Of a stretch of DNA of 64,000 bases, positions 1 to 64,000 are shown in pieces (within the stretch, counting starts at the first letter, position 1; every line of letters begins with the position of its first letter). The notes under the pieces were generated by a model. The model was not told the DNA's origin. It did no database searches and worked only from the letters and a program-made list of their open reading frames with translations. Source of the stretch: Macrostomum lignano. Its lineage: Eukaryota. The stretch covers positions 1,240,001 through 1,304,000 of the forward strand of contig NIVC01000059.1 in NCBI GenBank assembly GCA_002269645.1, written 5' to 3'. A program made the position numbers and the translations under genes.

Positions 1-1419
1 ATTTTAAAGAAATAGTCATTTTTGTATTTGTAACAAGATAGTTTAAAAACAATTTGGTAAATTACTTTAGTAACAATTAAGAGACAATGGCATAAATTAT
101 TTATGATGACATACAATGTAGTGTGTTGTTGTGTGAGACGAGGTTGGGGGAAGTGGGGTAGGAATGTTTATTATCACGATGCATTATCCATTGCTTGCTT
201 GCTATTCTTTCCTTCCTTTCCTTTTCCCCTTTTGATTTGCATACATGTATGAGAGACCCTCAAGGGTCTTTGTTGCTTGCGTATGGTGCTTGCTAAATAT
301 ATAGAAGTGACTGGCTCTTTCAGAGCCTCAACCTACTTTTGCAGTAGACACAGTCTACAAAATTATTAATTATAGATAACCTATATCAACTATAAATTTT
401 ACCTAGTATAACACTTTTTTAATCTTAGCCTACTTTTTTTAGAACTAGAACTATATGCCTACAACTTTTAAGGTTTCAAAAACATTCTATCAAGCAAAAC
501 TTAGTTGGAAAACAAAGCAAAATTGACAATTTTATTTAGTAAGGCACAAAAACATTTTGAGCTTTTCACTAATCACTGAAATGAGTAAATTTTTTATATC
601 AATTGTTTTTTTAATTTTGTCTATTGTAGAAAGCAATATTTATAGGTTTTCTATTCAGTATTAATAAAATAAGTGCAAAGTTACTAACTTATGATTGTTC
701 ATTAGCAGATTGCATATAAATGAATTTAATTTAATTAGCCCATGGTATAGTCTTGTTTATATATATTATCAAGCTCTAATTTGCCTTTTGATAAAAACAA
801 AAGAATTTTATTTCAACAATTACATTTTTGCATAAGGCCTATAGGCCTACTGTTTCATCAAGACTTAAGGCAAAATCAAGCAAAGAAATAGCAGTAAAAT
901 GCAACAAAAACTATAGAGCAGCTACAATAAATCCATTCACTATAATTATAAGGATCCTTAATAGCTCATATGTACATGTATTGCATGAATTAATACCATG
1001 TAATAAGGTGAGCATTAGCTAGGCCTAATCATGTGTTTAATAAAGTATTTTTAGTATTTTTATGTGACATGGGTGCCAGAGTTGACATAACCCTAGGGCC
1101 CAGTTTTAGCTGGTACATTTTTTGATATTATGACAATCATTTTTTGATAAACTAACATGCTTTTATATTCACTGTTTTACTTACTTTAGGCTTTTAAAGT
1201 TTTAATTTAGGTTTTTCTAAGAATCAGAATAGGCTCTGGCTGTGTCCAACATTTTCTTTCTACTATAGTCTGTTTATGATGTATACTTTACTTGGGTAGG
1301 TCCTAGTCATTTTGTCACCTGGAGTTTTGTCAACTGGCAATTTTGTCAACTTAGTTTGCTTTAGTCATTTCATCAACTAGCCAATGAAGCAGTCTCAACA
1401 AAATTGACTGGTTTCAATA

Positions 1420-1678
1420 GGACTTTTCATATTACCAATTCCAGAACCAGAATTGGTTCGGAATTCCAAGAAAAACAGCAGTATAACTATTAAACTCTGT
1501 TAATATTTGACTGCCTTAACAACCTAACTTAGCACAATTTTTCACTTTCTTCTTGGCGATTGTCATTCAATAATAAAAACTTTATAGCACATATATCCCT
1601 CTAGTTATGGAGACAAAAAGTTATACTTCACAAATTGGTTCTGGTTCTGGAACCAGAGCAAGCAATATGAAAAGGCCC
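1420..1678. mobile_element. Small MITE-like element with imperfect terminal inverted repeats
   Basis: Left end ggacttttcatattaccaattccagaaccagaa matches the reverse complement of the right end (gggccttttcatattg...ttccagaaccagaa); non-coding interior of ~260 bp. Confidence 0.45.
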
Positions 1679-3844
1679 AATATAAATAAATTGTAATAGA
1701 ATTTTGAATTTTGAATATCTTCAAAATTTCTAGGCAGTTGTTATTTTTATGGTGACCAGACAAATAGCGATATGGTTATTTGTCCGGTTACTGGATAATG
1801 GCTATGCTTTCCCATTCATCTGGTTAATACCAGACAAATAGGCTTTTTATTATTTGACTGGTTAAATTGATAATGCTAAAATATCTATTTTATAAAAACT
1901 GCAAGGGTGAATATTCCTAGACTTCAAAGCCTTTTTAATTGTATCAAGAATATATTAGTTAGCTATTTATTCTAAAACATTTAGTAATTAAAAAATATTT
2001 AATAATAACTATTAATTGTCAAAGCCCTAGATCCATCTATAATTTGCCATACTTTAAGACATGGTAGATATTGATTGACACGACATTGACACATGGTGTT
2101 TATAATGCAAAAATTGGTATTCTTTCATTTTACAATCACATAGCACTAGGCCCTATCAATATGGGAGTTAAGACTTTCAATATACAATCCCCCGGGCCCC
2201 TTAGAAGATAAGTTCCCTATTGGAATAAGTTGACAAAACGCAGACAACCGTCCATTGCATTTTCGGGTTCTCCTGGTGTCGCATCGCGCCGCTCATGCGA
2301 TAGTGGTATCAAGTGGTGTGTTGCGTCGCGTGACACTATGGAAACCTGGTGTCATCATGCATCACGTTGCGCAATGTGACAGTGTGGCAACTTGGCAGCT
2401 GGCATTGTCATGTGTCACGTTGCAGCCTGGATCTATAGCCAAAACCTCGCAAATTGTTTCATTGTAATATGTTAGTAGTAGTAGTAGTAGTAAGTAGTAG
2501 TAGTAAGTTGGCTCAGGCAAGAAGCCTGTTTGGCCAATATATTTCTGTGTATTTAAGATTACTTCAGGAACAGAAGGCAATATTTTAGCATTATTTAACT
2601 ACAATTGTATGAGTTTTGCCATATGCTATTTGAAAGAACGCGTAAATGCTGTTGACAAAACTTTGGACAACTAACGTTCGAAGTGAAAGAAAAAGCAAGG
2701 AGTTAAAATTGCATGAAATTTTTGTATGTAGCTGGCGATATTGCACATAAATCCAGTTTAGCCCATAGGTTATAAAAAAAATTATATAGATATTAATCAA
2801 GTGATAACAAAATTGTATAAAATATAATATTTGAAAGAGCGTATAGGATTTTTTGCGGTTTTTACGGACGAAATATATGAACACACAACAGAACGACAGG
2901 TAATTAGGAAGAGAGTTATAAAACAGGTACCGTATGGCTTTTTTTGTACTATGTTCACGGTTGTTTCTTGGTATTTAAATGTTTCAAACATGTTTGATAC
3001 TAACTAGTTCTTGAACTGTTCTTTTTTATTTTGACGGTGAAGTAACTAATACTTAAAATATAATTTTAGAAATGTTACTTGTTAGTTACAATGCGTGCGC
3101 TATTTTTCTAAGTGTTGTAACTTTGTTGTTTTACTGTTTATTGTTTTTAAATTTTATTTTTTTTCCCGCGAAATTGAAAGGAATACTCTCGTTCCTCGCC
3201 CCATGGTCTCGGTATCGGGTCTCGGGAGTGAACGGCAGAACGGGAATTGTCAATTGCAACGTGGCTGCTGTGGCGTCCTCCCCCCCGCCCGGTCATTCGG
3301 TCAACAGACATCGGCGTTGCATCGCGCGTCGCCGCCCCCAGTCAACAAAATTTGGTGTCGCGTCGCGCTTTTGAGGGCACAATTTTGGCACCCGTGTCGC
3401 GCGTCCGCGGGTTTTTGAAACTTATTCAAATAGGGGATAAGTTAAAATTACTCTTAAAATCAAACTTAAAAATAGGACCACTTTTAAGCACAGTATCCTA
3501 GCATAAACTCTTGTGTTTTGTTAGGAGCGTAGTATATCAACTTTTGTCATAAAATCATTTAAATGGTAAATTTATCTATAAAAATGATCCCTCCAATAAA
3601 TTAGATACATTCACAATTGTCAAGTTTCCTTTGTTAAATTATTTTGACTCTAGAAAAGTAATCTACAAACTGTTTTAATTACAAATAAATACTTTTAAGA
3701 GACTTAAGCCTGATTAAAAACTAATTCTATGCTTTAAAACTTGCTATAATGTATCTGACACCAGAAAGCTGCAATAGGCCTAGTCTATAGCCAGAACATT
3801 TGAACATTTTTTGACTTGAAAAAAAGGTCTATGGTCTAGTCTAA

Positions 3845-5065
3845 ACCAAGGACTTCTAGACTAACAGGACGTAAAACTCAAAGATCGTGCAATTTTTAGA
3901 GGCCACGATTTCCTGGAAAAAATACACTGCGGAGATAGGAAAAAAATAAGTTTTTTGTCACAAAAGCAGTGATTGTATTTGATCTGGGGCAGTGAAGACT
4001 ACCATTCTTTTAATTTAACATGCACAACATGTTACTCTATTATATTTTCATATAGCTGTGTATTGAAGTTTTCATTTTCATGTTGTTTTTACTTCATTTC
4101 ATAAGCCCAAAGTTGCAAATACTCACAAGTGGCATTAGCCAAACTTTTTGTGCTGTTCCTTTTTTGAATCAAGTATATTTGTAATAAAAACTGTGCATGT
4201 AGGTACTCTTAATCTTTTATTGTACGGTTAGTAACTATACTAGGCCTACTAGTATTAGTTATACCTGTCTACTATTACTACTAGGTATAATGTCTAAGAG
4301 TTATGAGTCTAAGACCTATCAAAGATTCTTGAAAATTAGGCTTTATATATGGAATCACACATCCTTTTATTGGTAAAATGGGCCCTAACTAAAATGACTG
4401 AATACAAGGCATGTTTGTCTTATTCATTTTCTTGCCTAATGAATAATGATATTTGATCTATGGATGGATTCCAAAATCTTCTTAATAAGTGTGGCATACT
4501 TACATTTACAATTTATGGGCCTAATTTATTTCAGTTTTTTAATTTTTTAAACATGATTCTAGCTAAAGAGAAGAAAGAAGAGAGAGAAATAAAAATGGTA
4601 ATATCTATCTGTCTAAATCATTAATATAATAATAATATGCAATTAGTTACTAGGCCTAATATATGCATTGAAATGGAACTATATCTATAATAAAAGATTA
4701 AGAGTACCTACATGCACAGTTTTTATTACAAATATACTTGATTCAAAAAAGGAACAGCACAAAAAGTTTGGCTAATGCCACTTGTGAGTATTTGCAACTT
4801 TGGGCTTATGAAATGAAGTAAAAACAACATGAAAATGAAAACTTCAATATACAGCTATATGAAAATATAATAGAGTAACATGTTGTGCATGTTAAATTAA
4901 AAGAATAGTAGTCTTCACTGCCCCAGATCAAATACAATCACTGCTTTTGTGACAAAAAAACTGATTTTTTCCTATCTCCGCAGTGTATTTTTTCCAGGAA
5001 ATCGTGGCCTCTAAAAATTGCACGATCTTTGAGTTTTACGTCCTGTTAGTCTAGAAGTCCTTGGT
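3845..5065. mobile_element. Foldback/TIR non-autonomous element with ~377-bp inverted arms
   Basis: 3845-4221 is a near-perfect reverse complement of 4689-5065, around an AT-rich 467-bp spacer. Diverged relatives of the arm occur at ~31965-32060 and ~34455-34640. Confidence 0.8.
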
Positions 5066-5887
5066 CTAAACATCAATGATCTTTATTTGACTTTAACAAG
5101 TTGACAAATAACAAATAACTAAAAGTAAAATCCTAAATTTAGCTAGGCTATGTGTAGTATTACACCCACTAATAAATTGCTCTATGGAAAAGGAAGTTTG
5201 AACTTTGAAGGACTTGGCCATAAAACAATTTTTAGTAGGTATGATTAATTTTTTCTCTACTTGTAAGATGAGCAGGTGGTAAGGCAGGCAGAACCATAGA
5301 CTGACCATAAACTAAATGATTTGACTAAAGTCAGATAAAATTCTGTATATTATATGGATCAAGCTGCTTATTTTACACAATTTAAGACAGAAAGAGACAA
5401 AGCAATGGATCCTCCTAAACTTGAATTCAAATGGATTGATGCTTTTTTGCATTGACCACTATTATATCTATAACTGTTCTTGTATCAACCACCTTTACAT
5501 CTACAACTACTGCCAATCTATTGGCAGCTGACTCTGACAACACTGTTCTAGTAGCATTGTCTAGTCATTTTGCTGTCTTGTCATTTGACAACATCCAGCA
5601 AAAGTTGCAATGCTATCCCTGACAGCATAAGATGCAAATTGGAATGGGTGTTCAACCTATTCAACCAAAAATAAGACAAGCAACAATCAGCTTGTATTCT
5701 ATCCAGTGAGAAGACTGGCCTGATAGTGACAAAGCCAATGGAAAAGTGGAATGCTGACAATTGAAATTTTCTGTTAAAATATTTTTATTTGAGGTACATA
5801 AGAAGGATGGGGACAAGTACAATGCTTCAACCTAGAAGGATATCTTTATGATGCTTTAATAACATATTACGCATTGGCTAAAGAGAT

Positions 5888-6284
5888 ATTTTTTTTATTA
5901 GAGACAGGGGGGTGTGTGCACCCTGGCGCACTTTAAGCAACAGTCACACAACCGGCAAGATGCAATACTGTCCATTCCACCAACTCCCCTGAGCAGGCAT
6001 ACAAGTGCGTAGATACATACCCAGTCATACACATAAGCACACACTCATAGAGGAGTGTACAGTGGCCCTAACTTTATTTTATCGTTAGATGTTAGGTATG
6101 TATATACTTCACTGCGCCTTGGGAGGTTGGCTCTCAAGGCCATTAATTGCATAATCAAAGCCAAGCTTATGAATTAGAATTTTGAGATTCCAATTCAGCC
6201 CCAAATTAATATGATTGCACTTGGAATTGAGCCTCGGCCACTAGCACACTAGAGCCTGCGCTAGACCACTGGGCTATAGCCCCC
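5888..6284 (-). mobile_element. tRNA-derived SINE (decayed)
   Basis: Minus strand has an A-box-like TAGCCCAGTGG (6266-6276), a B-box-like GGCTCAATTCC (6223-6233) and an A-rich tail near 5888-5900. Confidence 0.55.
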
Positions 6285-6769
6285 TGTTGAAGAAATAATT
6301 TTTGTTGTGGAACTCATGGAGGCACGACAGACATTGGATGTTGCTATGAAGGAGACCGTCCTTTTTTCTATTGTTGGTATTCATTTCAGTCTGTATGGCT
6401 AAATATAAACTTGTTTGTAGTCCTCAGTTTTGATACTAAGAAATGGTTAAACATCCAAGAAACAAATAAGTGGAAATGAAATGCTGCGCGCCACATGCAT
6501 GGGACTTCACAAGCCCTATTTGAAACATACTTAGAGGAATTGTGGTGTCATTATATGTTTCATTGGCTATGCAAGGATCTTGGCTCTCATAGTGGTAACA
6601 TGTTCCTGTTTATCAACAATGATTTTCAACTTTAAATTATATTTATACTGTGGCAAGCAGGTTGCCACTGAAATTTTTGTAACTGAATTATTCATGCATG
6701 AATGTTTTTATATTTTGTCCACTTGGTTTATTTTGTGTCACTTTCCCATGTGTGGCCTCCATAGCAAGA

Positions 6770-7630
6770 TAGCAAGATAGCAAGCATCCACCCAGATAGC
6801 AAGCATACACCCAGATAGCAAGCATCCTGCAGATAGCAAGCATCCCTCAGATAGAAGCATCCACCCAGATAGCAAACATCCACCCAGATAGCAAGCATCC
6901 ACCCAGATAGCAAGCATCCACCCAGATAGCAAACATCCACCCAGATAGCAAGCATCCACCCAGATAGCAAACATCCACCCAGATAGCAAGCATCCACCCA
7001 GATAGCAAGCATACACCCAGATAGCAAGCATCCTGCAGATAGCAAGCATCCCTCAGATAGAAGCATCCACCCAGATAGCAAACATCCACCCAGATAGCAA
7101 GCATCCACCCAGATAGCAAGCATCCACCCAGATAGCAAACATCCACCCAGATAGCAAGCATCCACCCAGATAGCAAACATCCACCCAGATAGCAAGCATC
7201 CACCCAGATAGCAAACATGCACCCAGATAGCAAGCATCATCCAGGTAGCAAACATCCACCCAGATAGCAAGCATCCCCCAGATAGCAAGCATCTTGCAGG
7301 TAGCAAACATCCACCCAGATAGCAAGCATCCCCAAGATAGCAAGCATCTTGCAGATAGCAAGCATCATCCAGGTAGCAAACATCCACCCAGATAGCAAGC
7401 ATCCCCCAGATAGCAAGCATCCCCCAGATAGCAAGCATCTTGCAGATAGCAAGCATCATCCAGGTAGCAAACATCCACCCAGATAGCAAGCATCATCCAG
7501 GTAGCAAACATCCACCCAGATAGCAAGCATCCCCCAGATAGCAAGCATCCCCCAGATAGCAAGCATCTTGCAGATAGCAAGCATCATCCAGGTAGCAAAC
7601 ATCCACCCAGATAGCAAGCATCCCTGGATA
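6770..7630. repeat. Minisatellite, ~21-bp unit (cagatagcaagcatccacc)
   Basis: Direct tandem array; explains the periodic ORFs at 6728-7734. Confidence 0.95.
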
Positions 7631-8609
7631 AAAATATTCCCATACATGTACTCGTAGATACATGCAGCCAGTACCCCTTCTCCCAAATAGCAAGTACCCC
7701 CCCTCAAGAGAGAAATCTTAGTAAAAATTGTCAAAATCTATTTCAAAAAATGTTTTAGTCAAAATTGATTGTTAACTGTTCAATATTGATTCGGAGTTGT
7801 CAAAAATGAAGCGGACTTTTTGGGTACACAAACCATAGAGTGTCAGTTTTGAAGCAACTCTGTCAGACTTTGTAGCCCAACCAGTCAGGCTATTTTAGTC
7901 TGTGTGTCTAAAGGATGAAGAAAAATAAATTTTATTAATACTTGTAGATCCAAAAAGCAAAGTCAGAATAAGCTGATTTTGCACAGCTCACTTCAGCCCC
8001 ATTCAGGCTTTCATTGGATTACTTTGTTACCGAATTCTCCCAGGAGAAGTTGACTAAATGTGCATTGTCAAAATTGAACCAGAGTTTGTCAAAATTGAAG
8101 CTTGATCTGTCAATATTGATTGTAGATTTTGAGTGCCCGACCATAGAGTGTCAATATTAAAGAGGAGTTTGTCAGTTTCGAAGTTCTCCTTGTTCAAAAT
8201 CGAGGGTAAAATGGTGTACTGACTTGCTTTACCCCAACATTTGCCTCTAATTTGTTAGGTATTTGCTTGTAGCTAATTTAGTTTTAGTAAGTAGTAGTTA
8301 GTTCTCACATCTCGATGCCCCGAATCAAATCATGGTTGTATTATTAATTTCATTAAATAACTTTCCTGCTTTAACATTCTGCATTAAATTACCAAATAAT
8401 AACCAAGCCATTAACAAGAGTCATTTGTTGATCAATCAAAGCCATAGCCTATCTTAATTACCTGTCTGTGGGATGTAAAACAACCAAAGCTCTCATCTCA
8501 AAGAAAGCTCTAAGACTAACTCATTCCATATTACATAAATTATGGTAGTGGTAGCTCTACCCTACTGATAGTAATCCGCTTAACAAATCAATGCATCAAT
8601 TTTAATGGT

Positions 8610-9325
8610 GTCAGTCTAGTCTCTCACAACAAGCACAGATTTGTCCACATAGCAAATTTTTTCATCTTTGGAAAGATGCTGAAGTCAGCTGGTGATAAAT
8701 CTGGAAAGTAGGATAGGTATGAGAGTAGCTCAAAATTTGCCTGCTCAATTGTCTTCTTGGTATTCTTAGACTTGTGGAGGTGTGCATTGTCATGGTATAG
8801 AAAATACAGAGTCATAGTAGGCCAAGATCTTTGCTAGTTCCAATGCCTCAGTCATTGTGTAATATTGCAGTGGACTTTGGACTGCCAAGCATGTCCACAA
8901 TCTTACAGACTGTCAGTCTGGCATTGGTGTTAAACTATTACTGAATCTGTTGATGTCATTACTGATTCCATTGGTAACATGTATAGCTGATGGCAAGTGT
9001 GTGTAGTGCAATGGTCATTATATGGATAAGCTTCAAGACAATGTTGATTATCTGTTGACTGTTCTTTCCTTAGCTTTTATGTTGCAATTGTTTCATTGAT
9101 TTGTTTATCAGGTACAAAGCTTTGGTCTTTAGCAGTTTGTAGAAGTAGCATAGGGGTGGGGCAGAAAAGTTTTCATATCTCAAGTATGCTAGCAGACACA
9201 AATAATTACAAATTCATTTTAATGGGTGGATAATTCTTTTTTAATTGCCACAAAGTAAATATTTCTGATTGGTTAGAAAAGGCTATAGTAAAGAAATTGC
9301 ACCAACTTCTGAGATACCCCTTGTA
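8610..9325 (-). mobile_element. Degenerate Tc1/mariner transposon fragment
   Basis: ORF 8624-8815(-) reads HDNAHLH...YFPDLSPADFSIFPKMK, a decayed mariner HDNA..H / YSPDLAPSDF.LF motif. A mariner-like terminus TACAAGGGGTATCTCAGAAGTT lies on the minus strand ending at 9325. Confidence 0.75.
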
Positions 9326-9890
9326 CATTATTATACATTATACATTAGTTATTAGATCCTAATCTGCAACCTGATTCTTAAAATTGCAGAAAGGATCATA
9401 ATCCTGCTAGGTATAAAATTTGATCCAAAATTTATTGTAGTGACTTTTATATTTGTATTTGTATTTGTTATTTATAAATTTAAAACTATGGCTAATTTGT
9501 CTGATTGCTACTTCAGTTTTTTATTTTACATTGTAGGCCCTAACTATAAGAGCCAATTTTTATAGTATTTTTTTATTGTTTCCATACTTATTGTTTGATT
9601 ACTTATTTAGCGTAAGCGTTATTAATACTAATATTTTGTTATTTATTTATCTTGTTTATCAACAATAAATTATGCTAGTTGTTCAGTAAAATATTAAAAT
9701 CAAATTCATTCAATAAGTGCAATGGCAATAGTTTATTGCTTCATCTATCTGATTATATAAAGCAAGTAATTCTGAATTGCAACCATTTTTTATGAAAATA
9801 ACTAAGCTCTCATCTTTTTAAAGCAACTATTTTAAGAAGCTTAATTTTGTCAAGATTAACAGTTACTTACAAAGTACTTGGATTTCAAGC

Positions 9891-12188
9891 ATGTGAGTTT
9901 CAATAATACTTACAGTTTTAACAATGTTTTGGCCATATTTGGTTTATAAATTATATTTCCATTGAAATTTTAGGGCTGACTATTGGAAATCGCAGCCGAA
10001 GTATTATTGCACCGCCTGTAATTGTTATATGGCTGACAATAAAGTTGTAAGTAGAAATTCATTTGTTGTAATCTTACTTTGAAATCAAATTAATAACTTC
10101 ATTATTGATATCTTAATTAGGCAATAAATATTCAATTATAATTTCAGACCAGAGAGAGACACGAAGGTGGCAAAAATCATCAGGAAAATGTTGAGAGACG
10201 TTTAAAAGAGGTGTGTAAAACTTTACAAACTTGTTTGTTTTACAAACTTGATTCTAATCTGGTTTATGAATCGATTCCCTTTTATTCCCCAGATTAGAAT
10301 CCAAGCTATGAAAGATGAGCGCGAGAAGCGGTTGCTGGATAATTGCTTTAAACAGATGAATGAGGTGGGTGTTTATTCTGTGCTTTTATTTATAGCACAT
10401 GTGCTATAATTATAATTCTCTAAGGCAATATATTTAGTTGGTTTACAAATGACACACTTTTAATATACAAGCTCGTCCTTTATTTCCATTTCAAAAGGGT
10501 GCAGCCAAAAGTCTGGGTCAGAGCTCAGATTCCAGTTCTACTACTACCACTGGTAAGATGTGCTTTTGACAACAATAATACATTTGTTCGCGTGAAATTT
10601 TTATTTATAACTGAGATTCATTCTGTATCAGAGATGCTGTGCTGGTGCGCCATTTTGTTCACAGCAGTGCTCAACATCCTGGTCATGCTGGAGCACCATT
10701 TTGTTCATAGCAGTGCTCAACATCATGGTCATGCTGGTGCACCATTTTGTTCACAGCAGTGCTCAACATCCTGGTCATGCTGGTGCACCATTTTGTTCAT
10801 AGCAGTGCTCCACATCATGGTCATGCTGGTGCTGCGCCATTTTGGTCACCGCAGTGCTCCACATCCTGGTCATGCTGGTGCGCAATTTTGGTCACAGCAG
10901 TGCTCCACATCCTGGTCATGCTGGTGCACCATTTTGTTCACAGCAGTGCTCCACATCCTGGTCATTCTGGTGCACCATTTTGTTCACAGCAGTGCTCCAC
11001 ATCCTGGTCATGCTGGTGCACCATTTTGTTCACAGCAGTGCTCCACATCCTGGTCATTCTGGTGCACCATTTTGTTCACAGCAGTGCTCCACATCATGGT
11101 CATGCTGGTGCTGCGCCATTTTGGTCACAGCAGTGCTCCACATCCTGGTCATGCTGGTGCACTAAGCCGATCCTTGACTTTGCTACAATGCTAGCATAAA
11201 TTCAATGCAATATTGTAATAAAGCTACTATTAGTAGTAAAAAAGCTTGTACTTTGCTTAGTTGTTTTAATAACAAGTATCAGAAATTTTTATTCTTGCAG
11301 TTCCGCAAGCGCAATCTGCAGCTGTCTCCACTGCATCACCTGCCGCAGCCGCTGCGGCAGCCAGCGGCTACAAACGCGGCGATCTAGCCACCGTTGCTGA
11401 GTCCTCAGCCGTGGCTGCCGCAGCGGCAGAAGCTGCGGTGCTCAGCCAGGATTGGCGAGAGTCCAAAACTGCAGACGGGCGCATCTATTATTGGAATACC
11501 AAGACTCGAGGTGAGGGCCGCGAGGCTGTTGCTTGGATAGAGTTGAACTTGCTGTACAGCTCTGTGATTAAATTAATCTGCGATTCATTCTCAACAGAAA
11601 CCGTTTGGGAGAGGCCGCAGCCAAAACCTGCAGCCAGCGCCAGTGATGCTAAACCGGCTGTAAAATCTACTAAAGTGAGTGTTTCTCTGGCTGTCTGTCT
11701 GCCTGTCTGTCTTTCTGTCTGTCTGTCTCTCTGTCTGTCTATCTATCTGTCTGTCTTAGTGTCTGTCTGTCTGTACCTCTTTCTGTCTGTCCGTCTGTCT
11801 ATCTATCTGCCTGTCCTGGTGTCTGTCTGTCTGCCTGTCTGTCTGTCTTAGTGTCTGTCTGCCTATCTTAGTGTCTGTCTGTCTATTTTAGTGTCTGTCT
11901 GCCTCTCTTAGTGTCTGTCTGTCTATTTTAGTGTCTGTCTGTCTATTTTAGTGTCTGTCTGTCTATTTTAGTGTCTGTCTGTCTATTTTAGTGTCTGTCT
12001 GCCTCTCTTAGTGTCTGTCTATTTTAGTGTCTGTCTGCCTATCTTAGTGTCTGTCTGTCTATTTTAGTGTCTGTCTGCCTATCTTAGTGTCTGTCTGCCT
12101 CTCTTAGTGTCTGTCTGCCTCTCTTGGTGTCTGTCTGCCTCTCTTAGTGTCTGTCTGCCTCTCTTAGTGTCTGTCTGCCTATCTTAGT

Positions 12189-12222
<34 letters not shown>

Positions 12223-12904
12223 CTGTCTATCTATCTGCCTGTCCTGGTGTCTGTCTGTCTATTTTAGTGTCTGTCTGCCTATCTTAGTGTCTGTCTGCCT
12301 GTCTTAGTGTCTGTCTGTCTATTTTAGTGTCTGTCTGCCTATCTTAGTGTCTGTCTGTCTATTTTAGTGTCTGTCTGCCTATCTTAGTGTCTGTCTGTCT
12401 ATTTTAGTGTCTGTCTGCCTCTCTTAGTGTCTGTCTGTCTATTTTAGTGTCTGTCTGTCTATTTTAGTGTCTGTCTGCCTCTCTTAGTGTCTGTCTATTT
12501 TAGTGTCTGTCTGCCTATCTTAGTGTCTGTCTGTCTATTTTAGTGTCTGTCTGCCTATCTTAGTGTCTGTCTGCCTCTCTTAGTGTCTGTCTGCCTCTCT
12601 TAGTGTCTGTCTGCCTCTCTTAGTGTCTGTCTGCCTCTCTTAGTGTCTGTCTGCCTATCTTAGTGTCTGTCTGCCTGTCTTAGTGTCTGTCTGTCTATTT
12701 TAGTGTCTGTCTGCCTATCTTAGTGTCTGTCTGTCTATTTTAGTGTCTGTCTGCCTATCTTAGTGTCTGTCTGCCTCTCTTAGTGTCTGTCTGCCTCTCT
12801 TAGTGTCTGTCTGCCTCTCTTAGTGTCTGTCTGCCTCTCTTAGTGTCTGTCTGCCTATCTTAGTGTCTGTCTGCCTATCTTAGTGTCTGTCTGCCTATCT
12901 TAGT

Positions 12905-12938
<34 letters not shown>

Positions 12939-13004
12939 CTGTCTATCTATCTGCCTGTCCTGGTGTCTGTCTGTCTATTTTAGTGTCTGTCTGCCTATCT
13001 TAGT

Positions 13005-13038
<34 letters not shown>

Positions 13039-13224
13039 CTGTCTATCTATCTGCCTGTCCTGGTGTCTGTCTGTCTATTTTAGTGTCTGTCTGCCTATCT
13101 TAGTGTCTGTCTGTCTATTTTAGTGTCTGTCTGCCTATCTTAGTGTCTGTCTGCCTCTCTTAGTGTCTGTCTGCCTCTCTTAGTGTCTGTCTGCCTATCT
13201 TAGTGTCTGTCTGCCTATCTTAGT

Positions 13225-13258
<34 letters not shown>

Positions 13259-15256
13259 CTGTCTATCTATCTGCCTGTCCTGGTGTCTGTCTGTCTATTT
13301 TAGTGTCTGTCTGCCTGTCTTAGTGTCTGTCTGTCTATTTTAGTGTCTGTCTGCCTATCTTAGTGTCTGTCTGCCTCTCTTAGTGTCTGTCTGCCTCTCT
13401 TAGTGTCTGTCTGCCTATCTTAGTGTCTGTCTGCCTATCTTAATGTTTGTCTGCCTATCTTAGTGTCTGTCTGCCTATCTTAGTGTCTGTCTGTCTATCT
13501 TAGTGTCTGTCTGTCTATCTTAGTGTCTGTCTGCCTCTCTTAGTGTCTGTCTGCCTCTCTTAGTGTCTGTCGGCCTATCTTAGTGTCTGTCTGCCTATCT
13601 TAATGTTTGTCTGCCTATCTTAGTGTCTGTCTGTCTATCTTAGTGTCTGTCTGCCTATCTTAGTGTCTGTCTGTCTATTTTAGTGTCTGTCTGCCTATCT
13701 TAGTGTCTGTCTGCCTATCTTAGTGTCTGTCTGCCTATCTTAGTGTCTGTCTGTCTATTTTAGTGTCTGTCTGCCTATCTTAGTGTCTGTCTGCCTATCT
13801 TAGTGTCTGTCTGCCTCTCTTAGTGTCTGTCTGCCTATCTTAGTGTCTGTCTGCCTCTCTTAGTGTCTGTCTGCCTATCTTAGTGTCTGTCTGCCTATCT
13901 TAGTGTCTGTCTGTCTATTTTAGTGTCTGTCTGCCTATCTTAGTGTCTGTCTGCCTATCTTAGTGTCTGTCTGCCTCTCTTAGTGTCTGTCTGCCTATCT
14001 TAGTGTCTGTCTGCCTATCTTAGTGTCTGTCTGCCTATCTTAGTGTCTGTCTGTCTATTTTAGTGTCTGTCTGCCTATCTTAGTGTCTGTCTGTCTATTT
14101 TAGTGTCTGTCTGCCTATCTTAGTGTCTGTCTGTCTATTTTAGTGTCTGTCTGTCTATTTTAGTGTCTGTCTGCCTATCTTAGTGTCTGTCTGCCTCTCT
14201 TAGTGTCTGTCTGCCTCTCTTAGTGTCTGTCTGCCTATCTTAGTGTCTGTCTGTCTATTTTAGTGTCTGTCTGCCTATCTTAGTGTCTGTCTGCCTATCT
14301 TAGTGTCTGTCTGTCTATTTTAGTGTCTGTCTGCCTATCTTAGTGTCTGTCTGCCTCTCTTAGTGTCTGTCTGCCTATCTTAGTGTCTGTCTGCCTATCT
14401 TAGTGTCTGTCTGCCTCTCTTAGTGTCTGTCTGCCTATCTTAGTGTCTGTCTGCCTATCTTAGTGTCTGTCTGTCTATTTTAGTGTCTGTCTGCCTATCT
14501 TAGTGTCTGTCTGCCTATCTTAGTGTCTGTCTGCCTCTCTTAGTGTCCTTCTGCCTATCTTAGTGTCTGTCTGCCTATCTTAGTGTCTGTCTGTCTATTT
14601 TAGTGTCTGTCTGCCTATCTTAGTGTCTGTCTGCCTATCTTAGTGTCTGTCTGCCTATCTTAGTGTCTGTCTGCCTATCTTAGTGTCTGTCTGCCTATCT
14701 TAGTGTCTGTCTGCCTGTCTTAGTGTCTGTCTGCCTATCTTAGTGTCTGTCTGCCTGTCTTAGTGTCTGTCTGCCTATCTTAGTGTCTGTCTGCCTATCT
14801 TAGTGTCTGTCTGCCTATCTTAGTGTCTGTCTGCCTATCTTAGTTTTTTGTCTGCCTATCTTAGTGTCTGTCTGTCTGTCTGTATGTAGCGTTACCTACC
14901 AGCGCAAATAAAAATACGAAAACCAAAGTAAATGTAACTTTTTCCTCTAGATTCGCGTGCTAGGTAATTCTGGCCCTACTGCCGCCGCCGCCGCCTCAGT
15001 CACACCCGCGGCAGCACCAGCCGCAATCGAAGCCGCGTCAGCTCCCGTCGTAGGTCCCTGGACGCCCGTGACGTCATCTTCATCCACAAGTTGCTCGGCT
15101 GTCTCCAGCCAACAAAAGCCGGTCAGCTCCGCCCAGCAACCGCAAATTCCTATTAAGCGACCAGCAATTGTCGAGAAGGTGCTGCCTGCTGGCTCTTTGA
15201 AGCGAAGCACGGACACTGACGATACTTGCACTTTTAAGAGCAAGCGACCAAAATAG
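9891..15256 (+). CDS. WBP4: WW domain-binding protein 4 / FBP21-like splicing factor (U1-type zinc finger plus WW domain), ~285 aa
   Basis: Exons 9891-9892 (AT of a split ATG), 9974-10046, 10148-10210, 10293-10364, 10498-10552, 11301-11510, 11598-11674, 14951-15256; all GT-AG, phases consistent, 858 nt. N-terminus MADYWKSQPKYYCTACNCYMADNKV...HEGGKNHQENVERRLKE matches the WBP4 N-terminus (MADYWKSQPKKFCDYCKCWIADN). WW domain DWRESKTADGRIYYWNTKTRETVWERP. Confidence 0.9.
10630..11160. repeat. Intronic minisatellite, ~45-bp unit (ctggtgcaccattttgttcacagcagtgctccacatcctggtcatg)
   Basis: Tandem array inside WBP4 intron 5. Confidence 0.95.
11690..14880. repeat. Intronic satellite, 20-bp TCTG-derived unit (tagtgtctgtctgcctatct), ~3.2 kb
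   Basis: Fills essentially all of WBP4 intron 7. Confidence 0.97.
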
Positions 15257-15529
15257 CTTGGAAACTATCTTCTTAACAACTCACGATTTTCCTTTGTAAA
15301 GTTTGTGTCATTTGTGTTGCTTGATTGTCTGTTTTTACCTACAAAATACATCTACGCCCAGCTGAGCATTTTATGCACTTCTCTGTTGACTAATAGTGAC
15401 ATTTACTAATAGTGACTAATAGTGGGCGTTAAAAATGGCGAGTACAATTGCTGTAAAGCATTTCTATGCAAATGATTTTCATCATTTATTATGCAGCCTC
15501 TAAAATTTCGTTGAGTCACACCCTCTTAG

Positions 15530-16690
15530 ATCCTCAGTTGCTTGGCCTCGAGCCTCCCAGATCCTCAGTTGCTGGGCCAGCCTCCCAGATCCTCAGTTGC
15601 TGGGCCAGCCTTCCAGATCCTCAGCTGCTGGGCCAGCCTCCCAGATCCTAAGTTGCTGGGCCGGCCTCCCAGATCCTCAGTTGCTGGGCCGGCCTTCCAG
15701 ATCCTCAGCTGCTGGGCCAGCCTCCCAGATCCTAAGTTGCTGGGCCGGCCTCCCAGATCCTCAGTTGCTGGGCCGGCCTCCCAGATCCCCAGTTGCTGGG
15801 CCAGCCTCCCAGATCCTCAGTTGCTGGGCCTCCAGCCTCCCAGATCCTCAGTTGCTGGGCCTCGAGCCTCCCAGATCCTCAATTGCTGGGCCTCGAGCCT
15901 TCCAGATCCTCAGTTGCTGGGCCAGCCTTCCAGATCCTCAGCTGCTGGGCCAGCCTCCCAGATCCTAAGTTGCTGGGCCGGCCTCCCAGATCCTCAGTTG
16001 CTGGGCCGGCCTTCCAGATCCTCAGCTGCTGGGCCAACCTCCCAGATCCTAAGTTGCTGGGCCGGCCTCCCAGATCCTCAGTTGCTGGGCCGGCCTCCCA
16101 GATCCCCAGTTGCTGGGCCAGCCTCCCAGATCCTCAGTTGCTGGGCCTCCAGCCTCCCAGATTCCCAGTTGCTGGGCCAGCCTCCCAGATCCTCAGTTGC
16201 TGGGCCAGCCTCCCAGATTCTCAGTTGCTGATCCCCAGTTGCTGGGCCAGCCTCCCAGATCCTCAGTTGCTAGGCCAGCCTCCCAGATCCCCAGTTGCTG
16301 GGCCAGCCTCCTAGATCCTAAGTTGCTGGGCCGGCCTCCCAGATCCTCAGTTGCTGGGCCAGCCTCCCAGATCCCCAGTTGCTGGGCCAGCCTTCCAGAT
16401 CCTCAGTTGCTGGGCCAGCCTCCCAGATTCTCAGTTGCTAGGCCAGCCTCCCAGATCCTCAGTTGCTGGGCCAGCCTCCCAGATTCTCAGTTGCTAGGCC
16501 AGCCTCCCAGATCCTCAGTTGCTGGGCCAGCCTCCCAGATCCTAAGTTGCTGGGCCAGCCTCCCAGATTCTCAGTTGCTGGGCCAGCCTCCCAGATCCTC
16601 AGTTGCTGGGCCAGCCTCCCAGATCCTAAGTTGCTGGGCCAGCCTCCCAGATTCTCAGTTGCTGGGCCAGCCTCCCAGATTCTCAGTTGC
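15530..16690. repeat. Minisatellite, ~28-bp unit (cagatcctcagttgctgggccagcctcc)
   Basis: Tandem array between the WBP4 3' end and the Mx copy A promoter. Confidence 0.95.
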
Positions 16691-17187
16691 TCTCGTTGAG
16701 TCATTTTCACTCACTCACCCACTCACTCACTCATTCACTCACTCACTCACACAATTACTCCATACATGAACCTTATCAACCATTCATTCAATAATACTGA
16801 AACAAGCATCAAAACATTGCTTAACGTCAGTTACGACTAGGGAAGGAATGGAAACAAAATCGTGTGTAGACAGACAGACCTTCTTAAGCATCTTAAAGCT
16901 TTGAGTAAAAATAACAGTTGATACAGATACACTATTGTCCAAGAGAAAAAATGATAATAATTTCCAAGAAATACCGCACGCCTTTTCTCTTGAACCTTGA
17001 AGCTTTTTAGTTAGAATCTAGGGTGTAATATTTAACAGAATGTTAAGCTATACGTTGCGGACGGCGGTCTGGGTGGAATAAATGTACGCATACTGTGCGC
17101 GCGTGCGTCTATTCATATGTACACTGTGCCGGAAAAGGGGTGGCAAGTGTCTGGGACCTGCCCGCCTGCCTGCCTGCCTCTGCCTAT

Positions 17188-17259
17188 CGTGGAATTTCCA
17201 AGAAATTCTTCTAAAAAGTCGACACCCAGCCAGATAGCACTTTGGAGAAGGCTTATAAA
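17188..17259 (+). promoter_or_regulatory. Putative Mx copy A promoter: kB-like GGAATTTCC overlapping GAS TTCCAAGAA, then TATAAA
   Basis: GGAATTTCC 17191-17199, TTCCAAGAA 17196-17204, TATAAA 17254-17259, ~110 bp before the ATG at 17370. A second TTCCAAGAA lies at ~16962-16970. Function is inferred from motifs only. Confidence 0.5.
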
Positions 17260-17369
17260 TTAGCTGGATAATTGCAGTCAATTACAGTGTAAGTGGCGTT
17301 AGAAATTCATATATTAGAAGAAAAGTGAGATAGCAACCTTTTTTCTTCTTATCTATAATAATCGAAATA

Positions 17370-18518
17370 ATGAGCGAGGCTGATACGGCAAGGTAAGGTT
17401 AATTTAGGTTTTTTCTATTTATTTAACTTAACTAATCTACAACACACTTTATTTACGTCATACGTGTGCGACTGCCTGCATAAGATAGCATAGCAGCCAA
17501 GACTGCATAGCATATTCTATTTAATTTAAATATTGCATATTAAAAGTTTTAATTTGGAATTTAGGCCCCAATAATTCATCTTGAATAGTCCCAAATGATC
17601 CCAAATAGTCCCAGCTGATTCCAAATAGTCCCAGTTGATCCCAAATAGTTCCAGATGATCCCAAATAGTCCCAGTTGATCCCAAATAGTTTCAGATGATC
17701 CCAACAGTCCTAGCTAATTCCAAATATTCCCAGATGATCTCAAATAGTCCCAATATATCCCAAAATCACCCTAAATCCCAAACTAAACCCAAATCCTCCT
17801 ACATAGTCCCCAAAAATAAAACTCCAGAGCATTCTCCAATCTTCCTACCGCACTCGGAATCCCAGATCAACTTCAAAAATCCCAAGAAATCCCACCGAAC
17901 CCCCCCAACTCCCAGCCACATGAACGGCTCCGCCGTCGGTCCTGACGGTGACGGAGGCGACCAGCACGACGAGCTGCCGGCGCTGTCCTCGGCCTTCCGC
18001 CAGCGCATCCGGCCGGTGCTGAACCGTATCGACGAGCTGCGCTCCCACGGCCTGCAGAGCGACCTCAAGCTGCCCATGGTGGCGGTGGTGGGCGACCAGT
18101 CGGTGGGCAAGTCCTCGGTGCTGGAGGCCATCTCGGGCGTGGAATTTCCCCGCGGCACCGGCATGGTCACCCGCTGCGCCCTGCAGCTGTCCATGCAGTG
18201 GAACGCCGACCCTGAGGCGCCGTGGCACGGACGCATCAGCTACAAGGACGTCAACGGGCACAAGGTGGACAAGGAGCTCAACTCGCCTGGGGAAGTGGAC
18301 GGAGCCGTGAGGGAGGCCCAGCAGCGGATGACGCACGGAGACAATGAGATCTCGAGTGAGCAGATCGACCTGGCGATCAAGGGACCGGATGTTCCCGACC
18401 TGACCCTGATTGACCTGCCAGGCATCGCCAGGTGAGACGGACAGACAGACAGACACTAAGGCAGACAGACAGACACTAAGACAGACAGACAGACACTAAG
18501 ACAGACAGACAGACAGAA

Positions 18519-18603
<85 letters not shown>

Positions 18604-18622
18604 CTAAGGCAGACAGACACTA

Positions 18623-18667
<45 letters not shown>

Positions 18668-21600
18668 CTAAGACGGACAGACAGACGGACACTAAGACAG
18701 ACAGACACATTGGGCAAAAGAAACACGGGGACAAATCAGCACATATCATATCTCATATCAGATGAACGCAATGACCCCCGCACCCTCAGGTACTCTGCCA
18801 CAGGCGGTTCTGGCATCGCTCAGATCACCAAGTCGCTCATCGCCAAGTACGTCAGCCAGCCGCAGGTGCTCATCCTGGTGGTGGTGCCGTGCCACCAGGA
18901 CATCGAGACGGTCGAGGCGCTGTCACTGGCCAAGGAGGCCGACCCGCAGGGCGAGCGCACCATCGGGGTGCTCACGTGCCCGGACATGGTGAACAAGGGT
19001 GCGGAGCAGGAGACGCTGAAAATCGCCAACAACGAGAAGATCCCGCTGAAGAAGGGCTACGTGATGGTGAAGTGCCGCAGCCCCGAGGAGCTCAACAACG
19101 GCGTCACCCTGTCGGAGTCGGTGGCCAACGAGGCGGCCTTCTTCAAGACTCACCGGCACTTCAGCCTGCTGCCTGAGCAGTCCGTGGGCATTCGGACTCT
19201 GGCGGACAAGCTGACCGAGGAGCTGTTTGAGTCCGTGAAGAGGAACATCAGCACGCTGCAGAATGACATCCTGGTGAGGGAGTGAACAGGGATTCTTCAG
19301 AATTCTGGGTGTTCTGATCCCCAGGCTCTCGAGTGCTGAGGTCCTGATCCCCAGGCTCTCGAGTGCTGAGGTCCTGATCCCCAGACTCTCGTGTGCTGAG
19401 GTCCTGATCCCCAGACTTCTGTGTGCTGAGGTCCTGATCCCCAGACTCTCGTGTGCTGAGGTCCTGATCCCCAGACTCTCGTGTGCTGAGGTCCTGATCC
19501 CCAGACTTCTGTGTGCTGAGGTCCTGATCCCCAGACTCTCGTGTGCTGAGGTCCTGATCCCCAGGCTCTCGAGTGCTGAGGTCCTGATCCCCAGGCTCTC
19601 GTGTGCTGAGGTCCTGATCCCCAGACTCTCGTGTGCTGAGGTCCTGATCCCCAGGCTCTCGAGTGCTGAGGTCCTGATCCCCAGGCTCTCGAGTGCTGAG
19701 GTCCTGATCCCCAGGCTCTCGTGTGCTGAGGTCCTGATCCCCAGGCTCTCGAGTGCTGAGGTCCTGATCCCCAGGCTCTCGTGTGCTGAGGTCCTGATCC
19801 CCAGACTCTCGTGTGCTGAGGTCCTGATCCCCAGGCTCTCGAGTGCTGAGGTCCTGATCCCCAGACTCTCGTGTGCTGAGGTCCTGATCCCCAGACTCTC
19901 GTGTGCTGAGGTCCTGATCCCCAGACTCTCGTGTGCTGAGGTCCTGATCCCCAGACTTCTGTGTGCTGAGGTCCTGATCCCCAGACTTCTGTGTGCTGAG
20001 GTCCTGATCCCCAGGCTCTCGAGTGCTGAGGTCCTGATCCCCAGACTCTCGTGCGCTGAGCAGGGTTTCTGCTTACCTGGGTGTTGTAATCCCAGAGCCG
20101 TAAAGCCTAGGAAGTCCCCACGCCAGTGACTGTCAATTGTCTGTTCAGTGGTTCTCATATCAGTCCCGACACAGCTCACCTGCCCAGTCAAGCCGTCTCA
20201 TTCCCCAAAGCTCCACACGAGAGCCTCCCTGCCTGCCCCGCAGGAGATGCGCAAGAAGTTCCAGGAGGAGCTGCAGCGTCTCGGACAACCGGTCGCCGAG
20301 ACCAAAGACGAGAAACGGCGCTACCTGTTCGAGATGCTGAGCAACTTCAACAAAGACGTTGCCATAGCAACACAGGGCGAGATGAACGCCAGGTTTCACC
20401 TGTACGCCAAGTGCAGAAAGCACTGGACAGAGTTGGGGAAGCAGATTCATAGGGCTTGGCCAGGTAAGAAATTAGATGATAAACTGGGGCGTCTGGTTGG
20501 AGAAATAGAAAGGATGTTCATTATATTTTCAACACTGTTATATTCATGTGCTCAGGCTGGGTCACTCGCGGCCACATCTCGCACTATTGGCAGCCGCCCG
20601 AGCAGGTGACCCGACTAATAACAGACCTGCGAGGTCGCGAGCTCGCCTCCTACGATCACGTGTTCCCAATAATTGAACGAATCTACAAGGAGGAGTTTCT
20701 GAACAAACTGAAGCAGCCTGCGGAACAATTTTTGGAGCAGGTTGGATGATTTTGGTTTTATCGGGAAGCTGGGGGGTGGGGTGGCAGTCGTATGGGGTCG
20801 GCCGGTCCGTGAGAGTGGCGGGGAGGGTGGTAAGCGGTCCATGGGAATTAAGGGGCGTTGGTTTATGGGGTGCGGGTTAGCGGTCTATGTGCGAAAGTAT
20901 GGGGTTGGCGGGATTCTTTTGGCAATCGCAGCTCTATTAAAATGAAGTTTCCACAAAACCAAATCAATCAAGGTATCCGACGAGGTCACAGATGTGGTGC
21001 ACCTCATTGCCCAGAAGGTTTTTGGCGACTTCCAAGACATCTTCGAGGTGGTGACGGAGACCAGCAATGAGGAGATCGCCAAGGTGCTGGAGCTGGCCAG
21101 AGCGGATCTGAGCGGACGGCTGTTTCTTCAGGAGGCGCGAGTGTTCTCGCAGGACAGCCTGTTCCAGGAGCGCATTGCAAAGATTGAGGAGGATCTTTAC
21201 AAGAACAACAGCAACCAGCAGTGAGTGAAAATGATTACGTAACTGAAATTAGATGTAGAGATATTGATTAAGACAAGGCCTTGCAGCCCTAGAGAAATAC
21301 AGTTGCATGTACAAGAAGAGAGGGCAGATTGTCTGCAAATTAGCGATGACAAGACAGAAATTCAGAAGTGTGAGAGAGGGAGAGAGAGTTCTAGCCAGCT
21401 ATCAGCGCTGATGGTGGGGCAGAGGGACAGACTTCCAGCCAGCCAATCAGCGCTGATGGTAGGGCAGAGAGACAGACTTCCAGCCAGCCAATCAGCGCTG
21501 ATGGTGGGGCAGAGGGACAGACATCCAGCCAGCCAATCAGCGCTGATGGTGGGGCAGAGGGACAGACTTCCAGCCAGCCAATCAGCGCTGATGGTAGGGC

Positions 21601-22069
21601 AGAGGGACAGACTTCCAGCCAGCTAGTCAGCGCTGATGGTGGGGCAGAGGGACAGACTTCCAGCCAGCCAATCAGCGCTGATGATGGGGCAGAGGGACAG
21701 ACTGCCTGGCAGCCAATCAGCAACCGATCAGAAAATGCCAACCCAATCCCCGTCCGCAGGCCGCCCATCCCCGACAGCGCTGAGCGAATCCGCCGCGGTC
21801 TCGACGCCTACCTGCGGGTTGCCACTGAGCGACTGAGCGACACCATCCCGCAGTCCGTTCTCTACTTCATGTTCGACGTTGTTTCTAAGCAGCTCGGCAA
21901 CCGCGCCCTCGACCTGCTGTCCGAGTCCGAGTCTGCCGAGACGTTTCTGTCGCTGCTGCGTGAGCCGCGGCACAAAACTGCGAGAAGGAAACAGCTGAAG
22001 GAGATGCTGGAGCAGCTGCGGCTGGCGCAGCGGGACTTCAACAAGTTCCGGCTGGACGTGCAGGCTTGA
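17370..22069 (+). CDS. Mx: Mx-like dynamin-family large GTPase, copy A (short N-terminus), ~661 aa
   Basis: Exons 17370-17392, 17916-18431, 18790-19273, 20244-20463, 20556-20740, 20973-21220, 21760-22069 (1986 nt, phases consistent). G1 [20 protein letters not shown]2 [11 protein letters not shown]3 LIDLPG, G4 variant TCPD, middle-domain RGREL and a C-terminal GED. No PH domain or Drp1-type insert. AATAAA at ~22129. Confidence 0.9.
19311..20060. repeat. 30-bp VNTR in Mx copy A intron 3 (gtgtgctgaggtcctgatccccagactctc), ~25 units
   Basis: Tandem array; the inverted counterpart at ~28800-29426 is 4 units shorter. Confidence 0.95.
21400..21725. repeat. 45-bp CCAAT-containing tandem repeat in Mx copy A intron 6
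   Basis: Unit agccaatcagcgctgatggtggggcagagggacagacttccagcc, ~7 copies; related copies at ~26590-26700 and ~27370-27470. Confidence 0.9.
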
Positions 22070-22418
22070 GGTGTAATTGAGTCAGAAGCGGCTCAATTTT
22101 CTGTTGTAACGTCACTTGAAAACTTCTGAATAAACTCTATAAGAACTGGAATGCACTTTGGCTGGCTACCCCATTGTCGGTGCTTTTTCCGAAATTATGC
22201 AACAGTTTTTTTGTGTTTTTAGGCTTCTATTTCAGCTTATTGCCTATTTCTTAAGCTGTTGTGCCAACCAATAGTTCAGTGCTATCGAACTTTTAAGCGC
22301 CTGTGTGTCTCTTTGAATTACACTGTTCCAGTTTAAATTACAAAGATATTGGTCATTTTCAAATAATTCTGACAATGCGTTTTTATACTTCGTTTTTTAC
22401 TGAGGACACTGACGTGAT

Positions 22419-23988
22419 GGGCGGGGGGGCGGTTGTCACCGACTAGTGACTGACTGACTATGACTTTTCGGCGATCAGAACTCTCTCGGAGTCACGACAC
22501 GCTTGGTTGACGGTCTGGCAGGGTGTCCAATTGCTTAGAAATGAACTAAAACTTTGAAGAAGCTAAATTTAGCAACAGGCGGTCGTAAAGTCGAAAATAG
22601 AAAAGAGAATTAAGGTACGATAAACCGAGGCGAGGGCCAGACTTTATATTTAAAGTAATCAACTGGACCTCTACATCCGCCACGCGCACGGAGAGGCCTA
22701 AAATATCGATCGTGCTGCTCGTGCAAATACTATACGCTCTAAATAGATCGTACACACAACAGGAAAAGTAAAACGGCCCAATTGGGGGCAACTAAACGCA
22801 AAATTACATATATAAGAGGAAATAGGAATTAATACGATTTTTTGTCAGTTTATGCATAAATCAGACGCAGGGTGCTCAACAAAACGGCTCAAGGTGTTGA
22901 ATTTCCGCTTCTAGATACTCTGCAAGTCTTACGGTCAACGCGAAACAAGTAAAATAGTATATGTGTTAATGTGTACCCTTCATCAGCACAACCGCAGAAG
23001 TTGAAAATAGCCTTCAACGGACGTCGGTCTAAGTCCATGCAGCATCAGGTACATCCCCGCCGCTGGACTGGTCCCCTGAAAAGGCGGAGTTTCTTCAGCA
23101 GAAGGGCTCCAATACAGGCCCTTAATTCGACGAAGATCCGAGCGTGTCACTATAGGGATTAGGAATTAGCAAATAATAAGCGTCATTAAAAGGTCGTCAA
23201 AGGTAAAGCGAAAGTTAAAAGACTGGAAACAGAACTTAGAGATAAGACAGCTAAGTAAAAGAAATTAAAAGAACAGCTAGAAAGTGAAATAAATTATAGA
23301 TACGATAAGAAGTTAACTTTCACCTTTCCCCAAGATTTCAGACCAAGCGAGATAACATTAAAGTCAGCCGAGATACCAGGCAGAGTCAGTCGGCGCGGTG
23401 CCAGGAGAAGCGATACGGCAAGATACCCCGACTGGCGGGCGAGACAGAGCAATGGCCAACAGGCAAGGTCAGCGGTGATGTACGTGGATCTGCCCAGGGA
23501 GCAAAAGCACGACTCACCGAGGGATGCACGGGTGGTCTGACGTGCGAACAATATTCGAATACTGAACCCTGGACTGACCTTTAACCATCGCCTGATGCGA
23601 CCAACTAACAGATATCAAATTATCTCTCTCGCCCCGTAGCAACGCGCTAATCTAATGTTACTGCGTCTGTTCTGGCACCCCGCCGTTGCTAATCAGCGGC
23701 GGGGGATGACGTGTATCAAAAGATTTATAAAATAGACACGGCCTCGGCCCCGAAATGGGCAACGTGCGCAGAGACTTTAATTCTATAGCCTGGGCTCCAG
23801 TGAAGCTCACCAATAAATCTAAAGACTCATATTTGTTATTTGGGCTACAGGCACGAGTCATAAGCAGCCAAGTAGCGATCTCCTTTGTAAGCTCTCTTAG
23901 GCTTCGAGGACAGTGGAAGCAATAGAACAAACCGCTAGACGACCAAGAAAGAGAGAAGCATAGCCGGAGACCTAAGAGAAGTCTTACA
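22419..23988 (+). mobile_element. Probable Ty3/Gypsy 3' end: polypurine tract plus ~1.55-kb LTR (TGT...ACA)
   Basis: tgaggacac...gggcggggggggcggt (PPT-like, 22419-22432) directly precedes TGTCAC at 22434, and the segment ends TTACA at 23988. Internal TATA-like tttataaaa (~23724) and AATAAA (~23813). No TSD, second LTR or pol sequence is visible. Confidence 0.45.
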
Positions 23989-26330
23989 ACCAACAATCAA
24001 TCCACAAACTAGCATCACCAATCAATCCACAAATTAGCATCACCAATCAATCCACAAACTAGCATCACCAACAATCAATCCACAAACTAGCATCACCAAC
24101 AATAAATCCACAAACTAGCATCACCAATCAATCCACAAGCATCACCAATCAATCCACAAGCTAGCATCACCAATCAATCCACAAACTAGCATCACCAATC
24201 AATCCACAAACTAGCATCACCAATCAATCCACAAACTAGCATCACCAACAATCAATCCACAAACTAGCATCACCAACAATCAATCCACAAACTAGCATCA
24301 CCAATCAATCCACAAACTAGCATCACCAACAATCAATCCACAAACTAGCATCACCAACAATCAATCCACAAACTAGCATCACCAACAATCAATCCACAAA
24401 CTAGCATCACCAACAATCAATCCACAAGCTCGCATCACCAACCAATCCACAAGCTAGCATCACCAACAATCAATCCACAAGCTCGCATCACCAATCAATC
24501 CACAAACTAGCATCACCAACAATCAATCCACAAACTAGCATCACCAATCAATCCACAAACTAGCATCACCAATCAATCCACAAACTAGCATCACCAACAA
24601 TCAATCCACAAACTAGCATCACCAACAATCAATCCACAAGCTCGCATCACCAACCAATCCACAAGCTAGCATCACCAACAATCAATCCACAAGCTCGCAT
24701 CACCAATCAATCCACAAACTAGCATCACCAACAATCAATCCACAAGCTCGCATCACCAACCAATCCACAAGCTAGCATCACCAACAATCAATCCACAAGC
24801 TCGCATCACCAATCAATCCACAAACTAGCATCACCAACAATCAATCCACAAGCTCGCATCACCAATCAATCCACAAACTAGCATCACCAACAATCAATCC
24901 ACAAGCTCGCATCACCAACCAATCCACAAGCTAGCATCACCAACAATCAATCCACAAGCTCGCATCACCAATCAATCCACAAACTAGCATCACCAACAAT
25001 CAATCCACAAACTAGCATCACCAACAACCAATCCACAAGCTAGCATCACCAACAATCAATCCACAAGCTCGCATCACCAACCAATCCACAAGCTAGCATC
25101 ACCAACAATCAATCCACAAGCTCGCATCACCAATCAATCCACAAACTAGCATCACCAACAATCAATCCACAAACTAGCATCACCAACAATCAATCCACAA
25201 ACTAGCATCACCAATCAATCCACAAACTAGCATCACCAACAATCAATCCACAAACTAGCATCACCAATCAATCCACAAACTAGCATCACCAACAATCAAT
25301 CCACAAACTAGCATCACCAATCAATCCACAAACTAGCATCACCAACAATCAATCCACAAACTAGCATCACCAACAATCAATCCACAAGCTCGCATCACCA
25401 ACCAATCCACAAGCTAGCATCACCAACAATCAATCCACAAACTAGCATCACCAACAATCAATCCTCAAACTAGCATCACCAACAATCAATCCACAAACTA
25501 GCATCACCAACAATCAATCCACAAGCTCGCATCACCAACCAATCCACAAGCTAGCATCACCAACAATCAATCCACAAGCTCGCATCACCAATCAATCCAC
25601 AAACTAGCATCACCAACAATCAATCCACAAGCTCGCATCACCAACCAATCCACAAGCTAGCATCACCAACAATCAATCCACAAGCTCGCATCACCAATCA
25701 ATCCACAAACTAGCATCACCAACAATCAATCCACAAGCTCGCATCACCAATCAATCCACAAACTAGCATCACCAACAATCAATCCACAAGCTCGCATCAC
25801 CAACCAATCCACAAGCTAGCATCACCAACAATCAATCCACAAGCTCGCATCACCAATCAATCCACAAACTAGCATCACCAACAATCAATCCACAAACTAG
25901 CATCACCAACAACCAATCCACAAGCTAGCATCACCAACAATCAATCCACAAGCTCGCATCACCAACCAATCCACAAGCTAGCATCACCAACAATCAATCC
26001 ACAAGCTCGCATCACCAATCAATCCACAAACTAGCATCACCAACAATCAATCCACAAACTAGCATCACCAACAATCAATCCACAAACTAGCATCACCAAT
26101 CAATCCACAAACTAGCATCACCAACAATCAATCCACAAACTAGCATCACCAATCAATCCACAAACTAGCATCACCAACAATCAATCCACAAACTAGCATC
26201 ACCAACAATCAATCCACAAGCTCGCATCACCAACCAATCCACAAGCTAGCATCACCAACAATCAATCCACAAACTAGCATCACCAATCAATCCACTAGCA
26301 TCACCAATCAATCCACAAGCATCGCCAATC
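23989..26330. repeat. Satellite, 25/28-bp unit (accaacaatcaatccacaaactagcatc), ~2.3 kb
   Basis: Strongly strand-biased CA-rich tandem array in the spacer between the Mx copies. Confidence 0.97.
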
Positions 26331-26799
26331 AACCTACAAGCCTCGCCCCACAGGTCACAGAATCCTTTATACTAAAATGGTTTGTTGGTAAAAAGTAGCG
26401 TTTTCGTGTCAGCTGTTCTCGTGTGTATTTATGCAGCAAAACTCGTACATAGAATTTTTAAGTAAATATTTGCATATTTGCAGTGCTTTTATCATATTTA
26501 ATAAAAGGTGCAACAAACTATTTTATTCATTTTATCGATATTTCTTACACTGGCCGTCGGAGGAGGACATTAGCAGAGGGAATAACACAGAGACACGCCA
26601 GCCAATCAGCGCTGATGATGGGGCAGAGAGACAGACGGCCAGCCAGCCAATCAGCGATAATGATGGGACAGAGAGACAGACGGCCAGCCAACCATAGTGC
26701 TTTTAAGTTCTGATACCATTAATCCATAAATTTTGAATTGAGGAAACACAAAACCGACAAAGAAAAATTAGTACGATTTTTGTAAATAAAAAGTAACTT

Positions 26800-29700
26800 T
26801 TACAGCCTGAACTTGTTGAAGTCCCGCTGCGCCAGCCGCAGCTGCTCCAGCATCTCCTTCAGCTGTTTCCTTCTCGCAGTTTTGTGCCGCGGCTCACGCA
26901 GCAGCGACAAAAACGTCTCGGCAGTCTCGGACTCGGACAGCAGGTCGAGGGCGCGGTTGCCGAGCTGCTTTGAAACAACGTCGAACATGAAGTAGAGAAC
27001 GGACTGCGGGATGGTGTCGCTCAGTCGCTCAGTGGCCACCTGCAGGTAGGCTTCGAGACCGCGGCGAATTCGCTCAGCGCTGTCGGGGACAGGTGGTCTG
27101 CGGGCGGGGATTGGGTCGGCATTTTCTGATTGGTTGCAAATTGGCTTTTATCGTCGGTCCCTCTTCCCCACCGCCAGCGCAGCCTCTCTCTCCCTCTCTC
27201 TTTTAACTTTCTGCATGTCTGTCGCGTGTTTGGCGCTGATTTGAAGGCACGGTTTTTTCTTCTCTTGCGTGTTCTCTTCTCGATGCTTTTCTCTGTCGGG
27301 ACTGGACTGCAATTTTCAGGCGGGCGATTGGGTCGGAATCTAATGATTGTTTGCTGATTGGCTCTGATCGTTTGTCCGGACTGTCGCTCTGCCCCACCAT
27401 CAGCACTGATTGGCTGCCAGGAAGTCTGTCCCTCTGCCCCACCGCCAGCGCTGATTGGCTGGCTGGAAGTCTCTCTCCCTCTCTCACTCTTCTGACTTTT
27501 TGTCTTGTTGTTATCGCTAATAAGCAGACAATCTGCCCTCTCTTCTCGTACATGTAAGTGTATTTCTCTAGGGCTCATGGCCTTGTCATAATTAATAACC
27601 CTACACCTAATTTCAGTTACGTAACCAGTTCCACTCACTGCTGGTTGCTGTTGTTCTTGTAAAGATCCTCCTCAATCTTTGCAATGCGCTCCTGGAACAG
27701 GCTGTCCTGTGAGAACACTCGCGCCTCCTGAAGAAACAGCCGTCCGCTCAGATCCGCTCTGGCCAGCTCCAGCACCTTGGCGATCTCCTCGTTGCTGGTC
27801 TCCGTCACCACCTCGAAGATGTCTTGGAAGTCGCCAAAAACCTTCTGGGCAATGAGGTGCACCACATCAGTGACCTCATCGGATACCTTGATTGATTTGG
27901 TTTTCATGGAAACTTCATTTTAATAAAGCTGCGATTGCCAAAAGGATGCCGCCAACCCCATACTTTCGCATATAGACCGCTAACCCGCACCCCATAAACC
28001 AACGCCCCTTAATTCCCGTGGACCACTTACCACCCTCCCCACCACTCTCACGGACCGGCCGACCCCATACGACTTCCACCCCACCCCCCAGCTTCCCGAT
28101 AAAACCAAAATCATCCAACCTGCTCCAAAAATTGTTCCGCAGGCTGCTTCAGTTTGTTCAGAAACTCCTCCTTGTAGATTCGTTCAATTATTGGGAACAC
28201 GTGATCGTAGGAGGCGAGCTCGCGACCTCGCAGGTCTGTTATTAGTCGGGTCACCTGCTCGGGCGGCTGCCAATAGTGCGAGATGTGGCCGCGAGTGACC
28301 CAGCCTGAGCACATGAATATAACAGTGTTGAAAATATAATGAACATCCTTTCTATTTCTCCAACCAGACGCCCCAGTTTATCATCTAATTTCTTACCTGG
28401 CCAAGCCCTATGAATCTGCTTCCCCAACTCTGTCCAGTGCTTTCTGCACTTGGCGTACAGGTGAAACCTGGCGTTCATCTCGCCCTGTGTTGCTATGGCA
28501 ACGTCTTTGTTGAAGTTGCTCAGCATCTCGAACAGGTAGCGCCGTTTCTCGTCTTTGGTCTCGGCGACCGGTTGTCCGAGACGCTGCAGCTCCTCCTGGA
28601 ACTTCTTGCGCATCTCCTGCGGGGCAGGCAGGGAGGCTCTCGTGTGGAGCTTTGGGGAATGAGACGGCTTGACTGGGCAGGTGAGCTGTGTCGGGACTGA
28701 TATGAGAACCACTGAACAGACAATTGACAGTCACTGGCGTGGGGACTTCCTAGGCTTTACGGCTCTGGGATTACAACACCCAGGTAAGCAGAAACCCTGC
28801 TCAGCGCACGAGAGTCTGGGGATCAGGGCCTCAGCACACGAGAGTCTGGGGATCAGGACCTCAGCACACAGAAGTCTGGGGATCAGGCCCTCAGCACACA
28901 GAAGTCTGGGGATCAGGACCTCAGCACTCGAGAGCCTGGGGATCAGGACCTCAGCACACGAGAGTCTGGGGATCAGGCCCTCAGCACACAGAAGTCTGGG
29001 GATCAGGACCTCAGCACACAGAAGTCTGGGGATCAGGACCTCAGCACACAGAAGTCTGGGGATCAGGACCTCAGCACACGAGAGCCTGGGGATCAGGACC
29101 TCAGCACACGAGAGTCTGGGGATCAGGACCTCAGCACACGAGAGTCTGGGGATCAGGACCTCAGCACACAGAAGTCTGGGGATCAGGACCTCAGCACACG
29201 AGAGTCTGGGGATCAGGACCTCAGCACACGAGAGTCTGGGGATCAGGACCTCAGCACACGAGAGCCTGGGGATCAGGACCTCAGCACTCGAGAGCCTGGG
29301 GATCAGGACCTCAGCACACAGAAGTCTGGGGATCAGGACCTCAGCACTCGAGAGCCTGGGGATCAGGACCTCAGCACACGAGAGTCTGGGGATCAGGACC
29401 TCAGCACTCGAGAGCCTGGGGATCAGAACACCCAGAATTCTGAAGAATCCCTGTTCACTCCCTCACCAGGATGTCATTCTGCAGCGTGCTGATGTTCCTC
29501 TTCACGGACTCAAACAGCTCCTCGGTCAGCTTGTCCGCCAGAGTCCGAATGCCCACGGACTGCTCAGGCAGCAGGCTGAAGTGCCGGTGAGTCTTGAAGA
29601 AGGCCGCCTCGTTGGCCACCGACTCCGACAGGGTGACGCCGTTGTTGAGCTCCTCGGGGCTGCGGCACTTCACCATCACGTAGCCCTTCTTCAGCGGGAT

Positions 29701-30053
29701 CTTCTCGTTGTTGGCGATTTTCAGCGTCTCCTGCTCCGCACCCTTGTTCACCATGTCCGGGCACGTGAGCACCCCGATGGTGCGCTCGCCCTGCGGGTCG
29801 GCCTCCTTGGCCAGTGACAGCGCCTCGACCGTCTCGATGTCCTGGTGGCACGGCACCACCACCAGGATGAGCACCTGCGGCTGGCTGACGTACTTGGCGA
29901 TGAGCGACTTGGTGATCTGAGCGATGCCAGAACCGCCTGTGGCAGAGTACCTGAGGGTGCGGGGGTCATTGCGTTCATCTGATATGAGATATGATATGTG
30001 CTGATTTGTCCCCGTGTTTCTTTTGCCCAATGTGTCTGTCTGTCTTAGTGTCC

Positions 30054-30117
<64 letters not shown>

Positions 30118-31348
30118 TTCTGTCTGTCTGTCTGTCTTAGTGTCTGTCTGTCTGTCTTAGTGTCTGTCTGTCTGCCTTAGTGTCTGTCTGTCTGTCCGTC
30201 TCACCTGGCGATGCCTGGCAGGTCAATCAGGGTCAGGTCGGGCACATCCGGTCCTTTGATCGCCAGGTCGATCTGCTCACTCGAGATCTCATTGTCTCCG
30301 TGCGTCATCCGCTGCTGGGCCTCCCTCACGGCTCCGTCCACTTCCCCAGGCGAGTTGAGCTCCTTGTCCACCTTGTGCCCGTTGACGTCCTTGTAGCTGA
30401 TGCGTCCGTGCCACGGCGCCTCAGGGTCGGCGTTCCACTGCATGGACAGCTGCAGGGCGCAGCGGGTGACCATGCCGGTGCCGCGGGGAAATTCCACGCC
30501 CGAGATGGCCTCCAGCACCGAGGACTTGCCCACTGACTGGTCGCCCACCACCGCCACCATGGGCAGCTTGAGGTCGCTCTGCAGGCCGTGGGAGCGCAGC
30601 TCGTCGATACGGTTCAGCACCGGCCGGATGCGCTGGCGGAAGGCCGAGGACAGCGCTGGCAGCTCGTCGTGCTGGTCGCCTTCATCACCGTCAGGACCGA
30701 CGGCGGAGCCGTTCATGTGGCTGGGAGTTGGGGGGGTTCGGTGGGATTTCTTGGGATTTTTGAAGTTGATCTGGGATTCCGAGTGCGGTAGGAAGATTGG
30801 AGAATGCTCTGGAGTTTTATTTTTGGGGACTATGTAGGAGGATTTGGGTTTAGTTTGGGATTTAGGGTGATTTTGGGATATATTGGGACTATTTGAGATC
30901 ATCTGGGAATATTTGGAATTAGCTAGGACTGTTGGGATCATCTGAAACTATTTGGGATCAGCTGGGACTATTTGCGATCAGCTGGGACTATTTGGAATTA
31001 GCTAGGACTGTTGGGATCAGCTGGGACTTATCTGGGATCAGTTGGGACCATTTGGGATCAGCTGGGACTATTCGGGATAAGCTGGCTCACGAGTCTTGCA
31101 GCTCCTGGACACCCGACGGCGACGGCATCTGGATGTTGAGCTGCTCCTGAAGTGCCTCCTGAACATCAGGCTGTGCACCGCCGCTCGGACTGAGTAGTTC
31201 GCTGGGCGGTCTCGATTTCTTCTTTCGCTGGCGTCTGATAAAGCAAGTGCAGTGCAATTTTACAATAAATGACTGTGCAATACCCCACAAGTCTGAGTCC
31301 CAATGTAAGATCATGTTAATGCAATTACCTTGAAGTTTCCAGACTCAT
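26800..31348 (-). CDS. Mx: Mx-like dynamin-family large GTPase, copy B (extended basic N-terminus), ~704 aa
   Basis: Exons (minus) 31348-31329, 31234-31091, 30720-30205, 29950-29467, 28616-28397, 28304-28120, 27886-27639, 27097-26800 (2115 nt, phases consistent). The five internal shared exons are the same length as in copy A. N-terminus MSLETSRRQRKKKSRPPSELL...; C-terminus ends FNKFRL*. Confidence 0.88.
28800..29426. repeat. 30-bp VNTR in the matching intron of Mx copy B, ~21 units
   Basis: Reverse complement of the 19311-20060 array. Confidence 0.95.
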
Positions 31349-31452
31349 ATTGCACAGTAATATTATATCTTACTGTTATAATCCTACTGATATTCTAATA
31401 ATAACTTTAGCAGATTTTTTACAACTTTGCCGATTTACTATGCCCCGAAGAC

Positions 31453-31508
31453 TTTTATAGTAGGCCAATGGGAGGGGGCTCCGCAATTTCCAAGAAATTC
31501 CACGTCAG
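31453..31508 (-). promoter_or_regulatory. Putative Mx copy B promoter: TGACGTG / kB-like / GAS element, CCAAT and TATAAAA
   Basis: Minus strand reads gctgacgtggaatttcttggaaattg (GAS at 31488-31496), then a CCAAT (plus strand, ~31465) and TATAAAA (31453-31459), ~105 bp before the ATG at 31348. Function is inferred. Confidence 0.5.
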
Positions 31509-32149
31509 CAGGGGATCAGTTGAAATGTATAGAGGCTGAGAGCAACTGTTCTTGAAAACAACGTACTTTTAATATAGTCAGTGTACAACTGAATCCTGCA
31601 TGTACAGAGGCTGAAACTGTCACAGCTTCTCCACGATAAGCAATTGAATTTAAACTGGACAAAATAAATTATTAGCTTATTCTCTGTCTGAATGTAAAGT
31701 CTCAAATTTGTAGCTCAATCAGACTGGAGACAGTAAGCATGTGAAGTTTGTCTGTTTTTTTTGGTTTTGGGCTGTCCACTCACTCATTTCCCCAGAAGGA
31801 TGCATAGGTCTCAGTGTACATGGCAACGTACAGTTTTTTGGAGCAACTTACCTTCATCTACGGCCTTTTCTGCATTGCCCCAGTGCGATGTACGCGCTAC
31901 GGGTAGCTAAGGACAGTTAACCGGACAGTGCATACAGATAATTGATGTCTCAAGGACCGCAGTAGTATAACAGGACGTAAAACTCAAAGATATTGTATTG
32001 TTTTTCGACGTCAATTTCCTGGGAAAAATGGACTGCAAAACAAGGAAAATATTTAAATTAATATTTAAAAAATAAACTTTTCACTACATAGCTCTATAAA
32101 ATAAAACAGCAACAACAAAATACTTTGTCAGTCAAGCAAGTCTTTAGAG

Positions 32150-34430
32150 GCAAAGACAATATTTGTCACAGGGTGCGGTTCAGGGCCTGGGTGCAAGCGA
32201 ACGTAGGCTGCACCGCCGGCAGTGATCGGGGCGCCGGCGTCAGCCAGCAGGCAGTCGACGAAACGCCGAGTGCACGCCTGTCCTCGCCAGTAGGGCGCCT
32301 GCAGCGTCAGCAGCGGCCACCAGCTGCGGGCAGTACGACTCCTCTAGCTGGAGACGTCGACGGCGCAACGTCAGCGGCGGCTCGAGCGAATCCGACAGCG
32401 TCCAGCAACAGACTGTGCAGCAGCACGGTCTCGATCACCGCCTGGAACAACGCCGCCCTCTGGCGGTCGGGCGGGGCCTCGGACTGCAGGACAGCCCATA
32501 GCTCACAGAACGGAAGGCAGCCCAGGCAAGTCCGCGGCGGCGTCGCAGATCCTCGCAAACGTCAGGCACCAGACCGCCGAGGTAGATGAACTACTGACAG
32601 CACGGAAGCTTCGTCACCTGTTCATCAGCGCCTCGGCAGAAAATTGCAGCCTCGATGTCGTCCGGCACGCAGAGCACGACGGTCTTCTGCGTGCTGACCA
32701 CCAGGCCGACACTCGCCGCAACGCTCACCAGCAGGTCCAGTTGTCGCTGGCCGCCGTTGACGGTCGAGGACAGCAGAGCGAGATCGTCGGCGTAGCCAAG
32801 CACGCTGAGCCGCCTCTCCGGTTGGCGTCGACCCACGCGTCGCTGCAGCAGGAAGCCGTTATCGTTAGAAGGGAGAGCAGTCCGCAGCACCCAGTCAAGC
32901 ACCAGGACGAACAGGAACGGCGCAAGCGTATCTCATTGAAGCAGCCTAAGAGGATGTCTTCAAGAAATCCGACAGGCCGTCCGGTGTTAGCACAGCATGT
33001 GCAATGATAGAGCGCCATGACGGCGGAAATCAGCTCCTCTGGCACGTTGTACGCACGAAGCACCATTGGGAGCACGGCCATCGCAACCAAGTCGAAAGCC
33101 TTCCTGAAGTCAATAAAGAGAGCAATCAGGTTCGACTGGCGGGCCCGGAGTCCCCAGGGCGAGCATCACAACGTCGGCTGTGCTGACTGGGGCTACATTA
33201 AAACTCTCCTCTGCCGACAACGGCGTCTCCGGCGGCAGCTTTAGATCGTTTGGCAGCAGGAGCGACGAAGAACTCGGGCAGCTCATTTCTGCGCTCATCC
33301 GGAGTGTCGCCAGCCAAGTTGAGTGGGATGCGCCGCTTCCGCCCCGTCAGGCGTTGATGGCGAAGCAGGCCACACGCCCTTTGGCGTCGGGTCCAGCGGC
33401 GGTGGGGGCTTGGATGGCGCCGTCAACAGCGGCTTGTTGCCGCTGCAGGTAGACAGCCGCCTGCTGAGACGGAGCCTCTTCAGCTCTGCCTTCGCTTGCC
33501 AAATCGCAGGGTCATCCAGCCAGACCGGCTGCCTATGTTGGGCCGGTTGCATCAGCGGGACTGCTTGCTCCGACGCGGCTGTAACCGCGGCACTTACCTG
33601 CGTGTACTCGGCGCGCCCGCACCTGTCACCAAGCGTGCTGAAGAAGGCGCTAGCGAAATAGCGATGCGCTAGGGTGTCCCTGAGCGCATGGTAGTAGCAC
33701 CGCGGTGGCCGCTTCGGCGGACGGTAAAGGAGATCACGCAGGTCGCAGACGAGGACCGCAGAGCCAGCGGCGTGATTGTGCGGAAGTTGACGGCGTGGTG
33801 GCGCTCACGAAGACGCACAAGCACGTGGTCGAGCTGTGCAGCCTGCCTCCGCGTCGCATTCCTCCGCCTCCGCTTGCAGCCCACGAAGGTCGCGAGCCTG
33901 CCGGGTGGCTTGCGAAAGCGGGTGTTGGCTGAAACCATGTCCTGCCTCTCCAGGAAGTCCTCCAGCGCTTCAGTCATGCCGTTCTCTCGCGGCGTTACAA
34001 ACAGCGACCGCTGGGACCTACGCAAAACCTTATTCAGGTCTCCGAGGTCGACCACTGTGTCACGCCGCGCCGTCTCCTCCACCTGGGCCGAGAGCTGCAT
34101 ACTCGAAGAAGTTTTGAGCCTCGTCAGGTCGGGTGGCAGGAGGCGCGTATGCGCAGAACAGGCGAGCGTTCAGGCCGCAAAGCCTGACGTCGACCCGAAG
34201 CAGCCGGTCAGACAAAGAGACGCAGCGACAGCTCTGCTGCAGCCTCGGTCCGATCAGCGCTCCAACTCCTCCATGGCCTCGCTGGTCCGCCGACGTGTAC
34301 CAGAGGGTCCAACCGGCGCCCGGGGTCCTCACAATGAATTCCCGGGTCGGTCCTGATGGACACTTGTTGCAGCGAGATGACATCGCATCTGAGGTCAAGC
34401 GTTGGCTGCGCCAGCAGCCGTCTCAGCCAG
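32150..34430 (-). mobile_element. Degenerate non-LTR retrotransposon (APE endonuclease plus reverse transcriptase, RTE-like)
   Basis: APE motifs GVGALI..RLL..CAYAP (34060-34398) and GDLN, NTRFRK, QLDHVL (33669-34100); RT motif LGYADDLALL (32591-32902); C-terminal LFQAVIETVLL (32307-32558). Broken by frameshifts and deletions. Clade assignment is tentative. Confidence 0.9.
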
Positions 34431-35150
34431 GCAGCCTTGAAATATAAAATACAACAGTCTAGCGTGCTTTGCATGCTAAATTAAAAGAATGGGGTAATCT
34501 TCACTGCCCCAGATCAAATCCTATTGTTGATTTTGTGGGGAAAGATTTTTTTCCTCTCTCCACAGTGTACTCATATTTTCCAAGAAATTGGACCCCCGAA
34601 AAATTACATGATCTTTGAGTTTTTACGAGCTTATGCGAAAAATCCGATATTCTGGTAAAAATTTTTAATATCTTGACTTGATTCTTGTTTGAGAAGGTGC
34701 GCAAAAACTTCGCCCGTTTTCCCCCCCTTCACCGGCCGTCTGATTTTTGGCAGCTTTTTAGTAAAATTGACGCTCAAATGACATTTGTCGCGTTTTAATA
34801 CTACTGCTGAGTACTGCAGCAGACATTTTTTGCCACGATAGTTTGGGATGCCTAAAATTGGAATTCTCCTTTGACAATTTCAATATAGAGCGGGCCGTTC
34901 TCTACGCAGTATAACAAATAATCGATTTAGCATATATAGTTGTAGAATCTCTGGTGTGTCTGTCCATGCAGTAAGATTTTATTAGACTATATGAAATCTG
35001 CCGAAGCAAACGCGTCGTTCCATGAATAATCTCAACACAGTACTCGCTCCAGCTGTGTGGTCTGTGGCTGCTGGCTGCCACTGCACACTAATTAAATAAC
35101 AAAATAAGATGTTGAATCCACGGCTACAAAAGCAGATTCTCTAATGAGAT

Positions 35151-35583
<433 letters not shown>

Positions 35584-36389
35584 CTGATGGTACACTGTGT
35601 ACTTTGACACCTCCGTCTCTGAGCCGATGCCAGCCGACCAGATACTGGTTCAGCATCTGCCGCACTCTTGCTAGTGCGAATGCACTCACAGTTCCTTTTG
35701 AGCTGTAATAGAGGAATAATGCCCCATCTTTTTCTAGTCAGATGTCTGTCATCTTGCGCCAGTTCTAGGAAACCGTCTGTCAGTCATTCGTCTCAACAGA
35801 TAAACAGATTTGGAGGCTCACGGATAGGCTCAGACTCTCAACTGAATTAGTTCGGATGGTACTAACAGTAAAAAATCATTTAAGAATTAAAATTGTTAAT
35901 CAGATCTGTACTATACAAGTAACATTACAAATATTACAATTTACTTGGCCTGAGTGGAAGTGGTGAGATGCCAGAGCTCACTGAGGAGACTTTCCCTCAA
36001 TATCGGCTATTTAATCAAAAGTACAGCCTTGACCTTTCTGTGTGTGTCACGTCGCAACCAAAATCGAATTTCAGTTTCCATCTATCCCCCATCACTTTCT
36101 CGCTTTTCAAGCCAACCTGTCTTCAATTTTATCCTTATTTCAGTTGGTCTCACTGAGTTCTTCCACTTGCTGTAATTTCTTCCAGAGGAGGGAGGGTAGG
36201 GGGCAGGACCCAACCAATGCGAGCAAAATTTCATTTCTTACTAGCAAAGAGATGAACTGGGATTTTCGAAAATCCAATCCATTAAGGGGTGGGGGTGGGA
36301 GGCGTTTAGATCCTTTTTCTGTCACTCTCAAAAAGACATTGCATGTGCCGATTAATATGGAACTTAGAGATAGAGTATCATTAGAGAGA

Positions 36390-37998
36390 ATCTGTCAGTA
36401 GATTGTCAGCATCAGAGACACTCTGTCAGTAGATTGTCAGCATTAGAGAGACTCTGTCAGTAGATTGTCAGCATTAGAGAGACTGTCAGTAGATTGTCAG
36501 CATTAGAGAGACCTTGTCAGTAGATTGTCAGCATTAGAGAGACTTTGTAAGTAGATTGTCAGCATTATAGAGAGACTCTGTCAGTAGATTGTCAGAGAGA
36601 CTCTGTCAGTAGATTGTCAGCATTAGAGAGATCTGTCAGAGAGATCTGTCAGTAGATTGTCAGCATTAGAGAGACTCTATCAGTAGATTGTCAGCATTAG
36701 AGAGCGACCCTGTCAGTAGATTGTCAGCATTATAGAGCGACCCTGTCAGTAGATTGTCAGCATTAGAGAGCGACCCTGTCAGTAGATTGTCAGCATTAGA
36801 GAGCGACCCTGTCAGTAGATTGTCAGCATTAGAGAGACCTTGTCAGTAGATTGTCAGCATTAGAGAGACCCTGTCAGTAGATTGTCAGTATTAGAGAGAC
36901 CTTGTCAGTAGATTGTCAGCATTAGAGAGACTTTGTAAGTAGATTGTCAGCATTATAGAGAGACTCTGTCAGTAGATTGTCAGAGAGACTCTGTCAGTAG
37001 ATTGTCAGCATTAGAGAGATCTGTCAGAGAGATCTGTCAGTAGATTGTCAGCATTAGAGAGACTCTATCAGTAGATTGTCAGCATTAGAGAGACTCTATC
37101 AGTAGATTGTCAGCATTAGAGAGACTCTGTCAGTAGATTGTTAGAGAGAGCCTGTCAGTAGATTGTTAGAGAGAGCCTGTCAGTAGATTGTCAGAGAGAC
37201 TCTGTCAGTAGATTGTCAGAGAGACTGTCAGTAGATTGTCAGAGAGACTGTCAGTAGATTGTCAGAAAGACTCTGTCAGTAGATTGTCAGAGACTCTGTC
37301 AGTAGATTGTCAGAGAGACTCTGTCAGTAGATTGTCAGAGAGACTCTGTCAGTAGATTGTCAGAGAGACTCTGTCAGTAGATTGTCAGAGAGACTCTGTC
37401 AGTAGATTGTCAGAGAGACTCTGTCAGTAGATTGTTAGAGAGAGCCTGTCAGTAGATTGTCAGAGAGACTGTCAGTAGATTGTCAGAAAGACTCTGTCAG
37501 TAGATTGTCAGAGAGACTCTGTCAGTAGATTGTCAGAGAGACTGTCAGTAGATTGTTAGAGAGAGCCTGTCAGTAGATTGTCAGAGAGACTGTCAGTAGA
37601 TTGTCAGAAAGACTCTGTCAGTAGATTGTCAGAGAGACTCTGTCAGTAGATTGTCAGAAAGACTCTGTCAGTAGATTGTCAGAGAGACTCTGTCAGTAGA
37701 TTGTCAGAGAGACTCTGTCAGTAGATTGTTAGAGAGAGCCTGTCAGTAGATTGTCAGAGAGACTGTCAGTAGATTGTCAGAAAGACTCTGTCAGTAGATT
37801 GTCAGAGAGACTCTGTCAGTAGATTGTCAGAGAGACTCTGTCAGTAGATTGTCAGAGAGACTCTGTCAGTAGATTGTCAGAGAGACTCTGTCAGTAGATT
37901 GTCAGAGAGACTCTGTCAGTAGATTGTCAGAGAGACTCTGTCAGTAGATTGTCAGAGAGACTCTGTCAGTAGATTGTCAGAGAGACTCTGTCAGTAGA
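36390..37998. repeat. Minisatellite, ~25-bp unit (ctctgtcagtagattgtcagagaga)
   Basis: Tandem array with longer variant units at the left end. Confidence 0.95.
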
Positions 37999-38279
37999 TT
38001 ATACGGCTGGCCTATCCAGCGAGTAACTCATGAAAATGAGAGACGCGCCAATCAGCCAATGAGAGGCAACCAACCAACGATTGGCTGCCCTTGCACCCAA
38101 ATAAGTTGCAGTCTCAATGTCGAGTCGCTGAGTTACTAAAACTATCTGTAAAACAAGTTGGCGAACAATTTTTTTATTATCAATTTTTTTGATCGGCAAG
38201 ACAGTCGCTTAAATCCTTTGGTGAGCAATAGCGTTGTTTATAATAAAGTTTTAGTTTAATAATTACAAATAGTGTCAAT

Positions 38280-38715
38280 GCACCCTGACATCCTGACATC
38301 CTGATAGTAGAGTTCTGACATCCTCATAGTAGAGCCCTGACATCCTCATAAAAGCGGCCCTGACATTCTAAAGCTAGAGCTCTGACATGCTCATAAAAGT
38401 TGCCCTGACATTCTAAAGCTAGAGCTCTGACATGCTCATAAAAGCGGCCCTGACATTCTTAGCGGCCCTGACATTCTTAGCGGCCCTGACATTCTAAAGC
38501 TAGAGCTCTGACATGCTCACTGTAAAAGCGGCCCTGACCCTGACATTCTAAAGCTAGAGCTCTGACATGCTCATAAAAGCGGCCCTGACATTCTAAAGCC
38601 AGAGCTCTGACATCCTCTTTAAAGCGGCCCTGACATTCTAAAGCTAGAGCTCTGACATCCTCATAAAAGCGGCCCTGACATTCTAAAGCTAGAGCTCTGA
38701 CATGCTCATAAAAGC
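38280..38715. repeat. Minisatellite, ~45-bp unit (ctgacattctaaagctagagctctgacatgctcataaaagcggcc)
   Basis: Tandem array. Confidence 0.9.
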
Positions 38716-39339
38716 TTATTAATCGACCAGACTCACATCAAAGGCAAGCAAGAAAAAGCATAATATCGCAACTGAAAAGAATGCATTAATTTATGCAATA
38801 CTAGCAGCTCAGATTGAGCGGGTGCGCATTCTAGAAAAAGAGAATTGCATCCCCACATTTTGCCCTTTCTAATATCGACTAAGAAACAAAAGATAATCGA
38901 TAGGCTAGCTTAGCTTTACCGGGCATATATAGTTGCTCTACTATATAGTTAGTCAAACAGACCCACCTGCTTCTAATTCCTTCCTGTCTACGCCCACTCA
39001 AGGTTAGATAGAAGAGGAAACAGTAGGAGGAGCCAAGGATGAAAAAGCAGTCCAACCATGCGCTATAAAAACATTTCTTCTGTGCCTCGAAAGCTTGTAC
39101 AAAATGGCCGGGTAGAGACCGGGGTTGCGTGACTTGGGTAATGGGTGCATGCGGTTGCGCTAGTTCGGGGAACCTTTTGAGTAGAGATGGAGAATAGAGA
39201 AAAATACTATATACCAATTTTCGTATCGATTTGAATACCTGAATCTGCACTATTAAGCCTTGCTGGCTTCATTACTTCTGCTTGTTGCATCAGATTCACG
39301 TCTACCTGTAGGTCGCCACATTTGTTTCTTTGTTTGACA

Positions 39340-39650
<311 letters not shown>

Positions 39651-39763
39651 AGTCATCAAACAGAAATCTGATAAAAGACAAGCCAAGCTCTTTCTTCCTC
39701 GGACTATCATTCTCTTTCTTGCTTTAATATTCCGTTTTTCGTCTTCTTTTTGAGAAGCAACCT

Positions 39764-40318
39764 GTGCATGCCAGTAAGAGTACTTGCATGCAACCGTCTC
39801 CACCGATGCCCCAAAAAATCCAGCTACCCAAAATTTCCAGCCCCTCGACAGCACGCATGAGGCGACATCGGTACGGCCAGCTCAAGCGGCTGATCTCTGT
39901 CTGCCACTGCCACCTGCTGCTGCTGCTGCTTCGCACCCCAACAACTGCAGCAAACAAGCCCCTAGAAGCAGTAACCAGCCCGACCCAATCGCCATCGATT
40001 AAGCAGTTAAAACTCGACGCCGGTAAGACAACGCAAAACTACCAACGGGAAGATTTAGAAGACGATGCTGGTCACAAAGACTTCATCTTTGTTGTCGGGT
40101 TCCTCTGCTTAGCGAGCTTCGGCTTCGTCGCTTTGGTGGCGTTCTGCACTCGCTACGCAGCCTCGAAGTCCGACCGGCAGGCGGAGCGCTACCTGAGAGA
40201 GGTGGCCGAGAGACGACGAATCAGCGCCGAGGCGACCGCGGCGGCGTCCGTCAACAAGCGCGACGCTCATGCCGTCGCCCTAGTGCCAAGGATCACTGTG
40301 GACGCGAGCTCCGTCTGA
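39764..40318 (+). CDS. Unknown small type I membrane protein (likely start ATG 39857, 153 aa)
   Basis: GC-rich, exon-like ORF with a hydrophobic leader ([21 protein letters not shown]), a transmembrane-like segment ([22 protein letters not shown]) and a basic tail. A polypyrimidine/AG acceptor lies just upstream (~39730-39754). No family recognised. Confidence 0.6.
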
Positions 40319-40399
40319 GCTCTATACTCGGTTGCGCCGCTGACAATAAGTTAACAGCGCCCTCATTGCGTCTCTTGCTTAAATGCATTGTCTATATGG

Positions 40400-40800
40400 C
40401 ATATTGTCTGTCTTATATGTAATTGTCTGTATGGCATATTGTCTGTCTTATATGTAATTGTCTGTATGGCATATTGTCTGTCTTATATGTAATTGTCTGT
40501 ATGGCATATTGTCTGTCTTATATGTAATTGTCTGTATGGCATATTGTCTGTCTTATATGTAACTGTCTGTATGTGGCATATTGTCTGTCTTATATGTAAC
40601 TGTCTGTATGTGGCATATTGTCTGTCTTACATGTAATTGTCTGAATGGCATATTGTCTGTCTTACATGTAATTGTCTGTATGGCATATTGTCTGTCTTAT
40701 ATGTAATTGTCGGTATGGCATATTGTCTGTCTTATATGTAACTGTCTGTATATGGCATATTGTCTGTCTTACATGTAACTGTCTGTATGGCATATTGTCT
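40400..40800. repeat. Minisatellite, ~35-bp unit (ggcatattgtctgtcttatatgtaattgtctgtat)
   Basis: Tandem array. Confidence 0.93.
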
Positions 40801-41069
40801 GCTTGCATGTACGCGGACAGTGTATCTTACGAGCTTACAAGTAGATCCTAAATAAAGCAGCTGTCGTTCAGAGTCGAATTTTATTTTTTTAAATTGCGAT
40901 ATACACGGCTCGTATATACAGTATTAAAATACATTGAAAGCATACGAAGCAATCCAGTTTACCTAAATAACGCGATTTTGCTACACAATAAATACAAAAT
41001 TAGCCTGTATCATAGGCGTGGACTCAAATTCACAGTGCGTCATGAATTGCGTTTGTCGAATTCTAGTTG

Positions 41070-41223
41070 CCTGTCTGCCTGTCTGGCCGGCTGTCTGTCC
41101 GTCTGTCTGTCTGGCCGGCTGTCTGTCTGTCTGTCTGTCTCTCTGTCCTGCTGTCTGTCTGTCTGTCTGTCTGTCTTAGTGTCTATCTTAGTGTCTGTCT
41201 GTCTGTCTGTCTGTCGGTCTGTC

Positions 41224-41304
<81 letters not shown>

Positions 41305-41325
41305 CTGTCTGTCTGTCGGTCTGTC

Positions 41326-41366
<41 letters not shown>

Positions 41367-41412
41367 CTGTCTGTCCGTCTGTCTGTCTGCCTGTCTGTCT
41401 GTCTGTCTGTCC

Positions 41413-41452
<40 letters not shown>

Positions 41453-41487
41453 GGCCGGCTGTCTGTCTGTCCGTCTGTCTGTCCTGC

Positions 41488-41532
<45 letters not shown>

Positions 41533-41552
41533 GGCCGGCTGTCTGTCTGTCC

Positions 41553-41590
<38 letters not shown>

Positions 41591-41611
41591 CTGTCTGTCT
41601 GTCTGTCCTGC

Positions 41612-41648
<37 letters not shown>

Positions 41649-41683
41649 GCCTGTCTGTCTGTCTGTCTGTCTGTCTGTCCTGC

Positions 41684-41746
<63 letters not shown>

Positions 41747-41845
41747 CTGTCTGCCTGTCTGTCTGTCCGTCTGTCTGTCTGCCTGTCTGTCTGTCCGTCT
41801 GTCTGTCTGTCCGTCTGTCTGTCTGTCTTTTCTGTCTGTCTGCCT
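41070..41845. repeat. Degenerate (TCTG)n microsatellite
   Basis: Direct observation. Confidence 0.95.
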
Positions 41846-42369
41846 GTCCATGTGTAACACAAGCTACATGAATAAAGAAACTGTAAATACGATTTTAAAC
41901 CGCTAGTGCAAAAATCGGTTCTCTCGAACCGAATAGCAGCAGTTCCTTCTCTCTCTCTCTCTCGCTCTCTCTCTCTCTCTCCACGCAGTACAAGCCTCTT
42001 CCTTCAATGCCTGGATGGAAATGACCCGGATTAACTTCCTAGCCCCTAAATCCCTGTTTTGAGCCTCCCAACTGTGCAAAGCTAGTCCCACTACTTCCTT
42101 TGAAGTGGCCGCTTATCTGCGAGTGAGCTTGGGTCTGAACTGAACGAACACAAACAAGCCATCAGAACTGGATTTTAATTCCTAAATATACGAGTACTTC
42201 GCGTCTGCCTACATGATCTGCGGTATCTAAGGCGGTTAGTTAATATCCCATGTAGGAGAGTAAAAAAACTTTTCTTTGAAAAGCGACTCCAGCTAGCTAG
42301 ATAGAGTAGGTTTGCTTAGCTTGCTTATGTTATTTTCATATTAGTTTCCTCAATGTGCTTTTTAATCTC

Positions 42370-43155
42370 AGTGTACATTCAGGACAGAAGAGTGGGGGAA
42401 GGAATTTCTAATAGTGTACATTCAGGACAGAAGAGTGGGGGAAGGAATTTCTAATAGTGTACATTCAGGACAGAAGAGTGGGGGAAGGAATTTCTAATAG
42501 TGTACATTCAGGACAGAGGAGTGGGGGAAGGAATTTCTAATAGTGTACATTCAGGACAGAGGAGTGGGGGAAGGAATTTCTAATAGTGTACATTCAGGAC
42601 AGAGGAGTGGGGGAAGGAATTTCTAATAGTGTACATTCAGGACAGAAGAGTGGGGGAAGGAATTTCTAATAGTGTACATTCAGGACAGAGGAGTGGGGGA
42701 AGGAATTTCTAATAGTGTACATTCAGGACAGAGGAGTGGGGGAAGGAATTTCTAATAGTGTACATTCAGGAAAGAAGAGTGGGGGAAGGAATTTCTAATA
42801 GTGTACATTCAGGACAGAGGAGTGGGGGAAGGAATTTCTAATAGTGTACATTCAGGACAGAGGAGTGGGGGAAGGAATTTCTAATAGTGTACATTCAGGA
42901 CAGAGGAGTGGGGGAAGGAATTTCTAATAGTGTACATTCAGGACAGAAGAGTGGGGGAAGGAATTTCTAATAGTGTACATTCAGGACAGAAGAGTGGGGG
43001 AAGGAATTTCTAATAGTGTACATTCAGGACAGAAGAGTGGGGGAAGGAATTTCTAATAGTGTACATTCAGGACAGAAGAGTGGGGGAAGGAATTTCTAAT
43101 AGTGTACATTCAGGACAGAAGAGTGGGGGAAGGAATTTTCTACAATAGTGTACAT
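42370..43155. repeat. Minisatellite, 43-bp unit (tagtgtacattcaggacagaagagtgggggaaggaatttctaa), ~18 copies
   Basis: Highly homogeneous units with no unique spacers, so not CRISPR. Confidence 0.95.
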
Positions 43156-43679
43156 TATAAATATGAATAAACAAATCAAACAAAAAACCATTCAAGATTG
43201 AAATGGCCCTAAAAGAACTGTCAGTTTACAGGCGGGGAAGGCTAATAAAAATTATTATATATTCCTTTCTACACCAATCGTTCCACATATATTTTATAAT
43301 ACCAAAATAAGCGCTACAACTATTGTAAGCATTGCAACATTACAAAAAACCACTTGTCGCATAATTTTTTTTTGTTCTTAAACGAAATAATAAGAAAAAC
43401 AACAAGACAGTTAAAAGCCGTAACAGGAGAGCAATTTGAAAGTAACAGAGTACATTGTACAAAGCATTCTATAGCTGAAAGATGCACTACCAGAGGCAGA
43501 GTACTCGTACACAAGCAAAGAGATCATCGCGTTTATGAACATTGACAGAATAAGAAGAGAATTAGCAAGTGTTATTAAAAAAGTACAGTTTCTTCATATA
43601 GGAGATTAGATGCACACAAGAAATGAGAGAGTAGATGCACACGAGAGATGAGAGAGTAGATTCACACAAGAGATAATAG

Positions 43680-44510
43680 AGTAGATGGAGACAGGAGACG
43701 AGAGTAGATGGAGATAGGAGATAGGAGATGAGAATAGATGGAGATAGGAGATGAGAGTAGATGGAGATAGGAGATGACAGTAGATTGAGATAGGAGATGA
43801 GAGTAGATGGAGATAGATGAGAGTAGATGGAGATAGGAGATGACAGTAGATGGAGATAGGAGATGAGAGTAGATGACAGTAGATGGAGATAGGAGATGAG
43901 AGTAGATGGAGATAGGAGATGAGAGTAGATGGAGATAGGAGATGAGAATAGATGGAGATAGGAGATGACAGTAGATGGAGATAGGAGATGAGAATAGATG
44001 ACAGTAGATGGAGATAGGAGATGAGAGTAGATGACAGTAGATGGAGATAGGAGATGAGAGTAGATGGAGATAGGAGATGAGAGTAGATGGAGATAGGAGA
44101 TGAGAATAGATGGAGATAGGAGATGACAGTAGATGGAGATAGGAGATGAGAATAGATGACAGTAGATGGAGATAGGAGATGAGAGTAGATGACAGTAGAT
44201 GGAGATAGGAGATGAGAATAGATGGAGATAGGAGATGACAGTAGATGGAGATAGGAGATGAGAATAGATGGAGATAGGAGATGACAGTAGATGGAGATAG
44301 GAGATGAGAATAGATGGAGATAGATGATAGTAGATGGAGATAGGAGATGAGAATAGATGGAGATAGATGATAGTAGATGGAGATAGGAGATGAGAATAGA
44401 TGGAGATAGATGATAGTAGATGGAGATAGGAGATGATAGTAGATGGAGATAGGAGATGACAGTAGATGGAGATAGGAGATGACAGTAGATGGAGATAGAT
44501 GACAGTAGAT
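43680..44510. repeat. Purine-rich minisatellite, ~23-bp unit (agtagatggagataggagatgag)
   Basis: Tandem array. Confidence 0.93.
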
Positions 44511-45049
44511 GATTAAGCACATAAGCACAAATTAGGAAGCAGTTTTCAACACGCCAACGCAGGCGAGAATGTATTGTAAATTTTATACTATGCATCACGA
44601 AGTTAAAGTAGAAGACGCACTTTGAAAAAAAATTAGTGGCAAAACAAAGCTGTATTCAATATGGTAACAAAACTTTAAACCATGATCCATACCGCACTGC
44701 ACAGCTTCGAACTAGCATGCATAGAAGACGTGGAAAGCAAAAACGCAACTATAAAATAATTTGAATAATTTATTTATATACGATACGACAAATAATTTAG
44801 CGTAAACAACCTTCACTAAAACAAAGCATTATTGTATTATTTATACAACGGAAACGCAAAACCATAAAAAGCGCATGCACAAATAAAATTGAAAAATATT
44901 CTTTTATTGAAAAAAATTATGCACTCAAAGGGCATTCAATCCTCTCTTTTAAGTATTTGAGATAAGGGACACATTAAATCATCGCCTAGGCCTTAAGGTA
45001 ATACGGATGTACGCATTGAGAAATCATTAGATTATTTTACGAGATTGGG

Positions 45050-45480
45050 AACATGATTAGAAATGGACTAGGGAGGAATTAGGAAATGATTAGGGGGGAT
45101 TAGAAAGGTATTAAGTAAGGATTCGGAAGGGATTAAGAAAGGATTAAGGAGGTATTCGGAAATGATTAAAGAGGGATAAGGATGGGACTAAGGAGGTATT
45201 AGAAAGGGATTAAGGAGGGATCAGGAAGGGATTAAGGAGGTATTAGAAAGGGATTAAGGAGGGATCAGGAAGGGATTAAGGAGGTATTAGAAAGGGATTA
45301 AGGAGGGATCAGGAAGGGATTAAGGAGGTATTCGGAAGGGATTAAGGAGGGATCAGGAAGGGATTAAGGAGGTATTAGAAAGGGATTAAGGAGGAATCAG
45401 GAAGGATTAAGGAGGGATTCGGAAGGAATTAAGGAGGAATCAGGAAGACATTCGGGAGACTACTAAAGAATTAGGAAGCG
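45050..45480. repeat. Purine-rich minisatellite, ~22-bp unit (gggattaaggaggtattagaaa / gggattaaggagggatcaggaa)
   Basis: Tandem array with alternating variants. Confidence 0.85.
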
Positions 45481-46339
45481 ATTAAATTACAAGAAGCAGA
45501 CTACATTGATGCAAATACAATTAAAACAAAATTCATAACCACTAATAACTGCATTATAGCATGCAGTTCATATTAACAAACTACACAAAATCGTTTGTTT
45601 TTCAACTTTGAAAGCGGGTACAGAGATTCAAAAGCTACATTAATTACAACTTTTTGGACAAGCCTTTGTAATAATTAAAACCGAAACATATTACAGTTTA
45701 CAGATCAAACAGGCAGTTCTGAATCTTTATAGTGAATTATTATTAGTGCAATAAAACAACTATTATTGTGACTAGATGGTGGAGTTAAAAAAGATATAAG
45801 ATCAGTAAAGTAAACAGTTATTGCTCAGTAAATTAAGCATTAGTGATTTATTTATAACAAATAGCCAAGAGATTGCCATTAAAAAACCTGGTTGCAAACA
45901 CACAATATTGCAATATAGAAGTGAAACATTCAAATAAATAATTATTAAAAAGAGTTTTACCATAGATCAAAGTGAGGATCAGGTAGAAAAAAAGTGATAA
46001 AGAGGTCAGGAGAAAAGACTCCTAAAAATTCGAAAGAAAAGATTTGAGATTATTTGTTAATTAATATAATTTTTGAACATGCAAAAAATAATTATTTGGT
46101 CATTGCATACGGTTTATATGGGCTAATTATTTCAATAATCTATTGATTAAATTCGATGGTTCTGTTGTCTAAGACTTCCAATTGGACCAGGAAAGATCAA
46201 ACAAAAGAAAAAATCAATTAGCAATCCAATTTTCTACAGTAATTGTTAAAAGAAAACATTGTTGCCATTATTTCGGCTTTCTAAGAATTTTTCCAAGCTT
46301 TTTTAAATATTGGCAGATTTTTTTGGAAACTGTTGATGC

Positions 46340-46910
46340 GTTTCTTAGAAATTTTTACACGGGTTTTTACCTTTGAGCCTCTTTATAAAACCGTGTCTGT
46401 TTCTTAGAAACAACCTTGGAAACTAACATGAAAATATCCGACGTTTCGTGGAAACTATCGTGGAGGTTGTTTCTTAGAAAATTTGAACCAGGTTTTATAA
46501 ACCCTGTAAACTATATCAACATTTCTTGGAAACTAAATCGACATTTCTTAGAAACAATATCAATATTTCTTGGAATCCATATTAACATTTCTTAGAAACC
46601 ATATCGACATTTCTTAGAAACTATATCAACATTTCTTAGAAACCATATCGATATTTCTTAGAAACTATATTAACATTTCTTAGAAACTATATTTACATTT
46701 ATGAGAAAATACATAAAAGTTTCTTAGAAAGCAACATCGATGTATCTTAGAAAGAATATGAACGCATCATGCAAACAACATTGTTTCCTAGAAACATGTT
46801 AAAGTTTCATAGAAATTACTTTCGAATTTCTTAGAAACAAAACTCATGTTTTAAAAACAATTTATTATTATCTTAGAATCGATACCGGTGTTTCTAAGAA
46901 ACGTCTTATC
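46340..46910. repeat. Degenerate ~22-bp array built on the quasi-palindrome TTTCTTAGAAA
   Basis: More than 15 copies of tttc-NNN-gaaa at ~22-bp spacing, just downstream of the MAP4K stop. Confidence 0.8.
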
Positions 46911-47016
46911 TTAGACCTTTTCCCCAATTTTTTAAAAGAAACACTTTACTAAGTTTCGAAGGCAAAAGGTCAATCAGGCTCTGTTTAAATTTAAATTTAT
47001 CATTCTTAGAAAATAT

Positions 47017-50000
47017 CTAAGCCACAGGGTCGGCTCTGGCGTGGCCGCAGCCAACAATCAGCAGCAGGTCACAGCTGGCCATCGGGTCGTGCACCGGCCG
47101 ACGCTCCAGCACCGGGTTGGGCCCGGCAACGCCGACAAATCGATAAACGTGATCGGGGTCATCAAAACTGTGCAACAGATCCGTATCATTGTTCGCAGTC
47201 TTAGTTAGCTCCGAGTCGAAGCAGCGAGCTTGAAAACCGTGCTTATAAAAGCAGACAACGGCTCGATCTTCTAACGATAGTGCATTCTCGATTGTGAAGC
47301 TGAGAGAGACGGCGCCGCCTAGGGAGCGACCATTCGCCGGGTGGAACAGTCGCGCCTGGTTGCTATGGCAAACCAGCACGCTGGACAGGTCCAGCTGGGA
47401 AACGCAGGTGGTTTCAACCTGTGCGGAGTTGATTTAAGATTCTTAAGATAAGTTGAGCAACCCATTAGATACCTGCCTGATACCCATTAGATACATGCCT
47501 GATACCCATTAGATACCTGCCTGATACACATTAGATACCTGCCTGATACCCATTAGATACCTGCCTGATACCCATTAGATACCTGCCTGATACCCATTAG
47601 ATACCTGCCTGATAGCCATTAGATACCTGCCTGATACCCATTAGATACCTGCCTGATACCCATTAGATACCTGTTTGAGATACCCAGTAGATACCTGTCT
47701 GAGATACCTAGTAGATACCTGTCTGAGATACCTAGTAGATACCTGTCTGAGATACCTAGCAGATACCTGTCTGAGATACCTAGTAGATACCTGTCTGAGA
47801 TACCTAGTAGATACTTGTCTGAGATACCCATTAGATACCTGTCTAACATACACATAAGACAGCTGTCCGAGATACCCATCAAACACTGTGATACCCATTA
47901 AGTACTCTGTTACTGAGATTACTGTTAAACAACCTAAGATGCCATTAGAATTTAGACACCTGTCTAAGATACCTAATAAAAACAAGTCCAAGATTCCTTT
48001 TAGAATATATTTACCTGACATACCCATTAGTTACCTAGATCTGCAATACCCCATTAGTTCCCCAGATTTGAAATACCCTATTAGTTACCTAGATCTGCAA
48101 TACCAAATTAGTTACCTAGATCTGCAATACCCCATTAGTTCCCCAGATTTGAAATACCCTATTAGTTACCTAGATCTGCAATACCCCATTAGTTACCTAG
48201 ATCTGAAAATACCCGAATCAGAAACCCAGTGAAAGCTACTCAAACAATGATTACCTCCTCATCCAAGCCGGCTGGGTCAGCGGGCCACAGCTCAACCAGT
48301 CCATCCAGCCGATTCAAGTCCAGCAATCGAAACCGAACGCAGGCCTCGTTGCGGCCCTGCAGCACACCGACGCACACGAACGGCAGTTTATAGCCGCTGC
48401 GAACAAATAATTCGAATGTCAGCAGAGGCTGAGGCAGATCCGGGCATTGCAGACACTTGTACTCTAGGAAATTTCGCCGCCCATTGTCCCATTGTAGTAG
48501 GAGAACTGAGTCTGGCATTGCGCAGGCCAGCCACCGTTCGGCTGTCTCCGGGTGCTTCCTGGCCGAGACTCGCATGCAGCCTTTGGTGCGGGGAATCTTT
48601 GCGGACGGCGGGTTGTTGGCTAGGCGCATGGCAACCCGGCCTTTCAGCTGAGGAGTTGAGGATTGGGAATTGCTTTTGTTTGAGTCTGATTATATTGAGA
48701 CTCAGGGTGGTCACTCAGAGAATCAGGGTGGTCACTCAGAGACTCAGGCTGGTCACTCAAGAGACTCAGGGTGGTCACTCAAGAGACTCAGGGTGGTCAC
48801 TCAGAGACTCAGGGTGGTCACTCAGAGACTCAGGGTGGTCACTCAAGAGACTCAGGGTGGTCACTCAGAGACTCAGGGTTGTCACTAAAGAGACTCAGGG
48901 TGGTCACTCAAGAGACTCAGGCTGGTCACTCAAGAGACTCAGGGTTGTCACTAAAGAGACTCAGGGTGGTCACTCAAGAGACTCAGGGTTGTCACTAAAG
49001 AGACTCAGGCTGGTCACTAAAGAGACTCAGGGTTGTCACTAAAGAGACTCAGGCTGGTCACTAAAGAGACTCAGGGTGGTCACTCAAGAGACTCAGGGTG
49101 GTCACTCAAGATACTCAGGCTGGTCACTAAAGAGACTCAGGGTGGTCACTCAGAGACTCAGGGTTGTCACTAAAGAGACTCAGGCTGGTCACTCAGAGAC
49201 TCAGGGTGGTCACTCAAGAGACTCAGGGTGGTCACTCAAGAGACTCAGGGTGGTCACTCAAGAGACTCAGGGTGGTCACTCAAGAGACTCAGGGTGGTCA
49301 CTCAAGAAACTCAGAATGGTCACTCAGAGACTCAGGGTGGTCACTAAAGAGACTCAGGGTGGTCACTCAAGAGACTCAGGCTGGTCACTCAAGAGACTCA
49401 GGGTGGTCACTCAAGAGACTCAGGGTGGTCACTCAAGAGACTCAGGGTGGTCACTAAAGAGACTCAGCCAATAGCTAGCCTTACATTGCAGTAAAGTAGA
49501 AACTTTTTATAGGAATAAAAATAGTTTTAAAAATATAAATAAAATCAATCCGAAAATAGATATTTACTGTGCTAATAGCATAGAATATCATACATTAGAT
49601 AACTCACATCCGTCTAACTCTGAACGGTAAAAAATTCAGTGAAGGCTTAAAAATTCAAATTTTTTTGTTTTCGGAGGTACCTAGAGAAGCAAGAGAGAGA
49701 GAGGGGGGGGAGAGATATGGTATGTTGGGAAAACTCATAAACAGCAAAGCATTCAGCGCCAATTCTTGGTCAAAGCTAATATTCGTTTAACATAAAATTC
49801 TCCATATGGAAAGAATTACAGACTGTTATAATCGTAGTGGTTTCTCTGGAGTTTCTGTTAGTGACCCATGAGCCTCTGAGTGACTCACTGAGCCTATGAG
49901 TGACTCACTGAGCCTCTTAGTGACTCACTGAGCCTCTGGGTGACTCACTGAGCCTCTTAGTGACCCATGAGCCTCTGAGTGACTCACTGAGCCTATGAGT

Positions 50001-53000
50001 GACTCACTGAGCCTCTTAGTGACTCACTGAGCCTATGAGTGACTCACTAAGCTTTCTCAGTCAGGTCTGAGTGAATCCCATGAGTCTGAGTGACGGAGTC
50101 TCAGTGGCTGGTGTTAGAATCTCTGAGCGATTGGTGTTACAGTCCCTGAGTGACTGGTGTCAGAGTCCCTAAGTGACTGGTGTCAGAGTCCCTGAGTGAC
50201 TGATGTTAGTCCCTAAGTGACTGGTGTCAGAGTCCCTGAGTGACTGGTGTCAGAGTCCCTGAGTGACTGGTGTTAGAGTCCCTGAGTGACTGGTGTCAGA
50301 GTCCCTGAGTGACTGGTGTCAGAGTCCCTGAGTGACTGGTGTTAGAGTCCCTGAGTGACTGGTGTCAGAGTCCCTGAGTGACTGGTGTCAGAGTCCCTGA
50401 GTGACTGGTGTCAGAGTCCCTGAGTGACTGGTGTTACAGTCCCTGAGTGACTGGTGTCAGAGTCCCTGAGTGACTGGTGTTAGAGTCCCTGAGTGACTGG
50501 TGTTACAGTCCCTGAGTGACTGGTGTTAGAGTCCCTGAGTGACTGGTGTTACAGTCCCTGAGTGACTGGTGTTAGAGTCCCTGAGTGACTGGTGTTAGAG
50601 TCCCTGAGTGACTGGTGTTACAGTCCCTGAGTGACTGGTGTTAGAGTCCCTGAGTGACTGGTGTTACAGTCCCTGAGTGACTGGTGTTACAGTCCCTGAG
50701 TGACTGGTGTTACAGTCCCTGAGTGACTGGTGTTACAGTCCCTGAGTGACTGGTGTTACAGTCCCTGAGTGACTGGTGTTACAGTCCCTGAGTGACTGGT
50801 GTTACAGTCCCTGAGTGACTGGTGTTAGAGTCCCTGAGTGACTGGTGTTACAGAGCAATCAAGCACAGCCAGAAGCTCCTCACCCGAGATCTGGAATCCG
50901 CCGGGAACAATAACGACAAGTCGTGCCTGTACAGTTGCGGGTGCCGGCCAGACAGAGACACCAGCACGCCTCTATAGACAAACAACCACAGGCAGCGCTG
51001 ACGAACCAGCAGCACCATAGCCGGAGCAGCTTGCAGACGCTGATTCAAGCTTAAACTATAAATACCTTCGTTAGCGCCAATCAGCAGTACAGATTCGTTA
51101 CGAGGCGACGTCCATTTTGCTACAGCGTTGATTTTTAATGGACAATCATCGAATATTTTGCTGAGACCGCTGCCCAGTCTCAGGGGCCGGTGAGGCGGCT
51201 GAGCAGCAATCGGATCCGAGCACTGATGCTGATGTAGCGACTGATTGACAGCCATAATTTGCGTCGGTAGCTCCTGACTAGGCTCAGATTTTGGCCGGGG
51301 TAGCAGCGGAGTTGACGGATGCTGCTGGGTTGGCGTTGATGGCGGCGTTGGCGGAGCCGGCTCGACCGCTGCGACCGGGTTCTGGAAGGCCGCACAATGA
51401 AGGAAACCGCGTATTGTTTTGAAGTACAGTAAGTTCTATTAATCAAGTGTGATTGATTGATTGTCTTACAGAGTTAGTCAAAGTCGATGTGTCGCCGTTG
51501 CAACTTGCCAGAATGGTTGGTTGAGTGTCTCTACAAATGCGAAATGCGACGTACCAGACTATACTTGACTGTAGTCAATGGTGATATAATAAGCTCAATA
51601 GTATCCAAAGTGATACTTTAGTAGTCAGAGGTTGTGCTTAACAAATGTCCGAGATGATACTCAAAGACTGTCCGAGATGACACTCAGACTGTCCGATATG
51701 ATACTCAGACTGTCCGATATGATATTCAAAGAGTGTCCGATATGATAATCAGACTGTCCGATATGATAATCAGACTGTCCGATATGATAATCAGACTGTC
51801 CGATATGATAATCAGACTGTCCGAAATGATACTAAGACTGTCCGATATGATACTCAGACTGTCCGAGATGATACTCAGACTGTCCGAGATGATACTAAGA
51901 CTGTCCGAGATGATACTCAAAGACTGTCCGAGATGACACTCAGACTGTCCGATATGATACTAAGACTGTCCGAGATGATACTCAGACTGTCCGATATGAT
52001 AATCAGACTGTCCGATATGATAATCAGACTGTCCGATATGATAATCAGACTGTCCGATATGATACTAAGACTGTCCGATATGATACTCAGACTGTCCGAT
52101 ATGATACTCAGACTGTCCGATATGATACTCAGACTGTCCGAGATGATACTAAGACTGTCCGAGATGATGCTCAAAGACTGTCCGAGATGACACTCAGACT
52201 GTCCGATATGATACTAAGACTGTCCGAGATGATACTCAAAGACTGTCCGAGATGACACTCAGACTGTCCGATATGATACTAAGACTGTCCGAGATGATAC
52301 TCAGACTGTCCGATATGATAATCAGACTGTCCGATATGATACTAAGACTGTCCGATATGATACTCAGACTGTCCGAGATGATACTCAGATTGTCCGATAT
52401 GATACTAAGACTGTCCAATATGATACTCAGACTGTCCGATATGATACTCAGACTGTCCGAGATGATACTAAGACTGTCCGATATGATACTCAGACTGTCC
52501 GAGATGATACTCAGATTGTCCGATATGATACTAAGACTGTCCAATATGATACTCAGACTGTCCGATATGATACTCAGACTGTCCGAGATGATACTAAGAC
52601 TGTCCGAGATGATGCTCAAAGATTTCAGATGCTATCTAAAGACTGTCCGATATGATACTTGAAGACTGTCCGAGAATATATTTAGACTTCCAAATGTACA
52701 TGTTACTCAGAAATTATAAAATGATACTCAAAGGCTATCCGAACCAATATAATACTTAAAAGTCAAGAGAATGCGTTTTCTAAAATAAAATAATGTATAG
52801 AAATGTCTCAACAGCCAGCCAACTCACCCGCAAAACCAGGCTCGTTTGTCGTTGAATTTTCGCTGTCTCAGCCTCTGGACAAGCAGTGCGCTGTTGGATG
52901 GAAGAGGCGATGACTCACTGAATACTCACTTTTTATATCTGCCCTTTAATACTCATCTCGTCTATTTAATCTCCAACTTCTTATCTCCCCTATCATCTCA

Positions 53001-53953
53001 TCTAGCCTCACTTCTTATCTCCCCTATCATCTCATCTAGCCTCACTTCTTATCTCCCCTATCATCTCATCTAGCCTCACTTCTTATCTCCCCTATCATCT
53101 CATCTAGCCTCACTTCTTATCTCCCCTATCATCTCATCTAGCCTCACTTCTTATCTCCCTATCATCTCATCTAACATTACTTCTCATCTTATCTCAACTC
53201 ACTTCTCATCTTATCTCCCCTCACTTCTCCTATCCTCACGCTCCTTTGTCTTCAATATAAATTTTCCTTTACACAATCAGCTTACCTCCTTCCTGATCTG
53301 TGCCAGCTAAGCGTATGTAATATTGCAGTCATAATAAGAAACGTCAAATGATAATACTCTAGCCCGACCTGTCCAATTAAATAATTATAATCCCAAGGGA
53401 CAGGTGTTGTGAGACAAAATTACTCCCATGTCAGAGGAAGACTAGGCTCTCAGCGTAATTAGATGCTAGCACACAAGAACCACATGTTTAGACATATCCA
53501 GTCAGATATACAAGCTCTCAAATCTTAGGAGAGCGTAACAAACACGACGAAACTAATTGGGCATCCGGATGAGGAACGGGTGCAGACGTTGAAAACACAG
53601 GCTTGACACAAATCGACACGAGCATATTGTATATTTACCTCGCTGAGTAGTAGATCTGCATTAGGGCTGGCTGCTAATTAACTATGGCAGGGTGGGACAG
53701 ACAGAAGGGGCCTACTGCGTCCTTATGGGATAGCTGAGGGATAGCTGAGTCAGTCAGTCAGTCAGTCAGTCAGTCAGTCTGTGTGTCTGTCTGTCTGTCT
53801 GTCTGTGTGTCTGTCTGCCTGTCTGTCTGTGTGTCTGTCCGCCTGTCTGTCTGTCTGTCTGTGTGTCTGTGTGTCCGTCTGTCTGTGAGTCTGTGAGTCT
53901 GTGTGTCTGTGTGTCCGTCTGCCTGTCTGTCTGTGTGTGTGTCTGTCTGTCTT

Positions 53954-54046
<93 letters not shown>

Positions 54047-54047
54047 G

Positions 54048-54092
<45 letters not shown>

Positions 54093-57000
54093 TAGTGCCT
54101 GTCTGTCTTTATCTGTCCTAATGTCTAAGTAACACGACATGATATTTCCACCTGTCAATCGGGATTTAATAACAAAGCAAATTCACTCACTTGCTGTCCA
54201 TCAGATCCTCAGCGCTTGCGGACCGCTTTGGCGGTCCAGTCAAGGTACCCGAAGCCTCCGTTGGCGAGGATGCGGCGCTGCGGGAAAACAAATCAATTAC
54301 GCAATAACATTATTATCTATAAAAATGACAATAATGTAAAATAATGTGTAGCTACGAAATGAGAATGTCACACCCTCACACAGCGTGTACACCGGCCATT
54401 GAACACTCTGCGCCTTGGGGGCTGGCCCTCATAGACCTGCCAAGACATTCCAACAGCAACTCACCAAGCCTTGCAGTCGTCTTCAATGCCAACGCCGTTA
54501 CCATCGGCGACCATCGCTGCGCCGACGCCACCGCCGCCACCGTTGGCAGGCCAGCCGACTCGAATTGAATCCTCAGTCGGTGTCATCACCTCTTCAACTG
54601 CGCGAGGCGCCGCTCCGCCGCCGACAGCCCCGGCGCTAGCAGACGAAGTATCAACATCTTCAACAGGCGGCGAATTCCGACCAAGCAGTTCCGCGTAGAC
54701 ACCGGCGCCGCCGCGTCCGCCAACGAAGCCCTGATAGCGGCGGCAATCTTCGCGGAACTGCACTAGCAGAGCTCTGGTGAGGTGCTCGCCAAGATCCTGA
54801 CTGGCTAAGAACTGATGACCCAGCAGCTCCTGAGCGGTTGGCCGGCTTTTCGGACTCAAACGAAGCGCAGTCTTTAAGAACTCGTGAAAATTGGCGCTCC
54901 AGCTGGATTTCTCTTTCAGCTTAGGCGGCCGATAGCGGCTGCTGGCCAGCAGCTGCAGCGCCTTCATCGGATGCAGGCTGAACATCGGCGGCTCCAGTTC
55001 GGCCAGCTCGATAGCAGTAATGCCCGCCGCCCAGGTGTCGCAGCGTTCGTCATAGCCGCCTTTCCGGCGCACGTCGGCAACCTGGGATTCGGTGAAAGTA
55101 AAAATGTCAATGACAGTCAAATTGTCACTGACAGTCAAATTGTCACTGACAGTCGAATTGTCACTGACAGTCAAATTGTCACTGACGGTCAAATTGTCAC
55201 TGACGGTCAAATTGTCACTGACGGTCAAATTGTCACTGACGGTCAAAGGGTCAAATTGTCACTGACAGTCAAATTGTCACTGATAGTCACATTGTCACTG
55301 ACAGTCAAATTGTCACTGACAGTCAAATTGTCACTGATAGTCAAATTGTCACTGACAGTCAAATTGTCACTGATAGTCAAATTGTCACTGACAGTCAAAT
55401 TGTCACTGACAGTCAAATTGTCACTGATAGTCACATTGTCACTGACAGTCAAATTGTCACTGACAGTCAAATTGTCACTGACAGTCAAATTGTCACTGAT
55501 AGTCAAATTGTCACTGACAGTCAAATTGTCACTGACAGTCAAATTGTCACTGACAGTCAAATTGTCACTGATAGTCACATTGTCACTGACGGTCAAATTG
55601 TCACTGACAGTCAAATTGTCACTGACGGTCAAATTGTCACTGACAGTAAAAATTATATGCTTGAGAAACTCGGTGACTGTGTTAACAATGAATCAGAGCC
55701 AGGTAGATAATTCAGGGGATTAAGAATCTATGTCTATTTATACTGCCAACTGATAAAATGCAAGTAATTAGGATTAATTAAAAGCATTGTAGATAAAATA
55801 TCAAATAACAAAACAAATTAAATTCAATATTAGCGTATTTTGACTGACTAAAGACTATTTTAAATTAATCAGATCAGGCACTAAAAGTTCATTTCTAAAC
55901 CAGCCAATTAGCGATTTAAATTCTACTCAAATTGCAAGCAAATCATTGTAGATTGTAAAAACCTTTCTTGTGAACAGGAGTCAGGGTGTTAATTTTTTTA
56001 TAGAATCATTTCTAATTTGAACGGTAATTTGCCTATCGTCTACTTGAGGTACGAAGAGTTGCATTTTAGTAGAATGTTATTAAATAAAATATTTTTATAT
56101 CTCTATGAATTATTCTTTTCTCCCTTCGCATCAGAGAACCACCTTCGATCCGTCCCCGACCTTGAAAATCACTCTATATCCGACCCATCTTTGAGAATCA
56201 CCCCAGATCCGCCCTCACCCTTGAGAATCACTCTATATCCGCCTCCACCCTTGAGAATCATCCCAGATCTGCCCCCACATTTAAGAATCACTCTATATCC
56301 GCCTCCACCCTTGAGAATCATCCCAGATCTGCCCCCACCTTTGAGAATCACTCTATATCCGCCTCCACCCTTGAGAATCACTCCATATCCGCCCCCACCA
56401 TTGATCACTCCATATCCGCCTCCACCCTTGAGAATCACCCCAGATTCGCCCCCACCCTTGAGAATCACTCCATATCCGCCCATCCTTGAGAATCATCCCA
56501 GATCCGCCCCACCCTTGAGAATCACCCCAGATCCTCCACTACACTAGAGAATCACTCCATATCCCCCATCTTTGAGAACGACCCCAGATCCGCTCCCACT
56601 CAAAGCACAAACAGAAAAGCAGCTGAAGTCCTCACCTCGGGCGCCATCCAGTAAGGCGTGCCAATAAACGACATTCTCTTGCCAATGGTTTCACTAATTT
56701 GAGCCGATATACCAAAGTCGGCCAATTTAACGCAGCCAGACTTGGTTAGTAGAATATTGGCACCCTTCACGTCCCGATGAATCTGCTGTTTAGTGTGCAT
56801 ATGAGCCAGGCCGCGCAATGTCTCGCGCATAACAAAGGCGATTGTAGCCTCTTCGAATGGTCGGCGAGTTGTAGCATAGATGTCTTGCAGTGATTTGCCG
56901 CCGCAGTATTCCATGGCTATCCATAGACTCGCGTGGCTACAGGCACGACTGTCACTGTTCAGCAATAAAAGGTGGTAATGTAGTAATGGTCAATGGCCCT

Positions 57001-60000
57001 TAAAAGGGCCGTTTTTCATTTTAATAGCGAGAAGATCGAAAGATGCAACAATTGCCTTTAAAAAGGCCGTTTTTATCAATTCCAAATACAAAGAAGATCA
57101 GATGATGAAGCAATAGCCCTTAAAAGAGCCGTTTTATCTGTTCCTAATACTAATAATATCAGATGATGAAGCAATAGCCCTTAAAAGGGCTGTTTTATCT
57201 GTTCCTAATACTAATAATTTCAGATGACGAAGCAATAGCCCTTAATAGGCCGTTTTATACTTTTAGACTACCCATTCAAAAATCAAAAGTGAGTCGGTCA
57301 CATTTTTGGTGACAGTCGAAATTGTGACACTACCTGCTATGCTTGTGACCGTCAAGTGTGACAGTGATGTGACCGTCAACAATGGGACCTTCAAATATCA
57401 CCAAGCTAGGGTCACATTGACGGTCACGAGAGACCGTTTATTTGACAGTCTTACTAGTGAGTTTATTTGACTGTCACAATGAAGGGTCACAATGGTCACA
57501 TGTGATACATTCGTTTAAATGTCACAAAACGCAATTGAGGATTGGGGGCGCTTCTAGAATGACTCTGGGGCCGTAGAGTTGCATTTGAGGCAAAAATTCA
57601 CGTAGATCAAATGCACAAATGTAGGCATGCGCTTGACCCATTTTTAGCATTGGTACATACAATCATATAAATTTTATACAAGCTATACTCACGTTAGAAA
57701 GGCGCCAAAGAACTCCACAATATTAGGATGATGGCAGTCCTTCAGCACATAGAGCTCAGTAAGGATGGCTTTTAAATCGTCTGCTGGATCAATTCTGACA
57801 GACTTCATCGCTGCATAGGTTCCCGATGCCTTCTGTTTTGCCTAAAAATTGATTTAAAAAATAGTATCAATTGTAATATAATAAATTAAAACCTTTCATT
57901 TTTACTACAACAGCATCGAATATTTTTCAATGCATTTATTTCTAACATTTTTTTACATTTCTACTTTTAGTAGAGTATCTAATAGGAGTTTATTATTCTT
58001 CTTAATTTCAATATTCTGTCATTCTTACTGTAAGTACAGTAGCTAGAAAAATTTAGGCATAATAATTTATTTATTGATTGCACAGTTATAAACTATTATT
58101 AATATACTATTTTATGGCAGTTTAACCTGTAGTAGCTAATACTGTAAGGGTAACATATAGTCTATGATTCCATTTAGAAATATTAAATAATGTTTCTTCT
58201 CTTCTCTCCATTGTAAAAAATTGCAATCTTAATTATCATAAAATCTCTATAAGTCATAACAAACCTACTATCTAATAATACCCATACTTTCAAAGATGCT
58301 TTCTTGCAAAAAAACTCTTGTATACAAGGATCAAGTAGTCATATGTGCATAACATGTAGCAAGGAGCCTACCAAGATTTTTTTAAATATACAATATGCAC
58401 TGCTATTAGTGCAACTATATCACATTGAAAGGGCCTGTCAACTTCAGCTTATAAAGTGGAGCCCAAGTAACCTATATATGCAAATGATATGTTATTCTGC
58501 TCATAATCACACTAGGAAGCTAGGTTTGGTAAAAGTGACAAAAATTGGACTTGGGATAATTTTAAGCAGATAATTTGGTTGATTTTTCTGCTTTTTTGGC
58601 AATACTATTTATAGCAGAAAATCAATACGCATAAAGATTTGTAAAAAAACCCAGAAAGCTAAAAATTTATGCTAAAAATGAACTTTTTTTCTGTGTGAGT
58701 CTTTAAAATGCATGCCAGATGTGTATGCACACTTTTTTAGGAGTAATATATGCCAATTGTGCATACCTACTTCTGGCATACATGACCAATGCACACCCAA
58801 ATTTTTGGGTATATACTACATTATCTGGAGTATGGTATTAATACTAGAAAAACAGAATATAGTCAAGTAACTAAATTACTAATGATATATAGTAAGGACA
58901 AAACAAATCAAACTTGTCAATACTAGAGTTGACAAATAAGATATTGACAAATTTGGTGGGAACCTCTTATAAAGTTATAATAATATAATATTAGGTCTAC
59001 ACTTTTTAGATAATTTTATATAGGCTTAGCCTACTATCAAGTCAAGAAGATTTCTAGTATATGCCAGAGTTTTTAAGCAAATTCTTAGATATATGCCAAA
59101 TATGCCAAAAATTTTAAATGTCACTTTGTTATATATATTCTAAAATTTCAAAATTATGCAACTTTACTTTTGCACTGCAATAAAATCTGAAAAAATTCTT
59201 TTTTCAGTGCAACATTAATGTCAATGACCTTTTTGCATTGCTACATTTGATATTTATAATTTATATATACATTATATCAAATAAATATTGTCTCTTTTCT
59301 TTATGACAACTTGTAATCACACAAAGTTTAGAAACTTAAGTTCTTTAAAATAGCACTATTATCATATGAAAATAATTTTTTCATTAAAATTATTTAATAA
59401 GGCCTAATAGTATCACCACATTCCCCTGCAATTTATTTATTTATTTTTTTATTTGCACTCCTGTCACCACATAAAAAAGAGTCTAAAGTCTTTACTTTAT
59501 GGCTTCTTTTTTTTCAAAATATTCTACCTATTATTATAAAAACTAAAAAATACTTGAACCAATTTTAAATAGCTTTATATACCCATAGTCAGGAAGGTGG
59601 CACAGTGTGCGCCAGAATATTTTTTTGGGACGATTTGTGCCCCATCTATGTGCCGTCTATGTGTTGTGGCCTGCGTCACAATGACCCTCTCCTCTACCTT
59701 TTTTGGTGCATGCGAACTGCCCAGTCTGCTGCCCTAGCCGGTTCTATCTGGTTTGAGCTGGTTCAGCCCAGTTTTGGTTTTGGGGAGCCGGCGTGTGCCC
59801 GGATTGGCTGGCTGGGCCGGCAGACCCTCTCTTTTCTACCCCCCCTTGTGGAGCCTTACCCAGCTTGTGTTTTGATTGGCTGGGCTGGGGTTGGGTGCTA
59901 GCAGGGTTCTGTTTTGTGTGTACTTGTGCTCAGGCCAGTTTGGCCCACTCTCCCATTTTTGGCATACTATTTATTAGCTGGCTTGGAGCCGGCTGGTGGC

Positions 60001-61639
60001 ACGCTGCTTGGTTTTTGTGGTTAGGGCTATACTAGCGACTGAGTAGGAAAACTATTATAAAAGTACAAAACTGCACGAGCCCAGTGAACTCTCAAACAGC
60101 GCACCACCAGCAAATCCATGCCACCTGCCGTCTCTGAGCTACCAGAACAGTTATTAAAATGGCTAAATAACTGCGCCACACCGTATGAGTCAGTTTGACC
60201 CCGCCTGGTGAGCTTAAATTATGTTTGTTCGGGTTGCGTTCGCATTTTTTGGGACTCTGCACATGACTTCTCTCTATTCTCGCTGCCTCATTGCTTCACC
60301 TACTCACTACCTTGCTCACCTGCACTCTTCGATTGGCTTGGAATGTCTGTATGCCCCAGCTAATCCATCACCTCGTATCTCTTGATTGGTCTGGAGTGTC
60401 TGTATGCCTTGGCCAAACTTTCACATTCACCTTGCTTCCTCATTCACCTTGGTGACTCCCGGGCCGGCTCTGAGTGGCTATCCACTCCACTGACTGCGGC
60501 AGTACCCCAAGCCTTCCGTGACCAAGGAGTGCCTGTGCGCCCCAGGTCGCATCTCTCCCTCTTCCCCTCGGAGTGGCCATCTACCTCGAGGAGCGCCAGT
60601 CATTCGTCTTCTGTCCATCCCTTTGCCGCGCACCTGGGGCAGTCCCGCACTGAACCTGCTACCCTGGGGAAACAAAACGACTGGGCTAGACGAGATTACA
60701 GCCCACGAATATAACACCATATAACACCAATATGCGCCATTTGTGCGCTGTCTATGCGCCATCTATGTGCCACTTTTCATGAGTAGAATTTTCTAATTAA
60801 GAAAGGCCTTCGTACAAAAAGTCTTTTTAAAATTTTATGCATATTTTCATTTTAAACAAACTTAAATTATACCTACAAATAGAGTAATGCAAAATTGACA
60901 TTCTTAGCAATAATTTATACTAATTTTATTTACTGTTAATTTTAAAGAACCAAAAAGTTTATCACTGACTTTCTAGACTATAAAAATCTCCTTTGTTTTA
61001 CATAAAATTGTTAATTTGCATTATAATTTTCATGCATGTCAAGGACCTTATGTGCCGCAATTATGCGCAACATGCGCTATGGACCTCAGTGTGCACCATG
61101 ATTGTGCGCCGCATGCGCCAGGGACCTCAGTATGCGCCATGATTGTGCACCAAGTACACCAAGGACCCCTTGTATGCACCAGAATTTTCCATGGCAATGG
61201 CCACCTTCCTGACTATGGTTATATACTACTTTTATATACCAAATACAACTTTTAAGGATTCAAACATGCCAAAAAATGTGAAAAGCTAATGCATGCTAAA
61301 AATTCTAGTATATAGGATGCCTTTCTGATTATGGTCTGAGGCTTAGCTAATGTTATAATAATAATATGCTATTCTATTTTTTACTCAATAAAACTATATG
61401 AATAAGTCAAAACAAATATTAAATAAAGAAATAACAAAAACAATAATTTTTATAGGCCTTATATACTATAGGCTCTTAATTACCTTATAAACATGTCCAT
61501 ATGTGCCACTCCCAATTTCTTTGATACTATCATAGACATCCCAAGGATCTGTTCCTTTGATGACTGATAGCAACTGTGGATGTCTTTGAAAAATCAGTTC
61601 ACGAGGATAGATTTTGTGATTATGGTTGCTAACTGGCAT
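47017..61639 (-). CDS. MAP4K3/5 (hppy): STE20/GCK-I family kinase, MAP4K3/MAP4K5/happyhour-like, with C-terminal CNH domain, ~887 aa
   Basis: Exons (minus) 61639-61484, 57841-57693, 56936-56636, 55081-54465, 54277-54191, 51530-51470, 51381-50884, 48647-48255, 47418-47017 (2664 nt, phases consistent). Motifs [52 protein letters not shown] and AELEPPMF; CNH segments [11 protein letters not shown] and KIPRTKGC. Confidence 0.92.
47460..48210. repeat. Intronic minisatellites (22/24-bp cccattagatacctgcctgata; 27-bp ccccattagttacctagatctgcaata)
   Basis: Inside the last MAP4K intron. Confidence 0.9.
48700..50850. repeat. Intronic minisatellites (22-bp gagactcagggtggtcactcaa at 48700-49470; 20/23-bp gagtgactggtgttacagtccct at 49860-50850)
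   Basis: Two related arrays in opposite orientation within one MAP4K intron. Confidence 0.9.
51640..52680. repeat. Intronic minisatellite, 21-bp unit (gactgtccgatatgatactca)
   Basis: Tandem array. Confidence 0.95.
52960..53220. repeat. Intronic minisatellite, 34-bp pyrimidine-rich unit
   Basis: tatctcccctatcatctcatctagcctcacttct, ~6 copies. Confidence 0.9.
55110..55650. repeat. Intronic minisatellite, 18-bp unit (gacagtcaaattgtcact)
   Basis: Tandem array beginning ~30 bp from an acceptor site. Confidence 0.95.
56140..56600. repeat. Intronic minisatellite, 30-bp unit (ccttgagaatcactctatatccgcctccac)
   Basis: Tandem array beginning ~35 bp from a donor site. Confidence 0.92.
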
Positions 61640-62884
61640 TTTGATTGGTCATATTATTTTTTTATTCAGTTGTATAGAAACTATCCAAATGAGAAAAATA
61701 CAACTACAATTGAATTGGTTTTTGTAATCAGAACCAAATTCTGACAAAATATAAAGGCACAAATCACAATTATATATGCCCCATCTTCAATGAGCCCTTA
61801 GCGGCCTTAGCTAGTTAAACATTTTTTCAAGCTTTGGAATTTAGACGAAAGCAAACGCACAGCGAGAACTATTAAATTTGGTTACGCAAGGCCAATTAGA
61901 ATATCTGGTGTTTGCTTAGAGTGCTTAATGATAATAGGCCTGCAGCTATTTCCCAAATTAAACGTTTTAATCCAATTGAAAACGATTATTAAAAAGCAAC
62001 AATATAAAACTTTTGAAAAGCGTCTAGTGGTGTATAACGGTGCAATTAAAATATCAAATATAGTTCATAATTCCTGCAGTCCACAGCTTTTGTATCAGTT
62101 CAGCAATTGCTGTAGTTTAATTTGTCAAATATAGAATCTTTATTATAAGAAAACTATAGTATTTAAAATTGCTACAGAATGGTGAGTATTAAAACTAATT
62201 TATTTGTAAGTTGTGTAGTAAATCGTATTTTTTGTCATTCATTTTTTTATAATTGATTACTTTAAACTAAATAAATATTATGATTACTCTTATTAGGGTA
62301 GTAGCCTAATTACTACGCATCATGTGACCTACTTAAAGGGTTATCGTGCGATTCACACCCCATGATTCATGGGCCATGAAAGCCAATCCTCGAGGAACAG
62401 AAAGAGGCCACTGTCCATCCTGTGTGAGTGTATGTTTGTGAGTGCCTGCTGCCTACAGTACATTTTGGCGCACGCGTTGTGTGCTCAATTGGGTTCGATC
62501 AGCAAACGGATGGGACGTAATTGTTGAGGCATTTCCGCAGGTTGTGTAGAGGTGCTGCTGAAAGAGTTGCACCAGGCTAGCTAGGGTGCCAAAAACCTTC
62601 AGTAACTAAGAACTTCGTCTGTTGGAGTAATTAGAAAAGCTAGAATAGCTTTACGAGTTCTGGATCAAGAAGTTTAATAAATTTAAGATACATACATGTT
62701 ATATGTTTGAACAAGCATGATGTAAATTGCATCACATCGCATATGTCGTAGACATTGTAGCTACTGTATTGTAGACGCCTGCATGTACTGTGCTAAGATT
62801 AAAGTCTAATAACAATTAGAAAACAATTCACCCACGGTTATAGTTCTATACATATTTTCAGCAACCCGTCTGTAGTGAACTGAA

Positions 62885-63931
62885 GGGGTCGCTTTCATAA
62901 GACCGAATAATTTCACAACGCCGAAAAGCACTACCCTTCACAAGACCGAAACCTCATAAGACCGAAATTTCACAACGCGGAAAACTACTGCACGAGCCTT
63001 CACAAGACCGAAACTTCATTAGACCGAAATTTCACAACGCGGAAAACTACTGCACGTCGATCCTTCACAAGACCGAAACTTCATAAGACCGAAATTTCAC
63101 AACGCGGAAAACTACTGCACGAGCCTTCACAAGACCGAAACTTCACAAGACCGAAATTTCACAACGCGGAAAACTACTGCACGAGCCTTCACAAGACCGA
63201 AACTTCATTAGACCGAAATTTCACAACGCGGAAAACTACTGCACGTCGATCCTTCACAAGACCGAAACTTCATAAGACCGAAATTTCACAACGCGGAAAA
63301 CTACTGCACGAGCCTTCACAAGACCGAAACTTCATAAGACCGAAATTTCATAAGACCGAAAACTCAAAATGGAAAATGAACAATACATTTCACTACTCAC
63401 TGTTCACAAAAATTTGAGTGCTTCGTTCGTGCTTGCTTCTGACGTAACAAATTTTATAATGACCAAGAACATTCACATGCTGTATGAAATTTACACTCGA
63501 TGGCGAGAGCAGAATGACAAAGTAATTTCCTCCATAACTTTAATTTTTATAACTTATTTTTCGGACTTTGATGCTTCAGAAGCATATGACTTATATGATA
63601 TGGAATTTTAACAGCTCCATTTCCTACCCTCTGGTTGTTTGCTTTTTTATCCACGAAGGCATTTAATGTACTTATAGGCCAATGTAGCGTAAGGCATACC
63701 AACGAAAGGATCAACGAAATGGATCTATATCCTCCTAAGTGTTAACTAGCCAATTATAGAAAGGGAGGTCTGTACAGAGGTCTGTACAGACAGTCTGTAC
63801 GTCTGTCTGTCTGTTCCAAGCGTATACTCCTGCACATGTTGTGAAATTTCGGTCTTATGAAGTTTCGGTCTTGTGAAGGATCGTGCAGTATAGTTTTCGG
63901 CGTTGTGAAATTTCGGTCTTATGAAACCCCC
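62885..63931. mobile_element. Non-autonomous TIR DNA element with subterminal ~62-bp repeats
   Basis: Left end tttcataagaccgaa...tttcacaacgccgaaaa (62893 on) matches the reverse complement of 63835-63926. The left arm has ~6-7 tandem units and the right arm ~1.5; both ends are G-rich. Confidence 0.7.
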
Positions 63932-64000
63932 CTCCCCCCAACTGAATTGCGAAATTGAAATGCTAGATATGTTCATGTACGCATGTGTACGTATATTGTT

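Follow-up and report, generated by a model that had tools for sequence, protein, structure and literature searches.

A tail-to-tail pair of Mx-clade GTPase genes in a palindrome of the flatworm Macrostomum lignano

A 64-kb stretch of Macrostomum lignano contig NIVC01000059.1 (the window) carries two genes for Mx-clade dynamin-like GTPases, placed tail-to-tail on the arms of a palindrome. Both genes are intact, are under purifying selection and have transcript-derived models, the transcript basis being annotation models, of which that for copy B at the window locus (PAA92269.1) begins inside an intron. A lineage-specific pair of such genes is probably the full explanation of the locus. The genes are already annotated and their Mx identity is already public; the palindrome, the new N-terminus of copy B and the STAT-like promoter element common to both genes appear to be undescribed so far.

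Two Mx-clade genes on inverted arms

Splice models in which every junction is GT-AG and in frame yield proteins of 661 and 704 aa, as a preliminary description of the locus had proposed (two intact genes of ~661 and ~704 aa), and the first exons and C-termini differ between the copies as stated there:

17370-22069, + strand: Mx copy A, 7 exons, 661 aa (splice model; Pfam; PDB sequence search)
17370-17392, 17916-18431, 18790-19273, 20244-20463, + strand: copy A exons 1-4 (splice model)
20556-20740, 20973-21220, 21760-22069, + strand: copy A exons 5-7 (splice model)
17370-17392, + strand: copy A-specific exon 1 (MSEADTA plus 2 nt), outside the repeat, present in transcript-derived PAA92268.1
22129-22134, + strand: first poly(A)-signal-like hexamer of copy A, starting 60 nt past the stop (consensus match only)
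26800-31348, - strand: Mx copy B, 8 exons, 704 aa, ending FNKFRL-stop (splice model)
31348-31329, 31234-31091, 30720-30205, 29950-29467, - strand: copy B exons 1-4 (splice model)
28616-28397, 28304-28120, 27886-27639, 27097-26800, - strand: copy B exons 5-8 (splice model)
31091-31348, - strand: copy B-specific exons 1 (31348-31329) and 2 (31234-31091), outside the repeat, encoding a 54-aa extension
26522-26527 and 26497-26502, - strand: poly(A)-signal-like hexamers of copy B (consensus match only)

GenBank already has the copy A model, residue for residue, as PAA92268.1 (BOX15_Mlig009769g1). PAA92269.1 (723 aa) is copy B too, but its modelled start is an ATG inside the intron at 30941. Both genes sit on a palindrome with the following parts:

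17584-22054, + strand: arm A (blastn and repeat detection versus arm B; four-way alignment)
26803-31052, - strand: arm B (blastn and repeat detection versus arm A; four-way alignment)
22055-26802, no strand: unique spacer, 4748 bp, containing the 3' UTRs of both genes
17584-17764, + strand: 20-bp minisatellite at the outer edge of arm A (arm B partner 30884-31085)
19314-20060, + strand: 30-bp minisatellite in copy A intron 3, 24.9 copies
28800-29426: 30-bp minisatellite, arm B partner, 20.9 copies

The measured arms (4.47 and 4.25 kb) and spacer bear out the earlier figures of a ~14-kb palindrome with ~4.3-kb arms and a ~4.7-kb spacer. By blastn and repeat detection the arms are 95-98% identical, internal minisatellites excluded, and the spacer holds a 2.3-kb, 28/53-bp minisatellite at 23989-26341. 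Homology had been said to stop at a 20-bp intronic repeat on the 5' side and at the stop codon on the 3' side. Its 5' edge is indeed the edge of the 20-bp minisatellite, and its 3' edge falls, within one codon, just past a CTG (Leu) codon, after which copy B has TAA at once and copy A reads GAC GTG CAG GCT TGA.

Both copies are Mx-clade GTPases, as anticipated for Mx-like proteins without a PH domain in an invertebrate, by several measures: firstly, Pfam finds Dynamin_N, Dynamin_M and GED in both genes and a PH domain in neither; secondly, a PDB sequence search gives ~350 bits over the full length to Mx2/Mx1 versus at most 169 bits for dynamin, Drp1 and Vps1; thirdly, the five best Foldseek matches of an AF2 model (pLDDT 77.7) are MxB and MxA; fourthly, in the dynamin-superfamily phylogeny suggested earlier as a check, a neighbour-joining tree of 308 G-domain columns, all 500 bootstraps set the dynamin-like outgroup apart, and 446 of the 500 recover an animal Mx group that includes Macrostomum. 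The Mx-type residues TRC, TxPD and RGREL are found in the Macrostomum copies, and the G4 motif is T-C-P-D, not T-K-x-D, in all 13 Macrostomum-type sequences. Mx membership is not new, because copy A (PAA92268.1) already stands inside the Mx clade, as one of six M. lignano members, in a published maximum-likelihood tree (Langley et al., PNAS 2025, PMC11789081).

A second locus and gene conversion between the arms

A second locus (L001) holds a 704-aa and a 661-aa gene, likewise tail-to-tail and with the same copy-specific ends. The two loci are collinear for ~23 kb, at a divergence of 4-17% by segment, and the spacer is kept at 84-91% identity. The Mlig_3_7 assembly is redundant and repeat-rich and the arms are almost identical over the core, features that would suit an artefact in which a single true gene was doubled through the collapse or misjoining of alleles or through a fold-back chimera in a long read. 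Such an artefact is nonetheless exceedingly improbable: the arms flank a 4.7-kb unique spacer, each has unique ends of its own (5' exons and stop context), A-type and B-type 5' exons occur each in separate transcript-derived models, and a second contig, 4-17% diverged, has the same arrangement, copy-specific ends and three type-specific residues. Misassembly as the source of the palindrome is thus largely refuted by a second diverged locus with the same pair, in line with the palindrome described earlier.

In a four-way alignment of the core, copies A and B are 99-100% identical in the window and 97-100% identical at the second locus, as compared to 93-98% between loci; over exons 2-6, dS is 0.013-0.024 within a locus versus 0.08-0.10 between loci. 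Within each locus the arms stand at 99-100% identity over about 3.3 kb, in introns as much as in exons. Five residues vary by locus and are common to both copies there, while three are type-specific (A versus B) at both loci and are the only core differences between the two proteins, whose cores are 99% identical. dN/dS is 0.03-0.24 in every comparison. As the arms are closer within a locus than to their orthologous arms, we conclude that they were homogenised by gene conversion, which spans the outer ~3.3 kb only; the inner ~1 kb beside the spacer escaped. The last exon and the copy-specific ends retain orthology between the loci: over the last ~270 bp the two A copies are 96% and the two B copies 95% identical, but A and B of the window only 81%. 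The duplication is therefore older than the split between the loci. Where the arms end on the 5' side may mark how far a conversion tract reached rather than where the original breakpoint lay.

Promoter elements and the probable derivation of copy B

GAS elements (TTCNNNGAA) are STAT binding sites, and GAS-like sequences lie upstream of both genes:

17188-17208, + strand: GAS-like palindrome CGTGGAATTTC-CAA-GAAATTC, centre ~172 bp upstream of the copy A ATG
16960-16972, + strand: second GAS-like core ATTTCCAAGAAAT, ~404 bp upstream of the copy A ATG
31484-31504, - strand: GAS-like palindrome CGTGGAATTTC-TTG-GAAATTG, centre ~146 bp upstream of the copy B ATG

These are the only three sites in the 64 kb, where 0.06 chance matches are expected, and the copy B palindrome is kept at the second locus (9852). 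Paralogue P0009 has two copies of the core upstream, the only ones in its locus, which gives five independent sites versus 0.19 expected in 122 kb. All five are found no more than 610 bp from the start codons of three Mx genes, roughly 140-600 bp upstream, and fit TTCYNRGAA inside a longer palindrome, ATTTC-NNN-GAAAT; the element was not found upstream of two truncated paralogues (L006, L007). A palindrome common to the promoters of A, B and a distant Mx paralogue would point to a joint regulator, STAT-type or similarly dimeric.

Copy B looks derived: an incomplete duplicate in inverted orientation, with a promoter and 5' exons added and the final four codons, which encode the C-terminal end of copy A, lost. 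We hold with good confidence that the A type is ancestral, that the inverted duplication preceded the split of the loci, and that copy B recruited its stop, promoter and two 5' exons. A 4.5-kb piece of an A-type gene, beginning in intron 1 and ending at the fifth codon ahead of the stop, would have been copied in inverted orientation 4.7 kb downstream; the new copy would have drawn its stop codon from the adjoining spacer, and unrelated sequence upstream would have supplied the promoter and two short 5' exons, spliced in frame. The single outgroup sequence that polarises the ends (P0002) closes with FNKFRLDIG, an A-like tail, and has a short, non-basic N-terminus; the basic extension is absent from it and from all other paralogues compared. 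No homology was detected between the 5' flanks of A and B (Smith-Waterman 25 versus a null of 21.5 ± 2.2), consistent with the distinct promoters already proposed. The further proposal that one copy gained its promoter and N-terminus by recruitment is most likely right, that copy being B.

An old full-length duplication, with ancient promoters and first exons, arms that mark the reach of recurrent conversion, and ends that simply diverged, would draw on the demonstrably active conversion, on first exons that are both phase-2 mini-exons starting ATGAG and ending CAAG/GTAA, and on an element common to both promoters (18 of 21 nt) at a similar distance from the start codon. It is improbable, however, as the unconverted last exon sets the A/B split at dS ~0.10-0.11, at which the flanks should be ~85% identical, yet they are dissimilar beyond the element, and the 3' homology breaks off so abruptly. 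Moreover, the extended element TGGAATTTCTTGGAAAT also lies upstream of a paralogue just 41-46% identical; its likeness therefore reflects binding-site constraint, not common ancestry.

Recruitment, the preferred reading, would have given copy B an extension in which RRQRKKKSR has K/R at seven of nine positions, a cluster found in the B type alone among 11 Macrostomum-type proteins compared; the AF2 model shows residues 1-73 as disordered. Exon 2 has its donor 6 bp clear of the boundary minisatellite (array end 31085) and 39 bp clear of detectable arm homology (31052), on the outer side of both. Transferring the exon structure of copy B to the second locus gives PAA61830.1 exactly, and because this orthologous model has the two 5' exons, we infer that they are in use at the window locus. 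It is rather unlikely that these exons are 5' UTR and that both genes start at an internal common ATG. In that case the two proteins would be nearly identical, and two promoters would supply essentially one protein from a dosage or regulatory duplicate. An in-frame ATG does lie two codons into the first common exon (..SHMNGS..), just the three type-specific residues separate the cores, and the deposited PAA92269.1 skips the upstream exons; but the frame from the upstream ATG keeps phase through two splice junctions, PAA61830.1 translates it, and between loci the extension shows six synonymous and three non-synonymous changes (small numbers) with the basic cluster untouched.

Possible roles and comparison with known systems

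In planarians, mx1 and stat5 homologues rise together, with RLRs, in the response to dsRNA (PMC8797187). Family membership and these indirect expression data suggest an antiviral role, and we lean towards A and B as GTP-dependent, self-assembling restriction factors in an inducible antiviral-type response that a single regulator, STAT-type or similarly dimeric, would control. Interferon is not expected as the inducer in M. lignano, since the Mx family is older than the interferon system (Langley et al., PMC11789081). Housekeeping GTPases of the Mx clade that remodel membranes in organelle or vesicle dynamics have little probability: dynamin, Drp1 and OPA1 are encoded by genes of their own in M. 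lignano, and the turnover of its Mx family, which counts six genes or more, follows a pattern typical for genes of defence (PMC11789081); the planarian mx1 is induced with RLRs and stat5; and the promoters contain GAS-like elements. In favour of housekeeping, no flatworm Mx is known to be antiviral, the strong purifying selection is unlike the arms-race signature frequent in Mx, and the Mx-like lineage is ancient and, according to PMC11789081, uncharacterised in function beyond vertebrates. The two-compartment arrangement raised in the preliminary description is suggested by the seven-of-nine K/R cluster in a predicted disordered extension; only tentatively might this extension direct B to another compartment than A (nucleus or nuclear envelope).

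Like vertebrate Mx1/MxA and Mx2/MxB, the Macrostomum copies have a G domain, BSE and stalk without PH domain or PRD, and they align end to end with the solved MxA and MxB structures. One Macrostomum paralogue differs from the other by a longer N-terminus, disordered and basic, as MxB differs from MxA. Identity to vertebrate Mx is just 35-38%, however, the vertebrate G4 Lys is Cys, and the tail-to-tail, palindromic arrangement is unlike the vertebrate pair. Copies A and B are mutual closest relatives (200/200 bootstraps), so their recent, flatworm-specific duplication is not orthologous to the mammalian split; the sizes earlier set beside MxA (662) and MxB (715) stand, but the parallel is coincidental. 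Vertebrate Mx promoters are driven mainly via ISRE elements, not GAS, whereas the Macrostomum candidates are GAS-like. Flatworm STAT is known only from the planarian report (PMC8797187).

Langley et al. include copy A in alignments and trees; the accessible supplement text was not found to list PAA92269.1 (copy B) or the second-locus pair (PAA61830.1, PAA61827.1), and the accessible part has no mention that we found of the palindrome, alternative N-terminus, gene conversion or promoter elements (PMC11789081).

The Mx locus shares inverted arms, a unique spacer and one gene per arm with the ampliconic palindromes of primate sex chromosomes. Those are gene-bearing palindromes maintained by arm-to-arm gene conversion, and in both systems the arms resemble each other more than they resemble their orthologues elsewhere. 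The Mx locus differs in being tiny, with 4.5-kb arms, in the restriction of conversion to the outer ~3.3 kb, and in arms that are not whole genes, each gene having unique exons outside the repeat.

An inverted pair of Mx genes

Most of each of two genes in the window lies in one half of a long inverted repeat:

17370-22069, + strand, Mx gene copy A
26800-31348, - strand, Mx gene copy B
17584-22054, arm A of the inverted repeat
31052-26803, arm B of the inverted repeat

Repeat search and blastn aligned the two arms at 95-98% identity, internal minisatellites left out, with a spacer of 4748 bp separating them. Reading open reading frames and splice sites gave complete GT-AG models for both genes: copy A has 7 exons and a product of 661 aa, and copy B has 8 exons and a product of 704 aa that ends in FNKFRL*. 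Across the 649 codons in common we counted 5 amino-acid and 17 synonymous codon differences, none of which falls in the three identical central exons (889 nt). The outer limit of arm homology coincides with the edge of a 20-bp minisatellite, while the inner limit falls after a Leu codon, followed directly in copy B by TAA. The ~14-kb tail-to-tail palindrome with two intact genes that had been proposed in a preliminary description was borne out by the repeat search, blastn and the GT-AG models, and the sizes, first exons, C-termini and boundaries given there all held when re-derived.

The window carries a very high load of minisatellites (11686-14887, 15528-16691, 23989-26341, 35153-35583, 36348-38078, 39260-39700 and 40362-40824), which accounts for its strong composition-profile skews. 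A 20-bp unit repeated 152 times (3 kb) and an array of a 28-bp unit lie immediately upstream of copy A, half of the spacer is taken up by a 28/53-bp array, and the window also has a perfect (TCTA)x108 array. Copies of a 45-bp minisatellite of the last intron flank the last exon of copy B in inverted orientation (26597-26694, +; 27381-27472, -) and recur at 21385-21721; one of them sits in the spacer, just past the copy B stop codon. These copies hint that the inner boundary was rearranged in a more complex way. Elsewhere in the window, an open reading frame at 54461-55246 (-) encodes a partial protein-kinase domain (Pkinase, E=1e-8) and is presumably an exon of an adjoining kinase gene.

Several lines of evidence place both proteins in the Mx family. 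Pfam returned Dynamin_N (E=3e-38), Dynamin_M (E=7e-41) and GED (E=1.5e-14), with no match to a PH or proline-rich domain in the proteins. In a sequence search against all solved structures, MxB and MxA scored ~350 bits over the full length, as compared to at most 169 bits for dynamin, Drp1 and Vps1, and the alignment to MxB spanned query residues 82-697 without a large insertion. The AlphaFold2 prediction for the B-type protein (mean pLDDT 77.7) shows long helices spanning residues 361-703, and its five best Foldseek matches were MxB and MxA, all full-length (E=1e-33 to 1e-28). We built a neighbour-joining tree from 50%-identity representatives of an exhaustive search, using 308 G-domain columns and labelling clades by their best solved-structure match. 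The dynamin/Drp1-like outgroup split off in 500/500 bootstraps; animal Mx, with all Macrostomum sequences among them, was recovered in 446/500. The proteins thus fall inside the Mx clade and not with dynamin, Drp1, Vps1 or OPA1.

The GTPase motifs of copies A and B agree with this assignment: G1 is GDQSVGKSS, switch I is GMVTRC, G3 is DLPG and G4 is LTCPD. At the switch I position that reads TRR in the dynamin-like group, Macrostomum Mx have TRC; their G4 contains T-x-P-D and their stalk RGREL. Pfam and this motif comparison both match the earlier account of proteins with Mx-type G1, G3, RGREL and GED but no PH domain. The G4 Lys is replaced by Cys in 13/13 Macrostomum-type Mx compared, with the Asp kept; this position is Arg in Owenia and Lys in all other named Mx compared. 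The G4 codons are:

18971-18985, + strand, LTCPD of copy A
29755-29769, - strand, LTCPD of copy B

Membership of copies A and B in the Mx subfamily is thus confirmed at the level of sequence, and it is already public, because the copy A protein (PAA92268.1) falls within the Mx clade of a published ML tree (Langley et al., 2025, PMC11789081). The same work describes the Mx family as older than interferon; in its searched parts, copy B, the genes of the second locus described below and the genomic arrangement are absent (PMC11789081). In a search of the literature, no paper mentioned any of the four gene IDs. One candidate for a closer paralogue, P0003 (UniRef A0A1I8FD45, 'WW domain-containing protein'), was rejected: it is the same Mx gene, in a model full of frameshifts that stems from an older M. 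lignano assembly.

The protein of our copy A model is identical to the M. lignano GenBank record PAA92268.1 (BOX15_Mlig009769g1), annotated on the 1.49-Mb contig NIVC01000059.1 of assembly GCA_002269645.1. Since the annotation of this assembly was built only from RNA-seq-derived transcripts and TransDecoder ORFs (PMC5730564), the copy A-specific first exon has transcript support. Copy B is deposited as PAA92269.1 (723 aa), which differs from our model only at the start: it begins at an ATG at 30941 within an intron and reads through to the first shared exon (30721-30941, -). Its orthologue PAA61830.1 uses the two upstream exons and has 704 aa. Carrying the copy B exon structure over to the second locus, L001 (contig NIVC01001994.1), reproduced PAA61830.1 exactly, which provides transcript-level support at this sister locus for the two B-specific 5' exons. 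The PAA92269.1 start is probably an annotation error or a retained-intron transcript, and we correct the public record in that this model appears to start within an intron. An in-frame ATG two codons inside the first shared exon is present in both genes and could serve as a start for both, in which case their products would be nearly the same.

Concerted evolution at two loci

L001 is collinear with window positions 40898-17686 at 83-96% identity and holds a tail-to-tail pair of its own, PAA61830.1 (704 aa) and PAA61827.1 (661 aa). A palindrome created by misassembly was therefore rejected, the same inverted pair being found on contig NIVC01001994.1. L001 may be a homeologue or a diverged haplotype; the assembly is redundant owing to an extra large chromosome of the sequenced line (PMC5730564). 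Intron 1 of the A-type gene measures 523 bp in the window but exceeds 2.9 kb in L001 (21266-24211), where an 851-aa gene call without a Pfam match lies within it on the opposite strand; the added length is probably an insertion specific to L001. Three further Mx paralogues (P0009, P0017 and P0018) are single genes, with no inverted partner within 6-10 kb of flank per side.

To compare the two pairs, we aligned window A, window B, L001 A and L001 B. In the core (~17800-21100) the arms of one locus are 99-100% identical to each other in the window and 97-100% in L001, as compared to 93-98% between loci, introns and exons alike. Synonymous divergence in exons 2-6 follows the same pattern (dS 0.013-0.024 within a locus, 0.08-0.10 between loci), and five amino-acid differences are locus-specific, common to both copies of each locus. 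Paralogous arms are thus closer than orthologous arms in both core identity and dS, as in concerted evolution. By contrast, over the last ~270 bp toward the spacer, A-A identity is 96% and B-B 95%, with A-B at only 81%, and three residues (I562V, D574E and R578Q, copy A numbering) are type-specific in both loci. Because this segment and these residues follow type and not locus, the A/B duplication is older than the split of the loci. In the unconverted last exon, A/B dS is ~0.10-0.11. Together, these alignments indicate that the outer ~3.3 kb of the arms has been homogenised by gene conversion, independently per locus, since the split. All pairwise dN/dS values lie between 0.03 and 0.24, indicating purifying selection on all four genes.

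Origin of the copy B 5' end

Beyond one short element, the 5' flanks of the repeat show no homology between copies A and B (Smith-Waterman score 25, as compared to 21.5+-2.2 for shuffled sequence). At an A/B split of dS ~0.10-0.11 homologous flanks should still be recognisable; none are. The nearest outgroup protein, P0002, known from the intronless RNA contigs L002 and L003, has 671 aa, is 68% identical, ends in FNKFRLDIG and has a short, non-basic, A-like N-terminus. The 54-aa N-terminal extension of copy B holds RRQRKKKSR, with 7 K/R in 9 residues, a dense basic cluster found in copy B only among the 11 Macrostomum-type proteins compared; copy A and nine relatives have at most 4 K/R. Residues 1-73 of the copy B-type protein are predicted by AlphaFold to be disordered. 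Between the two loci, the extension differs by 6 synonymous and 3 non-synonymous substitutions, with the basic cluster intact.

We read copy B as the derived copy because its flanks are non-homologous, P0002 ends as copy A does, the basic cluster is confined to copy B, and the last exon has the dS given above. Copy B would then have begun as an inverted duplicate of only part of a gene, from intron 1 up to the fifth codon ahead of the stop, and would have taken its stop codon, promoter and two 5' exons from the sequence around it. The splice donor of the second B-specific exon sits 6 bp outside the boundary minisatellite, and both new 5' junctions of copy B are in phase 2, as in copy A. The earlier proposal that one copy gained a new promoter and N-terminus by exon recruitment is therefore supported, as an inference, by the flank, outgroup and basic-cluster evidence.

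The 74-aa copy B N-terminus found no homologue in a search that also missed the identical PAA61830.1 and so has no bearing on where the extension came from. The 5' end of the outgroup transcript L002 matched the first exons of A and B no better than shuffled sequence did. A retroelement LTR as the source of the copy B promoter and first exons was dropped, since we detected only a sub-threshold RVT_1 fragment; no long terminal repeats were found near the copy B 5' region, and neighbouring ORF fragments had no Pfam match. The RVT_1 fragment (32591-32902, -; 23.5 bits, Pfam cut-off 29.6) is short and degenerate, shares the strand of copy B and lies ~1.2 kb upstream of it. Its coding remnants are spread over several frames, and it sits inside a GC-rich block (~32100-34900) that is also present in L001 at 83-91% identity.

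A shared promoter element and comparison with vertebrate Mx

The sole similarity between the 5' flanks of copies A and B is a palindromic, GAS-like element:

17188-17208, GAS-like palindrome CGTGGAATTTC-CAA-GAAATTC, centre ~172 bp upstream of the copy A ATG
31504-31484, GAS-like palindrome CGTGGAATTTC-TTG-GAAATTG, centre ~146 bp upstream of the copy B ATG
16960-16972, second core ATTTCCAAGAAAT, ~404 bp upstream of the copy A ATG

Searching for GGAATTTCNNNGAAATT with one mismatch allowed gave 3 sites in the 64 kb, with 0.06 pattern matches expected by chance. The copy B site is conserved in L001 (9852-9866), and the 13-bp core occurs twice upstream of the ATG of P0009, a distant Mx paralogue (~336 and ~600 bp; 9395-9407 and 9659-9671 of L004, its locus) and nowhere else in the 24.5 kb of L004; one of these sites has 17 nt in common with the copy B site. 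Over 122 kb of independent sequence we thus found 5 sites, as compared to 0.19 expected, all at most 610 bp upstream of three Mx ATGs. No GAS-like element was found at two loci with truncated paralogues (L006 and L007). The five sites all conform to TTCYNRGAA, the consensus of GAS type to which STAT dimers bind, inside a longer palindrome, ATTTC-NNN-GAAAT; the TTCNNNGAA palindrome expected of a STAT/GAS-regulated promoter is present near these gene starts more often than by chance. In Schmidtea, homologues of mx1 and stat5 rise with RIG-I-like receptors upon ADAR knockdown (PMC8797187). Given the fit to the consensus and this co-rise in planarians (PMC8797187), STAT-type input to flatworm Mx genes through the GAS-like element is plausible.

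Both genes, like their assignment to Mx, are already in the public record. What appears to be new is the palindrome with its gene conversion, the N-terminus captured by copy B and the GAS-like element common to the promoters; these can be tested in M. lignano, for which transgenesis and RNA-seq resources exist. Mx proteins are known from textbooks as effectors of interferon, and a pre-interferon Mx raises two questions: what turns Mx on in an animal that lacks interferon, and by what route Mx proteins gain new specificities. For both, the locus is a compact case. Because gene conversion keeps the rest of the protein identical, any functional difference between A and B must map to ~60 residues, and the GAS-like palindrome in unrelated promoters of three Mx genes is a concrete candidate lead to an upstream regulator. 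The locus leaves the understanding of Mx proteins unchanged, and is a useful example rather than a surprise.

The observations of the preliminary description stand, and its interpretation is supported in part: Mx identity and a real gene pair are confirmed, and exon recruitment is probable. The antiviral role proposed there is putative, and the planarian co-rise of mx1 (PMC8797187) bears only indirectly on induction in a dsRNA response. Its parallel with human MxA and MxB fares differently. The sizes (661 and 704 aa) are correct, but the resemblance in size is coincidental: copies A and B group as sisters (200/200 bootstraps) within a clade of Macrostomum sequences only (200/200), and are thus not orthologous to the two sides of the mammalian Mx1/Mx2 split, any likeness to which is convergent. 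The one feature that might suggest two compartments is the basic cluster. We regard as unlikely the far-reaching reading in which flatworm Mx genes are direct STAT-type targets via TGGAATTTC-NNN-GAAAT, on an interferon-independent axis older than vertebrate interferon, and in which the palindrome is convergently MxA/MxB-like, gene conversion keeping the GTPase core the same in both genes and a newly captured, disordered, basic N-terminus directing one of the two proteins to the nucleus or nuclear envelope. What the M. lignano copies do have in common with MxA and MxB is that they differ by an N-terminal extension with a basic motif.

What the first reader, a model, noticed from the sequence alone, without database searches (positions are those of the whole stretch)
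31091..31348. Copy B-specific N-terminal exon with an NLS-like basic cluster: convergent MxB-type architecture
A 20-nt start exon (MSLETS) and a symmetric phase-2, 144-nt exon add RRQRKKKSRPPSELLSPSGGAQPDVQEALQEQLNIQMPSPSGVQELQDS ahead of the shared GTPase exon. Copy A has only MSEADTAS there. RRQRKKKSR fits a classical monopartite importin-alpha NLS and is followed by SP sites that could be phosphorylated. Human MxB differs from MxA by an N-terminal extension that directs it to nuclear pores and contains a triple-arginine capsid-binding motif. This looks like an independent invention of the same cytoplasmic versus nuclear or pore division of labour (inference).
Basis: partly seen in the sequence, partly recalled or inferred. 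Interest (0 to 1): 0.8.

Follow-up and report, generated by a model that had tools for sequence, protein, structure and literature searches.

The report
Extra basic N-terminal exon, Mx copy
One of two almost identical, back-to-back copies of an invertebrate Mx-type antiviral GTPase gene has an extra small exon that would add a strongly basic, nuclear-import-like tag to the protein's start, but neither the splicing nor the function has been shown.

Summary
On the minus strand, an ATG at 31348 opens a 20-nt coding exon. A 94-nt GT-AG intron follows, then a 144-nt exon (31234-31091) and a 370-nt GT-AG intron ending at the GTPase exon (30720). The full model is an intact 704-aa Mx-like protein. 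Copy A (plus strand, 17370-22069, 661 aa) joins MSEADTA directly to the same exon.

The two proteins differ at 5 shared residues, the N-terminus and a 4-aa tail. The central exons and short introns are identical and divergence rises towards both ends, which points to gene conversion. The extra exon lies just outside the homologous tract.

Exon 2 looks coding. Its GC is 0.60 against 0.37 for intron 1, and codon usage gives z=3.4, the best of six frames. Copy A's intron offers no competing in-phase cassette.

No transcript evidence exists, and skipping exon 2 also keeps the frame. The peptide has no homologue anywhere searched. The closest relative's mRNA has the short, copy-A-like start.

RRQRKKKSR meets simple NLS rules and sits in a disorder-type segment, so an MxB-like division of labour is reasonable but untested. 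Polybasic N-termini also occur in another invertebrate Mx (abalone). Interest is moderate.

The parts
31485..31500 (.). Palindromic AATTTC-YWRG-GAAAT element (TTCnnnGAA, GAS-like) in the promoter of copy B
   Evidence: Exact 14-16 nt match to the element 47 nt upstream of copy A's TATA box (17193-17207). Only 0.3 matches are expected in the window.
31452..31459 (-). TATAAAAG box of copy B
   Evidence: Read directly. It lies 111 nt upstream of the ATG, against 116 nt in copy A. The 31348 ATG is the first ATG downstream of it.
31329..31348 (-). Coding part of exon 1 of copy B: ATG + 17 nt (MSLETS, plus 2 nt of the next codon), donor AAG|GTAATT
   Evidence: Same layout as copy A exon 1 (ATGAGC..CAAG|GTAAGG, 17370-17392). 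A at -3 of the ATG.
31235..31328 (-). Intron 1 of copy B (94 nt, GT-AG, GC 0.37)
   Evidence: Its length matches the confirmed 92-nt intron 5 of the same gene.
31091..31234 (-). Copy-B-specific exon 2 (144 nt, symmetric phase 2), encoding (R)RQRKKKSRPPSELLSPSGGAQPDVQEALQEQLNIQMPSPSGVQELQD(S)
   Evidence: GC 0.60. GC at codon positions 1/2/3 is 0.72/0.43/0.67, against 0.63/0.36/0.82 for the rest of the CDS. Codon z=3.4. Best acceptor and donor among the alternatives.
31210..31234 (-). Codons of the polybasic cluster R7-R15 (RRQRKKKSR). The first R is made by the exon 1/exon 2 junction
30721..31090 (-). Intron 2 of copy B (370 nt). The 20-nt minisatellite at 30884-31085 starts 5 nt after the exon 2 donor, and homology with copy A begins here
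30205..30720 (-). Exon 3 of copy B (first shared exon: end of the disordered N-terminus, BSE helix, P-loop GDQSVGKS), with in-frame Met57 at 30716-30714
26800..29950 (-). Exons 4-8 of copy B: 29950-29467, 28616-28397, 28304-28120, 27886-27639, 27097-26800 (stop included)
   Evidence: Junctions chosen by spliced alignment to P0001. All are GT-AG.
17370..22069 (+). Copy A: exons 17370-17392, 17916-18431, 18790-19273, 20244-20463, 20556-20740, 20973-21220, 21760-22069 (661 aa). No equivalent of exon 2

Best explanation
The window carries two tail-to-tail (inverted) paralogues of an Mx-like dynamin GTPase from an invertebrate animal. The closest named relatives are Macrostomum lignano (flatworm) Mx proteins.

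The gene bodies are kept nearly identical by gene conversion. The 5' ends lie outside the converted tract and have diverged.

Copy B has gained, or alone retained, a 144-nt symmetric coding exon between the conserved short first exon (MS...) and the first shared exon. When included, it lengthens the disordered N-terminus from 34 to 77 residues. It places a polybasic head (RRQRKKKSR, net +6 in the first 16 residues) on an acidic, S/P/Q-rich linker in front of an otherwise copy-A-like protein.

The most likely consequence (inferred) is a change in where the protein goes or what it binds. The leading option is importin-alpha-type nuclear import or nuclear-envelope association, which would split tasks with the short, presumably cytoplasmic copy A.

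Shown: gene structures, phases, paralogue identity, coding-like composition and motif rules. Inferred: that the exon is spliced in, that translation starts at 31348, and any localisation or antiviral role.
For: Gene family:
- Pfam finds Dynamin_N, Dynamin_M and GED with no PH or PRD domain.
- The protein aligns end to end with human MxB and MxA structures at E=1e-103, against 1e-48 for dynamin.
- All top database hits are Mx.

Exon reality:
- Canonical GT-AG sites resemble the gene's other introns.
- GC jumps from 0.37 to 0.60 exactly at the acceptor.
- Codon-position GC pattern and codon z=3.4 are best in the predicted frame.
- No rival cassette exists in B, and none at all in A's intron.

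Start codon:
- In both copies the ATG is the first one after a TATA box 111-116 nt upstream. Both begin ATGAG and both exons end CAAG|GTAA.
- Promoter-to-exon-1 alignment gives z=3.0, with a shared rare palindrome.

Paralogue relationship:
- There are 5 amino-acid differences. Exons 4-6 and introns 3 and 5 show no mismatches over their aligned bases. Intron 4 is 96.5% identical.
- Divergence is higher at both ends: 6 differences in exon 3, 14 in the last exon, and 78% identity in intron 7.
- Homology ends in the minisatellite next to the exon 2 donor.

Motif:
- pat4 and K-K-x-R rules are met in B only.
- Such clusters are rare, about 1e-4 of windows.
- Residues 1-77 fall on the disordered side of the charge-hydropathy boundary.

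Precedent:
- The first 25 residues of MxB act as an NLS and set its specificity (PMC8173038).
- Mx paralogues undergo gene conversion that spares the specificity regions (PMC4687636).
Against: - No RNA evidence for either junction. The species is absent from every protein or transcript collection searched (best hit 69% identity).
- The codon signal of exon 2 (z=3.4) is weaker than that of the conserved exons (mean 6.1, minimum 2.7).
- The exon peptide has no homologue in 1.84 billion representatives.
- The closest relative's mRNA has a copy-A-like start.
- Skipping the exon keeps the frame, so inclusion is not required.
- The cluster does not match the stricter Kosugi class 1/2 consensus (checked by eye, no tool).
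- No NLS predictor could be run, and polybasic stretches have many other roles.
- In human MxB, a plain SV40-type NLS could not replace the natural N-terminus for envelope targeting (PMC8173038). An NLS-like string alone therefore does not make an MxB.
Confidence: 0.4

Rival explanations
1. Exon 2 is skipped in most or all transcripts, being either an alternative cassette or an open intronic block. Copy B then mainly makes a short, copy-A-like protein (MSLETSSHMNGS...). The pair differs chiefly in promoter and regulation, not in protein targeting.
For: - The exon is symmetric, so the 31329/30720 junction is in frame.
- Copy A and the relative's mRNA (P0001, L001/L002) use the short architecture.
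- The exon has no homologue and a weaker codon signal than the other exons.
- The promoters differ in sequence apart from one motif.
Against: - The acceptor has the best pyrimidine tract and the donor the best consensus match in the interval.
- There is a sharp exon-like GC step.
- The codon pattern is significant and frame-specific.
- A 608-nt intron holding a 144-nt GC-rich open block in exactly the required phase would be a coincidence. Copy A's intron offers no such block.
Confidence: 0.25
2. The exon is real, but the polybasic head is not an import signal. It binds acidic membrane lipids, nucleic acid or RNPs, or a viral target directly, or it acts as a nucleolar signal.
For: - There are 7 basic residues in 9, followed by an acidic disordered linker.
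- Established knowledge: dynamin-family proteins bind membranes, and human MxA uses a lysine stretch in loop L4 for lipid binding.
- The basic motif of MxB is needed for capsid binding rather than import as such (titles cited in PMC8173038, refs B10 and B33).
- An abalone Mx also starts with a polybasic cluster, MGGNKKKNR.
Against: Nothing in the sequence separates these roles from an NLS. RKKK and KKSR fit the classical monopartite pattern.
Confidence: 0.2
3. Exons 1 and 2 are 5'UTR and translation starts at Met57 (30716-30714) in the shared exon. Both copies then make the same protein body.
For: - An in-frame ATG sits 4 nt into exon 3 in both copies.
- In the relative's mRNA an upstream in-frame AUG (MSRRRQ...) precedes the called start. 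That 53-codon stretch has non-coding composition (GC3 0.54 against 0.89, z=1.0). Open upstream frames therefore do occur in the leaders of these genes.
Against: - Under scanning, the first AUG is used. It has A at -3 in both copies, and no other ATG lies between the TATA box and it.
- Both first exons keep the phase needed to read into exon 3 despite different lengths (20 and 23 nt).
- The ATGAG start is shared with the relative's called start codon.
Confidence: 0.1
4. The inverted duplicate is an assembly artefact, for example two haplotypes or a collapsed or expanded repeat. 'Copy A' and 'copy B' would then be alleles or a chimera.
For: - The long central tract is 100% identical, introns included.
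- The locus is full of minisatellites, and a 2.3-kb satellite separates the arms.
Against: - The two 5' ends are completely different sequences, each with its own TATA box, first exon and flanks.
- The 3' ends have diverged (78% identity in intron 7, different stop positions).
- The divergence gradient is what gene conversion between real inverted paralogues produces, and this is documented for Mx genes (PMC4687636).
Confidence: 0.05

Closest known systems
Human MX2/MxB (78-kDa isoform) versus MX1/MxA
   Same: - A paralogue pair of Mx GTPases in which one member has a longer disordered N-terminus carrying a basic cluster within the first ~15-25 residues.
- Here the N-terminal region before the first BSE helix is 77 aa in B and 34 aa in A.
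- An internal in-frame Met could give a short isoform lacking the signal.
- Gene conversion homogenises the BSE and GTPase parts while the specificity-determining ends stay different (PMC4687636).
   Different: - There is no sequence homology between the extensions.
- The motif is RKKK-type rather than RRR11-13.
- The extension comes from one discrete symmetric exon in a pair that is otherwise about 99% identical. MxA and MxB are much more diverged than that (general knowledge, not measured here).
- The host is an invertebrate without a known interferon system.
- Localisation and antiviral activity are unknown.
- A simple classical NLS could not substitute for the MxB N-terminus in envelope targeting (PMC8173038).
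Rodent Mx1 (nuclear) / Mx2 (cytoplasmic) pair
   Same: Recently homogenised Mx paralogues that divide labour by compartment through a short basic signal (PMC4687636).
   Different: The mouse Mx1 signal is C-terminal (general knowledge). Here the C-termini differ only by 4 residues, with no basic motif.
Invertebrate Mx proteins (Macrostomum lignano with at least 6 copies, Branchiostoma, Saccoglossus, Haliotis, Owenia)
   Same: - Same family and domain architecture (PMC11789081).
- Lineage-specific duplication.
- Haliotis rufescens Mx1-like also begins with a polybasic cluster, MGGNKKKNR.
   Different: - The M. lignano paralogues retrieved have short, non-basic N-termini.
- The paper on invertebrate Mx does not use the term 'N-terminal' at all (0 occurrences).

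Membership tests
Mx subfamily of dynamin-like large GTPases | Dynamin-type G domain with G1 P-loop (GDQSxGKS), G3 (DLPG) and G4 (T-K-x-D) | tested here: met
   Pfam Dynamin_N E=3e-38. GDQSVGKS and DLPG are invariant in alignment A1. G4 reads TCPD rather than TKPD. The same change occurs in P0001 and in M. lignano Mx, so it is a clade trait and not a lesion.
Mx subfamily of dynamin-like large GTPases | Middle domain plus GED forming the stalk and BSE, with no PH domain and no proline-rich domain | tested here: met
   Dynamin_M E=7e-41 and GED E=1.5e-14, with no other domain above its cut-off. Residues 77-702 align with full-length MxA and MxB chains.
Mx subfamily of dynamin-like large GTPases | Closer to Mx than to dynamin, Drp1 or OPA1 | tested here: met
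   MxB/MxA E=1e-103 against dynamin 1e-48, Drp1 1e-41 and OPA1 1e-21. The top 120 database hits are Mx. No phylogenetic tree was built.
Mx subfamily of dynamin-like large GTPases | Induced by infection or interferon-type signalling, with antiviral activity | not testable with these tools
   Only a hint: both promoters carry a rare TTCnnnGAA palindrome.
MxB-type paralogue (N-terminal nuclear-envelope targeting and capsid-binding domain) | N-terminal extension, absent from the sister paralogue, carrying a basic cluster | tested here: met
   In the gene model, B has 43 extra residues with RRQRKKKSR and A has none. This depends on exon 2 being spliced in, which was not shown.
MxB-type paralogue (N-terminal nuclear-envelope targeting and capsid-binding domain) | Homology to the vertebrate MxB N-terminal domain, or orthology to MX2 | tested here: not met
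   The exon peptide has no hit at E<=1e-3 in 1.84 billion proteins. The A/B split is a local, recent event.
MxB-type paralogue (N-terminal nuclear-envelope targeting and capsid-binding domain) | Triple-arginine motif (RRR11-13) needed for capsid binding | tested here: not met
   The sequence is RRQRKKK, with no three consecutive arginines.
MxB-type paralogue (N-terminal nuclear-envelope targeting and capsid-binding domain) | Localisation at nuclear pores or envelope that depends on the N-terminus | not testable with these tools
   Needs cell biology.
Classical monopartite importin-alpha NLS | K-K/R-x-K/R core in an accessible, disordered region | tested here: met
   KKSR at 12-15 and pat4 RKKK at 10-13. 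Residues 1-77 have mean hydropathy 0.373, below the 0.441 boundary. These pattern rules have low specificity, and no trained predictor was available.

The most novel reading that the evidence does not exclude
An invertebrate with no known interferon system has independently arrived at the MxA/MxB solution. Two Mx genes share one body, kept the same by gene conversion, and a single young orphan exon acts as a plug-in targeting module. That module sends one copy to the nucleus or nuclear pores, possibly switchable by exon skipping or by initiation at Met57. This would be a very clean natural experiment in how antiviral GTPases gain a new compartment through one exon.
Probability: 0.15. Interest if true: 0.7.

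Novelty: new variant of a known kind. Interest (0 to 1): 0.35.

Why it matters
Mx proteins are now known to predate interferon and to be duplicated in several invertebrates, with six or more copies in a flatworm (PMC11789081). What their paralogues do differently is unknown.

In this pair the two proteins are identical except for five residues, a 4-aa tail and one extra N-terminal exon. Any difference in localisation or antiviral range could therefore be assigned to that exon. In that sense it is easier to interpret than the much more diverged MxA/MxB pair.

If confirmed, the pair would show that a short basic N-terminal module is a repeatable way to diversify Mx function. It would also show that gene conversion can coexist with functional divergence at the gene ends.

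If the exon is not used, the locus is an ordinary recent Mx duplication.

Tried and rejected
1. Homologues of the exon 2 peptide: an exhaustive HMMER search of 1.84 billion representatives gave 0 hits. Caveat: gene callers may truncate N-termini, and representatives at 50% identity can hide isoforms.

2. Transcript evidence. The species is not in the protein or contig collections (best hit 69%), so exact look-ups were pointless. The only related transcripts (L001/L002) have a copy-A-like start. Their upstream in-frame AUG (MSRRRQ...) at first looked like a conserved basic extension. I rejected it as support because it has non-coding composition (GC3 0.54 against 0.89, z=1.0) and no similarity to the window.

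3. Origin of exon 2. Local alignments to the adjacent 20-nt minisatellite, to copy A's intron on both strands and to itself were no better than shuffles. There is no other copy in the window.

4. Organism identification from the neighbouring MAP4K kinase. Identity was 55-60% to insects, fish and flukes alike, which is uninformative.

5. Rfam scan of the window found nothing.

Disorder was judged from composition only.

7. The bacterial promoter and terminator scan does not apply to this eukaryotic locus.

Full report
**What is at the coordinates**

Read on the minus strand, the sequence runs as follows.
- A TATAAAAG box lies at 31459-31452.
- The first ATG downstream of it is at 31348.
- The coding exon ATGAGTCTGGAAACTTCAAG ends at 31329 and is followed by GTAATT.
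- A 94-nt AT-rich intron ends in cttgctttatcag.
- A 144-nt block (31234-31091) is followed by GTGAGC.
- A 370-nt intron ends at the acceptor ctcccag|C at 30720.

The junctions give [64 protein letters not shown]...

**Gene models**

Spliced alignment to the closest database protein (P0001, 69% identity) fixed the remaining junctions. All are GT-AG.
- Copy B has 8 coding exons between 31348 and 26800 and encodes an uninterrupted 704-aa protein.
- Copy A lies on the plus strand with 7 coding exons between 17370 and 22069, and encodes 661 aa. Its 23-nt first exon (MSEADTA) is spliced straight to the shared exon at 17916.
- The genes are tail to tail. Their stop codons are 4.7 kb apart, and a 28/53-nt satellite fills most of the spacer.

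**Family**

- The protein has Dynamin_N, Dynamin_M and GED domains and nothing else above threshold.
- It aligns over residues 77-702 with full-length human MxB and MxA structures at E about 1e-103, against 1e-48 for dynamin.
- All 120 listed hits are Mx proteins. The best named ones are Macrostomum lignano (52-58%), then amphioxus (about 49%).
- Mx genes in invertebrates, including at least six in M. lignano, are already described (PMC11789081).
- The species itself is not represented in the collections. A neighbouring MAP4K gene gave no taxonomic resolution. I can only say it is an invertebrate animal, probably a flatworm.

**Relationship of the two copies**

- The arms A 17584-22054 and B 31052-26803 are 92-98% identical.
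- Identity is not uniform. Exons 4-6 and introns 3 and 5 have no mismatches over their aligned bases. Intron 3 differs only in length (358 against 254 nt).
- Exon 3 has 6 differences, exon 7 has 4, the last exon has 14, and intron 7 is only 78% identical.
- At the protein level there are 5 substitutions plus a DVQA tail on A.
- A core that is identical through its introns, with divergence rising towards both edges, is what gene conversion between older paralogues produces. This is well documented for mammalian Mx genes, including tracts that run into introns (PMC4687636).
- Homology stops in a 20-nt minisatellite that begins 5 nt after the exon 2 donor. Exon 2 therefore lies immediately outside the homogenised tract.
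- Further upstream the two copies share only a common layout. A rare palindrome AATTTC-YWRG-GAAAT comes first (0.3 expected in the window), and a TATA box lies 26-47 nt downstream of it. The first ATG lies 111-116 nt further on, opening an exon that begins ATGAG and ends CAAG|GTAA.
- A global alignment of this region scores z=3.0 against shuffles. I read this as weak evidence that the two promoters and first exons are anciently homologous.
- On that reading exon 1 of B is a genuine first coding exon.

**Is exon 2 an exon?**

For:
- Its GC content (0.60) matches the other exons (0.55-0.66) and drops to 0.37 in intron 1 exactly at the predicted acceptor.
- In the predicted frame, GC at codon positions 1/2/3 is 0.72/0.43/0.67. 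This follows the 0.63/0.36/0.82 pattern of the known CDS.
- Codon likelihood is the best of the six frames and 3.4 SD above composition-matched shuffles. All antisense frames carry stops.
- Of all AG...GT blocks of 30 nt or more that are open, a multiple of three and in phase between exon 1 and exon 3, all 44 are nested in this segment. The 31234 acceptor and 31091 donor have the best signals. Copy A's 523-nt intron yields none.
- The purine-rich GAAAGAAGAAA just inside the acceptor resembles a splicing enhancer. This rests on general knowledge and was not tested.

Against:
- Conserved exons score higher on the same test (mean z 6.1, minimum 2.7, and they were scored with a table trained on themselves).
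- No homologue of the peptide exists in 1.84 billion representative proteins.
- The origin of the sequence is untraceable.
- Because the exon is symmetric, skipping it gives an in-frame MSLETSSHMNGS... protein that mirrors copy A.
- I put the probability that the exon is included in at least a substantial share of transcripts at about 0.7.

**The related species**

P0001 comes from two transcript contigs (L001 and L002, Logan assemblies of SRR30276804 and SRR30276812).
- Its called start, ATGAGC (MSSMKTSNG...), matches the ATGAG starts of both window copies and leads directly into the conserved region. The relative therefore shows the short architecture.
- The frame stays open to the 5' end of both contigs. 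The first AUG of the mRNA lies 53 codons upstream, in frame, and reads MSRRRQSH....
- This looked like a conserved basic extension, but the stretch has GC3 of 0.54 against 0.89 for the CDS and a codon z of 1.0. A second frame is open too, and it has no similarity to the window.
- I therefore treat it as a leader sequence and not as support. It does show that in-frame upstream AUGs occur in these genes.

**The motif**

- RRQRKKKSR occupies residues 7-15. Its first arginine is created by the exon 1/exon 2 junction.
- It satisfies the PSORT pat4 rule (RKKK) and the K-K/R-x-K/R core (KKSR). Copy A and the retrieved flatworm paralogues have nothing comparable at their N-termini.
- Windows this basic make up about 1e-4 of all stop-free windows in the six-frame translation of the window.
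- The first 16 residues carry a net charge of +6 and the next 61 carry -12. The 77-residue N-terminus is 68% disorder-promoting residues and lies on the disordered side of the charge-hydropathy boundary. The cluster would therefore be exposed.
- Two SP dipeptides (S22, S45) and a basophilic site (KKKS14) are present. Their phosphorylation is conjecture.
- The pattern rules have low specificity, and no trained predictor could be run.

**Comparison with MxB**

- The first 25 residues of human MxB act as an NLS and determine antiviral specificity. Deleting them makes the protein diffusely cytoplasmic (PMC8173038).
- RRR11-13 is required for anti-lentiviral activity (PMC4687636, citing Goujon 2015).
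- The window pair resembles this in outline: a long basic N-terminus against a short one, a possible short isoform from an internal Met, and a homogenised BSE/GTPase core.
- It fails the membership tests that could be run. There is no homology, no RRR, and no orthology.
- In MxB, an SV40-type NLS did not restore envelope targeting (PMC8173038). An NLS-like string is therefore not sufficient for MxB-like behaviour.
- An abalone Mx also begins with a polybasic cluster, MGGNKKKNR, so basic N-termini recur among invertebrate Mx proteins.

**Verdict**

The structural interpretation, a copy-B-specific coding exon that adds a polybasic head, is the best reading but lacks RNA support. The functional interpretation, an MxB-like split between nucleus or pore and cytoplasm, is a reasonable and testable hypothesis resting only on analogy. 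It is a new variant within a known theme (Mx paralogues that diversify at their ends while gene conversion keeps the core uniform) and is of moderate interest.

Noticed in passing
window 17584-22054 (+) and 31052-26803 (-): The inverted Mx duplicates show a gene-conversion-like gradient. The central exons and short introns are 100% identical. Divergence rises to 78% identity in intron 7 and to complete dissimilarity upstream of the 20-nt minisatellite.
   Followed up: yes
window 16959-16972, 17193-17207, 31485-31500; also 34575-34589 and 46340-46838: The palindrome AATTTC-YWRG-GAAAT (a TTCnnnGAA, STAT/GAS-like core) sits upstream of the TATA box in both Mx promoters. One-mismatch copies occur near 34575, and there is a cluster of six at 46340-46838. 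In all, 15 matches are found against 0.3 expected. This is a possible shared regulatory element.
   Followed up: partly
window 29793-29782 (-) / 18947-18958 (+), residues 289-292 of copy B: The G4 nucleotide-specificity motif reads TCPD instead of TKPD in both window copies, in P0001 and in three M. lignano Mx proteins. All 17 other Mx sequences aligned have TKPD or TRPD. This looks like a clade-specific loss of the G4 lysine.
   Followed up: partly
L001 nt 90-248; L002 nt 100-258: The related species' Mx transcripts have their first AUG 53 codons upstream of, and in frame with, the called start. It would read MSRRRQSHQQ..., but the stretch has non-coding codon composition. The two contigs also differ at the 5' end, and L002 appears to retain an intron acceptor.
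   Followed up: yes
P0047 (Haliotis rufescens Mx1-like), residues 1-10: An abalone Mx begins MGGNKKKNRY. This is another invertebrate Mx with a polybasic N-terminal cluster.
   Followed up: no
window 32131-34422 (-): Reverse-transcriptase-like ORFs of a non-LTR retrotransposon lie about 0.8 kb upstream of copy B's first exon. The frame is broken across several ORFs.
   Followed up: no
window 47020-61648 (-): A MAP4K-type gene (STE20-like kinase domain exons plus citron-homology exons) is 55-60% identical to homologues from insects, fish and flukes alike.
   Followed up: partly
window 23989-26341; 19314-20060 / 28800-29426; 18435-18707 / 30033-30201: A 2.3-kb 28/53-nt satellite lies between the two 3' ends. 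Intronic 30-nt and 4-nt arrays differ in copy number between the two copies (24.9 against 20.9 units, and 68 against 42 units).
   Followed up: partly
window 11273-11848 (+): An ORF fragment carries a WW-domain-like sequence (WRESKTADGRIYYWNTKTR...), probably an exon of another gene. Long (CTGT)n-type arrays lie nearby.
   Followed up: no
window 22055-22069 (+) versus 26800-26802 (-): Copy A ends ...FRLDVQA* and copy B ends ...FRL*. The relative ends ...FRLDIG, so B appears to have gained an earlier stop.
   Followed up: partly
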